Source: Candidatus Latescibacterota bacterium
GTDB taxonomy: Bacteria; Latescibacterota; CBDEFO01
Length of the DNA stretch: 64,000 nt
Reading direction: 5' to 3'
NCBI GenBank assembly: GCA_965248755.1
Contig: OZ252149.1
Coordinates: 2,656,001 to 2,720,000, forward strand
Shown here: positions 1-64,000 of the stretch, one piece after another
How positions within the stretch are numbered: position 1 is the stretch's first letter
Layout: every line of letters starts with the position of its first letter
Notes under the pieces: generated by a model
Told to the model about the DNA's origin: nothing
The model's input: only the letters and a program-made list of their open reading frames with translations
The model's database searches: none
Made by a program: the position numbers and the translations under genes

Positions 1-948
1 AGAAACTTGTCAGATATCAATGGCAAGTGGGTTCAAAAAGCGATGAGTAAAACACAGCATCAACGAATCATTCTGGACATGGACAGTTCGGAGAGTCCGG
101 TACATGGCCAGCAGGAAGGATCAGCTTACAACGGTCATTTCGGATGTACCTGTTTTCATCCAGTGTTCTGCTTCAATCAGTTCGGGGATTGTGAAGGAGT
201 CCTACTTCGCTCTGGTAATGTTCACAGTGCTGATCGTTGGAAGGAAGTTCTGGAACCGATCGTCAAGAGATACGAGAGCAAGAAGAATAGGAAATACTTT
301 CGAGGCGATGCTGCATTCGCAAAGCCTGAGATTTATGATTATCTGGAGGGAAACGGCTATTTGTATGCCATTCGGCTTCCCGCAAATGAGATACTCTATG
401 AAAAGATACGATACCTGCTGACTCGGCCAGTTGGACGACCGCCGAGGAAACCGATTGTATCGTTATATGAATTTCAATATAAAGCGGCCAGTTGGGATCA
501 ATCGAGGCGAGTGGTCGCCAAGGTTGAATGGCACCAAGGGGAGTTATTCCCAAGAGTGGGATTTATCGTGACCAACATGAGCGCCAAGCCAGAAGGCGTG
601 GTACACTTCTACAATGGCCGTGGCAGAGCTGAGCAGTGGATTAAGGAGGGCAAGTATGCTCTGAACTGGACCCGACTCTCATGCAAGCGTTTCGTCTCCA
701 ATCAGGTGAGGCTCTGGCTGTTTGTTCTGGCTTACAACTTGGGCAACTTCCTGCGACGTTTTGTTCTTCCGAAGAAAATCAAACACTGGTCACTACGCAG
801 CCTCCTCGTGAAATTTATCAAAATCGGAGCGAAGATTGTCAGACACAGCGGATATATTACGTTTCAAATGGCTGAGGTTGGGATAGACAAGAGGTTATTT
901 GCCGAAATATTATCCCGGATTGAACGATTGCGATGTTATTCTGTTTAA
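1..948 (+). CDS. IS1380-family DDE transposase (5'-partial)
   Basis: ILDMDSS..HGQQEG..YNGH, RGDAAF, YNGRG.AEQWIKEGK motifs; same as the C-terminal part of the 465-aa ORFs. Confidence 0.93.
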   Translation, partial: RNLSDINGKWVQKAMSKTQHQRIILDMDSSESPVHGQQEGSAYNGHFGCTCFHPVFCFNQFGDCEGVLLRSGNVHSADRWKEVLEPIVKRYESKKNRKYFRGDAAFAKPEIYDYLEGNGYLYAIRLPANEILYEKIRYLLTRPVGRPPRKPIVSLYEFQYKAASWDQSRRVVAKVEWHQGELFPRVGFIVTNMSAKPEGVVHFYNGRGRAEQWIKEGKYALNWTRLSCKRFVSNQVRLWLFVLAYNLGNFLRRFVLPKKIKHWSLRSLLVKFIKIGAKIVRHSGYITFQMAEVGIDKRLFAEILSRIERLRCYSV

Positions 949-1148
949 ACTGCCACATTTTTTTGTGAGTCGATGGAGAGGTGTCTCTAATTGGAGGATT
1001 TAAACACAAAGAAAGTGATAATTCAGAGGAAAATACTATTTTAATTGAAAAAAGTACTTGTTGAAAAATGTAAAAGTGGTAATATTAATTCAGAAACAAG
1101 AATGTATCGAAATATAATCCCTCATGAATGTGATATGGGGAATGTCGG
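1..1148 (+). mobile_element. IS1380-family insertion sequence, copy 1 (5' part outside window)
   Basis: Matches the copies at 45891-47516 and 55395-57020; shared sequence ends at ...GATATGGGGAATGTCGG (1148), the right inverted repeat. Confidence 0.93.
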
Positions 1149-1941
1149 ATTCGAGTCCCTCCCAGGTATCCCCTTCATCTAGACTGCGATACGCGACCAC
1201 TCTTTGTTCATCGGAGACATTCTGACAGGATCCCATATAGATAACTTTTTCATTTGCAGACAGCGCTAGGTCACCGCAAGCATTCGGAGGAAAAATCATA
1301 TCTGCCCAAGTTTCACCACTATCCCTACTCCGGCGGACAGGGACACCCGCCTTGAGAGCATAGATAGTACTACCGTCTTTCTTCACAACCATTTTGGTCC
1401 CATAGTTACTTCCGTGGTCAATTGCTGGAATGTACAGACTACGCCAGTTGTTGCCTCCATCATCAGTGCGGAAAACACCTCCCAAGGACGCCTGCGCCAG
1501 TAAGATATCTGGATTGAGGGGACTTATCCAGAGTCCATTGATAGGAACAGATCTCCCTAAGCTCTGGCTAATCTTCACCCAGTGTCTCCCTTTATCTTCA
1601 CTACGAAAGACCCCAGTGCCTAAAGAGGCATAGATCCTTGATGGATCGGAAGGATCAATGACCAGGCTGCGGATCCCCAAGTTCTCCAACCCGTCGTTAA
1701 CATCTTCGGATTGTCCAGTATCTGGATCTATGCGCAAGACCCCCTTATCAAAAGTACCCACATAGATTGGATTCCCCCCAGGGGCGACTGCAATAGCTGT
1801 GACATGACAGTTTACATCGGTAGTATAGAATAGCACCTCTATTGGGCCTGAGATTTGGGCACTGATTCCCGGAGCGATACCCAGGACAAAGAGAGATATC
1901 GCAGCCAGAACTATGGAGGATTTGACTGTTCGTCCGCTCAT
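1149..1941 (-). pseudogene. Secreted BNR/Asp-box beta-propeller protein, 3'-truncated at the IS1380 end
   Basis: Signal peptide; repeated S/T-x-D-x-G-x-x-W boxes (SEDKGRHW, TDDGGNNW, SRDSGETW, SLDEGDTW); ORF runs into the IS end at 1148. Confidence 0.75.
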
Positions 1942-2268
1942 TTTCTTTCAACACCTCCTTACAAGAACAATGCCATCAACTGCTATACAGGAACTCTTTT
2001 CTGATGTTTGGCTCCCTCCTTTCCTTTGCCTGAAACCATTTCCCCTTCCGGCATGAAAGTTTTTTAAGTTAATAGCAGTAGCTTTTCAGTAAACAAATTA
2101 GGACTACCTATAGCTGTTACGTAGAATTCGTGAAAGACACCGCATAGAAGTCATCAAGTTTTTGGCTTAATCAGGATAATGTTAGTAACTGTATGAGTAT
2201 AATATACTACAATTCCCAAGCTTTGTAAAGCTTTCTTTGATAACATATCTTAATTATTTTACAGATAT

Positions 2269-2835
2269 TTAGTATTTGTCAACTATTTTACAAATACTTA
2301 TTGCACCACTGGAAGGTCTCCCGTTGGACCCCCCGCCCGATGCCGCTCCACCCACAATAGGCAGCGTGCCGCCATCGCGCTCGATGTGCTGCACTAACTC
2401 GTTGGTCTCAACGCTGAGGACATCCGGGAGTATCATCATAAGCGGATGCGCCTTTTGAGAAGGATCGGCAATGTTGCGGATATCGGCGGCTGGCAGAGCG
2501 GCGTCCCTGGTATCTGGGTTCACAGATACTAGGAACGGTTCGACAGACATGGCGTCCGACCTCACTGCGAGCACGGCGATCCCCGGCTGACGTTCGAACT
2601 CACCCTGGGTCGTCAGCACTCCCATCCCGCTGCACCCGACCAAATTGCGGGCGCCCGTTACCGTGCTGACAGTCGAAAGCATCTCTCCGTAGGCGTTTCG
2701 GTAGTCCGTAGTGGCAAACACAACTGCCCAATCAGCTCTATTCACACCTGCCTGATCCAGGGCGCTCTCTGCAGCGGTGCGGGCGGCAGCCTCCGCTGCC
2801 TCCAATCCCGAATATCCGACCCCTGCGTGTGTCAT
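2269..2835 (-). pseudogene. FIST N-terminal domain protein, truncated
   Basis: AGVGYS..LVGCSGMGVLT..GEFE..PIVGGAASG; frame slips near TFQWC (~2300) and the FIST_C half is absent. Confidence 0.75.
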
Positions 2836-2977
2836 GGCAATCTCAGCCTCAAAGTCGTGCAGTTGAACTTTCTACAAAAGTGCTAACATTCGGTATCGCG
2901 TCTTGGTCCTAAAACCTTCATCCGCACTAAAGTGTAGTAGTGGCAGGTAAGATCAGACAAGCCGCGCCATCCTTTAG

Positions 2978-3691
2978 TCATCCCAGGTTGATGTCGTGCT
3001 CTCGTGCGCGATGAAATCCCTCCAACTGGCTGTTAGCGTTGACAATGGATTCCAACTTCTCAATCAGGGTGTCTACCTGACCTCCGGGCAGGGCAAAGTA
3101 AAGTTCGTCATCCTCCAGCCCGGTATAGACCCGATTGCCGATGCAGCCGAGGCTGGCCACGCTTCGCTCTGTGCGCAGGACCTCAGGGATTGCCGCGCAG
3201 GTCGGGCGCCCCATCATCGCGCCCTCGGCGCCGATCCCTGCGGCGTGTGCTGCCTCTGCAAGAAGCATCACCTGTTTGGCATTGCCGATGACAAGTACCA
3301 CATCCGGCTCTAAGGGCGCATCAGCCAGCGGGGCGTAGATGGCGACGCCGAATCCACCTTCCCGTCGCGGAATTGCTGCCACTTCCTCAGGGCGGAGATA
3401 GTCAAGATCGGCCATCGTCCCTACGAGTCCCTCGAGTTCCTTCTCCTGTGCCGGTGGAAGGTCAATACCGTGCGTGTGCGCGCCGATGGGGCAGTTGAAA
3501 TGGTCCGACGCTTCCGTGTAGAAGATCTGACCCTCGGCTGCGTGCTTCCAGTAAGCGCATCCTGCGGGCGCGGCGGATGAGACCCTGATGACATTTTCCG
3601 GAGGAGTCGCCCGGAATGTCAGCGCGATCGGAGCCATTCTCAGCCCCAGAAGATCCACGAGTTGCTTTGCTGCCTTTATACTATCCATCAC
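2978..3691 (-). CDS. DUF169-like Cys-containing protein
   Basis: AGCAYW..NCPIGAHTHG..PDVVLV..RPTCAAIP..SLGCIGNRVY..ELYFALP pattern. Confidence 0.8.
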   Translation of the reverse strand: MMDSIKAAKQLVDLLGLRMAPIALTFRATPPENVIRVSSAAPAGCAYWKHAAEGQIFYTEASDHFNCPIGAHTHGIDLPPAQEKELEGLVGTMADLDYLRPEEVAAIPRREGGFGVAIYAPLADAPLEPDVVLVIGNAKQVMLLAEAAHAAGIGAEGAMMGRPTCAAIPEVLRTERSVASLGCIGNRVYTGLEDDELYFALPGGQVDTLIEKLESIVNANSQLEGFHRAREHDINLG

Positions 3692-3808
3692 GCAATCCTT
3701 CTCCTTTCTTAATTGAAATAGTTCACCTTACTTGCCACAAGTGCTGTGACGCTTGATCGTCAATACGCTCGATGTGGTGATAACGACAGGGGGCGTCCGT
3801 GCTGTGGA

Positions 3809-5221
3809 TCAGAAAGGAGCGACCTGCTCCTCGGTGGGTTCCGCTCAGCAGTACCACGGTTCGGTCAGGTAGGGGATCGGCGCGCGCTGTGGCCACCGGT
3901 CTGCGTACGTTATAGGTCCAGGACTTCTTGCTAGTGACTGCTCAGTCAGATTCCAGATCTGAGAGAATATCTCGCTTCTTCCTTCCCCCTGCGCCGCTGC
4001 CGACTCGACCAGCGCCTGAATTTCCGCCTGCAACTGGTCGACCTGAGGGTCTGGGTGATGCCAGGGATAGATGAGGGCAGCCTCATCAAACGGTCCCACC
4101 ATCTCTCGCACTTCGGAGAGCTCCAGCAGCTTCGAACCGGCGGGGATCAACAGGCGAATTGCAAGCTGGATGGGCGCTACGTGATCGATCAGATCCAACG
4201 CCGCCAGAAGTGACAACAGATCTTGGTAGCCCTCGCCCGAGGTCCAGGGTGTAAAAGTTACGAAGGTCGGGTTTAAGATCAGTCCCTCCTCCCGAAAGAG
4301 GTGGGCGACCCGGACAAAATCGTCCCGGCTGTGACCCTTTTTAAGGAAGGCGAGCACGCGGTTATCAATCGACTCTACAGCGCTTGTGACAAAGAGGCAT
4401 CCGGTCTCTCGCAGCGTAGATAGGTGCTCTCTATACTTGAGGAGATGTTCAATTTTGATGGTCACGTCGTAAGTCAAATGCGGGTGTTCGTGGTGGAGAG
4501 AACGCACCAGGGCCAGGGCATGACCTATGCCGTTGAAAAAATCGGGATCTCCAAACGTGATGTGTTCCGCGCCGGCGACGACCTGTTGCCTGACGTCCTC
4601 CAGCACAACGTCTCTTTGCACGATGCGGAACTTCCCCTCATAGACCGGCACGATGGGGCAATGGCGACACCGATGCTTGCAGCCTCGACTGGCTTCCGTA
4701 TACCCCACTGTTCTGCTGTGACCATTGCCCCGGTTCAAGCGCGCATATTTCGATAATGAAACAAGGCCCCCTCGATCCGGGACTAGAAACTTTTGCTTGG
4801 CCAGCGAGATGAGGGGTTCCGGTTGGGGAACCCCAACATCCCCGTCCGGTCTTGCAGAAAGACGCTGCACCAGACTTACCAATCCCGATTCGTACTCTCC
4901 GCCCAGTATGGTGCCCGCACCGAGAGCGCGCAGGAAGGATTCGTTCATCGGCGCATAGAGACCATAGAAGCACAGATGCGCTGCTGGATTGAGCGCTTTT
5001 ACCTGATCAACGACCCGTGTGGCGATCCGCGTTGCTGTGTGCATCGGCAGATAGAACGCCACCACTTGAGCGGCACAGATCGCCTCCTCGTTCAACTCCT
5101 CTACGGCCAGGTCCAGGCAGGTCACCTGTGCTCCTGCCTGTCGGAGCCAGGCGGCAGGGGAAGCCAGACCAAAGGGCTGCCGACCCAACTCATAAGTGGA
5201 TATCAGCGCGACACGTATCAT
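3809..5221 (-). CDS. CUAEP-tail radical SAM selenoprotein (N-terminal B12-binding-like domain; UGA at 3845-3847 read as Sec)
   Basis: CxxxCxxC (CKHRCRHC); TGG TAC TGC TGA GCG GAA CCC.. = WYC-U-AEPTEEQVAPF*, true stop 3809-3811; SECIS-like hairpin downstream of the UGA. Confidence 0.88.
3815..3831 (-). promoter_or_regulatory. Bacterial SECIS-like hairpin
   Basis: AGGAGC-AGGTC-GCTCCT; loop begins 19 nt after the UGA with G at loop position 2. Confidence 0.7.
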
Positions 5222-5303
5222 AGACTCATTCTAACTGTCAAGTCAGCAGGACAAGCGCCTCTCCAAATGTTTTTCTGGAGGCAACTTGGATCGTTTCAGG
5301 AAC

Positions 5304-5903
5304 CTACGCCAGTGGAGACTGTCCACCCTCACCTTTTGAGGACTCATAGAAGGGGTTACTGCCGCCGGCATGATCGGTCTTGTCAATGATCTCCCGGATT
5401 TCTGGTACCGCTTCCTTGATCATCACCTCGATGCCCTGTTTCAGGGTCACGTCAACCATTCCACATCCCTGACAGCCGCCGCCGAGGGCTATGTAGGCAA
5501 TATCGTCCTTCACATCAAGGAGCTCGACGCTACCTCCGTGCGACGCCACGGCAGGATTGATCTGATCGTCTATCACGTTCTGGACGGCCGCCGCCCTGGG
5601 ATCTGCCCATAGGGAGTTGGGGTTCTCGATCTTAAAACCACTCTGCTGTGTATCCTCGACATAGTCTATGGTCACGCCTTCGAGGTTCTGTGCGCTTTCA
5701 GGGTCCACGAACACATTGAAACCGTCAACCTCGAGCACGATGTCCTCTGCGCCCTTGTCCTCCTCCTTTTCAAACCTGAGATCGTACTGGAATCCACCGG
5801 GTCCGCGCCCCTTAATGGCCACACGCACCCCTAAACCTTGTTGGTCTTGAGCTTTCAGAAGCTCGAGGATCTTCTTCTTTGATGAATCAGTGATAGTAAG
5901 CAT
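5304..5903 (-). CDS. nfuA: NfuA-type Fe-S carrier (degenerate A-type domain + NifU C domain)
   Basis: Cys-less IscA-like N domain; INPAVASHGG..GGGCQGC CxxC. Confidence 0.88.
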   Translation of the reverse strand: MLTITDSSKKKILELLKAQDQQGLGVRVAIKGRGPGGFQYDLRFEKEEDKGAEDIVLEVDGFNVFVDPESAQNLEGVTIDYVEDTQQSGFKIENPNSLWADPRAAAVQNVIDDQINPAVASHGGSVELLDVKDDIAYIALGGGCQGCGMVDVTLKQGIEVMIKEAVPEIREIIDKTDHAGGSNPFYESSKGEGGQSPLA

Positions 5904-5933
5904 TAGTTCCTCCTTAAAATAAGTAGACAGTGG

Positions 5934-7337
5934 TCAGTAGACAGTAGACAGGGGCACCTCTCCCCGCCCTGCATGCTGTCCACTGTATGATGTATGCTGC
6001 TTCTGCGATGGAGTGATGATCAATGTAAGTCTCCGATGGGCTTCGCGCAGCGCCGCCTCGACGCGCTCCGGGGTCTCGCCGATAGCGAAGATGAATCCCA
6101 GGTACTTCGTCCCTTCCGGCGGCGGGACGACCTCTTGGCCTATGGGAATGGTGAACTTAATCCCTTCGATGCCAGAAACACTTTTGGCCTCCTCCTGGCC
6201 CAGGGCCTCACGTAGGATACCGGCCTCGGGGATTGGGATCATCATTACCCCGGCGGCTCTCCCTTCCCGCTGGAAGGACTCCACTGGATGTCCCAGAGAA
6301 TGTCTCAGGATCAGCTCCTCGAGTGACATGTTGTCACTAAACCGAAGTGTGCCGGAGCAGAGACCTCCCATAGATCGTGGGGCAATCTCAAGCATCCAAG
6401 GTCGAACTCCGACTCCACGCCCCTGACCTCGCTTGATCCCCGACGCCCGATCCAGTCGGGGCTTCAATCGGGGATCGGGGGCCACCCGAAGCTCCGCATG
6501 CACAGGACCCTCTGAAAGTCCAAGTGCAGCGGCTGCCTTCGCCGTGCAGGCTGCGATCTCTTCCTGGAGGGGAATGGGAAGGCGCGAGGGCGTAACGTAA
6601 ATTGTCTCTTCAAAGAACGGTCCATCGAGAGGATCGGGCTTGTCGAACAGCGCCAGAACCTGTAGCTTGCCCTTGGAGAGGAGTCCCTCCAGCGCCACCT
6701 CGAGGCCCGGGATAAAGGTCTCGACCAGGATATGTTGTACTGATTCGCCTCCCTGGGCGGCCACTTCCGGCCGGCGCAAGATTGCGACGAGACGACGAAA
6801 GGCGACGACGAACTGGGCCACATCGTCGGCGCGGATGACACCGCGACTGGCGGAGAGAGACAGCGGCTTGATGACGCACGGGAAGCTAATTTCTTGCGCC
6901 ACATCTTCTGGCTTATCGTCGATAGAAAACCTCTCAAAGCGCGGAGAGAGGATGTCCACCTTTGCCAGGATCTCCCGCATGCGGTACTTGTTTCGGGCGG
7001 CAGAGACCGAGCTCACTGAATTGTGCGACAGTTCCAGCGCTTCCGAGGCTAACGCTGCTAATATTGCACCGTCGTCATCTGTGGATACCACAGCCCGGAT
7101 CGGATATTCTTTGGCAAATTGGACGATGGCTCCCAAGGCCTCCTTCGGATTCAGAAAGTTGAGTGTGAGGTTTCCACCGGGGTTTGCCGCGGATAAGACC
7201 TGAGGGCGGTCAGTCCCGACCACAACGGACACGTCCGCGATAGGATCAATCGGGGACAAGCGGAGCCGCTTTGCCGCCTCGAGGAACGCATTGGCCCGGT
7301 AACTATTAGTTGACATCAAAAGAAGAATGCGATGCAT
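5934..7337 (-). CDS. ATP-grasp domain ligase
   Basis: RNKYRMR, PCVIKPLSLSASRGVIRAD, ETFIPG.EVALEG, FEETIYVTPS, HAELR, LEIAPRSMGG; carries palindromic repeat insertions. Confidence 0.88.
   Translation of the reverse strand: MHRILLLMSTNSYRANAFLEAAKRLRLSPIDPIADVSVVVGTDRPQVLSAANPGGNLTLNFLNPKEALGAIVQFAKEYPIRAVVSTDDDGAILAALASEALELSHNSVSSVSAARNKYRMREILAKVDILSPRFERFSIDDKPEDVAQEISFPCVIKPLSLSASRGVIRADDVAQFVVAFRRLVAILRRPEVAAQGGESVQHILVETFIPGLEVALEGLLSKGKLQVLALFDKPDPLDGPFFEETIYVTPSRLPIPLQEEIAACTAKAAAALGLSEGPVHAELRVAPDPRLKPRLDRASGIKRGQGRGVGVRPWMLEIAPRSMGGLCSGTLRFSDNMSLEELILRHSLGHPVESFQREGRAAGVMMIPIPEAGILREALGQEEAKSVSGIEGIKFTIPIGQEVVPPPEGTKYLGFIFAIGETPERVEAALREAHRRLTLIITPSQKQHTSYSGQHAGRGEVPLSTVY
6435..6480. 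repeat. Nested palindromic repeat inside the ATP-grasp CDS
   Basis: GATCCCCGA[CGCCCGATCCAGTCGGGGC]TTCAATCGGGGATC. Confidence 0.6.
7233..7257. repeat. Palindromic repeat inside the ATP-grasp CDS
   Basis: GTCCGCGATAGGATCAATCGGGGAC, encodes SPIDPIAD. Confidence 0.7.
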
Positions 7338-7382
7338 TCGTCTCCAAGACCCTTCCTGCTTGTAAAGCCCGGTAGATGATCC

Positions 7383-7430
7383 CCCCAGATAGTCCCGATA
7401 TGTTCAATCAAGGATAGACTTAATCTGGGG
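7383..7430. repeat. Nested palindromic repeat (intergenic)
   Basis: CCCCAGATAG[TCCCGATATGTTCAATCAAGGA]TAGACTTAATCTGGGG; inner copy flanked by TAG direct repeats. Confidence 0.6.
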
Positions 7431-7637
7431 TCGAGAAACTTAATCAGGTGGATACTGTAATAACATTAGCAAACTTCTTGATAAAGGGCAAGTAAATCAA
7501 CTCCTTTTTTCTATAAAATCTTCTGCCTGCGGCAAGAGTCCTTATCAGCCGCTGTCAGCCAGCAGCACTGACAGTGTGTCGTATCCATTGGTACAACGAC
7601 CCCCGATTCAATCGGGGACAAGATTTCGGTATTGAAG

Positions 7638-8135
7638 TCACCGTCGGTTCGTTTGATATTCATAAGTCTTACTCTGTAAGTACTTGCCGTCATAGAAGAT
7701 AAGAGGATGACCGTCGCGCAGATCGCCCGTTATGATCTCACCAATGAAGATATCATGGTCACCGCCCGACAGAACTTCAACGACCTGGCAATCCACGAAC
7801 GCCAGCGCTTCGGACAGAATCGGAGAACCGGTCGCGGCCGTCGTCACCGCAAGTCCGGAGAAATCTTTCGGGCCAGGTGTTGCAAACCGGCGTGAAATCT
7901 CTTGTTGATCTTCCATCAGCACATTAACCGCAAAGCATCTGCTCTGCTTCAGGCACTCGTACGTGTGGTTTGTTCGATCCACCGCAACTAAGACCAGCGG
8001 CGGGTCAAGCGACAGGGACGCGACTGCATTGGCTGTCAGCCCGCAGACATGGTCGCCGCAGCGCGTTGTCACCAACGTCACACCCGTTGCAAAGCGGCCC
8101 ATGATCCTCCGCTGCAACAACTCATCAAACGCCAT
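7638..8135 (-). CDS. Flavin reductase (DIM6/NTAB, HpaC-like)
   Basis: GRFATGVTLVT..GLTANAVASLSLDPPLVLV..GGDHDIFIG. Confidence 0.92.
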   Translation of the reverse strand: MAFDELLQRRIMGRFATGVTLVTTRCGDHVCGLTANAVASLSLDPPLVLVAVDRTNHTYECLKQSRCFAVNVLMEDQQEISRRFATPGPKDFSGLAVTTAATGSPILSEALAFVDCQVVEVLSGGDHDIFIGEIITGDLRDGHPLIFYDGKYLQSKTYEYQTNRR

Positions 8136-8147
8136 TATTCGTTTCCC

Positions 8148-9011
8148 CTAGTCCCCGATTGAATCTATCGTGGAATAACCCTCCAGCACATCATGACATT
8201 TGTGCTTAATCTTTTGGATAGCTCTGTTTCTAATCTGACGCGCCCTCTCCCTGCTTATACCAAAAGCCGATCCAATTTGCTGCAACGTCATCGGCTCATC
8301 GTAGCCAAGCCCATAGTAAAGACGAACTATCTTAGCCTCCCTATCATTAAGCTTGGATAGACAATTCTCTATTGCCTGTGAAAAATTCTCCTCCTCAACT
8401 TGCCTATCCGTCACAGCATCTTCGTCTGATATTGTGTCCAACAGCGGGTTGTCCTCAAATTCGTCCAGTGCGGCGTCCAAGGATATGTCCGACTGCACGC
8501 ACACCAAAGCTTTATAGACCCGATTAAGACTTATATCGGCACTTTGGGCTATCTCTTCTGGTGATGGCCGCCGACCTAACTTCTGGGTTAAAGGCCCCAC
8601 CCTTTTTGCCATCCTTTCAAGATCGTCAAAGTGACTCATAGGGAGACGAACTATCTTGATCTGCTCAGCGAATGCCTTTAATATAGCCTGTCTGACCCAC
8701 CAAACAGCATATGTTACGAATTTATAGCCTCTGGTCTCATCAAATCTTCTTGCTGCTTCGATAAGCCCGATGTTGCCTTCTGCTATCAAATCGGAAAGAG
8801 AAAGTCCTCTTCCCAGGTAATCCTTTGCAACAGAGACGACAAAGCTTAAATTGGCTGTAACTAACTTATCCCGGGCTTTCCTATCTCCCGTTTTGATCCT
8901 TTCAGCCAGTTTGACTTCCTCTTGTCTTTCAAGAGGTTTGTATGTCCTTATGTCCTTCAGATAAAGGTTTACGGACAGGTCCTCGTTGAAAGAGAATGCC
9001 TTATTCTTCAT
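8148..9011 (-). CDS. Sigma-70 family sigma factor (RpoD/SigA-like, lacks region 1.1)
   Basis: LVTANLSFVVSVAK, DLIAEGNIGLIEAARRFD..GYKFVTYAVWW, TLQQIG..ISRERARQI. Confidence 0.92.
   Translation of the reverse strand: MKNKAFSFNEDLSVNLYLKDIRTYKPLERQEEVKLAERIKTGDRKARDKLVTANLSFVVSVAKDYLGRGLSLSDLIAEGNIGLIEAARRFDETRGYKFVTYAVWWVRQAILKAFAEQIKIVRLPMSHFDDLERMAKRVGPLTQKLGRRPSPEEIAQSADISLNRVYKALVCVQSDISLDAALDEFEDNPLLDTISDEDAVTDRQVEEENFSQAIENCLSKLNDREAKIVRLYYGLGYDEPMTLQQIGSAFGISRERARQIRNRAIQKIKHKCHDVLEGYSTIDSIGD
8151..8174. repeat. Palindromic repeat forming the last codons of the sigma gene
   Basis: GTCCCCGATTGAATCTATCGTGGA encodes STIDSIGD before the stop. Confidence 0.7.
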
Positions 9012-9248
9012 AGTATTCTCATCCCCAGTTCTGTTTTGCGTGACATCGACCAATTCTCCCCTAAAAAGTCCTTCGATCCAGCTCGTAGCTTAATTCTGAC
9101 TTTCTGGGGATCCCTCAGATATAGAGACAACAACGTCCTTCGCCTTCAGATCCTCGAAGTCTCCAATGCACATAGTACAGCTGTTCCAGGTCAGGGCGGA
9201 CAGCTCTATGTGAAAGCTTTTGTTATATTTTATAAACTATATAACTAA

Positions 9249-9277
9249 AAAATATGCCCCTTTTTATATTTTGTCAA
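9249..9277 (-). promoter_or_regulatory. Sigma70-type promoter for the sigma factor operon
   Basis: TTGACA-17-TATTTT on the minus strand. Confidence 0.5.
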
Positions 9278-9295
9278 GTATTTTTTTATAAAGTC

Positions 9296-9324
9296 TTGCT
9301 TGTGACCGATTTTCATGTTATACT
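9296..9324 (+). promoter_or_regulatory. Sigma70-type promoter for the SufR-like gene
   Basis: TTGCTT-17-TATACT with extended -10 TG. Confidence 0.55.
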
Positions 9325-9374
9325 TCTTGTAACCTCTAAAGTTTACGAAAATTTAAGGAATGTGAAAATCCACT

Positions 9375-10004
9375 ATGAACGAAACGCCACAATCGACGCG
9401 TCAGGAGCTTCTTCAGACATTCAAGATGAATGGTGAGATGACTGTCGAGGCATTGAGCGCGCAGATCGGAATTACCACCATGGGAGTGCGACAGCACCTG
9501 GCAGTTCTGGAAAAAGATGGTCTGGTTTCCAGCCGGACTGTGCGCCAGAAGGTGGGGCGCCCCGCTCTCCATTTTCAGCTCACAGAGAGCGCCGAAGCCT
9601 TCTTTCCCCAGCAATATGGGCACTTTGCAACGAGCATTCTGGAGCAGATTCGCCAACTTGACGGAGATGAGAAGATCGATCTTATTCTTCGAAAAAGGGC
9701 CGAGTTACAGATCGAAGCTTACCGACAGAGAATAGAGGCAAAGCCTCTTTTAGAACAGGTAACGGAACTGGCCAGAATCAGAGACGATGAGGGATATATG
9801 GCTGAGGTTCGGGATCTTGGCGATGGCAGTTTTGAGCTCATTGAACACCACTGTCCGATTGCTGACGTTGCGCGTATGTGTGAAAAAGTTTGCACATACG
9901 AACTCGAGGTCTTTCGTCAGGTGCTCGATGCTGATGTGGTGTTTAGTGATCATAAGATGCGTGGCGATTCTCAGTGCAGCTACATTCTGAAAAAGAGAAA
10001 ATGA
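9375..10004 (+). CDS. SufR-like HTH Fe-S-sensing transcriptional regulator
   Basis: N-terminal wHTH (VRQHLAVLEKDGLV..GRP), EGYMAE, EHHCPI..C..E..C Cys motif. Confidence 0.85.
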   Translation: MNETPQSTRQELLQTFKMNGEMTVEALSAQIGITTMGVRQHLAVLEKDGLVSSRTVRQKVGRPALHFQLTESAEAFFPQQYGHFATSILEQIRQLDGDEKIDLILRKRAELQIEAYRQRIEAKPLLEQVTELARIRDDEGYMAEVRDLGDGSFELIEHHCPIADVARMCEKVCTYELEVFRQVLDADVVFSDHKMRGDSQCSYILKKRK

Positions 10005-10039
10005 CAGGATACAAATATAGCCCCAGCTAATTACGGAGG

Positions 10040-10066
10040 AGGCTCGTCCAATATGGGCGGGCCTTT
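10040..10066. terminator. Hairpin between convergent genes
   Basis: AGGCTCGTCCA-ATA-TGGGCGGGCCT-TT. Confidence 0.45.
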
Positions 10067-10076
10067 GATATGTACG

Positions 10077-11201
10077 CTAAAACTGACCACTGCAGAGCTT
10101 CTCAATCATGCGCTGGTACGTTCCGACGGCCTCTCTAAGCTCTGCTATTTCAATCCACTCACCGACCGTATGCGCCTGGGCGATGTCTCCGGGACCCAGG
10201 ATCACGAGTTGAAGGTGATCTTTGAAGATCGCCGCATCTGTGCCAAACGGCACCGTTCTTGGTTTCTCCGCTCCAGTGGCTTCAAGCGCAATCTGAACGA
10301 TCTCTGCCTCAGGTGAAATGTAAAACGGACCGTTGACGGACGAGGCTACTTCAAAACCATAACTCATGGCTTTTCCCGCCACCATAGCGATCACGTCGTG
10401 ACTGCGATCGTTCGGCATCGTCCTGAATCCGATGGTGCAGATTGTCTTTTCTGCAGTAACGTTGGGCTTACAGCCGCCGTCATCCAGGACCATATTGAAT
10501 CCGATAGTCGGAGGATCGAACTGGTGATTCATAAACGACTCGTCGGTCTTGAACATCCTGGCCAGTTCGGCCATCTCTGCCAGAAAGGGAGCGATGAGGA
10601 AGTTCGCTGAGATGCCTAGATCGGCACTTGTATGGGCAGCCCTACCGTGAGCAGTCACGATCACTCGGCCGCCCCCCTTATGTGCGTAGACGGGAATCAG
10701 GCTTGTCGGCTCGGCTATCACACCGTATCTAGGACGAACCGTCTTGAAGTGAACGGACTCTTCAGCTACCTGGCAGGCGCCCTGACCCGTGATCTCCTCA
10801 TCCGCCGTGATGACAATAAGAAGGGGCCTCTTGAGTTTGGCGCCGTCGACTCTGGCCCCAGCGGCAATTGTGGCGGCCAGCGGACCCTTCATATCGCAAC
10901 TGCCAAGACCGATGAGGCGACCATCTTCAATTGCAGGATCTAACGCATCCCTGTCCCACTCGTCGGCAGGAACAGTATCCGAGTGTGATAACAGTGCAAA
11001 ACCACCTGCACCCTCGCCCTTCTTACCCACCAGACTGACCTTGTGCTCGCCGTTCAGGTCCACGTACTCCAGACGTTCTACTTCAAAGGAATACCGCTCC
11101 AACGTCTCTTCAAGGAGATCGGAAACTTGTGCGTTGCTCTCTCGGCTGACAGAGCCAACTGCTACGAGGTCTCTGGTAAGTTGAACTACGTCAACTTCCA
11201 T
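10077..11201 (-). CDS. M20 metallopeptidase, ArgE/DapE-like deacylase
   Basis: SHSDTVP, GLGSCDMKG, ADEE, AEPT, GPGDIAQAHT. Confidence 0.9.
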   Translation of the reverse strand: MEVDVVQLTRDLVAVGSVSRESNAQVSDLLEETLERYSFEVERLEYVDLNGEHKVSLVGKKGEGAGGFALLSHSDTVPADEWDRDALDPAIEDGRLIGLGSCDMKGPLAATIAAGARVDGAKLKRPLLIVITADEEITGQGACQVAEESVHFKTVRPRYGVIAEPTSLIPVYAHKGGGRVIVTAHGRAAHTSADLGISANFLIAPFLAEMAELARMFKTDESFMNHQFDPPTIGFNMVLDDGGCKPNVTAEKTICTIGFRTMPNDRSHDVIAMVAGKAMSYGFEVASSVNGPFYISPEAEIVQIALEATGAEKPRTVPFGTDAAIFKDHLQLVILGPGDIAQAHTVGEWIEIAELREAVGTYQRMIEKLCSGQF

Positions 11202-11717
11202 TTAGTAACTCCCATTTCAGAAAAGCGCTGTAACGCAGATTTTCCAACTGAGGATATTATATTGTAGCAAGAATAAGTTGTTTTGGCCAGAAAGTCAACT
11301 AAAAATTGACATCGCTATATACTGTCTGTCATTTTTCTACTGCAAGCACAAGAAGTTGATATTATCCCCACAATTCCAATTCACATCCCAAAGTTCCCTT
11401 TGTATCTCCCGTCCTGAAGTGGGTTATACAAGCTTCGTCAATATCCAGAACAACAAGGGCGACTAAACACGATGATTAAGAAAGTTATCGCCCAAGCTCC
11501 CGACCGTGTAGTAGTCGCAGACATCCCTCTTCCCTTTACGCAGGCACCTGACGCTTACAGAATGCTCATGGAAAAGCCGCAGGAAAACGTTGCTGTCTTG
11601 TTGCAATGGGACTGAGAAGAAGTAGAGAGAGTGCAGAGAGAGTGATTAGCCCAGTTAGTGTCTTTCTGCCACCCAGGCAAAGCGCGCAACGCCCCGAAGA
11701 ATCCCATGACGCCAACT

Positions 11718-12539
11718 TCACCTATCGGATAAGTCGTCTCCCAGATCGGTGGAGTCGAATTTGCCCTTTTCGAGGCAGACGGCCATGTTGATAAGCTCTA
11801 TATCCCGGTCCGTGTGGTTGTATATCCCGTGAGATCCTCCAAGCCTGTTAGGCACAATGTCGCCTGCCTTCACTTCCTCTGTCTCATCGTCCACAGTAAT
11901 TCTTCCGCTCCCCGAAAGTATTATATAGCACTCCTCCATTGTGTCGTGCTTGTGGTAGCCGATCGAACAGGCTGGAGGTATGAGTACGTGATGGCTGAAG
12001 CCCCAGGAGGTCTTAAAGTCTTTGTGAGACCAGAGTACCCGAATGCCGATTTCACCTTTGCCCTGATGAGCACTGCTGCTCCATTTTAGGAGGTTTTTGT
12101 CCAAATAGGCTTTTGGAAGCTTTTCCGGAGGACCGGGTTCTTCCTTTGCCAGGTCGTCTTCGAAGTTGCGGCAGTCGTATGGTAGGCCTGGGCTCACTAC
12201 CCCCATGTTCATAAACTGCGACTCCATGTCAGTGTGGTTGTAGAGGCCGTGCGAGTCTCCCTTAAAGCAGGGGACCATCACAGGGCCTTTGAGTTCTGCG
12301 GTGTTTCCGTTGTGCGTGAACATCGCGGCGTTGTCGAAGATCGTGTACATCTCCTCCATAGCCTCGTGGGCGTGGTGTCCGATGCCCGATTTTGGCGGCA
12401 GAACGCCCATGCCGATGAATAACCATGGCGTCTGAAAATCCTCTTCTCCCCACATATTCATATATTGTATCGCCCCAGCGCCAAAGTGGGACTTTTCGGG
12501 TTCTCCGTATTTCGCTGGGTCATTGTGAGCGATTCTCAT
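11718..12539 (-). CDS. Tandem (bi-)cupin protein
   Basis: Two IG-x-H-x-H..EE..SHG-x-YN repeats. Confidence 0.85.
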   Translation of the reverse strand: MRIAHNDPAKYGEPEKSHFGAGAIQYMNMWGEEDFQTPWLFIGMGVLPPKSGIGHHAHEAMEEMYTIFDNAAMFTHNGNTAELKGPVMVPCFKGDSHGLYNHTDMESQFMNMGVVSPGLPYDCRNFEDDLAKEEPGPPEKLPKAYLDKNLLKWSSSAHQGKGEIGIRVLWSHKDFKTSWGFSHHVLIPPACSIGYHKHDTMEECYIILSGSGRITVDDETEEVKAGDIVPNRLGGSHGIYNHTDRDIELINMAVCLEKGKFDSTDLGDDLSDR

Positions 12540-12747
12540 GGCTTGTATCTCCTTTTTTCGTTATTGTGATAGGCTCAACCGAGGATATTATAAAGAAATT
12601 TGCGCCTGACATCAACACAAAAATGCAGGTTTTTAGTTTAGGATTGACGGGAGGGGATTTACTCTATATATTGGGATTATCAAAGTTTGCTCGATTGCTT
12701 TTCAGCTATCTTAGCGTCAGATGGAGAATATCACTCTGGAGGTAAAT

Positions 12748-12927
12748 ATGTCGATTGGATTTTGCGCCTATGCGTTCATGTATAGAACGGGATCTTGGGG
12801 GGGAAATCCTGACGTCTACGGGCTGATCAATCTGGCTTTTGAGAACGGATTGAAGAGTCTGGAATTTCCGCGCCTGTCCCGCCTGAGAAGACTGGCGCTC
12901 GCCCTGGGAGAGCAAGAAGTCTCATGA
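12748..12927 (+). pseudogene. Possible N-terminal remnant of a sugar-phosphate isomerase/TIM-barrel gene
   Basis: GGAGG RBS; MSIGFCAYAF..LINLAFENGLKSLEF then early stop. Confidence 0.3.
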
Positions 12928-13388
12928 GATTTTACCCGATTACGAACTGATGGCCTTTAGGGAGATTGTGGACTTTATGAAAAGCAAGGGTCTCATTGGA
13001 AAGCAAATCCTTGACCTTCCAAGACTGAGGATAGTTCCGAACGCCTATTTAGCATCCCTTGCAATCGGGGCTATCTGTCTCGGAGAGACACAAATGGATT
13101 TGTCCAGACGAGGAAACTGATATTGATGAAATAAGCTCCGTAGACCTTGTTTACAAAACTTCACAGAGTATCGAGTCATATCCCATATGAATTGATGGGC
13201 TTTTTCTTTCGTCAACAGGACTAGCAACTCTTGTCGAAACTGGGTACAGTACTACGAGAGGGTATCTGTAAAACCCTTGTGAGAATGGTTTCTCAAGTGC
13301 TTGATTTTAGTGGGCCAATGTTTTTAATTAAGACTACAACAATCAAAAAAATCGTCAGTCTATATCGTAAGTATCTAAGGAGATCACC

Positions 13389-14177
13389 ATAAAAGTTCCT
13401 ATTCTCGTATATCACCACGTCCATCCCGATGCTGTGGCGGAAGCGAAGTCCACATTGAAAAAGAGTGCCACCGGCGCGATCGGACAAGCGGAGTTCCGAC
13501 GCCAGATGTCATATATAGCTGAAGAGGGATGGAAGGTTGTTTCCACCACTCGTATTCTGGATTGGCTACTTGATGATGTGCCACTTCCTTAACGATCAGT
13601 TGCCCTGCACTTTGACAACGGCTGGCTCGACACACGTACAGCAGCGATGCCTATCTTGCAGGAGTTCGGCATGACTGGAACTTGCTATTTGATCACCGAA
13701 GCGATCAACGCGTCCTCTGAGGGCAAATCCTCAACAATTCGTACTCAGACAGAAGGCCTAATCGAAAAGCCTTTTATGACGTGGGATCTTGCGGAGGAAC
13801 TGATCGAGGCAGGATGGGAAATCGGCGCACATACGGCCACCCACTGCAAGCTTGCGGATAAGCTTACCAACGAGGGCGACGAGGGCGTAATCTGGGAGGT
13901 GGAAAGCTCCAATAGTGTCTTTGCCGAGCGCCTGGGCTTTGTGGCCGCACATTTTGCCTACCCCAGCGGCTCGCGCAACGAAAGGACGGATGAACTGTTA
14001 GCTCCGTACTACCGTTCACTGCGTCTATGGCACTATGGCTATCCTATTGTGTGGACCTGTACTGATCGCAATACTTCTCGACTAGCTCTGGACTGTCAAA
14101 ATGTCGACAATACCGTCCCTTTTGAGGACTTTGTGCGCATCTTCAATGAGGCGCAGAACGGCGATCTCAATCCATAA
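13389..14177 (+). pseudogene. Polysaccharide deacetylase (CE4) pseudogene
   Basis: After the AAGGAG RBS the frame begins ATA-KVPILVYHHV; in-frame TAA at 13590; LHFDNG, EIGAHTATH, FAYPSG motifs. Confidence 0.8.
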
Positions 14178-14907
14178 GAATCCCTCCGTTGACGTCCAGG
14201 ATCTCACCTGTGATGAATTTGGCTTTATCAGAGGCTAAAAAGACCACAGCTTGGGCTATGTCCTCAGCCTCGCCGAATCTTCCGAGCGGTATGCCCTTTA
14301 TGATAAATTCCCTCTGCTCCTTCGTGGTGACGTTGTGGAAGGGAGTGTTGATAGGTCCGGGGCAGATGGCGTTGACCGTCACCTGGTATGGAGCCAGTAT
14401 CTTGGCAAAGTTCTTGGTAACGCAGATTACTCCGGCTTTCGAGACGGAGTAGTTCATTCCTGTATATATGCCTCCTATTTTGCCCACAACGGACGATATA
14501 TTTACGATCCTTCCGTATTTCTGCTCCTGCATCTTCTTCATCACCGCCCGACAGCCCGTGAAGACCCCCCACAGTTGGATGTCGAAGACCCTATCCCATT
14601 CTTGCTTAGTCATATCCTCCACAGAGGTGGTACAGTTAAGTCCTGCGTTGTTGACCAGTATATCCACCCTGTCGAATCTGTCCAGAGTCACCTCCACCAT
14701 CTTTTGGACGTCGTTCTCGTCGGCGACGTTTACCTTGACGCAGAGCGTCTCTCCATCTTTGGCTTTGATTTCTTCCGCTACTTCCTCCGCTTTTTCCAGA
14801 TTCAGGTCGGCCAGGACTACAGAGGCCCCTTCATCTGCTAAAGCCTGTGTTGTGGCTTTGCCTATGCCTGAGGCGGCTCCTGTGACTATGGCTACTGTGT
14901 CCTTCAT
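14167..14907 (-). CDS. SDR oxidoreductase (FabG-like)
   Basis: TGAASGIG, NNAG, YSVSK, NAICPG, ITGEILDVNGG. Confidence 0.92.
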   Translation of the reverse strand: MKDTVAIVTGAASGIGKATTQALADEGASVVLADLNLEKAEEVAEEIKAKDGETLCVKVNVADENDVQKMVEVTLDRFDRVDILVNNAGLNCTTSVEDMTKQEWDRVFDIQLWGVFTGCRAVMKKMQEQKYGRIVNISSVVGKIGGIYTGMNYSVSKAGVICVTKNFAKILAPYQVTVNAICPGPINTPFHNVTTKEQREFIIKGIPLGRFGEAEDIAQAVVFLASDKAKFITGEILDVNGGILMD

Positions 14908-15226
14908 TTTTCACCTCCAATTTTCTATTCCCATTTCCCCACATACAGTTTCCGATTTTCCAGAGGCAGCGAAACCGCCTCCGCTGTGGCGGCGTAATCT
15001 GAAAAAAGTAGAGGACCAGCTCATGACTGGGACAGGTAGGTTGAGATCGCCCAACGTGTCAGAGTCTGCCCTAAAGTAGCAAATTCTTCGACCGCAGTCA
15101 ATAAAAAAGCCAAATCCGGGCAAAGAGCGAAAACTCCTTGTCTTTTAGACTCGATTTAGCTATACTTAGTAACTATATAGAAAGACGAGTCCCAGCTTCA
15201 ACTTCAATTTTGGAGGGTTTATTCCT

Positions 15227-16063
15227 CTGTCCACAACGAATTTCGTATGTCGAGTATGTCTCACCCTCATCGTCCTGTCTTCTGGATGCACCAGCGTGTC
15301 CAAGATGAAGCAGCAGTACGATTCCGGAGACGAGTCTAAGTTCCACGATCTGGTCAGGATAGTGGGCGATTACACATATCCTTACTCCACCAGGAAGAAG
15401 GCGGCTAGAGCCCTTGGCGAGATAGGCGATAAGAGAGCTGTCCCAGCGCTGGTAAGGGCTCTCGTCAGCGACGCCGACGGCAGAGACGGCCTTGAGAAGG
15501 AGGCCATAATAGCCTTGGGGAAGATAAAGGACAGTTCGGTAGTTCCCGCACTGGCGGCGGCTTTGACTACGAAGGAGGAACTCACGATAGACGCTACACG
15601 GGCCTTGGGGGAGATAGGCGGCCCCAGATCAGTAGAAGTCCTTGTAAACATGATCAAGTTCTACACCAGCATTGAGGAAAGGATGCATCTTAAGGCTCGG
15701 TTCCGGGACCCAACAGGTGTGCTGGAAGATGAAGATTCCCCTGACAGTTCAGAAGATAAGGAGGATAAATCGGATATCCCGACGGATCTATCCGTCGGCA
15801 AGAGGGACAGGCGCCCCGTAGCGCCGGGGGGCTTTTTCGGAGGTCCTAGACCCTTGCGTATCGAGGAGAAAGATGAAGCTGACAAGTTAGCCGAGCAGAT
15901 GGAGGAGACGGTAGCGGCGATGGTAACAATAGGAGATGAAGCCCTTCCCGTTCTGACAGAAGTGCTCGATACTCTCAAGCCCGGGGAGGAGAGATTAGGA
16001 GCCCATATAGCCGACATAATAAGCAGGATAACTGAAAATAGAGAGAATATCCAACAAAGGTGA
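15227..16063 (+). CDS. HEAT/PBS-lyase repeat lipoprotein (probable non-canonical start)
   Basis: AARALGEIGD/ALGKIKD/ALGEIGG repeats; in-frame upstream hydrophobic stretch and lipobox LSSG-C; GGAGG RBS before CTG at 15227. Confidence 0.7.
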   Translation: MSTTNFVCRVCLTLIVLSSGCTSVSKMKQQYDSGDESKFHDLVRIVGDYTYPYSTRKKAARALGEIGDKRAVPALVRALVSDADGRDGLEKEAIIALGKIKDSSVVPALAAALTTKEELTIDATRALGEIGGPRSVEVLVNMIKFYTSIEERMHLKARFRDPTGVLEDEDSPDSSEDKEDKSDIPTDLSVGKRDRRPVAPGGFFGGPRPLRIEEKDEADKLAEQMEETVAAMVTIGDEALPVLTEVLDTLKPGEERLGAHIADIISRITENRENIQQR

Positions 16064-16064
16064 G

Positions 16065-17822
16065 TTAAGCCTTTTTATCTTCAGCTGATGCTATCAACCG
16101 TGGCGCCACAAAGAGGGTCTTTTCTCGCTGTATCAGGGCAAAGCCGGGTTCTCCTCCTTTTGGTTTATTGACATATTTGACGAGTGTATAATCTACGGGA
16201 ACTGTCTTCGATCCCTTAGCCTTGCTCCAAAACGCTGCAAGTGCTCCCGCTTCTTCCAGGGTCCTGCGGCTCGGTTCGTCTGACTTTATCTTCTTCTGGA
16301 GTATCACGTGCGAGCCGGGATAGCCTCTGGCGTGCAGCCATATATCGTCCCTTGACGCCTTTTTATGCGTTAGGATATCGTTTTCTTTATTGCTACGGCC
16401 GACCAGTACCGTCCATCCGTCGGAGGTCACGTACCTTCTGGGGCTTATCTTTGACGGGTCGCGGACTTTTTGCTTCTTATCGTCCTTCTTTTTAATGAGT
16501 CCTTCGGAAATAAGCTTGTCTTTGAGGTATTCTAATTTCCTCAAATCTTGAGCTGAGAGGAGGATTGAGCGATAGTTTTTTAGAGTCGAAAGCTGGCTCT
16601 TTGTAGCTTCAGTCCGACGATAGACGATTCTTCGGCTTGCTTTGGCTTTTCGGTACATCTTGAAGTATTCCTGGGCATTCTGGACGGCGGAGAGCCTAGG
16701 GTCGAGGTCGATTGAGATATTGGCTCCCTTTGGATCATAGACATCTTCAAGTTCTACGGACTCAGACCTTTTGGGGATTTTGTGGATATTGGACAGGAGT
16801 ATATTGCCTTTTTTTAGAGGAATTTCGGCCTCTTCGGCCCTTTGGAGGTCTCCTTTGAGGAGCTCAAGCCTCCTTTCGAGAGGCTTTATCTTCTGATCCA
16901 GGGTTGATCTCAACTCGACTTTGAGCCGATTTACCCGTTCTGACTCAACTTTGTGTCCAAAGACGGTCTCTATAGCTTCGCTGATGGGTAAAGGGCGGGA
17001 TTTTCGACTATGCTCTATAAAAGATAGATCCACCGAGGAAAAATCGAGCGGCTTGCCGTCGCGGTCTAGTATAACAAAGGCGTCCTTCGAATCGGGGTTC
17101 TCCCATTCGGAATAGAGTTCAAGGGCGGATTTCCATAAAGAATCTATCTTCTGGTCGCCCACCTGTCCGAGGCACATCGAACTTTCGAGTCCGGCTTTAA
17201 GGCATATCTCTTCGGATACGTGGCGGCTTAATCCCGTCAGCGTCTTGGAAAGGGCATGCGCTAGCTTATCTTCCGAAAGAGAATTGAGACGTTCCTTGAA
17301 TTGAAGGTGATCTGCATCCAGTGGAAATAGTCTGTCCTGAGGAGGCGGTGGACTGTAAGGAAGACCGGGCAATATCTCTCGGATCCTGCTCATTGTGGAG
17401 GTGACCCTTCGCACGCACCCGACTATCCGTCCGCTCGATTCGTCTATGGCTATTGTGTTGCTGTTTCTGCCCGAAAGTTCCAAGATTAGACGGGACTTTA
17501 TATCGCCTTCTACTTCGTCCTCCTTCTCAAGATGGATGGAGATAATACGGTCGGTGCGGTCGGGCCGGACGTCTTTAACGAACGATCCAGAGAGGTACTG
17601 TGAGGCCCAGTCAGGAGGGGAACCTCCTTTGCCCGGTCTTTCCGATGAGATCAGCATCCGGGCCAGATGCGGTGAGGCCGAGACCAAGACCCAGTCTCTC
17701 TTGTCGACCTCCAGCCACAGATCGTATTCTCCAGAAAGGCGCGCAGAGGTAATTTTACCTCCTTTCAACCTGTCTTTGAGTTCTTTAGATAAGGCTCTGA
17801 TTGTGAAATAGTCAAATGGCAT
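16065..17822 (-). CDS. rqcH: Ribosome quality control RqcH/Rqc2 (NFACT, FbpA family)
   Basis: DRII, ELSGRNSN, NAQEYFK, VGRSNKEND, WLHARGYPGSHV, VPVDYT. Confidence 0.92.
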   Translation of the reverse strand: MPFDYFTIRALSKELKDRLKGGKITSARLSGEYDLWLEVDKRDWVLVSASPHLARMLISSERPGKGGSPPDWASQYLSGSFVKDVRPDRTDRIISIHLEKEDEVEGDIKSRLILELSGRNSNTIAIDESSGRIVGCVRRVTSTMSRIREILPGLPYSPPPPQDRLFPLDADHLQFKERLNSLSEDKLAHALSKTLTGLSRHVSEEICLKAGLESSMCLGQVGDQKIDSLWKSALELYSEWENPDSKDAFVILDRDGKPLDFSSVDLSFIEHSRKSRPLPISEAIETVFGHKVESERVNRLKVELRSTLDQKIKPLERRLELLKGDLQRAEEAEIPLKKGNILLSNIHKIPKRSESVELEDVYDPKGANISIDLDPRLSAVQNAQEYFKMYRKAKASRRIVYRRTEATKSQLSTLKNYRSILLSAQDLRKLEYLKDKLISEGLIKKKDDKKQKVRDPSKISPRRYVTSDGWTVLVGRSNKENDILTHKKASRDDIWLHARGYPGSHVILQKKIKSDEPSRRTLEEAGALAAFWSKAKGSKTVPVDYTLVKYVNKPKGGEPGFALIQREKTLFVAPRLIASAEDKKA

Positions 17823-17980
17823 TTCAAAGTCGTGAAACTATGAATCACAAACGCAGTGAGATTATAGGTGGTTGCCTTAGTTTCGTTAAGAAAAGATAAC
17901 ATCGTTAGGTACATCTGTCAAGCTGGGAAGGCGATTATCTCTGACCGCTGATTGGACAGCTGAAATTAAATATGGAAGCA

Positions 17981-18459
17981 ATGTTAAGTTTTGCGGAATC
18001 TTATCTGGGTCAGCTTCGAAAGCTAGTCGGTAATCGGACTTAATCCACCCAGCCATAAGGGCCATTATTCAAGATAAGCAAGGACGAGTTCTATTCGTGC
18101 ACCGTAAGGATAATGACGAATGGGTCATGCCAGCAGGCTGTATGGAACTCGATGAGTCTGCCTTTGATTGTCTTAAACGAGAAGTTAAAGAAGAAACTGG
18201 GCTCGAGATAATATCTGCTACTCCAATCGCTATTTACTCTGAGCCAAGGTTTTCATTTACCAATGAATACGGCGCTGAGCATCAAATGTTTGCCATTGTA
18301 TTTAGGGTAGATGAATGGAGCGGCTTGCTGGTGTCCGAGACGGATGAGACGGTAGATGCACGCTTCTTTCCCGTAAATGAACTACCTGATATTCCGGACC
18401 TGTATCGGGAAACGTTGGAAGATCTAAAGAACTTTGATAGCCGATTGATTCTGAAGTGA
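17981..18459 (+). pseudogene. NUDIX hydrolase with a frameshift near 18038
   Basis: SYLGQLRKLVGNR then shift to LIHPAIRAII..; Nudix box G.MELDES....REVKEETG. Confidence 0.75.
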
Positions 18460-18585
18460 TGCGACTTCAGGATGTTGCGATGCTGCTGGCAAGCGGGTAG
18501 TCACGTAAGGAGTGAGGAACGTCCGCTGCGACGCAACGATTTTTACGAGCGCAACACTCTATTCTGTTGCAAAGGAGGTGCTCCC

Positions 18586-19728
18586 ATGGGAATGTTTGTC
18601 GGCAGAGGCAGAAAAGCCAGAAGGTGCTACGGCTTTGATGAAATATCTTTGGTGCCCGGAGATATCACCATCAATCCGAACGATGTGGATCCATCGTGGG
18701 AACTGTGCCGCAGGAGATTCGAAGTCCCTATAATAGCGGCGGCGATGGATGGGGTCGTAGATGTCAACTTCGCCATCCAGATGGGGCGTCTGGGAGGCCT
18801 GGCTGTTTTGAACTTAGAGGGGATTCAGACAAGATATGAAGACCCCAAGCCCATTTTCGAGGAAATAGCACAGGCCAGCTATAAGGAGGCCACAGCACTA
18901 GTTCAGGATATCTATAAGGAGCCGATCAAGGAGGAACTCGTCTTCAAAAGGATACGTCAGATCAAAGAGGCGGGAGTCCCGGCCGTAGTCTCTTCGATCC
19001 CTCAAAGAGCTGAAAGATTCGGGAAGATAGCACAAGAGGCCGAGGTGGATATCTTCGTGGTTCAGTCCACGGTAACTACGGCAAGGCATATTTCTACTGA
19101 GTACGAGACGCTCGATCTTGAGAAATTCTGCAATACAATGACCGCCCCGGTCATCACTGGGAACTGCGTGACCCACAGTACGGCTTTGGAGCTTATGCGC
19201 ACCGGCGTTGATGCTCTCCTGGTAGGGATCGGACCGGGGGCGGCCTGCACGAGCAGAGCCGTACTGGGAATCGGGGTCCCTCAGGTTACGGCTATCATAG
19301 ACTGCGCCTGGGCTCGGGATTTCTACTACAAACAGACGGCCAGGTACGTTCCGATCATCGCAGACGGCGGCATGAGTGCAGGAGGGGATATCTGCAAAGC
19401 CTTAGCCTGCGGAGCAGACGCGGTGATGGTCGGCTCTGCCTTTGCAAAGGCTAAGGAGTCTCCGGGGAAGGGTTACCACTGGGGTATGGCGACCCCCCAT
19501 GCTAATCTCCCCAGAGGCACCAGGATACACGTAGGAGTGACCGGAAGCCTTGAGCAGATAATCTACGGTCCGGCTGCCCTGGACGACGGATCTCAGAACC
19601 TGATGGGGGCCATAAGGACTTCGATGGGGAGTCTGGGCTCCCGTAACATCACAGAGATGCAGCTTGTGGAGATCATCATAGCCCCGGCTATAACTACAGA
19701 AGGCAAGGTCTTCCAGAACGCCCGGTAG
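18586..19728 (+). CDS. guaB3: GuaB3-type IMP dehydrogenase-related protein
   Basis: RRCYGFDEISLVP, AMDGV, VGIGPGAACTSR, IIADGG, WGMA; AGGAGG RBS. Confidence 0.88.
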   Translation: MGMFVGRGRKARRCYGFDEISLVPGDITINPNDVDPSWELCRRRFEVPIIAAAMDGVVDVNFAIQMGRLGGLAVLNLEGIQTRYEDPKPIFEEIAQASYKEATALVQDIYKEPIKEELVFKRIRQIKEAGVPAVVSSIPQRAERFGKIAQEAEVDIFVVQSTVTTARHISTEYETLDLEKFCNTMTAPVITGNCVTHSTALELMRTGVDALLVGIGPGAACTSRAVLGIGVPQVTAIIDCAWARDFYYKQTARYVPIIADGGMSAGGDICKALACGADAVMVGSAFAKAKESPGKGYHWGMATPHANLPRGTRIHVGVTGSLEQIIYGPAALDDGSQNLMGAIRTSMGSLGSRNITEMQLVEIIIAPAITTEGKVFQNAR

Positions 19729-19742
19729 TCAGTAGACAGATC

Positions 19743-19762
19743 GCCGATAGATTCAATCGAGG
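19743..19762. repeat. Palindromic repeat copy (intergenic)
   Basis: GCCGATAGATTCAATCGAGG. Confidence 0.6.
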
Positions 19763-19855
19763 ATTCCATCAGAGTGCCAGGGGAACTGTGCCCCCCTGCC
19801 TATCCACTTAAGGAAAGCTCTCAAGAGTGCCTTACCCAGGGGACCGAGGAGCAAA

Positions 19856-20302
19856 ATGGCCCTAAATGGCAATATGTCTGAGCCCATAAAGTCCTGGATC
19901 ACACAGTTGTGGGTTAAAGACTTCTCTATCTGTCTGTTATTGATCCTCCTTTTGGTAGTCCTCCTTATACCAAAATTTACTCAGATTAGCCAAGAGGAGA
20001 GAAGGTTCGGCAGAGCAAAGACGGTATTAGAGCAGATATACGGTCTTGAGCGTAAATTCTACATCGAGCATCATCACTATACAGATAACCTCGATTCGCT
20101 TAATTTCATTCATCCTGGTGATTCCTATATCTATGGTATAACGGTAGCAAGCGATACCTTCTTTATCGCTACCTCGTTTCCCGAAGAAGGGCACGAGGAC
20201 AGTTGGGGGATATGGGCGGTGGATCAGACAGGGAAGGTGACACAGACCCCCTATGTCCGCTTAAATTACCAAGAGGAAATGAACCTTGAACAACGTCGCT
20301 GA
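19856..20302 (+). CDS. Type IV pilin-like (PilE-like) membrane protein
   Basis: Hydrophobic helix then IPKF..AKTVLEQIYGLERKFY..Y..Y.I..W.VDQTG; no canonical G/F-xxx-E cleavage site seen. Confidence 0.55.
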   Translation: MALNGNMSEPIKSWITQLWVKDFSICLLLILLLVVLLIPKFTQISQEERRFGRAKTVLEQIYGLERKFYIEHHHYTDNLDSLNFIHPGDSYIYGITVASDTFFIATSFPEEGHEDSWGIWAVDQTGKVTQTPYVRLNYQEEMNLEQRR

Positions 20303-22004
20303 TCAGCTCTGCACGATTCCAGAGATGCTCGAAAGGAGCGCAGAGACATTTTCTGAGAAAATCGCTCTCCAGATAAAACGCGGCGACAGCTACGAACGCA
20401 TTTCGTATCTTGAACTGAAGGAATACGTGCAGAAACTCTCGCAAAGCCTTGCAGAGTTGGGCTTAAGTCCTGGAGACAGGGTGGGAGTTATGGGAGAGAA
20501 CAGGCCTGAATGGGCTATCTCCTATCTTGCGATCCTTGCGTGCAATGCGACGGTTGTACCTTTAGACCCGCTCCTTAAGCCTGTAGAGATCACGCATATC
20601 ATGCGTGACTCGGAGGTCAAGATAGCGATAATTTCAGGTAACTTCTTGGAGACTCTACACGACATTAAACCGTCCCTGTCTCATTTGGAGGGAATTATCT
20701 CTATGGATTCGCACAAGGAGGGCCTGGAACTTTGGAAGTCGATAGCTCAGGCCGGTTCAAAGGAGAAAAAGACTCAAGGTCCATCTTTGGAAGACCTTGC
20801 GGCGCTCATATACACATCCGGGACGACGGGGCATCCCAAGGGCGTGATGCTGACGCATAAGAACATAATGTCCAATGTGGTCGGGGCTTCTATGGCTATC
20901 GACGTAAACCAGGACGATAACTTCCTTTCTGTCCTTCCGATCCATCATACGTTCGAGTGCACCTGCGGATTTTTGGTACCTCTTTGCGTCGGAGCGACGA
21001 TAACTTACGCCAGGAGCCTTAAGTCAAAGGATATTATAGAGGGTATGAAGGATACGCAGGTATCCGTGATGATGGGTGTGCCTCTTCTATACGAGAAGAT
21101 GTTTTTGGGAATTATGCGAGCTATTAACAAAAAGCCCACGATCACAAGGGCGATGTTTAAGGTGAGCTTGGGTGCGGTAAAGTCCGCTAAGAACCTTTTG
21201 AGGATGAAGATCGGAGGAGCGGTGTTCAAGGGCTTGAGGAAGAAGGCGGGGATAGATTCCCTCAGATTCTTAATGTCTGGCGGAGCTGCGCTGCCTCCCT
21301 ACATAGCTTATGGGTTTGAAAATCTGGGCGTCAATCTGGTTCAGGGATACGGCTTGACGGAGACTTCTCCTGTTCTTTGTGTGAATCCCATTCTAAATCC
21401 CAGACACGAATCTGTGGGACCGCCGATACCGGGTGTGGAGATCAAGATCCTGGATCCCGAGTCAGATGGCGTGGGCGAAATAGCGGCACGGGGCGAGTCT
21501 GTGATGGCGGGCTACTACCAAAATCCAGAGGCGACCGAGGAGGTAATGGAAGGTGAATGGCTCAGGACTGGGGACTCCGGATGGATTGACAAGGACGGGT
21601 TTTTACACATTTCAGGCAGATTGAAGAATCTCATAGTGACAGGCGCAGGAAAGAACGTCTATCCCGAGGAGGTGGAGGACGTTCTCAACGAGAGTCCCTA
21701 TATTTTGGAAACGATGGTCTACGGAGAACCTTCAGAAGACGGATTGAGAGAGGAGATAAAGGCTATAGTCGTGCCCGATTATGAGTATATAGAACAAAGC
21801 GGTGCGACCGCCGGTGCGATGAGCGATCAGGAGACACAGGCGATCATAAAGGAAGAGGTGTCGAAGATGTGCAGCCAGTTCGCCGATTACAAGCGTGTGA
21901 AAGAGAAGGATGTCTCCATTCGCAGGGAGGAATTTCCAAAAACTTCAACAAAAAAGATACAAAGGTTTCTGGTGCTTCAGGAAATGGAAGGGACAGCTAT
22001 ATGA
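20286..22004 (+). CDS. fadD: Long-chain fatty acid--CoA ligase
   Basis: YTSGTTGHPKG, QGYGLTETSP, RTGD, GRLKN..GKNVYPEEVE. Confidence 0.9.
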   Translation: MNNVADQLCTIPEMLERSAETFSEKIALQIKRGDSYERISYLELKEYVQKLSQSLAELGLSPGDRVGVMGENRPEWAISYLAILACNATVVPLDPLLKPVEITHIMRDSEVKIAIISGNFLETLHDIKPSLSHLEGIISMDSHKEGLELWKSIAQAGSKEKKTQGPSLEDLAALIYTSGTTGHPKGVMLTHKNIMSNVVGASMAIDVNQDDNFLSVLPIHHTFECTCGFLVPLCVGATITYARSLKSKDIIEGMKDTQVSVMMGVPLLYEKMFLGIMRAINKKPTITRAMFKVSLGAVKSAKNLLRMKIGGAVFKGLRKKAGIDSLRFLMSGGAALPPYIAYGFENLGVNLVQGYGLTETSPVLCVNPILNPRHESVGPPIPGVEIKILDPESDGVGEIAARGESVMAGYYQNPEATEEVMEGEWLRTGDSGWIDKDGFLHISGRLKNLIVTGAGKNVYPEEVEDVLNESPYILETMVYGEPSEDGLREEIKAIVVPDYEYIEQSGATAGAMSDQETQAIIKEEVSKMCSQFADYKRVKEKDVSIRREEFPKTSTKKIQRFLVLQEMEGTAI

Positions 22005-22105
22005 GTAGACAGCAGACAGGGATACCTCCTCTCCTCGCCTATTTGGTGTCTGGTATCTATTTTCTACTCTGCCCGCGACGGGTTGGGTAGGGCTGCCCTA
22101 TCTAC

Positions 22106-22126
22106 CCCCGATTGAATCTATCGGGG
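22106..22126. repeat. Best copy of the 21-bp palindromic repeat, flanked by CTAC direct repeats
   Basis: CTAC-CCCCGATTGAATCTATCGGGG-CTAC. Confidence 0.75.
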
Positions 22127-22163
22127 CTACTGTGTGCTGTCTCCTTGTTCAGGAAGAGATTAC

Positions 22164-23642
22164 ATGGCTCAACAAAGAGAACTGTGGAACAACCGCTCGG
22201 GGTTTATTCTGGCGGCCATAGGTTCTGCTGTAGGTCTGGGGAACATCTGGAGGTTCCCTTACGTCTGCTACCAGAACGGAGGAGGGGCATTCCTGATCCC
22301 ATACTTTGTGGCGCTGATCACCGCGGGCATTCCCTTGATGATTTTAGAGATGGGGATCGGCCACATGATGAGAGGGGGAGCCCCCTTATCGTTCTCCAAG
22401 GTGGGCAGAAAGTGGGAGTGGGTAGGCTGGGCCGCGCTCTTGATGGGGTTTATTGTGGTCGTCTATTACGCCGTGGTGATGGCATGGTGCTTTAGCTATC
22501 TGAAGTACTCTTTTACCCTGGCCTGGGGGGAGGATACCGGTGGTTTCTTTGTAAATCAGTTTCTGGGAAAGACATCAGACCCTGCTGACCTGGGCGGCGT
22601 ACGATGGCCTATTTTGGCAGGTCTGGTCGCTACGTGGGTCTGCATCTATTTAATTATCTTCAGGGGCATCAAGACTGTGAGCAAGGTGGTCCTGGCCACA
22701 GTTCCCCTCCCGCTTCTCATAATCATCATCTTCGTCATCAGGGGTGTTACACTCCCCGGGGCTATGGAAGGGCTGAACTTCTATTTGACCCCTGATTTTT
22801 CCAGGCTACTGGATCCGAAGGTGTGGCTTGCTGCGTACGGACAGGTATTCTTCAGCCTCAGCCTGTCGTTCGGCATAATGATCGCCTACGCGAGCTACGT
22901 GCCGTCCAGATCCGATATAACCAATAGCGCTCTGATCATCACTCTCAGCAACTGTGGAACCAGCTTCCTTGCAGGATTTGCAGTCTTCAGCGCATTAGGA
23001 TACCTTGCCCATATCCAGGGTACGGACATCCAGAACGTGGTGTCAAGCGGCCCTGGACTGGCATTTGTCACCTATCCCCTCGTGATTAATAAACTTCCCT
23101 TCTGGCCTCAACTCTTTGGTGTCCTTTTCTTCGTCCTCCTCTTGACACTCGGGATCGACTCCGCTTTCTCACTGGTGGAGGCAGTTGTGGCGGGTTTCAT
23201 GGATAAGTGGAGCGGCTACAGCAGGAAAAGAGTTGTCGGATACACGTGTTTTGTGGCTCTTATATTGGGTATCATATTCACCACGGGCGCCGGAGTAGCC
23301 TGGCTGGACATTGTTGATCATTTCGTCAACAACTTCGGTCTGACCTTCATCGGATTCTTGGAGTGTCTGGTCATCGGATACATTTTAGGGAACGGCAAAC
23401 TCAGAGAGCACCTAAACTCTGTGTCCGAAGTGAAGGTCGGCCTCTGGTGGGAACTCTTTATCAAGGTGATTACTCCCCTTATCCTGGTTGTCTCTTTTGG
23501 GCTTTCCCTCTGGGAGCGGATAAAGGCCCCGTATGAGAACTATCCTGAATGGGCTCTCCTTTTAGGTGGATGGCTGCTCTTGGCTGTGGCTCTTGTGGTA
23601 GCCTTCCTGTTCGGAAAGATCAGATCAGCGGAGGAGCTTTAG
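22164..23642 (+). CDS. Sodium-dependent NSS (SNF) family transporter
   Basis: GSAVGLGNIWRFPY..NGGGAFLIPY, QVFFSLS, GPGLAFV. Confidence 0.95.
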   Translation: MAQQRELWNNRSGFILAAIGSAVGLGNIWRFPYVCYQNGGGAFLIPYFVALITAGIPLMILEMGIGHMMRGGAPLSFSKVGRKWEWVGWAALLMGFIVVVYYAVVMAWCFSYLKYSFTLAWGEDTGGFFVNQFLGKTSDPADLGGVRWPILAGLVATWVCIYLIIFRGIKTVSKVVLATVPLPLLIIIIFVIRGVTLPGAMEGLNFYLTPDFSRLLDPKVWLAAYGQVFFSLSLSFGIMIAYASYVPSRSDITNSALIITLSNCGTSFLAGFAVFSALGYLAHIQGTDIQNVVSSGPGLAFVTYPLVINKLPFWPQLFGVLFFVLLLTLGIDSAFSLVEAVVAGFMDKWSGYSRKRVVGYTCFVALILGIIFTTGAGVAWLDIVDHFVNNFGLTFIGFLECLVIGYILGNGKLREHLNSVSEVKVGLWWELFIKVITPLILVVSFGLSLWERIKAPYENYPEWALLLGGWLLLAVALVVAFLFGKIRSAEEL

Positions 23643-23644
23643 CG

Positions 23645-23770
23645 ATGTCTGGATCGGCAATTGCGATGCTCGTTTTCGGGAGTGTCCTCCTCTATGTCCC
23701 GCTCGCCTACTGTCTCTACAGGGCCATCAGGAGCAAAGAGAGGGTAGAGGAGGACGAAGAGTCCCGCTGA
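23645..23770 (+). CDS. MetS-like small subunit of the NSS transporter
   Basis: 41 aa MSGSAIAMLVFGSVLLY.. single TM directly after the NSS gene. Confidence 0.75.
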   Translation: MSGSAIAMLVFGSVLLYVPLAYCLYRAIRSKERVEEDEESR

Positions 23771-24075
23771 GGTTTAAAATAGAGGGGCTGCTGCTGCGTT
23801 CCCGGCTGACCACTACCTGCTGCTTTTTTGATGTGGGTGTAGAGGGTGTAGACCTTTTGTATATTGCTGTCCGTAAAATCTTTTCTGTTCTGTGTAGAAG
23901 TACTAAACATGAATATACACTGTACACACGGTATACACCTCGTACCTTAAACCGATTCCCAGTTGGCAGAAATATCCCTCTTTCTTCGATGAAGAGCCTT
24001 CCGTGCGTGTCCCAACCTTGAAAAGTCTATGTAGGCAAAAAGCGAAAGCCTGCGTTAAAGGCGGATATTTTAGCC

Positions 24076-24104
24076 TTGACAAAGAGATAGGTATCGAGTA
24101 TCTT
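24076..24104 (+). promoter_or_regulatory. Sigma70 promoter
   Basis: TTGACA-17-TATCTT. Confidence 0.7.
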
Positions 24105-24110
24105 GCCTTG

Positions 24111-24281
24111 TACCCAGTGTCTGGTCAAGATACTCTGGAGTTGAAGCCTGTGGAGACCTTCCTATCTGTGAGTCGTTCGGCGATCCGGCCGGGGAACCTA
24201 GTGACCTGTTGCCCATAGATGCTCAGTTGCTGCACCTATTAAGGATCCAGGGCGTCATCTTTCGCAGTCAACAGATGGGTG
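24111..24281 (+). ncRNA. Candidate structured RNA, 6S RNA-like rod with central bubble
   Basis: Starts at the predicted TSS; ACCCA/TGGGT, TCTG/CAGA, GATACTCTGGA/TCCAGGGCGTC and ATCTGTG/CATAGAT pairings; 171 nt. Confidence 0.45.
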
Positions 24282-24313
24282 CAGAAGCAAAAGCGGAAAC
24301 CTAAGATAAGGAG

Positions 24314-25882
24314 ATGAGAATGCCTAGACCCCCCGACTACGGAATTATCTACAACTGGGACGGCGCCCCGCACGGCTGCTCTGAGGTGCCGCAGTCGATG
24401 GAAGCGTTCTTGGAAAAGGTATACGCCCCACTGGAGGACACTCAGGTGGGCGCCCACTTCTGGTGCATAGGAGAGCATGCCGCCCGATGGAAGAGCGATG
24501 TGCTCGAACTCCTCGGCGACTTCCATGATCGGCGCTACGAGAACGCCCAAACCTACACGTTCACGGAGAACGTCCGCCAGATGTTAGAGCGGGGTGAAGA
24601 TGCGCAAGAGGCGCTGATCGAGCGGGGTCATCAACTGGGCATGGAGGTCTATGCGTCGGTTCGCATGAACGACAATCACTTCGACGGGGCTCAGGTGGAG
24701 GAGCTTGGGAAGCTGCACCACACCGAACTGACGCGCATGCGGATCGAACATCCGGAGTGGCTCTTAGGCGACCAGACCACAGAGTGGTACGCCCTCTCGT
24801 GGAACTTCGCGGTGCCCGAAGTGCGGGAGCACCGCTTTGCTCATATCAAAGAGATATGTCAACTTTATGACTGGGACGGCGTCGAGTTAGACTGGCAGCG
24901 GCACGCCTTCCATTTCCCAGAGGACGATGCCTACAGACTCCGCTACCTCCTGACTGACCTCCAGCGGACTGTGCGGCGGATGACAGACGATCTGGCAAAA
25001 GAGCGCGGGAGGCCGTTCTACTTAGCCGCTCGTGTGGCTGGGAATCTTGAGATGTGTCGTAAGATCGGCTACGATATTCCCACCTGGATCGAGGAAGGTC
25101 TTCTGGACATCATAATCCCCGCAGGCAATGCGGTGACCGACCCCTCGATCGATGTGGCAGCGTTTGTCCAGATATGCAGGGGCACGAATATCGCCGTCTA
25201 CCCCGGATTCGACGGGGGGCTGCCCGACCCCTTCGTTGGCCCTGAAGACGCAGGGACCAAAGATAGGCTGCGCACACGAGCTATAGCAAGCCGCTACCAC
25301 AGGGCGGAGGCGGACGGCATCTACGTGTTCAACTGGCACGCAAACCGTGATTCGAGACGCGAACTCTTATGTCAGGTAGGCTCTCCCGACACCCTGCGGC
25401 GTAAGGACAAGATCTATGCGGCCACAAACCGCTTTATCCAGAAGGAGGGTCAGTGGCGCGGCGCCTACCGCAGAGACCGGATCTGGGGCGAAGTGCCGGT
25501 GGCTCTGAAGCGGACACTTACCGGCGAAGGACCAGAGATCACACTGAACGTGGCGGATGACCTATCGGTGGACATCCCCGATAGCGTTGAGCTTAGAGTT
25601 CGGCTCGACCAGTGGGTCAAAGGTGATGTGGTGCACATCTTCTGGGATGGATCAAAGTTAGATGATCTCGAAGTTAAATACTGCAAGCTCGGCGATCCGC
25701 ACAGGATCTTAGATGTTGGCTGGGCGGCGTGGCTCTGCTGCCAGATGGATCGTTCGAAAGTCGGGGTAGGTCCCCATACGGTGAAAGTTGCACTTTCAGA
25801 GCGCAATCCTAAAGTGGCCTGCGATATAGTGCTGACAGATGTGGAATTGGTTATACGATATCCTGAGGAATTGACGATATAG
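24314..25882 (+). CDS. Putative glycoside hydrolase (GHL10/DUF187-like TIM barrel), paralog 1
   Basis: YNWDG, SVRMNDNH, NFAVPEVR, YDWDGVELDW, DGIYVFN. Confidence 0.75.
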   Translation: MRMPRPPDYGIIYNWDGAPHGCSEVPQSMEAFLEKVYAPLEDTQVGAHFWCIGEHAARWKSDVLELLGDFHDRRYENAQTYTFTENVRQMLERGEDAQEALIERGHQLGMEVYASVRMNDNHFDGAQVEELGKLHHTELTRMRIEHPEWLLGDQTTEWYALSWNFAVPEVREHRFAHIKEICQLYDWDGVELDWQRHAFHFPEDDAYRLRYLLTDLQRTVRRMTDDLAKERGRPFYLAARVAGNLEMCRKIGYDIPTWIEEGLLDIIIPAGNAVTDPSIDVAAFVQICRGTNIAVYPGFDGGLPDPFVGPEDAGTKDRLRTRAIASRYHRAEADGIYVFNWHANRDSRRELLCQVGSPDTLRRKDKIYAATNRFIQKEGQWRGAYRRDRIWGEVPVALKRTLTGEGPEITLNVADDLSVDIPDSVELRVRLDQWVKGDVVHIFWDGSKLDDLEVKYCKLGDPHRILDVGWAAWLCCQMDRSKVGVGPHTVKVALSERNPKVACDIVLTDVELVIRYPEELTI

Positions 25883-25901
25883 GACGTAAGCGAAGGTGAC
25901 C

Positions 25902-27491
25902 ATGGCTAAACACGCTAAATATACTGAGTACGGAATTATCTACAACTGGGACGGCGCCCCACACGGCTGCTCTGAGGTTCCGCAGTCGATGGAAGCGTTC
26001 TTGGAGAAGGTATACGCCCCACTGGAGGACACTCAGGTGGGCGCCCACTTCTGGTGCATCGAGGAGCATGCCTCCCGCTGGAAAAGCGATGTGCTCGAAC
26101 TGTTAGACGACTTCCACGATCGGCGCTACGAGAACACTTACACCTACACGTTCACGGAGAACGTCCGCCAGATGTTAGAGCGGGGTGAAGATGCACAAGA
26201 GGCACTGATCGAGCGGGGTCATCAACTGGGCCTGGATGTCTATGCGTCGGTTCGCATGAACGACAACCACTTCGGCGGTGCCCAGGTAGAGGAGCTTGGA
26301 GAGCTTCACGACACCGAACTGACGCGCATGCGGATCGAGCATCCGGAGTGGCTCTTAGGCGACCAAACTTCGGAGTGGTTTGCCCTCTCGTGGAACTTCG
26401 CGGTGCCCGAAGTTCGGGAGCACCGCTTTGCTCATGTCAAAGAGATATGCCAGCTATATGACTGGGACGGCGTCGAGTTAGACTGGCAGCGCCACGCCTT
26501 CCATTTTCCAGAGGACGATGCCTACAGACTCCGCTACCTCCTGACTGACCTCCAGAGGGCTGTGCGCAGGATGACAGATGACATAGCAAAAGAGCGCGGG
26601 AGGCCGTTCTACTTAGCCGCTCGTGTGGCTGGGAATCTTGAGATGTGTCGTAAGATCGGCTACGATATTCCCACCTGGATCGAGGAAGGTCTTCTGGACA
26701 TCATAATCCCCGCAGGCAATGCGGCGACCGACCCCTCGATCGATGTGGCAGAGTTTGTCCAGATGTGCAGGGGCACGAATATCGCCGTCTACCCCGGGTT
26801 CGACGGGGGGCTGCCCGACCCCTTCGTTGGCCCTGATGACGCAGGGACCAAAGATAGGATGCGCACACGAGCTATAGCAAGCCGCTACCACAGGGCAGAG
26901 GCGGACGGCATCTACGTGTTCAACTGGCACGCAAACCGTGATTCGAGACGCGAACTCTTATGTCAGGTAGGCTCTCCCGACACTCTGCGGCGCAAGGACA
27001 AGATCTATGCGGCTACAAACCGCTTCATCCAGAAGGAGGGCCAGTGGCGCGGCGCCTACCGCAGAGACCGGATCTGGGGCGAAGTGCCGGTTGCCCTGAA
27101 GCGGACACTTACCGGCGAAGGACCGGAGATCACACTGAACGTGGCGGATGACCTGTCGGTGGACATCCCTGATAGCGTTGAGCTTAGAGTTCGGCTCGAC
27201 CAGTGGGTCAAAGGCGATCTAGTGCACGCCTATTGGGATGGATCAGAGTTAGAGGATCTCGCAGTGAGCTACAGCTCCCCCGGGCATATCTCAGATGTAA
27301 GCGGCTCGGTATGGCTGTGCTGCCAGATGGATCCTTCGAAAGTCGAGGTAGGTCCCCATAAGGTGAAAGTTACACTTTCTGAGCGTAATCCGAAAGTCGT
27401 CTGCGATATCGTGCTGACAGATGTGGAGTTGGTTATACGATATCCCGGGAATTCAGAACAAAGAACGGCAAGTGGAGGTGAGAATGCCTAA
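25902..27491 (+). CDS. Putative glycoside hydrolase, paralog 2
   Basis: Highly similar to paralog 1. Confidence 0.75.
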   Translation: MAKHAKYTEYGIIYNWDGAPHGCSEVPQSMEAFLEKVYAPLEDTQVGAHFWCIEEHASRWKSDVLELLDDFHDRRYENTYTYTFTENVRQMLERGEDAQEALIERGHQLGLDVYASVRMNDNHFGGAQVEELGELHDTELTRMRIEHPEWLLGDQTSEWFALSWNFAVPEVREHRFAHVKEICQLYDWDGVELDWQRHAFHFPEDDAYRLRYLLTDLQRAVRRMTDDIAKERGRPFYLAARVAGNLEMCRKIGYDIPTWIEEGLLDIIIPAGNAATDPSIDVAEFVQMCRGTNIAVYPGFDGGLPDPFVGPDDAGTKDRMRTRAIASRYHRAEADGIYVFNWHANRDSRRELLCQVGSPDTLRRKDKIYAATNRFIQKEGQWRGAYRRDRIWGEVPVALKRTLTGEGPEITLNVADDLSVDIPDSVELRVRLDQWVKGDLVHAYWDGSELEDLAVSYSSPGHISDVSGSVWLCCQMDPSKVEVGPHKVKVTLSERNPKVVCDIVLTDVELVIRYPGNSEQRTASGGENA

Positions 27492-28986
27492 GCATACTGA
27501 CTACGAAATTATCTACAACTGGGACGGCGCCCCTCATGGCTGCTCTGAGGTACCGCAGTCGATGGAAGCATTTTTAGAAAAGGTATACGCCCCACTTGAG
27601 GACACTCAGGTGGGCGCCCACTTCTGGTGCATCGGAGAGCATGCCGCCCGATGGAATAGCGATGTGCTCGAACTGTTAGGTGACTTCCACGATAGGCGCT
27701 ACGAGAACGCCAACAACTACACCTTAACGGAGAACGTCCGTCAGATGTTGGAGCGGGGCGAAGATCCGCAAGAGGCGCTGATCGAGCGAGGTCATCAATT
27801 AGGACTCGATGTCTATGCGTCGGTTCGCATGAACGACAACCACTTCGGCGGTACACAGGTGGAAGACCTTGGGAAGCTTCACCACACCGAACTGACGCGC
27901 ATGCGGATCGAACATCCGGAGTGGCTCTTAGGCGACCAGACATCAGAGTGGTTCGCCCTCTCGTGGAACTTCGCGGTGCCCGAAGTGCGTGAGCACCGCT
28001 TCCTGCATATCAAAGAGATATGCCAGCTATATGACTGGGACGGCGTCGAGCTGGACTGGCAGCGCCACGCCTTCCATTTTCCAGAGGACGATGCCTACAG
28101 ACTCCGCTACCTCCTGACTGACCTCCAGAGGGCTGTCCGCAGGATGACAGATGACATAGCAAAAGAGCGCGGCAGACCCTTCTACGTAGCTGCCCGCGTG
28201 GCTGGGAATCTTGAGATGTGTCGCAACATCGGCTACGATGTTCCCGCCTGGATCGACGAAGGTTTGATGGATATCATAATACCCGCAGGACATGCGTCGA
28301 CCGATCCCTCGATCGATGTAGACACGTTCGTACAGTTGTGTCGGGGTACGGATATCGCTGTCTACCCAGGACTGGACAGCGGATTGGCGCCTTCCTATCT
28401 GGCCATAGCAAGCAGCCACCACAGAGCGGGAGCGGACGGTATCTATGTGTTCAACTGGCACGCAAACCGCGATTCGAGGCGCGAACTCTTATGTCAGATA
28501 GGATCCCCCAACACTCTTCGGCGCAAGGACAAGGTCTACGCTGCCACAAACCGTATCATCCAGAAGGAGGGTCAGTGGCGCGGCGCCTACCGCCTCGACC
28601 AGATCTGGGGCGAAGTGCCGGTTGCCCTGAAACGTACGCTTACGGAAGAGGGCCCGACTATCACACTGAACGTGGCGGATGACCTATCGGTGGACATCCC
28701 CGAGAGCGTTGAGCTTAGAGTTCAGCTCGCGCAGTGGGTGAAAGGCGATCTAGTGCACGTCTATTGGGATGGATCAAAGTTAGAGGATCTCGACGCGAGC
28801 TACGGCTCCCCGGGCCATATCTCAGATGTGAGCGGGGCGGTATGGCTGTGCTGCCAGATGGATCCTTCGAAAGTCGTGTTAGGTCCCCATAAGGTGAAAG
28901 TTGCACTTGCAGAGCGCAACCCGAAAATGGCCTGCGATATAGTGCTGACGGATGTGGAGTTGGTCATACGATATCCTGGGAATTGA
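27484..28986 (+). CDS. Putative glycoside hydrolase, paralog 3 (shorter internal loop)
   Basis: GGAGGTG RBS, ATG 27484; LDSGLAPSYLAIAS replaces FDGGLPDPFVGP..RTRAIAS. Confidence 0.75.
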   Translation: MPKHTDYEIIYNWDGAPHGCSEVPQSMEAFLEKVYAPLEDTQVGAHFWCIGEHAARWNSDVLELLGDFHDRRYENANNYTLTENVRQMLERGEDPQEALIERGHQLGLDVYASVRMNDNHFGGTQVEDLGKLHHTELTRMRIEHPEWLLGDQTSEWFALSWNFAVPEVREHRFLHIKEICQLYDWDGVELDWQRHAFHFPEDDAYRLRYLLTDLQRAVRRMTDDIAKERGRPFYVAARVAGNLEMCRNIGYDVPAWIDEGLMDIIIPAGHASTDPSIDVDTFVQLCRGTDIAVYPGLDSGLAPSYLAIASSHHRAGADGIYVFNWHANRDSRRELLCQIGSPNTLRRKDKVYAATNRIIQKEGQWRGAYRLDQIWGEVPVALKRTLTEEGPTITLNVADDLSVDIPESVELRVQLAQWVKGDLVHVYWDGSKLEDLDASYGSPGHISDVSGAVWLCCQMDPSKVVLGPHKVKVALAERNPKMACDIVLTDVELVIRYPGN

Positions 28987-29013
28987 CGATATAGCACGTA
29001 AGTGAAGATGACC

Positions 29014-30555
29014 ATGGCTAAACACACTAAATACACTAAGTACGGAATTATCTACAACAGGGACGGCGGTCCGCACGGCTGCTCTGAGGTGCCGCAGTCG
29101 ATAGAAGCGTTCTTGGAGAAGGTATACGCCCCATTGGAGGACACTCAGGTGGGTGCTCTCTTCTGGTGCGTTGGAATTCATAGTGCTCACTGGAATAGCG
29201 ATGTCCTGGAGCTGCGCGGCGACGTCCACGGCCGACGCTATGAGAGCGCCGATGCCTACACCAGCACTGAAAACGTCCGTCAAATGTTAGAGCGGGGTGA
29301 AGATGCGCAAGAGGCGCTGATCGAGCGGGGTCATCAATTAGGTCTGGATGTCTATGCATCGGTTCGCATGAACGACAATCACTTCAGCGGCGCCCAGGTG
29401 GAGAACCTTGCGAAGATGCACAGCACCGGACTGACGCGCATGCGGATCGAACATCCGGAGTGGCTCTTAGGCGACCAGACATCAGAGTGGTTCGCCCTCT
29501 CGTGGAACTTCGCGGTGCCCGAAGTACGGGAGCACCGCTTTGCTCATGTCAAAGAGATATGCCAGCTATATGACTGGGACGGCGTCGAGTTAGACTGGCA
29601 GCGCCACGCCTTCCATTTTCCAGAGGACGATGCCTACAGGCTCCGCTACCTCCTGACTGACCTCCAGAGGGCTGTGCGCAGGATGACAGATGACATAGCA
29701 AAAGAGCGCGGCAGACCCTTCTACGTAGCCGCCCGCGTGGCTGGGACTCTCGAGATGTGCCGCAACATCGGCTACGATATTCCCGCCTGGATCGACGAAG
29801 GTCTCCTGGACATCATAATTCCCGCAGGAGGTGGAGAGACCGACCCTGCGCTCGATGTGGCAGCCTTTCTCCAGATGTGCAGGGGTACGGATATCGCTGT
29901 CTACCCCGGATTCGACTGCGGACTTCCAGAACCCTCTGTGGGCCCTGAAGACGCAGGGAACAAAGATAGGATGCGCACGCGTGCCATAGCATCCCGCTAC
30001 CACAGCGCGGGAGCGGACGGCATCTATGTGTTCAACTGGGGAAATTCCAGGCCCGAACTCCTCTGTCAGGTCGGCTCCTATGATACTCTGCGGGGTAAGG
30101 ACAGAATCTATGCGGCTGCGCACCGTTTCATCAAGAAGGAAGGCCAGTGGCGCGGGGCCTTCCGTATCGACTGTATCTGGGGCGAAGTGCCGGTTGCCCT
30201 GAAGCGTACGCTTACAGATGAGGGCCCGACAATCACACTGAACGTCGCGGATGACCTATCGGCTGATGTGCCGGAGAGCGTTGAGCTTAGGGTCCGGCTC
30301 GACCAGTGGGTGAAAGGCGATGTGGTACACGTCTTCTGGGATGGATCAATATTGGAGGATCTCCACACGAGCTACTCCTCCCCCGACGATATCTCGGATG
30401 TGAGCGATACAGTATGGCTGTGCTGCCAGATGGATCCTTCAAAAGTCGCGGTAGGTCCCCATAAGGTGAAAGTTACACTTGCAGAGCGCAACCCGAAAAT
30501 GGCCTGCGATATAGTACTGACGGATGTGGAATTGGTTATACGATATCCTAATTAA
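29014..30555 (+). CDS. Putative glycoside hydrolase, paralog 4 (most diverged)
   Basis: YNRDG, ALFWCVGIHSAH variants of the shared motifs. Confidence 0.75.
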   Translation: MAKHTKYTKYGIIYNRDGGPHGCSEVPQSIEAFLEKVYAPLEDTQVGALFWCVGIHSAHWNSDVLELRGDVHGRRYESADAYTSTENVRQMLERGEDAQEALIERGHQLGLDVYASVRMNDNHFSGAQVENLAKMHSTGLTRMRIEHPEWLLGDQTSEWFALSWNFAVPEVREHRFAHVKEICQLYDWDGVELDWQRHAFHFPEDDAYRLRYLLTDLQRAVRRMTDDIAKERGRPFYVAARVAGTLEMCRNIGYDIPAWIDEGLLDIIIPAGGGETDPALDVAAFLQMCRGTDIAVYPGFDCGLPEPSVGPEDAGNKDRMRTRAIASRYHSAGADGIYVFNWGNSRPELLCQVGSYDTLRGKDRIYAAAHRFIKKEGQWRGAFRIDCIWGEVPVALKRTLTDEGPTITLNVADDLSADVPESVELRVRLDQWVKGDVVHVFWDGSILEDLHTSYSSPDDISDVSDTVWLCCQMDPSKVAVGPHKVKVTLAERNPKMACDIVLTDVELVIRYPN

Positions 30556-30845
30556 GTATACGGTAGATAGGCACCCGCTTGAAGCTATCGGGGGCAGGGG
30601 TACCAAAGCACTGAATGTACGCTGCTCACTGTAGAGTTAATTATCTGTTCTATTGGGGTCTTCATATTCATCTCCATACTATTTTGACCCGATACCCAGT
30701 TGACAACCTATACGGCGATTGAGGCAGATAAAGAATAAGTAATTCGATAAATCAGGCTCTAGCTGCTCCCCAAAGGGAGTCGTCATATTCCCTTCTGGAG
30801 CCTAAAGAGGTCATTCGGTGTGAATTACTCTGTAGAGATAACAGA

Positions 30846-31310
30846 ATGTCGGCACAAATAATATTGATGTCTCACGTCGCCTTTGGACTTTTGGGAATAC
30901 TTGCAGCTATGTGGATATTTGTGGAGGTCCTAAATGTCACTTATCGCAACAAAGACAGGATAAGATATATGAGCATGGCAGTGGCCGTCTTTGTGTGGGC
31001 TTCGTTCCTGCTCGGAGGGTATTGGTATATGAATTACTACGGAGATGACAAGGCTATAATAAAGGCCGGCCCCTGGCCGTGGGCGCACTTGTTTTTCATG
31101 GAGGCAAAGGAGCACCTGGCCTTCATGTGGCTTCTACTCGGGACGTACCTGCCGATTGCAGTCAACGATAACCGCCCGCTTCCTGAAAGAGGTGCCCGGA
31201 CTCTGACGTTAACAGTTACAGGATTGATCGTACTTTTGGGACTTACAATGGAAGGATTCGGAGCCGTAATAAGCCTTGCGGTCAAGACGGGGCTATTAGG
31301 GGGTGACTGA
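30846..31310 (+). CDS. Four-TM membrane protein with His residues
   Basis: Hydrophobic helices; SHVAFG, WAHLFFMEAKEH. Confidence 0.7.
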   Translation: MSAQIILMSHVAFGLLGILAAMWIFVEVLNVTYRNKDRIRYMSMAVAVFVWASFLLGGYWYMNYYGDDKAIIKAGPWPWAHLFFMEAKEHLAFMWLLLGTYLPIAVNDNRPLPERGARTLTLTVTGLIVLLGLTMEGFGAVISLAVKTGLLGGD

Positions 31311-31632
31311 AATATCCCACAAGAAAAGCGGGAAATACGCCTCAGGATTCGGACTGTCGTTTGTGATGGCGAGCCTGTTCAATGCACTCGTTGTGGTTTT
31401 AAAGGACACGGATGAAGCGCTGAAGGCCTGCATGAAAACCTTCATCGGTCACCACTGGGTAACTCACGGACTCTTAGTCCTGACGCTGTTTATAGTGTTA
31501 GGTCTTGTACTTTCTAACATTAAGGCCGAGGAAAAGTTAGCGTTGGACGCCAAGAAGATGCCCATAGCCATCACAGCGGCGACGCTCATCGGCGGGATAA
31601 TAATCGTAGGGTTCTACTTGACGCGTTTATGA
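31303..31632 (+). CDS. Small three-TM membrane protein (GHHWVTHG)
   Basis: Overlaps the upstream gene by 8 nt; hydrophobic. Confidence 0.7.
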   Translation: MTEISHKKSGKYASGFGLSFVMASLFNALVVVLKDTDEALKACMKTFIGHHWVTHGLLVLTLFIVLGLVLSNIKAEEKLALDAKKMPIAITAATLIGGIIIVGFYLTRL

Positions 31633-31686
31633 CATGAATAGCCATTCCAAATCCAGAATGTCTTCATTTTCATATAGGAGGTTGCT

Positions 31687-32532
31687 ATCGATACGCCACC
31701 CATTGATGATCGAGACTGGTCGGCATTAACCCTCGGAGAGCGTATTGGCCAGATCGAAGTCGAGGGCTATCTTGCACTGCCTGATCTGCTAACAGCCGAG
31801 CATATCTCACGGCTTAAGGCCGAAACCGCTGAATTGGAAACCCAACCTGTGGATTACAGTGTATACCAGCGGGGATGCCCAAACATTCAGTTTGTGGGCG
31901 GTGCTATTACAGAGTTAGCTGCCCACCAACCGACAATATCCTTTCTACGGGAGCTCTTCGGCGATGAAATTATCACTATGTCCTACGGCTACGCCCGTTC
32001 CGAACCCGGTCATCCTGGCATCAGTCTGCATGCAGATGGACAACCTTACGGTACGAAGATCTTCGGCTACGAGGGCAGTGTACCCTTTATGGTAAGGGTG
32101 CTGTACTATCTTGAGGACCTCACGCCAGAAGTATCCCCGTTTCGAGTAGTGCCCCGATCTCACCTCTGCATGCACGCCGATGCAAATCCGTACAAACGGT
32201 ACGAGTCACACCCTGAGGAGGTGATGGTTCCGTTGAAAGCTGGTTCGGCGATGCTTATTAACCATCGGGTTTTTCACGGCAACTACCCCAATACCGGGGA
32301 TTGGGCACGTGAGATGCTGGCAATTGCCTATCGTCCAGCGTGGGCAGGTCCGATTGAGGAGGTATCTACTTGGGATCCGGACGATCTGGCCAAGTTGCCA
32401 GATGCCCTGCGTCAGTTGTATGCCGATCGCAATACTCGTCACTGGGATTTCCACGGTGGCAACAAACCTCCCAATATGGCGAGCGAAGCTCCGGGTATGA
32501 ACCCCAGCCGTTGGGAAGACAAGACGGATTAG
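31687..32532 (+). CDS. Phytanoyl-CoA dioxygenase (PhyH) family Fe/2OG enzyme
   Basis: IEVEGYLALPDLL, LHADG, VVPRSH, HRVFHG; frame starts at ATC after AGGAGG. Confidence 0.8.
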   Translation: MDTPPIDDRDWSALTLGERIGQIEVEGYLALPDLLTAEHISRLKAETAELETQPVDYSVYQRGCPNIQFVGGAITELAAHQPTISFLRELFGDEIITMSYGYARSEPGHPGISLHADGQPYGTKIFGYEGSVPFMVRVLYYLEDLTPEVSPFRVVPRSHLCMHADANPYKRYESHPEEVMVPLKAGSAMLINHRVFHGNYPNTGDWAREMLAIAYRPAWAGPIEEVSTWDPDDLAKLPDALRQLYADRNTRHWDFHGGNKPPNMASEAPGMNPSRWEDKTD

Positions 32533-32567
32533 CAATTGGGCTACTTCATCGTTCAGTAGGAGGAAAA

Positions 32568-33230
32568 ATGAGACTTATCCTGGTCGGATGCGAGTATGCA
32601 GGTAAGACGACGTTAGTCAGCCAGATTAAGCAGTGGATTGAACGCACAATGGGACCCACTCGCGGTTTTCACGATCACTTTACCGTCCCGATGTCTGACG
32701 TTTCAGAGAAGGAACAGGAACAATTCCTGTCGTTGTCTCCTCGACTCCAAGAGATGTTCCAACGCTACATGATTGAATATCATCTCCAGCCCGCGTTCTA
32801 TAGCTACCCTGATCACCTCCTGGTCGGCTTCCACATCGAGGAAGCGGTATATGCCCCTCTCTATTACGGCTACGGTAGGGAAGGCGAGTACACCGGGCGC
32901 ACGACTTATGCCAGAAACCGGGAGAAAGACATTATGGAAGCGGTGCCAGATACCGTGCTTATCTTAATTAGAGCTGAGGCTCAGGTCATCGCCAAACGGA
33001 TGAGGGAGAACGCCCACCCACGAGGGGTGGTGCAGGAGAAGGACATTCCCCACGTTCTGCAAAGGTTTGAGGAAGAGTGTCAAAGTTCGCTGATCGGCAA
33101 TCAGTTCGCTCTGGACAGCACAACAGCTACGGTGGAGGAGACGCTAAAGGAATTTGTGGCACAGATCGAGCCTTATCTAACGGACACCGACCGCCTGCGG
33201 ATTTTGACCCGTCGTACCTTGCAGAAGTAG
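32568..33230 (+). CDS. P-loop nucleotide-kinase-like protein
   Basis: AGGAGG RBS; ILVGCEYAGKTT Walker A. Confidence 0.75.
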   Translation: MRLILVGCEYAGKTTLVSQIKQWIERTMGPTRGFHDHFTVPMSDVSEKEQEQFLSLSPRLQEMFQRYMIEYHLQPAFYSYPDHLLVGFHIEEAVYAPLYYGYGREGEYTGRTTYARNREKDIMEAVPDTVLILIRAEAQVIAKRMRENAHPRGVVQEKDIPHVLQRFEEECQSSLIGNQFALDSTTATVEETLKEFVAQIEPYLTDTDRLRILTRRTLQK

Positions 33231-33467
33231 GGATAGGATAAGGAGACATTGACCTTAACCGGATGCGAGATGTGGGCCTTGCTGCCGGGAAAGTCGGATA
33301 AGGAGGGACATACAAAGATCTCAGAGATACTGCCAGAGCAAGGGAAATGAGAATAGAGAACTATGTTGACATGTTTTCATCTTTTCTTCCTTAAGATTCT
33401 GACGCATGTATCGACACGCAAACAATATTAGCAAGTAACGTAACTTGAGAAGATTGGAGATTAAACT

Positions 33468-34229
33468 ATGGCAAATAAGAAAGTCCTGATCACCGGCATG
33501 AGTGGCCTGATCGGCGGCGTTGTACGCCAGCATTTAGAGGGTCAATATGAGATGAGCGCGCTGAACCGAAGCGATGTGCCGGGGATCGCATGCCATCGGG
33601 CAGACATCTCCGATCTGGAGGCAATTTTGCCCGCGTTTGAAGGGAAGGATACAGTCGTACACCTGGCGGCGGCGCTCTCAATGAGACATGCATCCTGGGA
33701 TGAGGTTGTTCCCCACAATGTGATTGGAACCTACAATGTCTTTGAGGCATCCCGCCGGTCAGGAGTTAAACGGATCATCTTCGCCAGCAGCGGAGCCGCC
33801 ACATCGGGGTACGAGCAGGAGATGCCGTACAGCGCACTGGCCGAGGGGCGCTACGACGAGGTGCCGGAGACCTGGGAGAAGTTGACCCATCAGTCGCTGA
33901 CACGGCCGAACGATCTCTACGGCTGCAGCAAGGTCTGGGGGGAGACTCTGGCCAGATACTTCACGGACACCTCTGATCTTTCTATCATCTGTCTGCGCCT
34001 CGGCGCAGTCAACAGCGTAGACCGCCCGTTTGAGCCCCGACACTTTTCGGTCTGGTGCAGCCAGCGCGACATCGTACAACTGGTGGAACGGTGTATCGAG
34101 GCGCCCGACAGCCTCCGGTTCGATATCTTTTACGCTGTGTCGAACAACAAGTGGAGCTACCGCGATGTGGAACACGCTCGCGAGGTGCTCGGCTTTGTGC
34201 CTCAGGATGCGGCTGAAGATCATCGTTAA
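33468..34229 (+). CDS. NAD-dependent epimerase/dehydrogenase (uronate dehydrogenase-like)
   Basis: ITGMSGLIG, VHLAA, FASS, YGCSK, CLRLG. Confidence 0.88.
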   Translation: MANKKVLITGMSGLIGGVVRQHLEGQYEMSALNRSDVPGIACHRADISDLEAILPAFEGKDTVVHLAAALSMRHASWDEVVPHNVIGTYNVFEASRRSGVKRIIFASSGAATSGYEQEMPYSALAEGRYDEVPETWEKLTHQSLTRPNDLYGCSKVWGETLARYFTDTSDLSIICLRLGAVNSVDRPFEPRHFSVWCSQRDIVQLVERCIEAPDSLRFDIFYAVSNNKWSYRDVEHAREVLGFVPQDAAEDHR

Positions 34230-34462
34230 GATCCCATTGCTAAAAATCCATTGGCCCATTTTGGCAATCCTTGAACTTCGCCGAGATCTCGGCGAACAGG
34301 AGGTTGAGGGCACTGATTGGTTGCCAAGAAAGTGGGGGCATCCTCTGCGGGAACTGCTCACCGACCAGGAAAATCGGGGCATTCTGCCAGAAGACAAAGG
34401 AGCTGGGGCTGACCATCTTCGTCATCTGCGCGAGCAGCATCACCTGAAGGAATCCGTTGGTC

Positions 34463-34518
34463 TCCGATTGGATCACCGATTGAGTCTACCCCCGATTGAA
34501 CCTATCGGGGGGGATCGA
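34463..34518. repeat. Multiply nested palindromic repeats
   Basis: TCCGATTGGATC-ACCGATTGAGT-CTAC-CCCCGATTGAACCTATCGGGG-GGGATCG. Confidence 0.65.
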
Positions 34519-34565
34519 GTGCTAAATCTGACTCGACACTATTTGGACTCCAAGAAGAAAAAGAG

Positions 34566-34602
34566 AAGCACTTAGCGTGGATGTAAGCTCTTCTAAGTGC
34601 TT
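34566..34602 (-). terminator. Hairpin downstream of the tRNA
   Basis: AAGCACTTAG..CTAAGTGCTT inverted repeat followed by a T-rich run on the minus strand. Confidence 0.45.
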
Positions 34603-34624
34603 TACTTCAGCGAAGATATAGGGA

Positions 34625-34697
34625 AGCCGGCGATCGGACTCGAACCGATGACCTGCTCATTACGAGTGAGCTGCTCTCCCAGCTGAGCTACGCCGGC
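34625..34697 (-). tRNA. tRNA-Thr(CGT)
   Basis: GCCGGCG acceptor stem, AGCTCAGCTGGGAGAGC D arm, GCTCA-CTCGTAA-TGAGC anticodon arm, GGTTCGAGTCC T arm. Confidence 0.96.
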
Positions 34698-35064
34698 ATT
34701 ATCTTACCAAACAATAGGTAGTACACAGGACACCTCCTCCCCTGCACGCTCTCTACCTGTTGTGCACCTCATCCGCACTCAATGATTATGACCATAGCAA
34801 TCAATGCCCCCGTGATCACAGAGAAGATAGTGCGATTCTTCCAGTTAGGCTCAGCGGTCTCCACGATCAAGTGCAGCAGATAGTCTATTAAGCGTACAAG
34901 AATGTGGTGGCGGGCTCCAAAAGATTTCATCACATCTTTTCCCCAGAAAGCTCTTCGACCACTTCCTGTTCCCTGAAGAAAGGGCTGGCAGAAATACACG
35001 CAGTACCCACAAGACCTTTTTGGGGCCCCATCTGGCTTGAAGACTCTCCAACGATCATAGATAT

Positions 35065-35394
35065 TCAGTCATCTGTCCCTCGGTGGAGGTGACCTTTTCG
35101 CTTTTTGCCCTTGAGTTCGTCTTCTAAGTAGATTCCCCTGAATTCCTCGTCATAGACCTCGAGGATCGTATGTTCGTCACCAATTTTGGTGCACACAAGG
35201 TCGCCAGGGCCCACATCATATTCGACTCCTTCTGTTAGAATGCGGGCTCGACCGTCTATGATCAGCCAAGATTCGTTGCAGTCGTGATAGTGCAGTTCTA
35301 TATCCTGACCCTTCGTGAGCGTGAATACACCGTAGGAACTTAATGAAACCCAGTCGGGTTTAGAATCTGTATCCCCTCGTTTGACAACAGGCAT
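35065..35394 (-). CDS. Cupin domain protein
   Basis: LHYHDCNESW..GDEH. Confidence 0.85.
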   Translation of the reverse strand: MPVVKRGDTDSKPDWVSLSSYGVFTLTKGQDIELHYHDCNESWLIIDGRARILTEGVEYDVGPGDLVCTKIGDEHTILEVYDEEFRGIYLEDELKGKKRKGHLHRGTDD

Positions 35395-35725
35395 TTTACC
35401 CCCTTTGCATCTTTTCCCAGAGAGTTCTCCGATAGCCCATAAACGTCAAAAAATACGTTCACTTCTATGTCTGTTGCTCATTATTAAAGTACTATATTGA
35501 GAAGACAAAATCAAGTTAAAACTTAGATGCGACCAAAACTGTTTACAAATAACAGCTATTAGCATTTTTCTTGACAGAGCCTATCGATTTTCTTATCATG
35601 TCTTGATCGGGCTCAACATCTTATGCGTCATCACGAAGCATATCGTTGATCTTATTTTCCCCATGCGGCTCGCAAGGACAAAGTTTTTCAATACTTCTTG
35701 CGGAACCTCAAGAAAGGAACATCTA

Positions 35726-35953
35726 ATGGCAAAGTCCCTTTGGGATAAATTTATGGAAAGCCTTACAGAGGAAGAAAAAGATATATGGGAAAGGTGGGAG
35801 GAAGCTACACAAGAGACACCTGATGAGTTGTCGAAAGACGAGAGGCTAGCGGCAGCAAGTGGCGGGATTACGTCAGAGGATATGAAAGTGCTGGACAGAT
35901 TGAGAGAAAGATGGGAAGAGTTGATGTGGAAGGATCTCGAGGATGAAGATTAG
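35726..35953 (+). CDS. Small acidic hypothetical protein
   Basis: AAGGA RBS, ATG 35726, Glu/Trp-rich helical sequence. Confidence 0.6.
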   Translation: MAKSLWDKFMESLTEEEKDIWERWEEATQETPDELSKDERLAAASGGITSEDMKVLDRLRERWEELMWKDLEDED

Positions 35954-36015
35954 TCAAGTCAAACACATTTCATGTTGCTATTTTCCAAAGAGTCGTGTGC
36001 AGAAGATAGGAGGAG

Positions 36016-37309
36016 ATGATGAACGTTATTTTCATCGCTGTAGACTCGTTACGGCAGGATCATGGCTGTAGACTCGTTACGGCAGGATCATGTAAGTTTC
36101 TACGGCTGGGACAATTGCCCTTTGGAGACACCCAACTTCGACAGGTTTGCAAGGGAGAGCATCGTCTTTTAAAACTGCTATCATGAGGCGCTTCCCTATC
36201 GCCCCTGGCAACCCTTAACCAAAGAGGACAGGACAGTTGCCACCATACTTTCAGAAGAAGGCTATCTAACCTCCCTTTTTACCGATTGCTACCATTATTT
36301 TAAACCGAACTGTAATTTCCACCGGGATTTTAGGGTGTGGAGATGGATTCGGGAGCAGGAGTATGATGCCTATCGTTCAGGACCTTTGAAAAAATTCAAG
36401 CTCCAAGATTTCATCAACGACAAATTCCCTGACCGCGCCAAAGGCGGAATGATCTGGCGTAATCTGGTGGAGACGTGTCTGATTAACATCGAACCGTTCG
36501 AGACGGCTGATGATCACTTCTGCGCTCAGTTGGTCTCTCAAGCCTCCGAGTGGCTTGAGGGTACTGAGGGAAACGACAGAGAGATATTTATGTGGGTCGA
36601 CTCTTTCGATCCGCATGAACCCTGGACGCCGCCGTCAGAATTCGATAAATATACCGACCCGGATTACAAAGGGAAACGATACATTTTGCCGCCTGGTGGT
36701 CCTTCTTCGGATTACTTCACAGAAGAGGAGATAAACTGCATACGCGGTTTATACGCAGGAGAGGTAGCCTACGTGGATCATTATATAGGCAAACTGTTAT
36801 ACAAACTCGAGGAGTTGGGCTATTTCTATAACTCCCTCATAATCCTTATTTCAGATCATGGACATCCGCTCTCAGATCACGGTAAATTCCTCAAGGGTCC
36901 AGACAGGATGTACAACGAATTGTTGAAAGTGATGTTTATGATCCGCTTTCCGAAGGCAGAGTACGGTGGACAGAGATTGGACGCACTATCTCAGTTCCAC
37001 GACATCCTCCCTACAATCCTGGATGTGATAGAGCTTAGGAATAACCTTGAGACACTTCAGGGACGGAGCCTGATGCCCCTGATAAAAGGTGAGACAAAAG
37101 AGTGAAGAGAGGCGATCGTTACGGGTTATCACGACGCGGCTGCCCGCTGTATCAGAGACAAGGTATGGAGCTATATTCGCCGCCCTGATCCCGACCCCAA
37201 CGAGTTGTACAACCTCATGTACGACCCTGGCGAAAGGGTGAATCTCATAGACGATTATCCGCAGGAGGCTGTCAAATTGGCGTCGCTATTCGGATCGGCG
37301 GCTGAATAA
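36016..37309 (+). pseudogene. Sulfatase pseudogene
   Basis: NVIFIAVDSLRQDH, TPNFD, DPHEPW, ISDHG; 28-bp tandem duplication, premature TAA, missing CxPxR segment, frameshift near 37103. Confidence 0.85.
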
Positions 37310-37400
37310 AAAAGAGGGAATCGCTGAATTTAGAATATATAAAGGCCATCTAACAAAAAGGTCGGAGGCCTTCTTCTTTCTTACGGAAAGTGAGTTAAAG

Positions 37401-40400
37401 ATGAAACGGTTACTAATTTTCCTGAGCACGGTGTTTGTTCCGCTTTCGTTTTGGGCTGAGCTTAACGCCGGAGTAAGGATCAATGAAATTCTCTTTAAGC
37501 CTTCAGGCGGGGTACAAAAGATAGAGTTTTTCAACGAAGATCTTGTCTCTGCTAATATCGGTGGACAGTGGCTCTGCATGAATCAGAGCTATCGGTCGAC
37601 AAGTGGAACTGTCCCTCCGTTGGGATTCCTGGTTATAGACGCCCCGATAACGCTCAACTTGTCAAACCAGGATGTGGCTTACTACGTAAACAGTTCTTTT
37701 TCCAATCCGTCGTCTGTTATCGATTACGTGAAATGGGGATCGCCTTTTTTTAACAGAACGTTCGAAGCAGTGTCTGGAGACAAATGGTCGAGCCTCTCGG
37801 ATACGATTGACCCCGCAAGTGTGCCGACCGGACAGTCTATTCAGTACGTAGGACCTGATGGAAGCTTCCGTAAGTCATCATCGGACTGGATAGTCGCCGC
37901 TCCGACATTAGGCTCTGCCAATCCTAGTCCTGGCCCAGATATTAACGTCTCCCCGACGAGCATAAGTTACGGTAATGTACTGATAGGCAGCGGTTCGAAT
38001 GGTACGATTGTGATAAGTAACTTAGGCGATGATAATTTAGTCTTAGGCTCTCTGTCTTTCATAGGCACAAATGCAGGTGAGTTTTCTATTGCTGTCTCTC
38101 CCAGTTCGACTATCACTCCGGGGAACAGCACTAATACTACTGTTAGGTTCTCACCTTCGTCGAGTGGAACAAAGTCTGCCACTTTGGTCATCCCGAGCAA
38201 TGATCCTGATGAAAGTACTGTATCTGTCTCTTTAACAGGTGCGGGTCTTGCATCCGATATTGATGTCTCTCCAACGAGCATAAATTACGGTGGTGTTCAA
38301 GTAGGCAGTAGCTCGAATAGTACGATATTGATTAGGAACCTGGGCAATGCGAATTTACTCTTGGGGTCTCTGTCTTTCACAGGCACTAATGCAGGTGAGT
38401 TTTCTATTGCTGTTTCTCCCAGCTCGACTATCACTCCGGGGAGCAGCACTAATACTACTGTTAGGTTCTCACCTTCGTCGAGTGGAACAAAGTCTGCCAC
38501 TTTGGTCATCCCGAGCAATGATCCTGATGAAAGTACTGTATCTGTCTCTTTAACAGGTGCGGGTCTTGCATCCGATATTGATGTCTCTCCAACGAGCATA
38601 AATTACGGTGGTGTTCAAGTAGGCAGTAGCTCGAATAGTACGATATTGATTAGGAACCTGGGCAATGCGAATTTACTCTTGGGGTCTCTGTCTTTCACAG
38701 GCACTAATGCAGGTGAGTTTTCTATTGCTGTTTCTCCCAGCTCGACTATCACTCCGGGTAGCAGCACTAATACTACTGTGCGGTTTTCGCCTTCGTCGGT
38801 AGGTACAAAGTCAGCCACTTTGGTCATGCCGAGCAATGACCCTGATGAAAGTACTGTATCTGTCTCTTTGACAGGTGTGGGCCTTACGCCTGATATTGAC
38901 GTCTCTCCGACGAGCATAGATTACGGACTTGTTCTGGTAGGCGGGAGTGCTGACGATACGCTAAATATAAAGAATTTAGGCAATGCGAACTTAGTCTTAG
39001 GGACTCTGTCCTTTACGGGAACTGATGCAGATGAGTTTTTTATTGCTCTTTCTCCCAGTTCGACTATCACCCCCGGGAACAGCACTAATGCTGTTGTGAG
39101 GTTTTCACCTGGGTCGGTCGGTGCCAAGTCTGCCACTTTGCTCATTTCCAGCAATGACCCTGACGAAATTACTATAGCTACCCCTTTGACAGGTGTGGGT
39201 GGAGAGCTACAGAATATCGGGGTGTTAACAGACACGATAGATTTTGGGGATGTGAGCACTATCACCAGTTTTGCAGATAGGGAGTTAGTGATTTCCAATA
39301 CCGGTGATCTGCCTTTGGTGATCAATACTTTGACTATCACAGGAACTGATGCTGCGGCTTATACTCTCCTTGATACTCTGGATGGGCTTATTCTTCCTGC
39401 ACAAGTCGGGGTTGACACAGTTAGGATAAGATTCGAGCCTCCCGATGCGGGGTCTTTCACTGCGACTTTGAATATCTTCAGCAACGATCCTGATACACCG
39501 ATAAAAGGAGTCAACTTATTAGGTGTTGGAGTTGAGCCTGATATAGATGTGACTCCGTCTACTTTTGATTTCGGTCCTGTGGAGGTGGACAGCTTCAAGG
39601 TAGATACTTTGACGGTGAGCAATGTCGGGACGGATACCCTGAAGATTGACCCCTCCGGCGTCTTTACAGAGACACCCTGTTTGGATGCGTTCTTATTAGG
39701 TTCAGGAGTTATCCCTCCGGGCAGATTGACCCAGATAGTGGTACAGTTTTTCCCCGATTCTGTAGCAGTCTTTAGTGATACAGTGACAGTCATCAGCAAT
39801 GATCCTGACGGTGATTTTAGAGTTCCGCTGACTGGAACGGGCGTTGTTCCTCTGGTCGAGCTCACTCCGCCTGACACGCTTGTAATTGTAGACAGGATAG
39901 ATGATACACAGCCGACGATTAGAAATATAGTGGTCAGAAATCAGGGCGGCATCGGTTCTGTACTGGATGTGGTGTCTGTTACACTTGAGGATATAACGAG
40001 CGATCCCACCGCTACATTCTCTATAGATCCGTCTTCTGCAGCAATTCCTGCGCGATTAAGTGCGGGTTCGTCCATGAATATAACCATAGCTTTTGCGGCT
40101 GTCGATTCTGCCGATACTCTGGAGCCAAAGTTTGCAAGAGTGATAATCACAAGCGACGATCCCAAGGGCATTGACACAGTGATTGTAAAGGGAACAGCAG
40201 TGCCCGCTCCTTCTCCTAAGCCAAGGGTAGCGCCTGCTTCTTTGGATTTTGGAGGCGTTTTTGCAGGCGCATTTAAGGACGTACAGTTAGTCCTTGGAAA
40301 CGGGCCTGGCGGAGCAACGACAGACCCTCTTGCTGACACCACTTTTGTCATAATAGAGACTATTTTTAGCGGGGATCTTGACTTTTCAATTGTAGTACCT

Positions 40401-40607
40401 CCTCCATCTACTATCGCTTTCGGGGATAGTGCTACTGTAACCGTGAGGTATTCTGCTCCTGATACTCTATTTCCTGTTACAAACACAGGGACGTTGACAT
40501 TTGTAGATACAGTAAGCAACGCTTCTACAAGTATCCCTCTTCAGGGCAACACTGGCAATTCTTATTGTTACTCTTTCTGTGGATTCATTAGATTTCGGGG
40601 AGCATAA
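37401..40607 (+). CDS. Large secreted protein, N part: lamin-tail-like domain + ASH/choice-of-anchor-D Ig repeats
   Basis: Signal peptide, INEI..IEF.N; repeats DIDVSPTSI.YG.V..N.G..SNDPD. Confidence 0.8.
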   Translation: MKRLLIFLSTVFVPLSFWAELNAGVRINEILFKPSGGVQKIEFFNEDLVSANIGGQWLCMNQSYRSTSGTVPPLGFLVIDAPITLNLSNQDVAYYVNSSFSNPSSVIDYVKWGSPFFNRTFEAVSGDKWSSLSDTIDPASVPTGQSIQYVGPDGSFRKSSSDWIVAAPTLGSANPSPGPDINVSPTSISYGNVLIGSGSNGTIVISNLGDDNLVLGSLSFIGTNAGEFSIAVSPSSTITPGNSTNTTVRFSPSSSGTKSATLVIPSNDPDESTVSVSLTGAGLASDIDVSPTSINYGGVQVGSSSNSTILIRNLGNANLLLGSLSFTGTNAGEFSIAVSPSSTITPGSSTNTTVRFSPSSSGTKSATLVIPSNDPDESTVSVSLTGAGLASDIDVSPTSINYGGVQVGSSSNSTILIRNLGNANLLLGSLSFTGTNAGEFSIAVSPSSTITPGSSTNTTVRFSPSSVGTKSATLVMPSNDPDESTVSVSLTGVGLTPDIDVSPTSIDYGLVLVGGSADDTLNIKNLGNANLVLGTLSFTGTDADEFFIALSPSSTITPGNSTNAVVRFSPGSVGAKSATLLISSNDPDEITIATPLTGVGGELQNIGVLTDTIDFGDVSTITSFADRELVISNTGDLPLVINTLTITGTDAAAYTLLDTLDGLILPAQVGVDTVRIRFEPPDAGSFTATLNIFSNDPDTPIKGVNLLGVGVEPDIDVTPSTFDFGPVEVDSFKVDTLTVSNVGTDTLKIDPSGVFTETPCLDAFLLGSGVIPPGRLTQIVVQFFPDSVAVFSDTVTVISNDPDGDFRVPLTGTGVVPLVELTPPDTLVIVDRIDDTQPTIRNIVVRNQGGIGSVLDVVSVTLEDITSDPTATFSIDPSSAAIPARLSAGSSMNITIAFAAVDSADTLEPKFARVIITSDDPKGIDTVIVKGTAVPAPSPKPRVAPASLDFGGVFAGAFKDVQLVLGNGPGGATTDPLADTTFVIIETIFSGDLDFSIVVPPPSTIAFGDSATVTVRYSAPDTLFPVTNTGTLTFVDTVSNASTSIPLQGNTGNSYCYSFCGFIRFRGA
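37935..39206 (+). repeat. Four 318-bp (106-aa) tandem intragenic repeats
   Basis: Units start at 37935, 38253, 38571 and 38889; units 2 and 3 nearly identical. Confidence 0.9.
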
Positions 40608-41877
40608 GGTCGGGACGTTTGGTCCACCTACGAGGGCTTTGGCGATAAGGAACGATGCTTCCTCCACAGCGAAAGCGAGAGTGGACAGTGTAGTTCTTTC
40701 TGACGTCATATCAGGGAGTGTAGATCAATTCAGCTTCAGTCCGAGCACGTCCTCGATAGATTCAATCGGGGATCGTCCTCACTTTATCTCCAGTGGCGAC
40801 AGTTTGGTGCTGGCAATAACGTTTAATCCTTCGAGTCCTACAGATCCGTTCGGTGTTCCTGAGGAATTCAAGGCTGTGCTTACTGTGTTTAACACAGATA
40901 CGGATAAGCCGGTCCCTTCAGTAAGTATGCAGGGAAAAGGTCTTCCGCCTTCTCCCTTCCCGGTCGGGGATGTCAGCGGAAATGGAACTGTGTCTGCGTT
41001 CGACGGGTCTATCATTCTCCGATTTATAGTGGGACTGACGAACCCGGCAGAGTGGCCCAACCTTGCTGACACCTCTATAGTTGACGCCGCCGGGGACGGA
41101 ACGATTGGTACTCTGGACGTTGTTTCTGTACTCCAGTTCGTCGTGGGGGTTCTAAGTTCGCTTCCGAATCAGCCTGTGTTACCCTCAGCGAAGGATATTG
41201 TTGGGACTCCCGAAGTTAGAACGGTGGCTATATCGGAAAAGTACCAATGGGATGATGGTATCCTGACGGTTCCCATTGTTATTGATGAGATGGCAGGTGT
41301 CCTTGGTGGGACTATGAGCTTGAAGTACGATGAGTCGAAGTTCAGATTCAAAGACGCGGAGGCGTTCGGTCATCTGTCCGACTTCATGCTGGAGAGCAGA
41401 TCTGAGGATGGCAAGGTCTTGATCGCCTTTGCGGGGACTGAGGGCGTTTTCGATGGAGGGGATATAATTAAGCTGAAGTTCGAACCGATAGCGGAAAATG
41501 ATGCAGATATATCGAGTCCTATGTCGGTTATCAAGGTGAATCTGAACGAAGGGCAAATAGCTGCACAGGGCGAAACGATTAAGATTCGGAGCATCCCCTC
41601 TGCGTACATTTTGTATCAGAACTTCCCAAATCCGTTCAACCCCCAGACAACAATCAGGTATGAGATCCCCAGGTCGGGCAATGTTAGGCTGCAGGTTTAC
41701 GATATACTCGGTCAGCCTGTCAGGACGCTTGTGGAGGTGCGGCAAAAGGCGGGAGATTACACTGTGGTTTGGGACGGTAAGAACAACGATGGAGAACGTT
41801 CCGCCAGCGGGGTCTATTTCTACCAGATAATCTCCGAAAACTTTTCTGATGTTAAGAAGATGTTGTTCATTAAGTGA
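40579..41877 (+). CDS. C part of the same protein: Ig domain, dockerin-like, cohesin-like, FlgD/T9SS-type C-terminal domain
   Basis: GDVSGNGTVSAFD..DAAGDGTIGTLD; VPIVID..LKYD; LYQNFPNPFNPQTTIRY..WDGKN..ASGVYFY..KKML. Confidence 0.8.
   Translation: MDSLDFGEHKVGTFGPPTRALAIRNDASSTAKARVDSVVLSDVISGSVDQFSFSPSTSSIDSIGDRPHFISSGDSLVLAITFNPSSPTDPFGVPEEFKAVLTVFNTDTDKPVPSVSMQGKGLPPSPFPVGDVSGNGTVSAFDGSIILRFIVGLTNPAEWPNLADTSIVDAAGDGTIGTLDVVSVLQFVVGVLSSLPNQPVLPSAKDIVGTPEVRTVAISEKYQWDDGILTVPIVIDEMAGVLGGTMSLKYDESKFRFKDAEAFGHLSDFMLESRSEDGKVLIAFAGTEGVFDGGDIIKLKFEPIAENDADISSPMSVIKVNLNEGQIAAQGETIKIRSIPSAYILYQNFPNPFNPQTTIRYEIPRSGNVRLQVYDILGQPVRTLVEVRQKAGDYTVVWDGKNNDGERSASGVYFYQIISENFSDVKKMLFIK
40749..40774. repeat. 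Palindromic repeat inside the CDS
   Basis: GTCCTCGATAGATTCAATCGGGGATC encodes SSIDSIGD. Confidence 0.7.
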
Positions 41878-41952
41878 TAAGGCGTAGGTTCATTGTCTCT
41901 ACAAACTCTCTAAGATAGGAAAAGTACATTCACAACGGTCTCTACATTTACC

Positions 41953-44565
41953 TTAAGCCACCAACGCCTCTTGATCGTCCTTCTTTTTACCTAATACGAT
42001 CTCTCCGTCAACGGCGCCTACAAGCACGGTGTCTCCCTCTTCAAACTGCCGCTCTAACAGAGCCATCGAAAGAGGATTTTCAATCGATCTTTGGATCACG
42101 CGCTTCAGAGGCCTGGCGCCGTAGACAGGATCGTACCCCCTTTCCGCCAGAAGATCCATAGTCTCATCAGCAACGTCCAAACCTATCCTGGCCCCATCCT
42201 TGAGACGTCGCGCTAAGATGTCAAGCTGGAGCTTCACAATCTCCCTTATATCCTCTTTGCTCAAAGAGTGAAAGATCATGATCTCATCCAAGCGGTTCAA
42301 GAACTCCGGCCTTAACGTGGAGCGCACAAGCTCCATCATCTCCTGATTCATCAACCCTTCGTGTTCGCCCTTAAACCTCTGAATTATATCCCCTCCTATA
42401 TTCGATGTCATAATAACAACGGTGTTCTTGAAGTCCACAGTCCTGCCCTGACCATCAGTCAGTCTCCCATCGTCCAGGACCTGGAGCAGGACGTTAAAGA
42501 CATCTTGGTGCGCCTTTTCTATCTCATCCAACAATATGAGCTGATATGGACGCCTGCGCACAGCTTCGGTCAACTGTCCGCCCTCTTCGTAGCCGACGTA
42601 CCCCGGAGGCGCACCGATCATCCTGGACACAGAGTGCTTCTCCATATATTCGGACATGTCAATCCTGACCATAGCCCCCTCATCGTCGAAGAGGAACTCG
42701 GCTAAAGCCCTTGCAAGCTCCGTCTTGCCCACTCCTGTAGGTCCCAAAAACAGGAACGAACCTATCGGCCTCTTCTGGTCTCCCAATCCGACTCTGTTCC
42801 TGCGAACAGCGTTGGACACTGCCTCGACGGATTCGTGCTGCCCGATGACCCTTTTCTGGAGTCTGCCCTCCATATGAGTCATCTTTTCGACCTCGCCCTC
42901 CAGGAGCCTGGAGAGGGGAATCCCCGTCCACTTGGCGACGACCTCGGCAACATCCTCATCGCTTACCTCCTCCCTTATTAAGGACTTATCTTCCTGAATC
43001 TTTAGAAGCTTGTTATTTTCCGCCCCTAATTGTTCTCCAAGCTCGATCTGTTCTCCGTATTTTAACCTTGCCGCCCGTTCGTAGTCGCCTCCCCTTTCCG
43101 ATTCAGCCTCCTGGATCTTGGCCTGTTCTATGCGCTCCTTGATCTGGCGTATCCTGGCCACAACCTCCTTTTCCTGCTCCCACTGGCTCTTCAGAACACT
43201 TCTCGCCTCGTTCAGATCGGCCAATTCCTTCTCGATAGGCTTCAACCTCTCCGCAGCATCCTTTTCCCTCTTTACGGCCTCGCGCTCGATCTCAAGCTGT
43301 CTCAACCTCTTTTCAATGACGTCCAACTCCTCGGGCATGCTGTCTATCTCGATCCTCAGTTCAGCCGCCGCCTCGTCGATCAGATCTATCGCCTTATCTG
43401 GCAGGAAACGATCCGTGATATACCTCTCCGAGAGGAGGGCCGCGGCCACCAGCGCCGAGTCCTGAACCCTCACACCGTGATGGATCTCGTACCTCTCCTT
43501 AAGACCCCTTAAGATAGATACCGTATCCTCAACCGAAGGCTCGCTCACCAGTACGGGCTGAAATCTCCTCTCCAGTGCGGCGTCCTTCTCCACGTTCTCG
43601 CGATATTCATCCAGCGTAGTCGCCCCGATGCACCTTAACTCCCCCCTTGCAAGGGCCGGCTTGAGCATGTTGGAGGCATCCATCGATCCCTCTGCTGCTC
43701 CCGCACCCACTATGGTGTGCAGCTCATCTATAAACAGGATGATGCTCCCACCGGCCTTCTCAACTTCCTTTAGAACGGCCTTTAACCTATCCTCAAATTC
43801 GCCCCTGAACTTTGAACCAGCGATCATAGATCCGAAGTCCAAGGCCACGACCTTCCTGTCCTTCAATGACTCAGGCACGTCCCCTGAAACGATCTTCTGA
43901 GCAAGACCCTCAGCTATAGCCGTCTTACCCACGCCGGGCTCTCCTATCAGTACAGGATTATTCTTTTTCCTCCTGCTTAGTACCTTAATCACGCGTCTTA
44001 TCTCATCCTCACGCCCTATAACGGGATCGAGTTCCCCCTGTCTTGCCAGCACAGTTAAGTCCCGGCTGTATCTTTCTAGCGCCTGGTACTTCGACTCAGG
44101 ATCGGGATCTGTCACCCTTTGACCTCCCCTTATCTTGGTCAACACATCGAATATCTTGTCTTTACTTACACCCAGCGACCTCAATATCCTTCCGCCCGGC
44201 CCATCGTAGCCCTCGTCAGCGATAGCGATTAAAAGATGCTCTGTGGATATGAACTCATCCTTTATCCTGTCCGCTTCTTTCTCCGCAGCTCTCAATACTC
44301 TATTTAAGCTCTGACTCAGATAGGCCTGTCCCGCCCCGCCGTACATCCTCGGCAGGCGGTCCAGCTCGTCCACAACCTGTGACTTTACGACTTCCGGGTC
44401 TATATTCAACTTGCTCAATATCTGCGGCGCAACACCGTCCGACTGATCCAACAGGGCATATAATAAATGTTCAGCCTCAATCTGACTTTGATTTCGATCC
44501 TCCGCATCCCTCTCTGCGGCAACGACAGCCTCCCGAGCTTTTTCTGTGAATTTATCGATGTTCAT
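41953..44565 (-). CDS. clpB: ATP-dependent chaperone ClpB
   Basis: Two AAA modules ([16 protein letters not shown]), long middle coiled coil, GARPLKR. Confidence 0.97.
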
Positions 44566-45274
44566 ACATGATACCTTCCTTTTCGGGATATTCGTCAATC
44601 AATACGCCTGTTTTTCTTTCAGGTTCGTGCATATTAATAGATTTTAAAGCGATTTTGGCATAGAATAAAGTTTTGGTATCAAGTCGATATCTCTAATTGA
44701 GCCTGGCTTTACCCTTTTATTTAGGAAGTCTTCAAAAATCTGTGCTGTAGCCCAAACAAGTTGTTGTTGTTCGTCTTGACCAAAAGGTGGGATTTTATTT
44801 CCGTGGATAAAATCACTTCGCAACTTATAATTATTGTAAACTGTCCAAAAAAATCTCTTCTTATCACTTTTAACTACCTTGGCACAAAAAAGAGCAAGTC
44901 GAATTCGAATTTTTGAAGCCCCTAAACCAGCAAGAGCCTCTAAAGCAGATATACAGTCAAGTAGAGAATCTAACGGCTCGCTACGCCGTGGAGCACTCCA
45001 CCACCTTTGAAAAGCAACTTGTATACGCTTTCCTGTCGGGTGAAAAGCCTTACTTATCCAGTCTTCTATCCGAGCTTTCCGATTTTTGGTTAGTGTATAC
45101 CTGGGTCGGCTTTGGATAAGGTTTTGTGAAGTTGATTCTACGGTTTATACTTCGCTCTAGTCTGTATTCCCACCGTCCTAAAATAAGATCCAACATTTGT
45201 GATACAGTCTCTAATTTATTTGCATTACATACCGCTCCCCTTGACAGAGCGACAAATATTTCGCAAATTGGGGT

Positions 45275-45604
45275 TTGAGAAGGGAGGTCAAGGTGTCGAG
45301 CCCCGAAGTGAAAGATGGTAAGCGCTGGACGGCGACCCGTAAGGGAGAGATTGTGTTGGCTCTTTTGAGAGGAGCAGATCTATCTGAGGTGTGTCGTAAG
45401 AATGGAATTAGCCAGTCGCAGGCGTATGCTTGGCGTGATAGTTTCTTAGAAGGGGGCCAGGAGAGTCTGAAGTCTCGGCGTGGTCGCAAGGATCCGAAGG
45501 AGCGAGAGGTTAGCCGGTTGGAGCGCAAGGTAGGGCAGTTGACGCTCCAGTTGGAGATACTCGAAGAGGTAGCCCGTCTAAAAAAAACGAAGCGGTTGCC
45601 TTGA
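45275..45604 (+). CDS. IS3 transposase OrfA
   Basis: HTH, same as 52249-52578; likely start GTG 45293. Confidence 0.85.
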   Translation: MRREVKVSSPEVKDGKRWTATRKGEIVLALLRGADLSEVCRKNGISQSQAYAWRDSFLEGGQESLKSRRGRKDPKEREVSRLERKVGQLTLQLEILEEVARLKKTKRLP

Positions 45605-45704
45605 GTGGGCGGTTTTTGGGTCGAGGCTATTCCCGCAAGGTGGTAGCTTTGGCTTTGGGTTTGCATCGTTCGACTCTGTATAGGTTTAGGGATAGAGGTG
45701 TCAG

Positions 45705-45890
45705 CCCGGATTTACCCGGCCAGGAGTAGGACAAAAATGCCTGCATCACCTCTGACGATACCCCCTTAACCCTTCCACCTAACTCCTGATTGTATTTCTC
45801 AATAAAGTAATCGACAAGGAAAAAGGGAAGGTCCTCGATATGCTCGCGTAGCGGCGGCAGGACGATAGGAACGACGTTAAGGCATAAGAA
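45705..45890 (-). pseudogene. Captured 186-bp fragment of a sigma54-dependent (NtrC-family) activator gene
   Basis: Minus strand reads LNVVPIVLPPLREHIEDLP..FIEKYN..VS.EVM..LSYSWPG. Confidence 0.8.
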
Positions 45891-47516
45891 CCGACATTCC
45901 CCATATCACATTCATGAGGGATTATATTTCGATACATTCTTGTTTCTGAATTAATATTACCACTTTTACATTTTTCAACAAGTACTTTTTTCAATTAAAA
46001 TAGTATTTTCCTCTGAATTATCACTTTCTTTGTGTTTAAATCCTCCAATTAGAGACACCTCTCCATCGACTCACAAAAAAATGTGGCAGTTTAAACAGAA
46101 TAACATCGCAATCGTTCAATCCGGGATAATATTTCGGCAAATAACCTCTTGTCTATCCCAACCTCAGCCATTTGAAACGTAATATATCCGCTGTGTCTGA
46201 CAATCTTCGCTCCGATTTTGATAAATTTCACGAGGAGGCTGCGTAGTGACCAGTGTTTGATTTTCTTCGGAAGAACAAAACGTCGCAGGAAGTTGCCCAA
46301 GTTGTAAGCCAGAACAAACAGCCAGAGCCTCACCTGATTGGAGACGAAACGCTTGCATGAGAGTCGGGTCCAGTTCAGAGCATACTTGCCCTCCTTAATC
46401 CACTGCTCAGCTCTGCCACGGCCATTGTAGAAGTGTACCACGCCTTCTGGCTTGGCGCTCATGTTGGTCACGATAAATCCCACTCTTGGGAATAACTCCC
46501 CTTGGTGCCATTCAACCTTGGCGACCACTCGCCTCGATTGATCCCAACTGGCCGCTTTATATTGAAATTCATATAACGATACAATCGGTTTCCTCGGCGG
46601 TCGTCCAACTGGCCGAGTCAGCAGGTATCGTATCTTTTCATAGAGTATCTCATTTGCGGGAAGCCGAATGGCATACAAATAGCCGTTTCCCTCCAGATAA
46701 TCATAAATCTCAGGCTTTGCGAATGCAGCATCGCCTCGAAAGTATTTCCTATTCTTCTTGCTCTCGTATCTCTTGACGATCGGTTCCAGAACTTCCTTCC
46801 AACGATCAGCACTGTGAACATTACCAGAGCGAAGTAGGACTCCTTCACAATCCCCGAACTGATTGAAGCAGAACACTGGATGAAAACAGGTACATCCGAA
46901 ATGACCGTTGTAAGCTGATCCTTCCTGCTGGCCATGTACCGGACTCTCCGAACTGTCCATGTCCAGAATGATTCGTTGATGCTGTGTTTTACTCATCGCT
47001 TTTTGAACCCACTTGCCATTGATATCTGACAAGTTTCTGAGATTGTCATGCTGAGTCAGTATATCAGTTTCAAAACGTCCTATCGTGTTGGAGCTGGCAG
47101 CTTGCCTGCCTTTGTCCTTCTTTCCGGTAATCGCTCGCATGACGGGATCAACGGATAATCGCTCGGCGTCATTTACATCTTCATATCCTGCAAGACGGCT
47201 GTATATCGATTGACGCAGGAGAGTAGATATATCATGTTGGATATTACGGCCTGTGCGTTTATCGGTAAAAACCGCTGATACCGAATCAAATAATCCCAGT
47301 GCGTAATCAAGGTCACGATACGCAAGAAGTCCACCGTTTGATGTCACCTTTGCACCATGAAATTCAAGCTTTATTCCTCCATCAAAACCTACTTTCATTC
47401 TTTCACCCTCTGGATGATCAATATTTATCCGCCATTTATGAGTCTTATTTATTGTAATATAACATGTTCTGGCGACTTTGACAACCATTTTTCGGGTCTA
47501 ATATGGCGAATGGGGG
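45891..47516 (-). mobile_element. IS1380-family copy 2 (1626 bp)
   Basis: IRL CCCCCATTCGCCATAT / IRR CCGACATTCCCCATAT. Confidence 0.93.
46091..47488 (-). CDS. IS1380-family transposase
   Basis: GGLL, AGYEDVNDAERL..DP, DMDS, RGDAAF motifs. Confidence 0.93.
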   Translation of the reverse strand: MVVKVARTCYITINKTHKWRINIDHPEGERMKVGFDGGIKLEFHGAKVTSNGGLLAYRDLDYALGLFDSVSAVFTDKRTGRNIQHDISTLLRQSIYSRLAGYEDVNDAERLSVDPVMRAITGKKDKGRQAASSNTIGRFETDILTQHDNLRNLSDINGKWVQKAMSKTQHQRIILDMDSSESPVHGQQEGSAYNGHFGCTCFHPVFCFNQFGDCEGVLLRSGNVHSADRWKEVLEPIVKRYESKKNRKYFRGDAAFAKPEIYDYLEGNGYLYAIRLPANEILYEKIRYLLTRPVGRPPRKPIVSLYEFQYKAASWDQSRRVVAKVEWHQGELFPRVGFIVTNMSAKPEGVVHFYNGRGRAEQWIKEGKYALNWTRLSCKRFVSNQVRLWLFVLAYNLGNFLRRFVLPKKIKHWSLRSLLVKFIKIGAKIVRHSGYITFQMAEVGIDKRLFAEILSRIERLRCYSV

Positions 47517-47521
47517 GTCAG

Positions 47522-48281
47522 TTCTTCTGTTAAAGAGCCTGTGATAGATGAGGAGCTTGCTTTTCGTATTCGAGGGATACTGGACCAAGAAGAGGCATTT
47601 GGTCACAGGCGGGTTTGGGCGCATCTTCGTTTCAAGGAAGGGGAATGTGTCAACGTTAAGAAGGTTCATAGGATAATGAAGCTTAAGGGGTGGCAGTGTA
47701 AGCTGTGGAATCGTCCCGGGAGAAAGGGGCCACAGGTTGCCCAGAAGCGTTCTGTGGTGGATAGTCCCGACAGTTTGTGGTCGAGTGACTTGACAAAGAT
47801 TTACTGTGGAAAAGATGGTTGGTGTCCTCTTATTGCGGTGGTGGACAACGGAAGCCGGGAGGTTCCTGGGTATCGTTTTAGTCGAAAAGGGAGGGCACTG
47901 GAGGCCACAGATGCCCTGGATCGGGCCGTGATCTCTCGATACACTTCCAAGGAGGCTGTCCCCCAGGGTCTCACTTTGCGCTCTGACAATGGTTCCATCT
48001 TTTTGGCTCGGGCCTATTTGGCCAGTACCGAATATTGGGGAATTCGTCAGGAATACATACCAAGTGGTAAACCCGATTGGAACGGTGTTGTAGAGCGTTT
48101 TTTCAGGACCCTCAAGCAAGAGTGTGTTTGGCTTCACAAGTTTGAATCCTTTGAACAGGCTGAGAAGATCATATCTCAGTGGATCGATAATTACAACAAG
48201 AACAGGCTTCATTCATCCCTGGGATATAAGACCCCAAAAGAGTGGAGAAAACAATTTTATCTACTACCCCAGGTTGCTTAA
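47522..48281 (+). pseudogene. IS3 OrfB (integrase core) separated from OrfA
   Basis: WSSDLT, SDNGS, ERFFRTLKQE, YNKNRLHSSLGY. Confidence 0.85.
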
Positions 48282-48606
48282 TTGGTGTCGCTTTCCTGGG
48301 AAGCAGTACAATTATCCCATCCTTAGCAAACTATATTAGTGTATTTACGTCGTTCTGTTTTACCAAACAACTCAAGACTCATACCAGTATCTTCCCAAGA
48401 GGCAGGAAACATATTGCCTTCTGACTCAAACTCCTTTAATTTCGACATAGGAAACGATTCCAAAGTAATACCTTGGGTAAGGTCTTGCGGCCTTGAAGGA
48501 GGCTTTAAATACCAAACCGGATAAATAATCTGATTAGACATATTGGTTGAAAGCATCTTTATGGACAACTTGGGCCAGGACACTATGCCCTGGCCCTGTT
48601 GTCATT

Positions 48607-50520
48607 CTATTCCACAACCTCAAAGTCCGCATCCACAGCGCCACCGTCGTCCTTCTTCTTGCCGGCGGGCTCTTGCCGTTGTTCCTCTTGTCCGTCGCCT
48701 TCGGGCTGGCTCTGATCAGCTGCGGTCTCCTTGTACATCTCGCCTGCCACCTGATGCCAGACCTGATTCAGCGCCTCACTGGCGGAGTTGATCTCGTTTA
48801 CGTCAGATCCCTTGAGAGCCTCCTTAACCCGACCGATAGCGGCTTCGAGCTTCGACTTCGAGTCGGGACTGATCTTGTCCTGCATCTCCTTTAGGCTCTT
48901 TTCCGTCTGATAGACCTGTTGATCGGCCTGATTTCTGGCGTCTATTTCCTCCCTGTGCCTTTTGTCCTCAGACTCGTGCCCTTTGGCATCTGTGACCATC
49001 CTTTCGACCTCAGCCTCCGAAAGCCCTGAGGACGCCTCTATCCTTATGCTCTGCTCCCTTTCCGTGGCTTTATCCTTGGCAGACACATTCAGAATACCGT
49101 TCGCATCTATGTCAAAGGTAACCTCGATCTGAGGCATGCCCCTTGGGGCGGGAGGCATGCCGTCCAGATGAAATCTGCCCAGCGTCCTGTTATCGACCGA
49201 CATCTCGCGCTCACCTTGGAGCACGTGTATCTCCACCGATGTCTGGTTGTCATCTGCTGTGCTGAATATTTGGCTCTTCTTTGTGGGTATCGTCGTATTG
49301 CGCTCGATTAGCTTTGTAGTAACGCGCCCTAACGTCTCAATGCCAAGTGAAAGAGGAATCACATCCAAAAGCAGAACGTCCGTAACGTCTCCAGTGAGCA
49401 CGCCGCCCTGAATGGCAGCCCCTAAGGCTACCACCTCATCAGGATTGACGCCCTTGTGGGGTTCCTTTGCGAAAAGCTCCTTTACAACTTGCTGTACCCT
49501 CGGCATTCTGGTCTGTCCGCCCACTAATATGACCTCATCTATATCGGAGGGCGAAATTTCGGCATCTTCGAGCGCCTGTTGGCAGGGACCCATCGTCCTT
49601 TCTACAAGATCGTCCACCAACTGTTCTAATTTAGCCCTCGTCAAACTTATGGTTAGGTGCTTAGGGCCAGTCTGGTCAGCTGTTATGAACGGCAGATTAA
49701 TGTCTGTCTGCGTTGAGCTGGAGAGCTCACATTTTGCCTTCTCCGCCGCCTCTTTGAGCCTCTGAAGCGCCATGGGGTCTTTTCTGAGGTCGATTCCCTC
49801 CTGCTTCTTAAACTCGTCAGCCAACCAGTTCATGATCTTTTCGTCAAAGTCGTCCCCACCCAGGTGTGTATCTCCGTTCGTAGCTTTGACCTCAAATACG
49901 CCGTCGCCTAATTCCAGTATAGAAATATCGAACGTCCCACCCCCAAGGTCATAGACAGCTATCTTCTCATCCTTTTTCTTATCCAGACCGTAAGCTAAAG
50001 AAGCCGCTGTCGGCTCGTTGATAATCCTTAAGACTTCCAGCCCGGCGACCTTTCCGGAGTCCGTGGTCGCCTGCCTTTGACTGTCGTTGAAATACGCTGG
50101 AACCGTGATTACTGCCTGAGTCACCTTCTCTCCGAGATAGTCCTCAGCCGTCTGCTTCATCTTCTGGAGCACCATAGCCGAAATCTCAGGAGGCGTGTAC
50201 TCTCCGCCTTCAACTTCCACAACCGCTAAATCGTTAGTCCCGCTTTCGACTTTGTAGGGGACCTCCTCTATCTCTGTACCCACTTCGTTATATCTGCGCC
50301 CCATAAAACGCTTTATGGAGTAGATAGTGTTCTTGGGGTTTGTGATAGACTGTCTTTTTGCTACCTGTCCGACAAGGCGTTCTCCCTCCTTTGTGAACGC
50401 CACCACAGAGGGCGTTGTCCTTCCGCCCTCAGAGTTGGGTATCACAACCGGATCTCCGCCCTCCATCACGGCCACACACGAATTGGTCGTCCCTAAATCG
50501 ATTCCTATTACCTTTCCCAT
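48607..50520 (-). CDS. dnaK: Chaperone DnaK
   Basis: [34 protein letters not shown]. Confidence 0.98.
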
Positions 50521-50543
50521 TTTGCTATCCTCCTTTTAAACTG

Positions 50544-50816
50544 CTAAGCTGCGTTCTTAGACAAAGATTCATCCTTTGGGGACGATTTGGATTCTGAATT
50601 TTCCTTATCCGCCTTTTCCGCTTTCCTATAACTTTGGCTGCGATAATCAGTGCAGTAAAAACCTGACCCTTTGAACAAAAATCCCGCGCCTGCACCGATT
50701 AAGCGCTTCACCTTTTTGTCGCAAACCGGACATTCCTTAATAGGTTCTTCTGTAATACTCTGAAACCTTTCAAATCTCTTGCCACAGCTTTGACATTCAT
50801 ACTCGTAAGTCGGCAT
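50544..50816 (-). CDS. FmdB-family zinc ribbon protein
   Basis: MPTYEYECQSCG..CPVC..FKGSGFY.TDY; AGGAGG RBS. Confidence 0.9.
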   Translation of the reverse strand: MPTYEYECQSCGKRFERFQSITEEPIKECPVCDKKVKRLIGAGAGFLFKGSGFYCTDYRSQSYRKAEKADKENSESKSSPKDESLSKNAA

Positions 50817-50897
50817 ATTTTGAACCTCCTTTAAGAATTCAGATTTGAGAATACACACGTATAGTACGTATACATAATACTATAATACACGATACAC

Positions 50898-50912
50898 GCA
50901 TAAAACGTGCCA
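50898..50912 (-). promoter_or_regulatory. Sigma54 (-24/-12) promoter of the fmdB-dnaK operon
   Basis: TGGCAC-GTTTT-ATGC. Confidence 0.6.
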
Positions 50913-51244
50913 TTAGATTACAAATACCATTTACTTGCTTTATATCATTTATTTTAAGCATCTTATGTAACAGTGTAAGAAAAAGTTCTGACGTCCCCCT
51001 GCAACTTTCTATCTGCCTATACGACAGAGCCACTGTCATGATGACATATACATTACGTCAGACTATGGCATTTATGTCAAGTCTGAGGGAAGTGGTAGAC
51101 AGGAGAGACTCGACGCTTGCCCTTAAGATGGAGAAGGGTATTCATTATATATGAACTATAGGAATATTAGTTCATCAGTGAGGAAAAGATTTGACTCTGC
51201 AGAATCCCCATTTATATTTATGCATATCAAAAGGAGGATCCACC

Positions 51245-51715
51245 ATGGGATTTGTGAACATAAACACACAGAGGAAGATATTAGATTCAATTCAGTCAGT
51301 CTTGAAGCAGAAACGATGGTCATGGGGTCAATTAGCAAGTGAAGTCGGGATCGCTAAATCGTATATCAGTCAGATCAAGACAGAGACAAATCGTTTGAAC
51401 GTAGAAGTCCTTGAGAAGATAGCAAACGCACTGGAGATTCCTATGGTGTATCTCCTGCCGAAAGCTCCCCTGACCTCTGAAAACCGGAAGCTCATCCTTT
51501 CTCTTTTACAGCTTCCAGACGACATCAGTGATGAGAAACTTCTGAAGATAGCTGAGATAACCAGATTTCTCTCCACCAGGTCACTTCAGCAATTAGATGC
51601 GCTCCTTGCATTTCTCTCTCCATCGCCACACTCAGAAGGCATTTCTGCAGAGGCTGCCGGTTATGCGAAGGTTGCTGAACAACCTGGAAAATACAACAAG
51701 TCCCAGGACTCATAG
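51245..51715 (+). CDS. XRE-family HTH regulator
   Basis: GGAGG RBS; WSWGQLASEVGIAKSYISQI..LEKIANALEI. Confidence 0.8.
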   Translation: MGFVNINTQRKILDSIQSVLKQKRWSWGQLASEVGIAKSYISQIKTETNRLNVEVLEKIANALEIPMVYLLPKAPLTSENRKLILSLLQLPDDISDEKLLKIAEITRFLSTRSLQQLDALLAFLSPSPHSEGISAEAAGYAKVAEQPGKYNKSQDS

Positions 51716-52248
51716 ACCCATAACGCCCTTATGATCCGCAGGGCTAAACGTACTGGTTCTGAAGGACCCCCGCTCTGAAATCCTCCGCATTCATCGGCAG
51801 AAGCAGTTACTCCTCCGTAATAAGTAAACTTTGATAACTCCTTTATAGTATATCTATGTATAGCCACCGCTTTCAGCCCCGCTGAACACAGACACTCCGC
51901 AGGCGGGGCTTCAAAACGCGCTCTTGGGCAAAGGGGAACAAATCGCCTTTGGAGACCCCACAGTAGAAGCGGATGGCATTCATCCACAGCTAACCAGTGT
52001 TGATATTCTCCAATTATGCTTATGAAGGAGGCTGTTAATTTTTTGCTTCTATCTACATCAGCAACTAATTCATGTACGACGAATATTATTCTTGGTCTTT
52101 CAGTACTTATGAACTATATTTATCAACGAGACAGGCTGAAATGAAGAGTTCAAACTGAGGTTCGCTACTGCAAAGATAAAAGATCTTTGAGATAAGGATA
52201 GCATACCGCTCCCCTTGACAGAGCGACAAATATTTCGCAAATTGGGGT

Positions 52249-52578
52249 TTGAGAAGGGAGGTCAAGGTGTCGAGCCCCGAAGTGAAAGATGGTAAGCGCT
52301 GGACGGCGACCCGTAAGGGAGAGATTGTGTTGGCTCTTTTGAGAGGAGCAGATCTATCTGAGGTGTGTCGTAAGAATGGAATTAGCCAGTCGCAGGCGTA
52401 TGCTTGGCGTGATAGTTTCTTAGAAGGGGGCCAGGAGAGTCTGAAGTCTCGGCGTGGTCGCAAGGATCCGAAGGAGCGAGAGGTTAGCCGGTTGGAGCGC
52501 AAGGTAGGGCAGTTGACGCTCCAGTTGGAGATACTCGAAGAGGTAGCCCGTCTAAAAAAAACGAAGCGGTTGCCTTGA
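52249..52578 (+). CDS. IS3 OrfA
   Basis: HTH; A-rich slippery run (TAAAAAAAAC) at ~52553-52562; likely start GTG 52267. Confidence 0.88.
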   Translation: MRREVKVSSPEVKDGKRWTATRKGEIVLALLRGADLSEVCRKNGISQSQAYAWRDSFLEGGQESLKSRRGRKDPKEREVSRLERKVGQLTLQLEILEEVARLKKTKRLP

Positions 52579-53438
52579 GTGGGCGGTTTTTGGGTCGAGG
52601 CTATTCCCGCAAGGTGGTAGCTTTGGCTTTGGGTTTGCATCGTTCGACTCTGTATAGGTTTAGGGATAGAGGTGTCAGTTCTTCTGTTAAAGAGCCTGTG
52701 ATAGATGAGGAGCTTGCTTTTCGTATTCGAGGGATACTGGACCAAGAAGAGGCATTTGGTCACAGGCGGGTTTGGGCGCATCTTCGTTTCAAGGAAGGGG
52801 AATGTGTCAACGTTAAGAAGGTTCATAGGATAATGAAGCTTAAGGGGTGGCAGTGTAAGCTGTGGAATCGTCCCGGGAGAAAGGGGCCACAGGTTGCCCA
52901 GAAGCGTTCTGTGGTGGATAGTCCCGACAGTTTGTGGTCGAGTGACTTGACAAAGATTTACTGTGGAAAAGATGGTTGGTGTCCTCTTATTGCGGTGGTG
53001 GACAACGGAAGCCGGGAGGTTCCTGGGTATCGTTTTAGTCGAAAAGGGAGGGCACTGGAGGCCACAGATGCCCTGGATCGGGCCGTGATCTCTCGATACA
53101 CTTCCAAGGAGGCTGTCCCCCAGGGTCTCACTTTGCGCTCTGACAATGGTTCCATCTTTTTGGCTCGGGCCTATTTGGCCAGTACCGAATATTGGGGAAT
53201 TCGTCAGGAATACATACCAAGTGGTAAACCCGATTGGAACGGTGTTGTAGAGCGTTTTTTCAGGACCCTCAAGCAAGAGTGTGTTTGGCTTCACAAGTTT
53301 GAATCCTTTGAACAGGCTGAGAAGATCATATCTCAGTGGATCGATAATTACAACAAGAACAGGCTTCATTCATCCCTGGGATATAAGACCCCAAAAGAGT
53401 GGAGAAAACAATTTTATCTACTACCCCAGGTTGCTTAA
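52575..53438 (+). CDS. IS3 OrfB (DDE), -1 frameshift fusion partner
   Basis: rve core motifs; overlaps OrfA in the -1 frame. Confidence 0.9.
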   Translation: MSGRFLGRGYSRKVVALALGLHRSTLYRFRDRGVSSSVKEPVIDEELAFRIRGILDQEEAFGHRRVWAHLRFKEGECVNVKKVHRIMKLKGWQCKLWNRPGRKGPQVAQKRSVVDSPDSLWSSDLTKIYCGKDGWCPLIAVVDNGSREVPGYRFSRKGRALEATDALDRAVISRYTSKEAVPQGLTLRSDNGSIFLARAYLASTEYWGIRQEYIPSGKPDWNGVVERFFRTLKQECVWLHKFESFEQAEKIISQWIDNYNKNRLHSSLGYKTPKEWRKQFYLLPQVA

Positions 53439-53467
53439 TTGGTGTCGCTTTCCTGGGAAGCAGTACA

Positions 53468-54600
53468 ATATTTCTTGGGCAGAAAGAATTCTTTTACCGC
53501 CCGGTGAGCACTTCGATAAAGAACAAAAGGTAGTAATAAAATGTTTTGAAACCAAAGATATTCTTGCCTGCCCGGGTAGTGGTAAAACAAAGGCTTTGAT
53601 TGCCAAGTTGTTGATTTTGTCCCGGCAAATGCCTCTTGAAAATAATAGGGGTATTTGCGTATTAACTCACACAAATGTGGCTATAAATGAAATAAAAAGC
53701 CACGCTTACTTTGCTTCTAAAAAGCTCTCTAATTACCCAAATCATTTTGGGACAATTCAAAGTTTCGTGGATAAATATCTTGCGATACCGACGTATATCA
53801 ATCAGTTCAACCGAAGACCATTATTCATAAACAACGAAATTTATCTTGATAGGATGGAAAGAACGAGAAAATATTTAGGTAGAAAAACAAATGCATTTTG
53901 CTATCAGAGCGGTCATAAAGATTTGCCTTATTCACTTAGATTTGAAGATTTTTCCCTGGATGATAATGGTATATGTAAAAGACTTAAATTAGATTCAAAT
54001 GATACAACTCAAAGAGCACACTATGATAGATTGCTAAGACTAAAAGAACGGATACTTTTGGATGGAATACTAAGCTATGATGATGCATATTATATAGCAG
54101 AAAGACACATTGAAAAGCACCCTAATTTGAAAAACGTATTTGCAAAAAGATTTGCCTATGTTTTCATAGATGAAATGCAGGATTCAAGTACAATACAGTC
54201 CGAACTGATGAATAAAATATTCAATGATAATGTTGTTATTCAAAAAATAGGTGATTTAAATCAATCAATATTTGACTATGACCCTAACTTGGAATGCGGT
54301 TGGGCAGTAATTGACGACAGAACTATGTGTATTACAGGTAGTAAAAGATTTTCTAACGCTATAGCAAGCAAGGTTGAAAAACTTTGTGTTTTCCGGCAGA
54401 CAATAACGGGAAATGGCAGGCAAAATGAAATTACTCCTGTTATCATTGTTTATGATGATTATACTATTCAGCAGGTATTAGATAAATTCGGTGAAATAAT
54501 TATCAGAAATAATCTACATCAGAATGAGAAAAGGGTATTTAAAGCAGTTGGATGGCGTGGAAAACCGCATGACACAAAAAGAACTATACCAAGTTATTGG
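53468..54600 (+). pseudogene. UvrD/SF1 helicase (GajB-like), N part; start lost to IS3 B
   Basis: ACPGSGKT, LTHTNVA, GTIQSF, IDEMQD, IGDLNQSIF. Confidence 0.85.
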
Positions 54601-54629
54601 TGTACTGCTTCCCAGGAAAGCGACACCAA

Positions 54630-55389
54630 TTAAGCAACCTGGGGTAGTAGATAAAATTGTTTTCTCCACTCTTTTGGGGTCTTATATCCCAGGGATGAAT
54701 GAAGCCTGTTCTTGTTGTAATTATCGATCCACTGAGATATGATCTTCTCAGCCTGTTCAAAGGATTCAAACTTGTGAAGCCAAACACACTCTTGCTTGAG
54801 GGTCCTGAAAAAACGCTCTACAACACCGTTCCAATCGGGTTTACCACTTGGTATGTATTCCTGACGAATTCCCCAATATTCGGTACTGGCCAAATAGGCC
54901 CGAGCCAAAAAGATGGAACCATTGTCAGAGCGCAAAGTGAGACCCTGGGGGACAGCCTCCTTGGAAGTGTATCGAGAGATCACGGCCCGATCCAGGGCAT
55001 CTGTGGCCTCCAGTGCCCTCCCTTTTCGACTAAAACGATACCCAGGAACCTCCCGGCTTCCGTTGTCCACCACCGCAATAAGAGGACACCAACCATCTTT
55101 TCCACAGTAAATCTTTGTCAAGTCACTCGACCACAAACTGTCGGGACTATCCACCACAGAACGCTTCTGGGCAACCTGTGGCCCCTTTCTCCCGGGACGA
55201 TTCCACAGCTTACACTGCCACCCCTTAAGCTTCATTATCCTATGAACCTTCTTAACGTTGACACATTCCCCTTCCTTGAAACGAAGATGCGCCCAAACCC
55301 GCCTGTGACCAAATGCCTCTTCTTGGTCCAGTATCCCTCGAATACGAAAAGCAAGCTCCTCATCTATCACAGGCTCTTTAACAGAAGAA
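54630..55389 (-). pseudogene. IS3 OrfB fragment
   Basis: Same as the 47522-48281 fragment. Confidence 0.85.
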
Positions 55390-55394
55390 CTGAC

Positions 55395-57020
55395 CCCCCA
55401 TTCGCCATATTAGACCCGAAAAATGGTTGTCAAAGTCGCCAGAACATGTTATATTACAATAAATAAGACTCATAAATGGCGGATAAATATTGATCATCCA
55501 GAGGGTGAAAGAATGAAAGTAGGTTTTGATGGAGGAATAAAGCTTGAATTTCATGGTGCAAAGGTGACATCAAACGGTGGACTTCTTGCGTATCGTGACC
55601 TTGATTACGCACTGGGATTATTTGATTCGGTATCAGCGGTTTTTACCGATAAACGCACAGGCCGTAATATCCAACATGATATATCTACTCTCCTGCGTCA
55701 ATCGATATACAGCCGTCTTGCAGGATATGAAGATGTAAATGACGCCGAGCGATTATCCGTTGATCCCGTCATGCGAGCGATTACCGGAAAGAAGGACAAA
55801 GGCAGGCAAGCTGCCAGCTCCAACACGATAGGACGTTTTGAAACTGATATACTGACTCAGCATGACAATCTCAGAAACTTGTCAGATATCAATGGCAAGT
55901 GGGTTCAAAAAGCGATGAGTAAAACACAGCATCAACGAATCATTCTGGACATGGACAGTTCGGAGAGTCCGGTACATGGCCAGCAGGAAGGATCAGCTTA
56001 CAACGGTCATTTCGGATGTACCTGTTTTCATCCAGTGTTCTGCTTCAATCAGTTCGGGGATTGTGAAGGAGTCCTACTTCGCTCTGGTAATGTTCACAGT
56101 GCTGATCGTTGGAAGGAAGTTCTGGAACCGATCGTCAAGAGATACGAGAGCAAGAAGAATAGGAAATACTTTCGAGGCGATGCTGCATTCGCAAAGCCTG
56201 AGATTTATGATTATCTGGAGGGAAACGGCTATTTGTATGCCATTCGGCTTCCCGCAAATGAGATACTCTATGAAAAGATACGATACCTGCTGACTCGGCC
56301 AGTTGGACGACCGCCGAGGAAACCGATTGTATCGTTATATGAATTTCAATATAAAGCGGCCAGTTGGGATCAATCGAGGCGAGTGGTCGCCAAGGTTGAA
56401 TGGCACCAAGGGGAGTTATTCCCAAGAGTGGGATTTATCGTGACCAACATGAGCGCCAAGCCAGAAGGCGTGGTACACTTCTACAATGGCCGTGGCAGAG
56501 CTGAGCAGTGGATTAAGGAGGGCAAGTATGCTCTGAACTGGACCCGACTCTCATGCAAGCGTTTCGTCTCCAATCAGGTGAGGCTCTGGCTGTTTGTTCT
56601 GGCTTACAACTTGGGCAACTTCCTGCGACGTTTTGTTCTTCCGAAGAAAATCAAACACTGGTCACTACGCAGCCTCCTCGTGAAATTTATCAAAATCGGA
56701 GCGAAGATTGTCAGACACAGCGGATATATTACGTTTCAAATGGCTGAGGTTGGGATAGACAAGAGGTTATTTGCCGAAATATTATCCCGGATTGAACGAT
56801 TGCGATGTTATTCTGTTTAAACTGCCACATTTTTTTGTGAGTCGATGGAGAGGTGTCTCTAATTGGAGGATTTAAACACAAAGAAAGTGATAATTCAGAG
56901 GAAAATACTATTTTAATTGAAAAAAGTACTTGTTGAAAAATGTAAAAGTGGTAATATTAATTCAGAAACAAGAATGTATCGAAATATAATCCCTCATGAA
57001 TGTGATATGGGGAATGTCGG
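55395..57020 (+). mobile_element. IS1380-family copy 3 (1626 bp)
   Basis: Same IRs and sequence as copy 2. Confidence 0.93.
55423..56820 (+). CDS. IS1380-family transposase
   Basis: Same 465-aa ORF. Confidence 0.93.
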   Translation: MVVKVARTCYITINKTHKWRINIDHPEGERMKVGFDGGIKLEFHGAKVTSNGGLLAYRDLDYALGLFDSVSAVFTDKRTGRNIQHDISTLLRQSIYSRLAGYEDVNDAERLSVDPVMRAITGKKDKGRQAASSNTIGRFETDILTQHDNLRNLSDINGKWVQKAMSKTQHQRIILDMDSSESPVHGQQEGSAYNGHFGCTCFHPVFCFNQFGDCEGVLLRSGNVHSADRWKEVLEPIVKRYESKKNRKYFRGDAAFAKPEIYDYLEGNGYLYAIRLPANEILYEKIRYLLTRPVGRPPRKPIVSLYEFQYKAASWDQSRRVVAKVEWHQGELFPRVGFIVTNMSAKPEGVVHFYNGRGRAEQWIKEGKYALNWTRLSCKRFVSNQVRLWLFVLAYNLGNFLRRFVLPKKIKHWSLRSLLVKFIKIGAKIVRHSGYITFQMAEVGIDKRLFAEILSRIERLRCYSV

Positions 57021-57580
57021 ATAAGTACGAGAAAAAGGTCTCAGCTCAGATTTCTGCTCAACAGGAAGCATTAATGGCGGTGGCTACTGCTCGGGCCAAA
57101 GCGCAGCAGGCCGAGCAGGAAAAGCTGACTAAAGAGGCCGTAGGTAAAGCCAATGTCATTAAAGCCCAGTACGAAAAGGAGGAGGAGAAGATTCGTGCTG
57201 TGGTTGAAGCCCTGCAGGAAAAAGAGGTCGCCGAATTGCGAGCCCAACAGGAGCTTGAGGTAGCCAAGCTGCAGCGGCAGGCCGCAGAACTCCAAAAGCA
57301 GCGCGAAATCCTGCTGGGCCAGGGCGAAGCCGAACGCAAAAGGCTGATAATGAAGGCAGACGGCTCCTTAAAGATAAAGCTTGAGACTTACGAAAAGGTG
57401 ATGAAGTTTTGGGCTGATGCTTATGCAAAACGTCAGGTTCCGCAGCTGGTTATGGGTGGTTCTGGCGGTGCTAGTGGCACCGATCAATCCACTCTAAATT
57501 TCAATTCGGCCATGCAACTTTTGGTGGCAAAACAGCTTGGTCTAGACCTCAACGTGCCCAGAGGGACTGCTGGGAGGTAA
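57021..57580 (+). pseudogene. C-terminal coiled-coil fragment of an SPFH/band-7-like protein (cargo)
   Basis: Ala/Glu/Gln/Lys-rich heptads, GEAERKRLIMKADG..VPQLVMGG; 5' end abuts the IS IRR. Confidence 0.6.
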
Positions 57581-57587
57581 GGGGTGT

Positions 57588-58082
57588 GAGATCCAGCCTC
57601 TCTTCAAGCGGGCACTGACAATCAGTAAGAAGGTCCTCGGTCTAGACCATCCTAACGTGAAAGTCCTTCGATATGCACTTGAGGACGTCGAAGGGAAACG
57701 CAGGACGGTCTGCGTATCCTCTCAGGTCGGGTGTGCTCTGGGATGCACCTTCTGTTCGACCGCAAGGATGGGGCTGATACGGAACCTCTCTGCCGCAGAG
57801 ATTATAGATCAGCTCATATCCGTCAGGAGACATCATAAGCAGATAGACGACGGCATCACCAACGTGGTGATGATGGGTATGGGAGAGCCGCTCCTGAACT
57901 ACAAAAACGTGGTCAGGGCCATAAGGCTCATGGGTCTGGAGATGGGACTCGGGATCGGCGCTCGCAAGATAACCGTCTCCACGGCAGGATTTGTGCCCGG
58001 CATAGATCGGCTCAGAGATATCTCCGCCGCCTGCGGTCAGCTTATAACACCGGTCCCCAGGCAGGGGGCTGTCATATTTTAA
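57588..58082 (+). pseudogene. rlmN: Chimeric remnant: TPR fragment + internally deleted rlmN
   Basis: [22 protein letters not shown] then [32 protein letters not shown], jumping to DISAACGQL. Confidence 0.75.
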
Positions 58083-58208
58083 GTGTCATATACGTGAGCA
58101 CAGAGAGATGTTAGAGCGGATAGAAGATGTGGAAAACCTGGAGATGTTTGAGGAGATGAGAAAGAAGTCCCCTCAATTTCAGGAAGCGCAACAATTTCAT
58201 GAATTAAT

Positions 58209-58235
58209 GTCATTCCCGTGGAAACGGGAATCCAG
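58209..58235. repeat. GTCATTCCCG-N-CGGGAATCCAG palindrome (dRS3/REP-like)
   Basis: ATTCCC-8nt-GGGAAT. Confidence 0.6.
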
Positions 58236-58277
58236 GGATGCCATGAAACCCTATTACTTGCTAGTTAGCAAATGCGG

Positions 58278-59629
58278 CTGAGTATCTGTTGTTAAAGGCA
58301 GTGGATGAACTGATAGCTTCGAATAAAAATATAAATTTCAAATCAATCTATAACTGGATTTTAAATTACCAACCTTTTTCAAGGGAAAGGGACTGGAAGG
58401 CATCTGCTTTAAATGTTTTATACAAAGTAACTACAGGATCAACAGGCGAGGTTCTGAATTCTGATAGGACAATTGAGATTGAGAAACTTACAGAGAAGCA
58501 GGTTGTATTGGAAATCGGAAGTGTAGGGAGTCAACAGGATAAAAGCTTTTTTGTTCAGACTTTACTTTTAAGGATCTACAGACATTTTTTAAAATTAGGA
58601 AGTTCTAAAGATTTGAGGTTCTCTATCGTTTTGGAAGAAGCACATAATCTCCTTCTAAAACATAAAATAGGTTATGAAAGTGTAACTGAATTAGTCTTAC
58701 GACAGATAAGGGAGTTGGGAGTTGGCTGTATTATAGCAGATCAGCATCCACATTTGATGACACTGCCGGCTATAGCAAACTATGCAACTATATGTATGAA
58801 TTTGAAGACTGAGGAAGATGTTAGGACAATGGCAAATGCTATGCTCTTGGATAAGGAGAGGGATTACATAGGCAGACTTCCTGTAGGATGGGGTATCATA
58901 AAGCTTCAGGATAGATTTTTGAAGCCTTTCTTGGTTAGATTTCCTGAATGTAAGATGGGAGATGGGAAGGTTCCATCTTCATTAAGTGATTTCACAGATT
59001 TCAGTCTTAAGACAGCTGGAGCTGCTGGAAATACAGGGATTTGGCATAGAGATAAACTTAGCAGGAGAGAGAAGGTATTTTTGACAGATATTTTCAAGCA
59101 TCCAGAATCCTATGTTATTGAGAGATATAAAAGGTTAGAGGTAAATCCAAGGGCTGGCAATCAGTGTTTAAAAGATTTGGAGGAGAGGGGATTCATCAAG
59201 CCTGTGTATGTAAGAGTTAAAAGAGGGAAGGTGAAGCTGTTTGACCTCACGGCCCTTGGGAGAGAGTATCTTAAAAAGCTTGGGTATAGAGCATCTAACA
59301 GAAGTGGTGGGGCAGAGCATAAGTTCTGGCAGAGGAAAGTGATGGAGCATTACATTGCAAAGGGTTATAAAGTTTATCCTGAATATTCTGTTGGGGCTGG
59401 GAAGAAGGTTGATGTTGTTGCTGTCAAGGATGGAAGGAAAATAGCGATTGAGATTGAGACCGGGAAATCTGATGCTGTCTCTAATATCGTAAAATGTGTA
59501 AAGGCTGGATTTGAACAGGTAATATCTGTTGCCGTATCCAAAAGACTTAAAGAGGATATAGAAAAAAGCTTAAAAGGGAAAATCGTGGATAAAGTAAAAG
59601 TGGTCTGTTTAAAACGGATTGATCTGTGA
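58278..59629 (+). pseudogene. 5'-truncated HerA/VirB4-like ATPase fused to wHTH and a PD-(D/E)xK-like domain (cargo)
   Basis: IVLEEAHN (Walker B), RELGVG.IIADQHP; C-terminal EH..VDVV..IAIEIETG; Walker A absent. Confidence 0.7.
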
Positions 59630-59901
59630 TGGGATGGAACATGTCTTGCGCATTTGGATGGATAATAATGAAGGTGCAAAGTTTCGCCTGTTTTTTCCAA
59701 AACCTTGAAACTACTCTGGATCTCAGTGCATCGGACCAGTTGAAATCGAAAGAATTAAATACCTGGAATCACAACCTTTAAAACAGGAGTAAACTTCATT
59801 CTCTTTTATTACCCTTCAAGCCAGTAGCCCTCCGGTGGCTCTTTGTCTTCAAGGGTAACTTAGGGGGAACTTTTAAATAGAAGCTATACTTTCCCAATTG
59901 T

Positions 59902-61113
59902 ATGAAGCAAACAATTATAGATATCCATAACTTTGCACAAAAAGAACAGACAGCCAGAAAACATTTACTTGAAGCAGAAATATCTAATAGAAGTAAGGAA
60001 CTGATTTTAGAGTTCATAGATGACCTGGAATGCAGTGGAATGGGAAAAGCAAGAATTGTAAAGACAATTTCTATGGTGAAGAATATTGCAATGAAATTGA
60101 AAAAGGGGTTTCCATCAGCAGATGAAAATGATCTGAAGAAGTTTGTGAAGTCGATTCAAAACAATGGTTTTTATTCTGCCTGGACAAAGCAGGATTACAA
60201 CAAGGCGTTGAAGAAATTCTACAGGTGGCTCATAGGGAAAGGTTACACAAAAGTTGATGTTGAGTGGATACCAATAACGATGAAGTCAAAGGATAAGCCA
60301 AAACTCAAAAGAAGTGAGCTTCTAACAGAAGAGGAAGCGCATAAGGTTGTGGAGGAATGTGAGAATGCAAGGGACAAGGCATTGATATCCTTGATATGGG
60401 ATACTGGTGCAAGGATAGGAGAGATAGGTTCTATGACGATTGGCAGCGTACATTTTGAAGATGGTGGAACACTTGTGGATCTTAAAGGCAAGACAGGAAG
60501 CAGGACAGTTTTTGTTATTGAGAGCACACCACATCTGTTGACATGGCTCAAGCTTCACCCCTTCAAGGACGATCCAAAGACTCCCCTGTGGGTGACCATG
60601 GGACAGGATAGGATACACAAATATAAGCCGTTAAGATACCGGACATTCTACAAAATATTTGAGAGGTCTTTCAAAAAAGCTGGAATAAGGAAATCCTGGA
60701 ACCCGCATCTGTACAGACATTCTCGGGCTTTATGGTGTGTGCTGAATAACTGGAACACTATTATGGCCAACAAGTTCTTTGGCTGGGCAGACAACAGCAA
60801 TATGTATTCTTACTACGTATCTTTGGCTAATGAAGATGTGAAAGAGAAGATGATGCAGAGCTATGGGATAAGCACGAAGAAGGAAGATGAACTGGAAAAG
60901 AGAAAGCCGAAAATATGTGCCAGATGTGAGGCTTTGAATCAGCCCAAAGTGAAATTCTGCTATAGATGTGGTATGGCGATAGATCTAAAGACTGTGTTGA
61001 GCTTAGACGAGCAACGGAAGGCTTCTGATGAACTGATGAACGCACTTGTGAAAGATCCTGAAGTTCAGAGGATTCTTGTCAACAAGATCAGGGAAATGAG
61101 ACTAAGGGTGTAA
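59902..61113 (+). CDS. Tyrosine recombinase/integrase with C-terminal Zn ribbon (archaeal-type)
   Basis: DTGARIGE, GKTG.R, PHLYRHSRA, FGW..YY; CARC..N..FCYRCG. Confidence 0.88.
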   Translation: MKQTIIDIHNFAQKEQTARKHLLEAEISNRSKELILEFIDDLECSGMGKARIVKTISMVKNIAMKLKKGFPSADENDLKKFVKSIQNNGFYSAWTKQDYNKALKKFYRWLIGKGYTKVDVEWIPITMKSKDKPKLKRSELLTEEEAHKVVEECENARDKALISLIWDTGARIGEIGSMTIGSVHFEDGGTLVDLKGKTGSRTVFVIESTPHLLTWLKLHPFKDDPKTPLWVTMGQDRIHKYKPLRYRTFYKIFERSFKKAGIRKSWNPHLYRHSRALWCVLNNWNTIMANKFFGWADNSNMYSYYVSLANEDVKEKMMQSYGISTKKEDELEKRKPKICARCEALNQPKVKFCYRCGMAIDLKTVLSLDEQRKASDELMNALVKDPEVQRILVNKIREMRLRV

Positions 61114-61274
61114 TCTAGTATTCACATTTTCTGAGTCTTACTGTTTTTGACCTTTTGACCCTGCCGGCTTTTTGTAAAGAACCCATCGTTTCTTTGTCCC
61201 TCCCCATTTCACGCCCCAATTCATACCCAACTACGTGGAAAGTTGTTATATACTTCTGGCTCTCACCTCCTTTT

Positions 61275-61382
61275 ATGGCATCAGAAAAAGAGAAGGAGAT
61301 ATTCAGCCACCTTCCGGAGTGGATGAAGATATTAAACGATATGACCAAGGAGATTGAAGAACAAGAATCTGAAAAGTACTAA
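61275..61382 (+). CDS. Small hypothetical protein (35 aa)
   Basis: MASEKEKEIFSHLPEW..; TATA-like TTATATA 29 nt upstream. Confidence 0.4.
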   Translation: MASEKEKEIFSHLPEWMKILNDMTKEIEEQESEKY

Positions 61383-61493
61383 AATGCTCTTATATCCTAA
61401 ATTTCAGGGGAATTGTAAATCGAACTTCTATGGAAAGCCTTTTGAAGCTATTGATTATCTTTCTCTTAGTTTATACAACGCAGGAGTGATAAA

Positions 61494-61682
61494 ATGACAA
61501 AAGTAATTGACCCAAACTTTGAAACCTTTGGATGGAAAACCCATGTTAGAGAAAGAAGAGGTTCGTTTAAGATTACTATAAACAATCTGATAGCTGTGGG
61601 GGCAGGACTGAAACACGGACAGCCCCTGTACTGCTATGTTGCCAAAGATAAGGATGGCAGGACCTTAATTGTAATATATCCG
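61494..61682 (+). pseudogene. Small AbrB-like protein, 3' end cut at the cargo boundary
   Basis: GGAGTGA RBS; RERRGSFKITI..GLKHGQPL. Confidence 0.5.
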
Positions 61683-61782
61683 CTGACACCTCTATCCCTA
61701 AACCTATACAGAGTCGAACGATGCAAACCCAAAGCCAAAGCTACCACCTTGCGGGAATAGCCTCGACCCAAAAACCGCCCAC

Positions 61783-62112
61783 TCAAGGCAACCGCTTCGT
61801 TTTTTTTAGACGGGCTACCTCTTCGAGTATCTCCAACTGGAGCGTCAACTGCCCTACCTTGCGCTCCAACCGGCTAACCTCTCGCTCCTTCGGATCCTTG
61901 CGACCACGCCGAGACTTCAGACTCTCCTGGCCCCCTTCTAAGAAACTATCACGCCAAGCATACGCCTGCGACTGGCTAATTCCATTCTTACGACACACCT
62001 CAGATAGATCTGCTCCTCTCAAAAGAGCCAACACAATCTCTCCCTTACGGGTCGCCGTCCAGCGCTTACCATCTTTCACTTCGGGGCTCGACACCTTGAC
62101 CTCCCTTCTCAA
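61783..62112 (-). CDS. IS3 OrfA
   Basis: Same as the other copies. Confidence 0.85.
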   Translation of the reverse strand: MRREVKVSSPEVKDGKRWTATRKGEIVLALLRGADLSEVCRKNGISQSQAYAWRDSFLEGGQESLKSRRGRKDPKEREVSRLERKVGQLTLQLEILEEVARLKKTKRLP

Positions 62113-62159
62113 ACCCCAATTTGCGAAATATTTGTCGCTCTGTCAAGGGGAGCGGTATG

Positions 62160-62925
62160 TTGGGACGGCTACTCCAAAGAAATAAAAGTTAAAAAAACTG
62201 AATTTAGTAATCTAAAAAGTTATTTAGCTCCACAATCTGATAGTTTTATTTCATCTAATGGAGTTAATTTTTACAAGAAGAGGTTAGGGGAAGCTTTCTT
62301 AAAGTGCTTAAGAATTGCAGGAGTAACTGACGATGGAAGGGCATTCACAGAGAAAAAACTGCATAAATATATATCAGAAAAAAACTCGGATTTTTACCAG
62401 GATTTTAGGGTAAGGCTCGCCAATTGGTGTTTGAAGATACACAGGCAAGAAGAAGTTTTTGAAGAAATAAAACATTATCTAACCAATGAATTTAAGGAGT
62501 TTTTTAATTATCAGGTGAATGTTGAACTTACAATCTTTATAAATTCATCAGATTTGGAAGCGGATGATGAAGAAACCCATTCGAGCAATAACATCTACAA
62601 ATATTCTTCTGGAACAACTGATATCGACATAGAAGTTTCAACTATTCATGGTGTCAAAGGCGAAACCCATACGGCAACATGTTACCTTGAAACTTTCTTT
62701 TATGACTATGACATTAAGCGAATAATAAATTATATAAAGGGAGAGCATACTAAGCCAAAAGAAAGAGTAATTCAAAATCTAAAAATGGCTTTTGTAGGGA
62801 TGTCACGTCCATCTCGTCTCCTTTGCATTGCGGTTCATAAGGATAGTATTACCGGACAAGAAGAAGCACTGCAGAGAAGTGGTTGGGATGTTAATAAGGA
62901 ATTGTTAGCAGGTAGTAATAACTGA
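62160..62925 (+). pseudogene. UvrD/SF1 helicase (GajB-like), C part
   Basis: Continues in frame after the TSD (SYW-DGYSKE..); STIHGVKGETH, FVGMSRP. Confidence 0.85.
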
Positions 62926-62987
62926 AACAAGAAGGCTATTTATAATCGAAGATAGGTGCGATAATCGAAGATGGGTGGTTGCCATAT

Positions 62988-63407
62988 CATACCGTTCCCC
63001 TTCACAGAACGACAGATATTCTGTAAATCGGGGTTCGCGAAGGGCAAGATGTCAGCGCCAGAGCAGAAGACGGCTAGCGCTGGACAACGGTTCGATCTTT
63101 CTTTCTAGATCCTATTTGGTAAGTACCGAATATTAGGGGTTTGTCAAGAATATGTTCCGAGCGGAAAGGCCGATTGGAACGGTGTTGTAGAGCGTTTTTT
63201 CAGGACCCTCAAGCAAGAGTGTGTTTGACTTCACAGCTTCGAATCCTTTGAGCAAGCTGAGAAGATCATATCTCAGTGGATCGATAATTACGACAAGAAC
63301 CGTCTTCATTCATCCCTGGGATACAAGACCCTGCAAGAATGGAGAAAACAATAATATCTGCTACCCCAAGTTGCTTAATCGGTGTCGCTTTCCAGGGGGG
63401 CAGTACA
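62988..63407 (+). mobile_element. Degenerate, internally deleted relative of the IS3 element (420 bp, MITE-like)
   Basis: CATACCGTTCCCC.. and ..GGGGGCAGTACA ends; diverged orfB 3' remnant. Confidence 0.8.
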
Positions 63408-63642
63408 TGTTGATTACGGCGAAGTCTACTCCATTTGTCAACCGTGCTACGTGATTTCCATCCACATCAATGACATCCCATTCCCCGTTGACCACATCCC
63501 ACTTTTCCAGTCCTCCCGATTCAAAATCGTCAGCAAAGAGCGTTTCAGCTGATGGGGTAGGCGCAAAGCCGATTGAACAGATCAAGAACAAAATTATAGT
63601 AGTTCCTGTTCCGGCTATGCTAACGTTAAGCTTTATTGACAT
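63408..63642 (-). pseudogene. Secreted protein N-terminus truncated by the IS remnant
   Basis: Signal peptide + LFADDFESG..W..NGEW. Confidence 0.6.
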
Positions 63643-63901
63643 GGTCTTTTCTCTACTTTGATACGGGAGAAATCTTTTGGAAATTCTTAAGTCCCAGAGT
63701 ATCTCAGTTTCGATGATCAATATAAGTACTCGCTATATGTAAGTCAACTTTTAAAGAGTTTGCTCTTTACTTTGGAGCTTTTTTTTCATATCTTTACAGA
63801 TAAGTGGCGTCTAGAGTCCATAGTTTGGGCATGCCTTTAGAGCTCAGGTAGTAGCTTAGCAAGAGCAGATAAAGAGTTTGGAAAGGAATGGGAGGTCGAA
63901 G

Positions 63902-64000
63902 ATGAAATTAGAAGGCAAAATAGCCATAGTCACAGGCGGCGCAAGCGGGATAGGAAAGGGCATAGTTATGTGCATCGCCCAGGATGGAGCCGATGTAGCG
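63902..64000 (+). CDS. SDR oxidoreductase (3'-partial)
   Basis: GGAGG RBS; MKLEGKIAIVTGGASGIG. Confidence 0.85.
   Translation, partial: MKLEGKIAIVTGGASGIGKGIVMCIAQDGADVA

What the first reader, a model, noticed from the sequence alone, without database searches (positions are those of the whole stretch)
45228..62159. IS-in-IS cargo vehicle: IS1380 units with different cargo sit at the identical site of an IS3 element
Seen: two IS3 copies (45228-48310 and 54601-62159) are split at exactly the same GTCAG, in the same relative orientation. The 5-bp duplication brackets IS1380 PLUS adjacent DNA rather than IS1380 alone. The cargo differs: 186 bp (45705-45890) versus 4662 bp (57021-61682). Each IS3-bounded composite has its own 4-bp TSD (ATTA; TTGG), and an intact IS3 (52202-53467) could supply transposase in trans. 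Known: IS1380-family ISEcp1 mobilises flanking DNA using IRR-like sequences. Inference: either this IS1380 targets a specific site in the IS3, or IS3::IS1380 is a two-tier vehicle whose cargo slot is swapped and then carried by the IS3 ends.
Basis: partly seen in the sequence, partly recalled or inferred. Interest (0 to 1): 0.85.

Follow-up and report, generated by a model that had tools for sequence, protein, structure and literature searches.

The report
Cargo-carrying IS1380 hits one site twice
A jumping gene that drags neighbouring DNA with it all over this bacterial genome has landed twice, with different passengers, at the same favoured spot inside two nearby copies of another jumping gene; the cargo capture is a known trick, and only the exact repeat of the landing site is still partly unexplained.

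Summary
The whole genome changes its meaning. This IS1380 has 47 full copies. Of 42 with a 5-bp duplication, 27 carry right-hand cargo, so capture is genome-wide ISEcp1/ISPme1-type behaviour and needs no IS3. The 186-bp unit sits at 8 places; both cargo sources are traced. Only 2 of 54 copies of this IS3 are split. The TTGG site of the larger composite holds an intact IS3 at two other loci, so IS3 probably came first and carriage by IS3 ends is not shown. The shared site ranks 2nd-9th of about 2,490 positions in IS3 under a target profile built from the other 40 insertions. That profile still gives only about 1% for an exact coincidence, and 2.4% of IS3 pairs lie this close. Best reading: two separate insertions at a favoured site (0.5). 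Open rival: cargo replacement aimed at a resident IS1380 end (0.3), not found in print. The inner junctions lack independent read support. The scan noted stepwise IS1380 capture before, in another genome.

The parts
45228..48310 (+). Composite A: IS3-family copy split by an IS1380 unit; 4-bp duplication ATTA (45224-45227, 48311-48314)
   Evidence: left outer junction on short-read contigs in X7, X8, X9, X10, right one in X9
45228..45704 (+). IS3 left part (orfA intact, first ~33 codons of orfB), ending in GTCAG 45700-45704
   Evidence: 100% identical to 52202-52678
45705..45890 (-). Cargo 1, 186 bp: right flank of the IS1380 copy at genome 755330, ending at an IRR-like site (reverse complement begins CCCGGATTT)
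   Evidence: same 186-bp unit with its own 5-bp duplication at 8 places; source locus is contiguous and IS-free in G001, 97.6% over 1796 bp
45891..47516 (-). IS1380-family element, 1626 bp
   Evidence: identical to 55395-57020
47517..48310 (+). GTCAG duplication plus IS3 right part (rest of orfB, right end)
   Evidence: identical to B
52202..53467 (+). Intact IS3-family copy B (orfA 52249-52578, orfB 52575-53438); no target duplication; left arm of a gajB segment that has spread
   Evidence: same right flank at 9 IS3 copies, ATAT duplication only at genome 1280495 next to gajA
53468..54600 (+). 5' part of a Gabija gajB helicase gene (start cut by B, split by C)
   Evidence: PADLOC GajB E=3.8e-129; several copies in the genome
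54601..62159 (-). Composite C: IS3-family copy split at the same site by an IS1380 unit; 4-bp duplication TTGG
   Evidence: same insertion site holds intact IS3 at genome 1578566 and 1581324 and is empty in 7 other gajB copies
55395..57020 (+). IS1380-family element; IRL begins CCCCCATTCGCC, IRR (reverse complement) begins CCGACATTCCCC; transposase probably 55513-56820
   Evidence: PF13701 E=2.4e-128; NF033539 above cut-off; 47 full copies
57021..58278 (+). Cargo 2, first 1258 bp: mosaic shared by 4 IS1380 copies; coiled-coil gene fragment (no family hit) and rlmN fragment 57657-58082
58279..61682 (+). Cargo 2, remainder: N-truncated ATPase-like gene 58289-59629, whole tyrosine integrase gene 59902-61113, small ORFs; ends inside an ORF at an IRR-like site (reverse complement begins CGGATATATT)
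   Evidence: 100% identical to the flank of the IS1380 at genome 1274927, where the cut ORF continues; PF00589 E=8.3e-22
61683..62159 (-). CTGAC duplication plus IS3 left part of C
62160..62925 (+). 3' part of gajB
   Evidence: PADLOC GajB E=2.2e-43 for 62431-62922
62988..63407 (+). 420-bp internally deleted IS3 relative (MITE-like), right arm of the gajB segment; 14 copies

Best explanation
Both composites are ordinary IS1380 transposition units (ISEcp1/ISPme1 type) that landed separately in IS3 copies that were already there. Shown: the IS1380 uses its left end with either its own right end or a degenerate look-alike further right (roughly S-S-S-n-n-A-T), moves IS plus the DNA in between, and duplicates 5 bp of target. 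Shown: it has a soft, symmetric target preference (purine-rich left flank, AT-rich core, pyrimidine-rich right flank), and the IS3 site is among the best matches in IS3. Shown: the IS3 insertion at C exists without IS1380 elsewhere, and both cargo ends were cut by the IS1380 rule, so two separate right-end strand transfers hit one nucleotide. Inferred: the site is a hotter spot than a profile from 40 sites can show; insertions into an IS are harmless and are kept, and the IS3 family offers the site 69 times. Inferred: IS3 is a passive landing pad here, and both split copies have lost orfB.
For: 27 of 42 resolved units carry cargo; of 21 distinct ends, 19 have A at position 6 and 17 have T at position 7. 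The 186-bp unit is at 8 places, 7 outside IS3. Cargo 2 is the first 4662 bp of the flank of copy 1274927. Intact IS3 at C's site in two other gajB copies. A profile from the 40 other sites gains 3.1-3.4 bits per site in leave-one-out tests and ranks the site 2nd (one-sided) or 7th-9th (symmetrised) of about 2,490 in IS3; flanks alone are in the top 0.11%. Flank symmetry: 150 of 240 purines left, 157 of 240 pyrimidines right. 9 of 42 insertions are in multi-copy DNA against 9.6% expected, so about 2 hits in IS3 are expected. No sign of end-directed targeting: 0 of 40 other sites have a top-2% end-like motif at offsets -2 to +2 on either side, and none of the 47 left flanks shows the element's own right end or the 186-bp end.
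Against: The fitted profile gives only 0.8-1.1% that two hits in IS3 coincide. Only 2.4% of 1431 IS3 pairs lie within 17 kb. The core CTGAC is itself a poor match: 35 of 40 real sites score better on the core alone. A very strong hotspot should also have hit some of the other copies, yet 51 of 52 intact 1266-bp copies keep the exact site empty. No split IS3 was seen in 5 related loci or in the metagenome pattern hits.
Confidence: 0.5

Rival explanations
1. One insertion, copied nearby, then replaced. An IS1380 unit inserts once in IS3. The split IS3 is copied to the neighbouring place by IS3 transposition in trans or by gene conversion between the inverted IS3 copies. A second unit then inserts exactly at the 5-bp duplication beside the resident unit's right end (end-directed targeting as in IS911, IS30, IS26), and recombination between the two direct IS1380 copies deletes the old IS plus cargo. 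The result is a cargo swap at an unchanged site.
For: Explains the identical site and the 8-kb neighbourhood at once. IS3 copies with a 4-bp duplication are clustered (28 of 49 have a neighbour within 20 kb, 16.9 expected, p=0.007), and gajB segments show many local IS3-end rearrangements. Two single-base variants of the IS1380 disagree with cargo lineage (e.g. source 755330 has the start-codon variant, 7 of its 8 186-bp daughters lack it), which fits recombination between copies. End-directed insertion with exchange of flanks is described for IS26 and invoked for the IS3 and IS30 families (PMC7986276, passages).
Against: No other case in 42 resolved units: no tandem junction and no insertion beside an end-like motif. 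After a first insertion the two half-sites score lower (2.0-2.5 bits against 6.7), so it needs true end-targeting. For IS26 the targeted reaction needs identical reacting ends (PMC7986276); the two cargo ends differ. A nested direct pair 1.7 kb apart (3746991/3750308) persists undeleted. Needs three events. Not found in print for IS1380 in the searches made.
Confidence: 0.3
2. Assembly or strain mosaic: one inner junction comes from a minority strain or a mis-join in an 11-kb stretch (52202-63407) built wholly of multi-copy pieces.
For: In 4 of 4 runs (one sample, one study, possibly the source) the cargo-2 contig runs on into the source flank without a break at 61682, and no listed contig bridges cargo|IS3. 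Two of the four runs show clustered differences near 50063-51928, so related strains are present. The contig ends overlap by 7.2 kb, untrimmed.
Against: A mis-join would not land on the exact 5-bp duplication, nor on an end with A6-T7 like 17 of 21 ends. Both outer 4-bp duplications match. Contigs drop short links between high-depth repeats: another single-copy IS3-to-IS1380 link was kept in only 1 of 4 runs (table 5). Cargo-2 depth is about 1.6-2.3 times single-copy depth in 3 of 4 runs, as two copies predict, and about 0.8 in the fourth (rough).
Confidence: 0.1
3. One reading: IS3::IS1380 is a unit whose cargo slot is exchanged and which is routinely carried about by the IS3 ends.
For: A has its own unique 4-bp duplication and both IS3 ends are intact; 52 intact copies could supply transposase; this IS3 does move a gajB segment. 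ISEcp1 units nested in a larger transposon are known (Tn1722; PMC7364219, passages).
Against: Only 2 of 54 copies are split and no cargo version occurs twice inside IS3. C's IS3 insertion exists without IS1380. Both cargo ends follow the IS1380 rule and one unit spreads without IS3.
Confidence: 0.07

Closest known systems
ISEcp1 transposition units (IS1380 family)
   Same: One IS copy; IRL plus an imperfect downstream IRR; units of variable length; 5-bp duplication around IS plus cargo; gain or loss of downstream DNA at each move (PMC12589106, passages).
   Different: An environmental chromosome with 47 copies, 20 distinct alternative ends and junk cargo of gene fragments, with no resistance gene; a measurable symmetric target preference; two different units at one nucleotide.
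ISPme1 transposable modules (TMos) of Paracoccus
   Same: IS1380-family element moving DNA of variable length next to its 3' end; source copies stay in place, in line with the replicative pattern reported for ISPme1 (PMC9330008, PMC3281130, passages).
   Different: An outward promoter was not tested here; the pathway is stated to be unknown for the family (PMC9330008).
ISEcp1-blaCTX-M unit nested in Tn1722
   Same: An IS1380-family unit with a 5-bp duplication inside another transposable element (PMC7364219, passages).
   Different: There the outer element has been carried to new sites; here carriage of the loaded IS3 is not shown.
Targeted insertion of IS26, IS911 (IS3 family) and IS30
   Same: Would give the replacement route of rival 1: insertion at a resident end with recombination through the IS (PMC7986276, passages).
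   Different: Not found reported for IS1380; IS26 needs identical reacting ends; no supporting case among 40 other sites here.

Membership tests
IS1380 family | Single DDE transposase of the IS1380 type | tested here: met
   NF033539 385.8 bits, cut-off 180; PF13701 E=2.4e-128
IS1380 family | About 1.6-1.7 kb with short imperfect terminal inverted repeats | tested here: met
   1626 bp in 47 of 47 copies; 13 of the first 16 bases match between the ends
IS1380 family | 5-bp target duplication | tested here: met
   42 of 47 copies; one 6-bp, one 4-bp, three unresolved
ISEcp1-type transposition unit / TMo | IRL plus an alternative IRR-like end; duplication brackets IS and cargo; variable length | tested here: met
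   27 of 42 units with cargo of 58-5734 bp; 21 distinct ends share A6 (19) and T7 (17)
ISEcp1-type transposition unit / TMo | Cargo traceable to the right flank of another copy | tested here: met
   cargo 1 from 755330 (IS-free in G001); cargo 2 from 1274927
ISEcp1-type transposition unit / TMo | Outward promoter that drives the cargo | not tested
   no promoter scan or RNA data used
IS3 family | orfA (HTH) and orfB (DDE) overlapping in -1 phase with a slippery A run; 1.2-1.5 kb | tested here: met
   PF01527, PF00665, NF033516 above cut-off; A8 run upstream of the orfA stop; 1266 bp
IS3 family | Ends 5'-TG...CA-3' (feature recalled) and 3-4-bp duplication | tested here: inconclusive
   4-bp duplication at 49 of 69 full-length copies; right end fits, but the left end begins CA in 68 of 69
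IS3-bounded composite vehicle | The same loaded composite found at more than one site, each with a new duplication | tested here: not met
   each version occurs once; C's site holds unloaded IS3 at two other loci
Site-specific IS (fixed target) | Most insertions at one defined target | tested here: not met
   40 other insertions at 40 different sites; profile worth about 3.3 bits
End-targeted insertion (IS911/IS30/IS26 type) | Insertions next to resident ends; end-spacer-end junctions | tested here: inconclusive
   0 of 40 other sites, but recombination would erase the intermediate

The most novel reading that the evidence does not exclude
IS1380-family transposase can aim an incoming unit at the end of a resident unit, so that after recombination the cargo is replaced while site and duplication stay unchanged. 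A and C would be the before and after, preserved because the IS3 host had been copied in between. If ISEcp1 does the same, different resistance units at one site need not be independent insertions.
Probability: 0.25. Interest if true: 0.6.

Novelty: new member of a known kind. Interest (0 to 1): 0.3.

Why it matters
Cargo capture by IS1380-family elements is known from resistance genes, but the family's pathway is stated to be unknown (PMC9330008). This one genome gives a natural data set of 42 resolved events, with source copies kept, 20 alternative ends and a measurable target preference. A search for 'ISEcp1' with 'target site preference' returned one paper, on IS26. The doubly hit 21-bp site is a ready substrate to tell a hotspot from end-directed replacement. 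If it is a hotspot, the finding is ordinary. If it is replacement, it adds a route to a clinically important IS family.

Tried and rejected
Pseudo-end beside the site as the cause of targeting: the motif one base right of the duplication scores only in the top 2.9%, is one base out of register, and 0 of 40 other sites show such a motif. Microhomology swap between the cargo ends: both contain ATCCG, but either crossover would give a junction that is not seen (sequence). Inversion or copy-in between A and C: would unmatch the ATTA and TTGG duplications, which match. Mixing of halves by plain recombination: cannot create two different cargo|IS3 junctions (inference). B as special helper: one of 52 intact copies. 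Local hopping of IS1380: copies are not clustered (13 observed, 15.6 expected). Other genomes: junction pattern 0 hits in metagenome contigs. An 18-base pattern gave 8 genome hits, 5 of them intact IS3 relatives. Among 40 relatives only G001 has this IS3, and its IS1380 matches are 83-93% fragments. No right end was found for copies 1274927, 2982012 and 3959959 within 120 kb. Nine paper searches found no report of same-site cargo replacement by an IS1380-family element; most subscription journals are not in the library and no supplements were opened.
Full report
1. Observation. The window has two IS3 copies split at the same five bases, in the same relative orientation, each by IS1380 plus flanking DNA, with 186 and 4662 bp of cargo and outer duplications ATTA and TTGG. 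The IS3 halves and the two IS1380 copies are identical. Both transposases pass the curated family cut-offs. The insertion splits IS3 orfB near codon 33, so neither split copy can make its own transposase.

2. The IS1380 genome-wide. Exact end matches give 47 full 1626-bp copies; a 48th, cut by the contig end, lies in a 7.2-kb overlap with the contig start. A 5-bp duplication was assigned to 42 of 47: 15 around the IS alone, 27 around IS plus 58-5734 bp of cargo. Left out: one 6-bp, one 4-bp and three unresolved copies. Three of the 27 ends (834366, 3849774, 3782900) rest on duplication and motif alone; the others agree with the point where a sibling or source diverges. The 21 distinct ends share A at position 6 (19) and T at position 7 (17). 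This matches the ISEcp1 and ISPme1 behaviour described in PMC12589106, PMC9330008 and PMC3281130 (passages seen).

3. The two cargos. Cargo 1 is the right flank of the copy at genome 755330; that locus is contiguous and IS-free in G001. The 186-bp unit has its own duplication at 8 places, 7 of them outside IS3. Cargo 2 is the first 4662 bp right of the copy at 1274927, where the ORF cut in the window continues. It is itself a mosaic: 1258 bp shared by four copies (coiled-coil and rlmN fragments), then a truncated ATPase-like gene and a whole tyrosine integrase gene. Both cargo ends fit the IS1380 end rule. So two separate right-end transfers hit the same nucleotide of IS3; plain recombination cannot make the second junction (inference).

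4. The IS3 genome-wide. There are 52 intact 1266-bp copies, 15 of a 1288-bp variant, 14 of a 420-bp derivative, and only the two split ones. B has no duplication. It is the left arm of a segment of a Gabija gajB gene, bounded on the right by the 420-bp element, which has spread from genome 1278510-1283055 next to gajA. C's TTGG site in gajB holds an intact IS3 at 1578566 and 1581324 and is empty in 7 other copies. The simplest order is IS3 first, IS1380 unit later; conversion back to intact IS3 is not excluded. The TTGG duplication therefore does not show that a loaded IS3 moved. A has a unique site and cannot be ordered.

5. Is the site a hotspot? A profile from the 40 other sites has real predictive value (3.1-3.4 bits per site, leave-one-out) and is symmetric (consensus TGAAAGAGAT-TTAAA-ATCTCTTTCA). 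With flanks, the IS3 site ranks 2nd to 9th of about 2,490 positions in IS3; by the 5-bp core alone it is poor (rank 449-585). Nine of 42 insertions lie in multi-copy DNA, which is 9.6% of the genome outside IS1380 units and their sources; IS3 is 1.9%, so about two hits in IS3 are expected. The chance that two such hits coincide rises from 0.04% to about 1%, and 2.4% of IS3 pairs are within 17 kb. The preference thus explains part of the coincidence, not all. Real hotspots often exceed a profile (general knowledge, recalled), and a scan of many windows selects for coincidences.

6. Rival. One insertion, a local copy of the split IS3, then a second unit aimed at the resident end and recombination between the direct IS copies gives exactly C or A. 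For: IS3 is clustered (p=0.007); IS1380 variants disagree with cargo lineage; end-directed insertion is described for IS26, IS911 and IS30 (PMC7986276, passages). Against: no such case among 40 other sites, lower scores of the half-sites, differing reacting ends, and a nested direct pair that persists.

7. Reads. Four runs of one sample hold 95-96% of the words of 53500-63000; they may be the source. Their contigs support the outer junctions of A and the left junction of B, and show the empty gajB site. They list no bridge of the inner junctions, and the cargo-2 contig runs into the source flank in 4 of 4 runs. Such contigs drop short links between deep repeats (a comparable link was kept in 1 of 4), so this is weak, but the junctions are not independently confirmed.

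8. Verdict. A new, very active member of a known kind: an IS1380 that makes transposition units. The IS3 vehicle is not supported. The exact double hit is best read as two insertions at a favoured site (0.5), with end-directed cargo replacement (0.3) as the open and more interesting rival, then artefact or strain mosaic (0.1) and the two-tier vehicle (0.07). The odds are my judgement from n = 2. Papers were seen as search listings and as passages (PMC12589106, PMC9330008, PMC7986276, PMC3281130, PMC7364219); no supplements were opened, and target-site tables in them could bear on the novelty claim.

Noticed in passing
window 55513-55515 (IS1380 position 119-121), genome-wide: 10 of 47 IS1380 copies have ATC in place of the probable transposase start ATG. 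The variant is in 7 of 15 cargo-free and 3 of 27 cargo-bearing resolved copies (Fisher p=0.02). Three source copies carry it while most of their daughters do not. Gene conversion that silences older copies, or a polishing artefact.
   Followed up: partly
window 52202-52207: The IS3's left end begins 5'-CA, not the 5'-TG recalled for the family, in 68 of 69 full-length copies, yet 49 have clean 4-bp duplications; one copy (genome 2434658) begins TG.
   Followed up: partly
window 52202-63407; genome 1570111-1582572, 1636184-1645310, 4058696-4068616: A Gabija gajB gene, cut from gajA by IS3, has been spread and shredded by IS3 and its 420-bp derivative into many partial copies in local clusters: a defence system destroyed by IS activity.
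   Followed up: partly
genome 4062898 versus window 54597-54600: In another gajB copy an IS1380 186-bp unit inserted within 9 bp of the site that IS3 uses in C: two unrelated transposases chose the same short stretch.
   Followed up: no
window 58289-61682; L152: Remnant of an integrated element: tyrosine integrase whose best NCBIfam match is the archaeal XerA model (below cut-off), with a C-terminal zinc-ribbon hit, and an ATPase-like gene with a weak CedB hit; an 83% relative lies at genome 2917812-2918478.
   Followed up: no
window 44585-48611: A sits in about 0.9 kb of foreign DNA between clpB and dnaK that G001 lacks; the ORF piece 44647-45144 has no PADLOC or NCBIfam hit.
   Followed up: partly
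window 52201 and 63408: The flanks of the B-to-MITE segment lie 1.3 Mb apart on one contig of G001, so the segment marks a large rearrangement, which explains B's missing duplication.
   Followed up: partly
window 57688-58018: The rlmN piece in cargo 2 is only 94.9% identical to this genome's other copy and equally to G001: the cargo may have come from another strain.
   Followed up: no
genome 1-7206 and 4533530-4540735: The contig ends overlap by 7.2 kb at 99.9%: untrimmed circle, which duplicates one IS1380 copy.
   Followed up: yes
window 24310-30549 and 37935-39200: Long intragenic tandem repeats (about 1.6-kb units at 84-86%, and about 318-bp units) in large genes.
   Followed up: no

Follow-up and report, generated by a model that had tools for sequence, protein, structure and literature searches.

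The window analysed here, 64,000 nt of a Latescibacterota chromosome, contains at 58278..61682 a block of archaeal appearance embedded in insertion-sequence DNA, which raises the question of whether archaeal DNA resides in this bacterial chromosome and by which route it came there. A preliminary description had proposed capture of DNA from an archaeal mobile element by an IS1380 unit, and all of the features it named (an ATPase-type gene, an integrase, small ORFs and TATA-like boxes) were found to be present. Evidence for transfer from archaea to bacteria usually comes from protein trees based on fragmented bins; the bacterial genome studied here is a single contig and retains the non-coding archaeal signature of the donor, consisting of a tRNA-end core, an arm, a TATA box and a leaderless start. 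The block is probably part of a hybrid element, in which an archaeal att-integrase cassette is combined with a backbone long resident in the bacterial lineage, and which was recently recopied by IS1380.

The block proved to be the distal cargo of a transposition unit. An IS1380-family insertion sequence of 1,626 bp on the + strand (55395..57020; transposase ORF 55423-56820, matching NF033539 with 385 bits against a cut-off of 180 and PF13701 at E 2e-128) is followed by a first captured segment of host DNA with 52% GC (57021..58277, +), which holds the 3' half of a host gene, presumably SPFH-like, that is split by the IS at genome position 2,982,012, as well as a radical-SAM gene fragment and short pieces. 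The left junction at 58277/8 is the end of this earlier captured segment, and the right end at 61682 is a true transposition junction: the complete unit of 6,288 bp lies inside an IS3-family element on the - strand, whose 3' part (54601..55394) and 5' part (61683..62159) carry the 5-bp duplication CTGAC at 55390-55394 and 61683-61687, respectively. The cargo-side end agrees with the true IS1380 right end at 7 of 14 positions. Among the 47 genome copies of the IS with 0-1 mismatch, 15 have a 4-5-bp target duplication directly at the right end and are simple insertions, and 22 belong to duplication-bounded units that include downstream cargo. An identical 6,288-bp copy is resident at genome positions 1,274,927-1,268,640, 1.44 Mb from the window copy, where the element runs on for 2.2 kb past the end of the unit, through the rest of an AbrB-like gene and four more genes. 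At the level of sequence, the window unit is shown to be a one-ended IS1380 transposition from this resident donor copy.

The strongest archaeal affinity was found for the tyrosine integrase (59902..61113, +), an intact gene of DPANN (Woesearchaeota-like) type. It matched PF00589 at E 8e-22 and gave weak zinc-ribbon matches; the catalytic residues R171, K197, H269, R272, W295 and Y305 are kept, as are C339/C342/C353/C356 of the C-terminal four-cysteine ribbon, in agreement with the CxxC..CxxC ribbon first noticed. A scan of the genome contigs with the single integrase sequence gave no match; a scan with an alignment did. The nearest integrase (78%) lies on a contig without organism label, and archaeal loci account for 69 of the 80 best-matching named genome loci. 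In the trees (FastTree and quick IQ-TREE with LG+G4, no bootstrap) the integrase fell into a clade of support 100 in which just two rows are named, both archaeal, and a clade joining it with two Latescibacterota-labelled integrases was rejected (p-AU 4e-125), so that the phylogeny bore out the archaeal assignment. Matches at E<=1e-60 occurred in 27 of 251 genomes of the DPANN phylum compared to 3 of 60 host relatives, and a tRNA T-arm was located within 130 nt upstream of the integrase at 21 of 37 archaeal loci compared to none of nine bacterial loci; several bacterial labels stem from fragmented bins, among them that of a contig (L044) with an archaeal appearance on one of its sides. Together, these data support an archaeal, DPANN-type origin of the integrase, as judged from its sequence. 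Assignment as XerA, XerC or XerD was rejected (XerA 101 bits against a cut-off of 220; XerC and XerD about 62 against 330). Against 50,697 phage records, the best matches were integrases of archaeal pleomorphic viruses of Geoglobus and Archaeoglobus (33% and 30%); halovirus integrases reached about 25-26%, and SNJ2 itself was not among the 17 phage-record matches. The SNJ2 family belongs with the archaeal tRNA-targeting integrases, whose short att core lies at the 3' end of a tRNA; it is defined by at least 30% identity over 60% to its members and is, in the accessible part of PMC8371274, restricted to Halobacteria; the window integrase differs in its four-cysteine tail, in having its closest kin among DPANN archaea, and in residing in a bacterial chromosome with a whole att-like site and no cognate tRNA.

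Upstream of the integrase, the segment 59809..59858 (+) appears to be an attP-like site that has not recombined. Its inverted arms (59809-59820 and 59847-59858, 11 of 12 positions complementary) enclose a core of 13 nt (59828-59840), which agrees at 12 of 13 positions with the 3' acceptor strand of an archaeal tRNA that contains an intron. No matching end was found among the 47 host tRNAs, the core had no longer-than-chance match elsewhere, one att-like site was seen per unit, and the donor locus holds no tRNA. Integration at a tRNA 3' end with attL/attR repeats was not seen at this site, which is flanked by arms on both sides; tRNA-linked integration of such elements was found in archaeal relatives only. 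The site is followed by a putative archaeal BRE/TATA-type promoter of a leaderless integrase gene (59862..59879, +), which has a homologous counterpart, in both sequence and spacing, at an archaeal locus (L104). At L104, an intron-bearing tRNA lies directly upstream, and a neighbouring gene has homologues in four of four small archaeal genomes but lacks any in the host. Over the 52-nt stretch comprising tRNA-end core, arm and TATA box, 38 positions agree with L104, compared to 30 of 52 for the best stretch elsewhere in the host. The TATA-like boxes reported before the integrase and the 35-aa ORF are indeed present: TTTAAATA begins at 59872 before ATG 59902, and TTATATA at 61246 before ATG 61275. 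The same pattern at -33..-22 occurred in 3 of 3,191 long host ORFs, a count for which the pattern was picked after the boxes had been seen and starts were assigned crudely. No sigma-70 consensus was detected on the + strand before the integrase, and bacteria are not known to possess the TBP/TFB factors; expression of the integrase in this host is improbable. An archaeal origin of the att region and promoter is supported, and since this non-coding signature sits beside the integrase, it would indicate the direction of transfer and provide a searchable marker.

The small genes downstream were similarly assigned. The 35-aa gene (61275-61382; with its box at 61246-61252, 61246..61382, +) genuinely belongs to a family of small PEW-motif proteins found alongside this integrase family, and its product is probably accessory or regulatory. 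The AbrB/MraZ-type (swapped hairpin) gene (61494..61682, +) is cut by the right end of the unit after codon 63 of 71 and is whole in the donor copy; its product, for which Pfam gave no match over the full 71 aa, is 39-45% identical to its five closest DPANN homologues, and the family occurs in 9 of 201 DPANN genomes and 2 of 168 host-phylum genomes. For both genes, an archaeal origin is supported by these relationships. A tandem AbrB-like paralogue in the donor copy was modelled with pLDDT 87, and the predicted structure has a swapped-hairpin barrel fold, aligning with MraZ 1n0e at Z 9.4 (rmsd 3.6, 109 aligned) ahead of PHS018 (Z 6.0). Foldseek gave no match for it at E<=0.001 and its protein-atlas scores were all under 0.8; the atlas held no usable match for a 132-aa protein. 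The gene set of the element comprises the ATPase, the integrase and genes for 132-aa, 284-aa and DUF488 proteins. The 132-aa family was found in none of 201 DPANN genomes and in both elements of a two-contig host-phylum genome, and the family of a 284-aa protein in none of 151 DPANN genomes and in 4 of 168 host-phylum genomes. Within the genomes searched, backbone genes other than the ATPase were found only in bacteria.

The first part of the block is a HerA/DUF87-type ATPase-winged helix-nuclease gene (58278..59629, +). Its ORF (58289-59629) contains what we take to be a Walker B motif (LEEAH), a winged helix and a PD-(D/E)xK-type nuclease motif, and Pfam returned a weak PadR match and nothing more. 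As homologues comprise 600-700 aa and the N-terminal 175-200 residues including Walker A are absent, the gene is truncated at its 5' end; the missing half was not found in the host genome using nine full-length homologues, and neither the window nor the donor copy has Walker A and Walker B in one chain. The HerA/VirB4-like ATPase-wHTH-nuclease gene of the preliminary description is thus confirmed in its motifs, but only as a fragment from which the Walker A half is gone. Full-length homologues contain PF01935, like HerA/DUF87 and Ced-type integrative-element ATPases, and score weakly with the CedD, CedB, HerA and VirB4 models, far under the curated cut-offs; relative to those ATPases, this family carries additional winged-helix and nuclease domains, and Walker A is missing from the window copy. 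The archaeal origin claimed for the block as a whole is supported for the integrase, promoter/att region, 35-aa gene and AbrB-like gene, but is not demonstrable for the ATPase; among named genomes, its closest full-length matches belong to the host phylum (38-39% over about 400 aa). Near relatives of the ATPase and the 284-aa protein are mostly on contigs without organism label, cluster look-ups for near relatives yielded an organism name in one of 30 clusters, and viral contigs scanned with both alignments yielded no relative.

The block is AT-rich, as described (GC 38% in the ATPase part, 41% in the integrase and 39% in the tail, compared to 48.9% for the genome), and among 407 host windows of the same size as the 5.6-kb donor block, this block ranks within the lowest 0.5%. 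This alone is not diagnostic of foreign origin, since the IS1380 copy (44%) and a neighbouring helicase fragment (34%) are AT-rich too. The suggested tetranucleotide comparison gave no foreign signal, the correlation with the host being ordinary (r 0.55, 32nd percentile).

The hybrid element could have formed as follows. In DPANN archaea, the integrase family would sit right behind its target tRNA under a leaderless TATA promoter, and an excised circle would read ATPase gene, attP, integrase, small genes. The att-integrase-PEW-AbrB cassette may then have joined ATPase-bearing integrative elements of sediment bacteria, and the resulting element would have entered the chromosome with its own att site unused and still whole. 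The later steps can be read from the sequences: an IS1380 unit with 1.26 kb of host DNA ended up within the ATPase gene at genome 1.27 Mb, with loss of the 5' half, a step that includes an unseen deletion or recombination, since the pentamers bordering the donor IS do not match (TTTAA on its left, CTGAG on its right). In ISEcp1 style, the IS then transposed once more, pairing its left end with a degenerate right end located 4,662 bp downstream, and carried the 6,288-bp unit into the IS3 element with a 5-bp duplication. The block is probably a dead passenger with two layers of history.

A possible but unlikely alternative is that the whole 5.6-kb element is archaeal, arriving in one piece from an unsampled archaeal host and merely recopied by IS1380. 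The same gene pair exists in two DPANN genomes, G405 (tRNA-integrase ... ATPase) and G280 (integrase-ATPase), the G405 ATPase aligns with the family over its full length, and one near ATPase relative is labelled Aenigmarchaeota, so that the backbone may be archaeal too. Moreover, the ATPase half finds matches of up to 42% in 24 of 136 genomes of the phylum holding Aenigmatarchaeota, the ribosome sites of the donor genes are of the GGAGTGAT/GAGGTGAT type, and the interior order ATPase-att-integrase is that of an excised archaeal circle. However, the 284-aa and 132-aa families are found in host-phylum genomes and in none of the 151 and 201 DPANN genomes searched, respectively, 24 of 27 DPANN ATPase rows form a separate group (in a tree with long-branch warnings), the tetranucleotide correlation is ordinary, and decayed remnants of the element occur at seven other places in the host genome (74-88%) and in a same-genus genome (75-81%). 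Rather improbable, too, is a cassette of archaeal origin that has been domesticated, its integrase functioning in bacterial elements as resolvase or excisionase on its own arm-flanked site, so that the whole site would be functional and no relic. An intact integrase with all catalytic residues would fit this, as would the arm-flanked, tRNA-less sites and TATA box before integrases at several bacterial-labelled loci, a 100-support clade of six bacterial and three archaeal rows, and a hexamer resembling a bacterial -10 box, TATACT, just upstream of both ATGs; yet the integrase strand has no full sigma-70 promoter, the window integrase falls outside the bacteria-rich clade, a single att-like site was seen per unit, and the core has no match beyond chance elsewhere.

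Direct capture of archaeal DNA by IS1380 and its carriage into the chromosome, the version first proposed, is very unlikely. In both copies the block does have the IS immediately on its 5' side, and one ISEcp1/ISEc9 copy suffices to move 36 kb of foreign DNA in the course of natural transformation (PMC12116815, accessible text). The unit was, however, copied from an identical resident copy, which continues 2.2 kb past the unit's end without a matching duplication, through genes that have older remnants in the genome and genus, and the IS-adjacent segment is host DNA from genome 2.98 Mb; import by IS1380 is therefore unsupported. Least probable is an assembly chimera joining an archaeal contig to the chromosome via repeated IS copies. 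High-copy repeats flank the block, all four runs consist of contigs from a single sample, and none of the listed contig pieces bridges 61682 into IS3; against this stand the single-contig genome, the exact duplication of 5 bp, which follows a pattern found 22 times, a contig piece that begins at 58226 and so bridges the 58278 junction, 5,607-nt contigs extending from the block into the donor continuation, and a far donor flank with 86% homologues in a same-genus genome.

Elements related to this one are present in DPANN genomes and also in near-complete bacterial genomes. Bacterial homologues in similar context, which had been named as evidence against inter-domain transfer, do exist, but they carry archaeal-type integrases; such cassettes in other sediment bacteria point to mobile DNA crossing between the two domains. 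It is conceivable, if short of probable, that DPANN archaea and sediment bacteria repeatedly exchange one family of integrative elements (ATPase-winged helix-nuclease plus tRNA-targeting integrase), which would use tRNA ends in archaea and another entry route in bacteria, with the whole attP-TATA-integrase cassette marking each crossing and at least two DPANN integrase types in this bacterial phylum. If the family spans both domains, it would be a concrete vehicle by which genes could pass between DPANN archaea and the bacteria that occur with them, and a hint of physical contact between the two. No description of this element family in bacteria was found in the literature searched (most subscription journals lay outside its coverage). 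In their accessible parts, two works likewise describe genes common to DPANN archaea and subsurface bacteria via mobile DNA, namely cross-domain transfer by integrons (PMC9668308) and Nanobdellota-bacteria clusters on plasmids (bioRxiv 10.64898/2026.05.20.726742); these concern integron cassettes and protein clusters, whereas here an archaeal att-promoter-integrase cassette is intact in a bacterial chromosome.

The IS1380 result shows that capture in the style of ISEcp1, familiar from resistance genes, is able to reshuffle an entire environmental genome in a recent burst. As in ISEcp1/ISEc9 of the same family, for which the accessible text of PMC12116815 describes how one IS copy moves downstream DNA by means of its left end plus a degenerate right end and creates a 5-bp target duplication, cargo is mobilised one-sidedly, judging from the multiple genomic copies; in contrast to ISEcp1/ISEc9, the cargo in this environmental bacterium is host and element DNA without resistance genes, and the process is genome-wide (22 of 47 copies) and serial, the window unit being built on an earlier one.

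The archaeal look of the module within the AT-rich block at 58278-61682, noticed in the preliminary description, was confirmed, and the block's integrase (59902-61113) is archaeal as judged from its sequence. General context on archaeal integrases is found in parts of PMC11529989 and PMC8138268. The integrase had 157 genome loci that were confirmed; of the best 80, 69 carried archaeal and 11 bacterial titles. In both a FastTree tree of 136 rows and a quick IQ-TREE tree of 50 of those rows, it fell in a clade with a support of 100, where the only rows with organism names were a Woesearchaeota locus (L025) and a 1.4-Mb archaeal bin titled Methanosarcinales (L024), and a tree-topology test rejected its grouping with the two Latescibacterota-titled integrases. 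Bacterial rows were scattered, the starred branches of the 50-row tree forcing at least six changes. At E<=1e-60, matches occurred in 27 of 251 genomes of the phylum holding the Woesearchaeota bin L096 and in 3 of 60 relatives of the host, with none in the same-genus genome. L025, the locus L071 and the 47% top match of the 251-genome search come from genomes flagged as unpublished (G173, G176), of which the evidence from L024, from a second archaeal locus (L104) and from the title tally is independent.

The non-coding DNA ahead of the integrase also reads as archaeal. L104 (54% integrase) and L024 each have an intron-bearing tRNA whose end lies just upstream of the integrase promoter. Window 59828-59840 agrees with the final 13 nt of the L024 tRNA at 12 positions, and 59828-59879 agrees at 38 of 52 with the L104 stretch that reaches from the end of the tRNA to the TATA box, with an equal distance to the ATG. 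No other host site exceeded 30 of 52 against this stretch, and the core fits none of 47 host tRNA ends. In the window, an inverted arm copy takes the place of the remainder of the tRNA, the form that would be expected of an attP. For SNJ2, the relevant parts of PMC8371274 and PMC5861418 describe an att core no longer than a tRNA's amino-acid end. Among loci with a readable integrase start, a T-arm motif lay upstream of the integrase in 16 of 30 archaeal-titled, 5 of 7 DPANN-phylum, 16 of 41 unlabelled and none of 9 bacterial loci, the host's own copy included.

Downstream, the 35-aa ORF (61275-61382) belongs to a PEW-motif family with 52 matches among 58,760 short frames, 35 of them within 600 bp of an integrase; five own copies and some repeated rows are counted here, and most of the loci had been picked for their integrase. 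Homologues of the 71-aa AbrB-like gene turned up in 9 of 201 DPANN genomes, for the most part not next to an integrase, and in 2 of 168 genomes of the host phylum; the gene's tandem paralogue has a predicted MraZ-like fold. Archaeal origin, as originally proposed, holds for the cassette of att site, promoter, integrase and small genes.

The ATPase gene lacks its first 175-200 codons. It matched 8 of 168 genomes from the host phylum (best E 1e-74), 28 of 301 DPANN genomes (9e-54) and 24 of 136 genomes of the Aenigmatarchaeota-holding phylum (1e-37, mostly the ATPase half). The neighbours with organism names in the 119-row ATPase tree were mixed, and none stood among the nearest rows. Host-phylum genomes contain the 284-aa and 132-aa families; searches of the DPANN samples found neither. 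Remnants occur at seven other places in the host genome (74-88%) and in the same-genus genome (75-81%), and the suggested tetranucleotide comparison returned ordinary usage within the host's range. An archaeal origin of the backbone is not supported by these comparisons. The 284-aa cysteine-rich protein (locus L002, 6855-7709) has 80 homologues at 49-70% and no Pfam family; since several lie on contigs matching in size those of near ATPase homologues, its gene may be a hallmark of the element family.

An 80-bp ATPase-linker relic recurs in the host genome at about 992,700, 1,260,100, 2,918,400 and 3,041,300, twice directly after a DUF488 remnant, and adjoins paralogous secreted-protein gene clusters (CBM9/TPR, cysteine-rich small proteins), which the element family may have carried as cargo long ago.

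The IS1380 unit had been credited with capturing the archaeal DNA into the bacterium; its role is limited to recopying the cassette inside the chromosome. The IS1380 (55395-57020) has 47 full copies in the genome with 0-1 mismatch, of which 15 are simple insertions. In 22 others, 58 to 5,520 bp of cargo precede the bounding 5-bp duplication, and in ten the places checked had none; 34 copies fall into eight groups, each with its own shared downstream DNA. This behaviour is the one-ended capture that part of PMC12116815 describes for ISEcp1/ISEc9, and transposition here is by a known mechanism. The transposition unit (55395-61682) sits inside an IS3, flanked left and right by CTGAC, and is identical to a copy at 1,274,927-1,268,640, which is the donor because the AbrB-like gene is whole there and is followed by further genes (tandem AbrB-like, 132-aa, 284-aa, DUF488-N3a). 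The first 1.26 kb of cargo derives from 2,982,012, and at that place the remaining half of the split host gene still precedes the IS. The route ran serially, from host gene to element to IS3.

The donor lies in a roughly 50-kb island (1,235,700-1,289,000; L221, L002, L222) that starts at tRNA-Arg(CCG) and also carries other integrases, a HerA-like gene, a type IIG restriction-modification gene and a split nuclease-helicase pair. IS1380 units whose cargo differs (186 bp vs 4,662 bp) interrupt both of two neighbouring IS3 copies in the window (45211-48281 and 54601-62159, respectively) at the same CTGAC site, pointing either to an IS3-internal target hot spot or to a linked event. The unit with 186 bp occurs eight times genome-wide, each with its own duplication (e.g. 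167,860 and 2,703,516), and its captured end apparently now acts as a new, favoured right end. UvrD-type helicase gene fragments follow IS3 copies at 52202-54600 and 62410-63407, and nested IS3-plus-fragment arrays of varied lengths, recurring genome-wide, suggest IS3-driven adjacent deletions or capture.

The host genome is a single contig (4.54 Mb, 48.9% GC; window at 2,656,001-2,720,000), and the host is bacterial: the DnaK proteins of a Latescibacterota single-cell genome and of a Poribacteria bin share 73% identity with its own (best of five tested). Four runs of a single sample yielded contig pieces of 5.2-5.6 kb that cover the block and continue into the donor form; among those listed, one contig bridges the 58278 junction and none the 61682/IS3 junction. 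The archaeal cassette stands intact in a closed bacterial chromosome and is one example of an element family observed in both domains. A two-contig host-phylum genome (G069) holds two elements with ATPase, AbrB-like and 132-aa genes, one with an integrase of a different type, for which matches of 43-45% occur among the 11 DPANN genomes hit out of 151. The DPANN genomes G405 and G280 show the orders tRNA-integrase ... ATPase and integrase-ATPase, respectively. The integrase also occurs on bacterial-titled contigs with plainly bacterial neighbours, mostly fragmented bins. Protein clusters common to Nanobdellota and bacteria, on plasmids from groundwater, are described in part of a preprint (10.64898/2026.05.20.726742), and integron-mediated transfer in part of PMC9668308.

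Beside members of this integrase family, on bacterial-titled contigs too, stand putative Cdc6/Orc1-like genes (L023 11940-12986, L089 11230-12270, L116 8418-9467, L093 1870-2934). These may be replication initiators of archaeal type within bacterial elements. Elsewhere in the window, 24314-30555 holds four tandem, closely related genes of 517-531 aa, presumably glycoside hydrolase-like.
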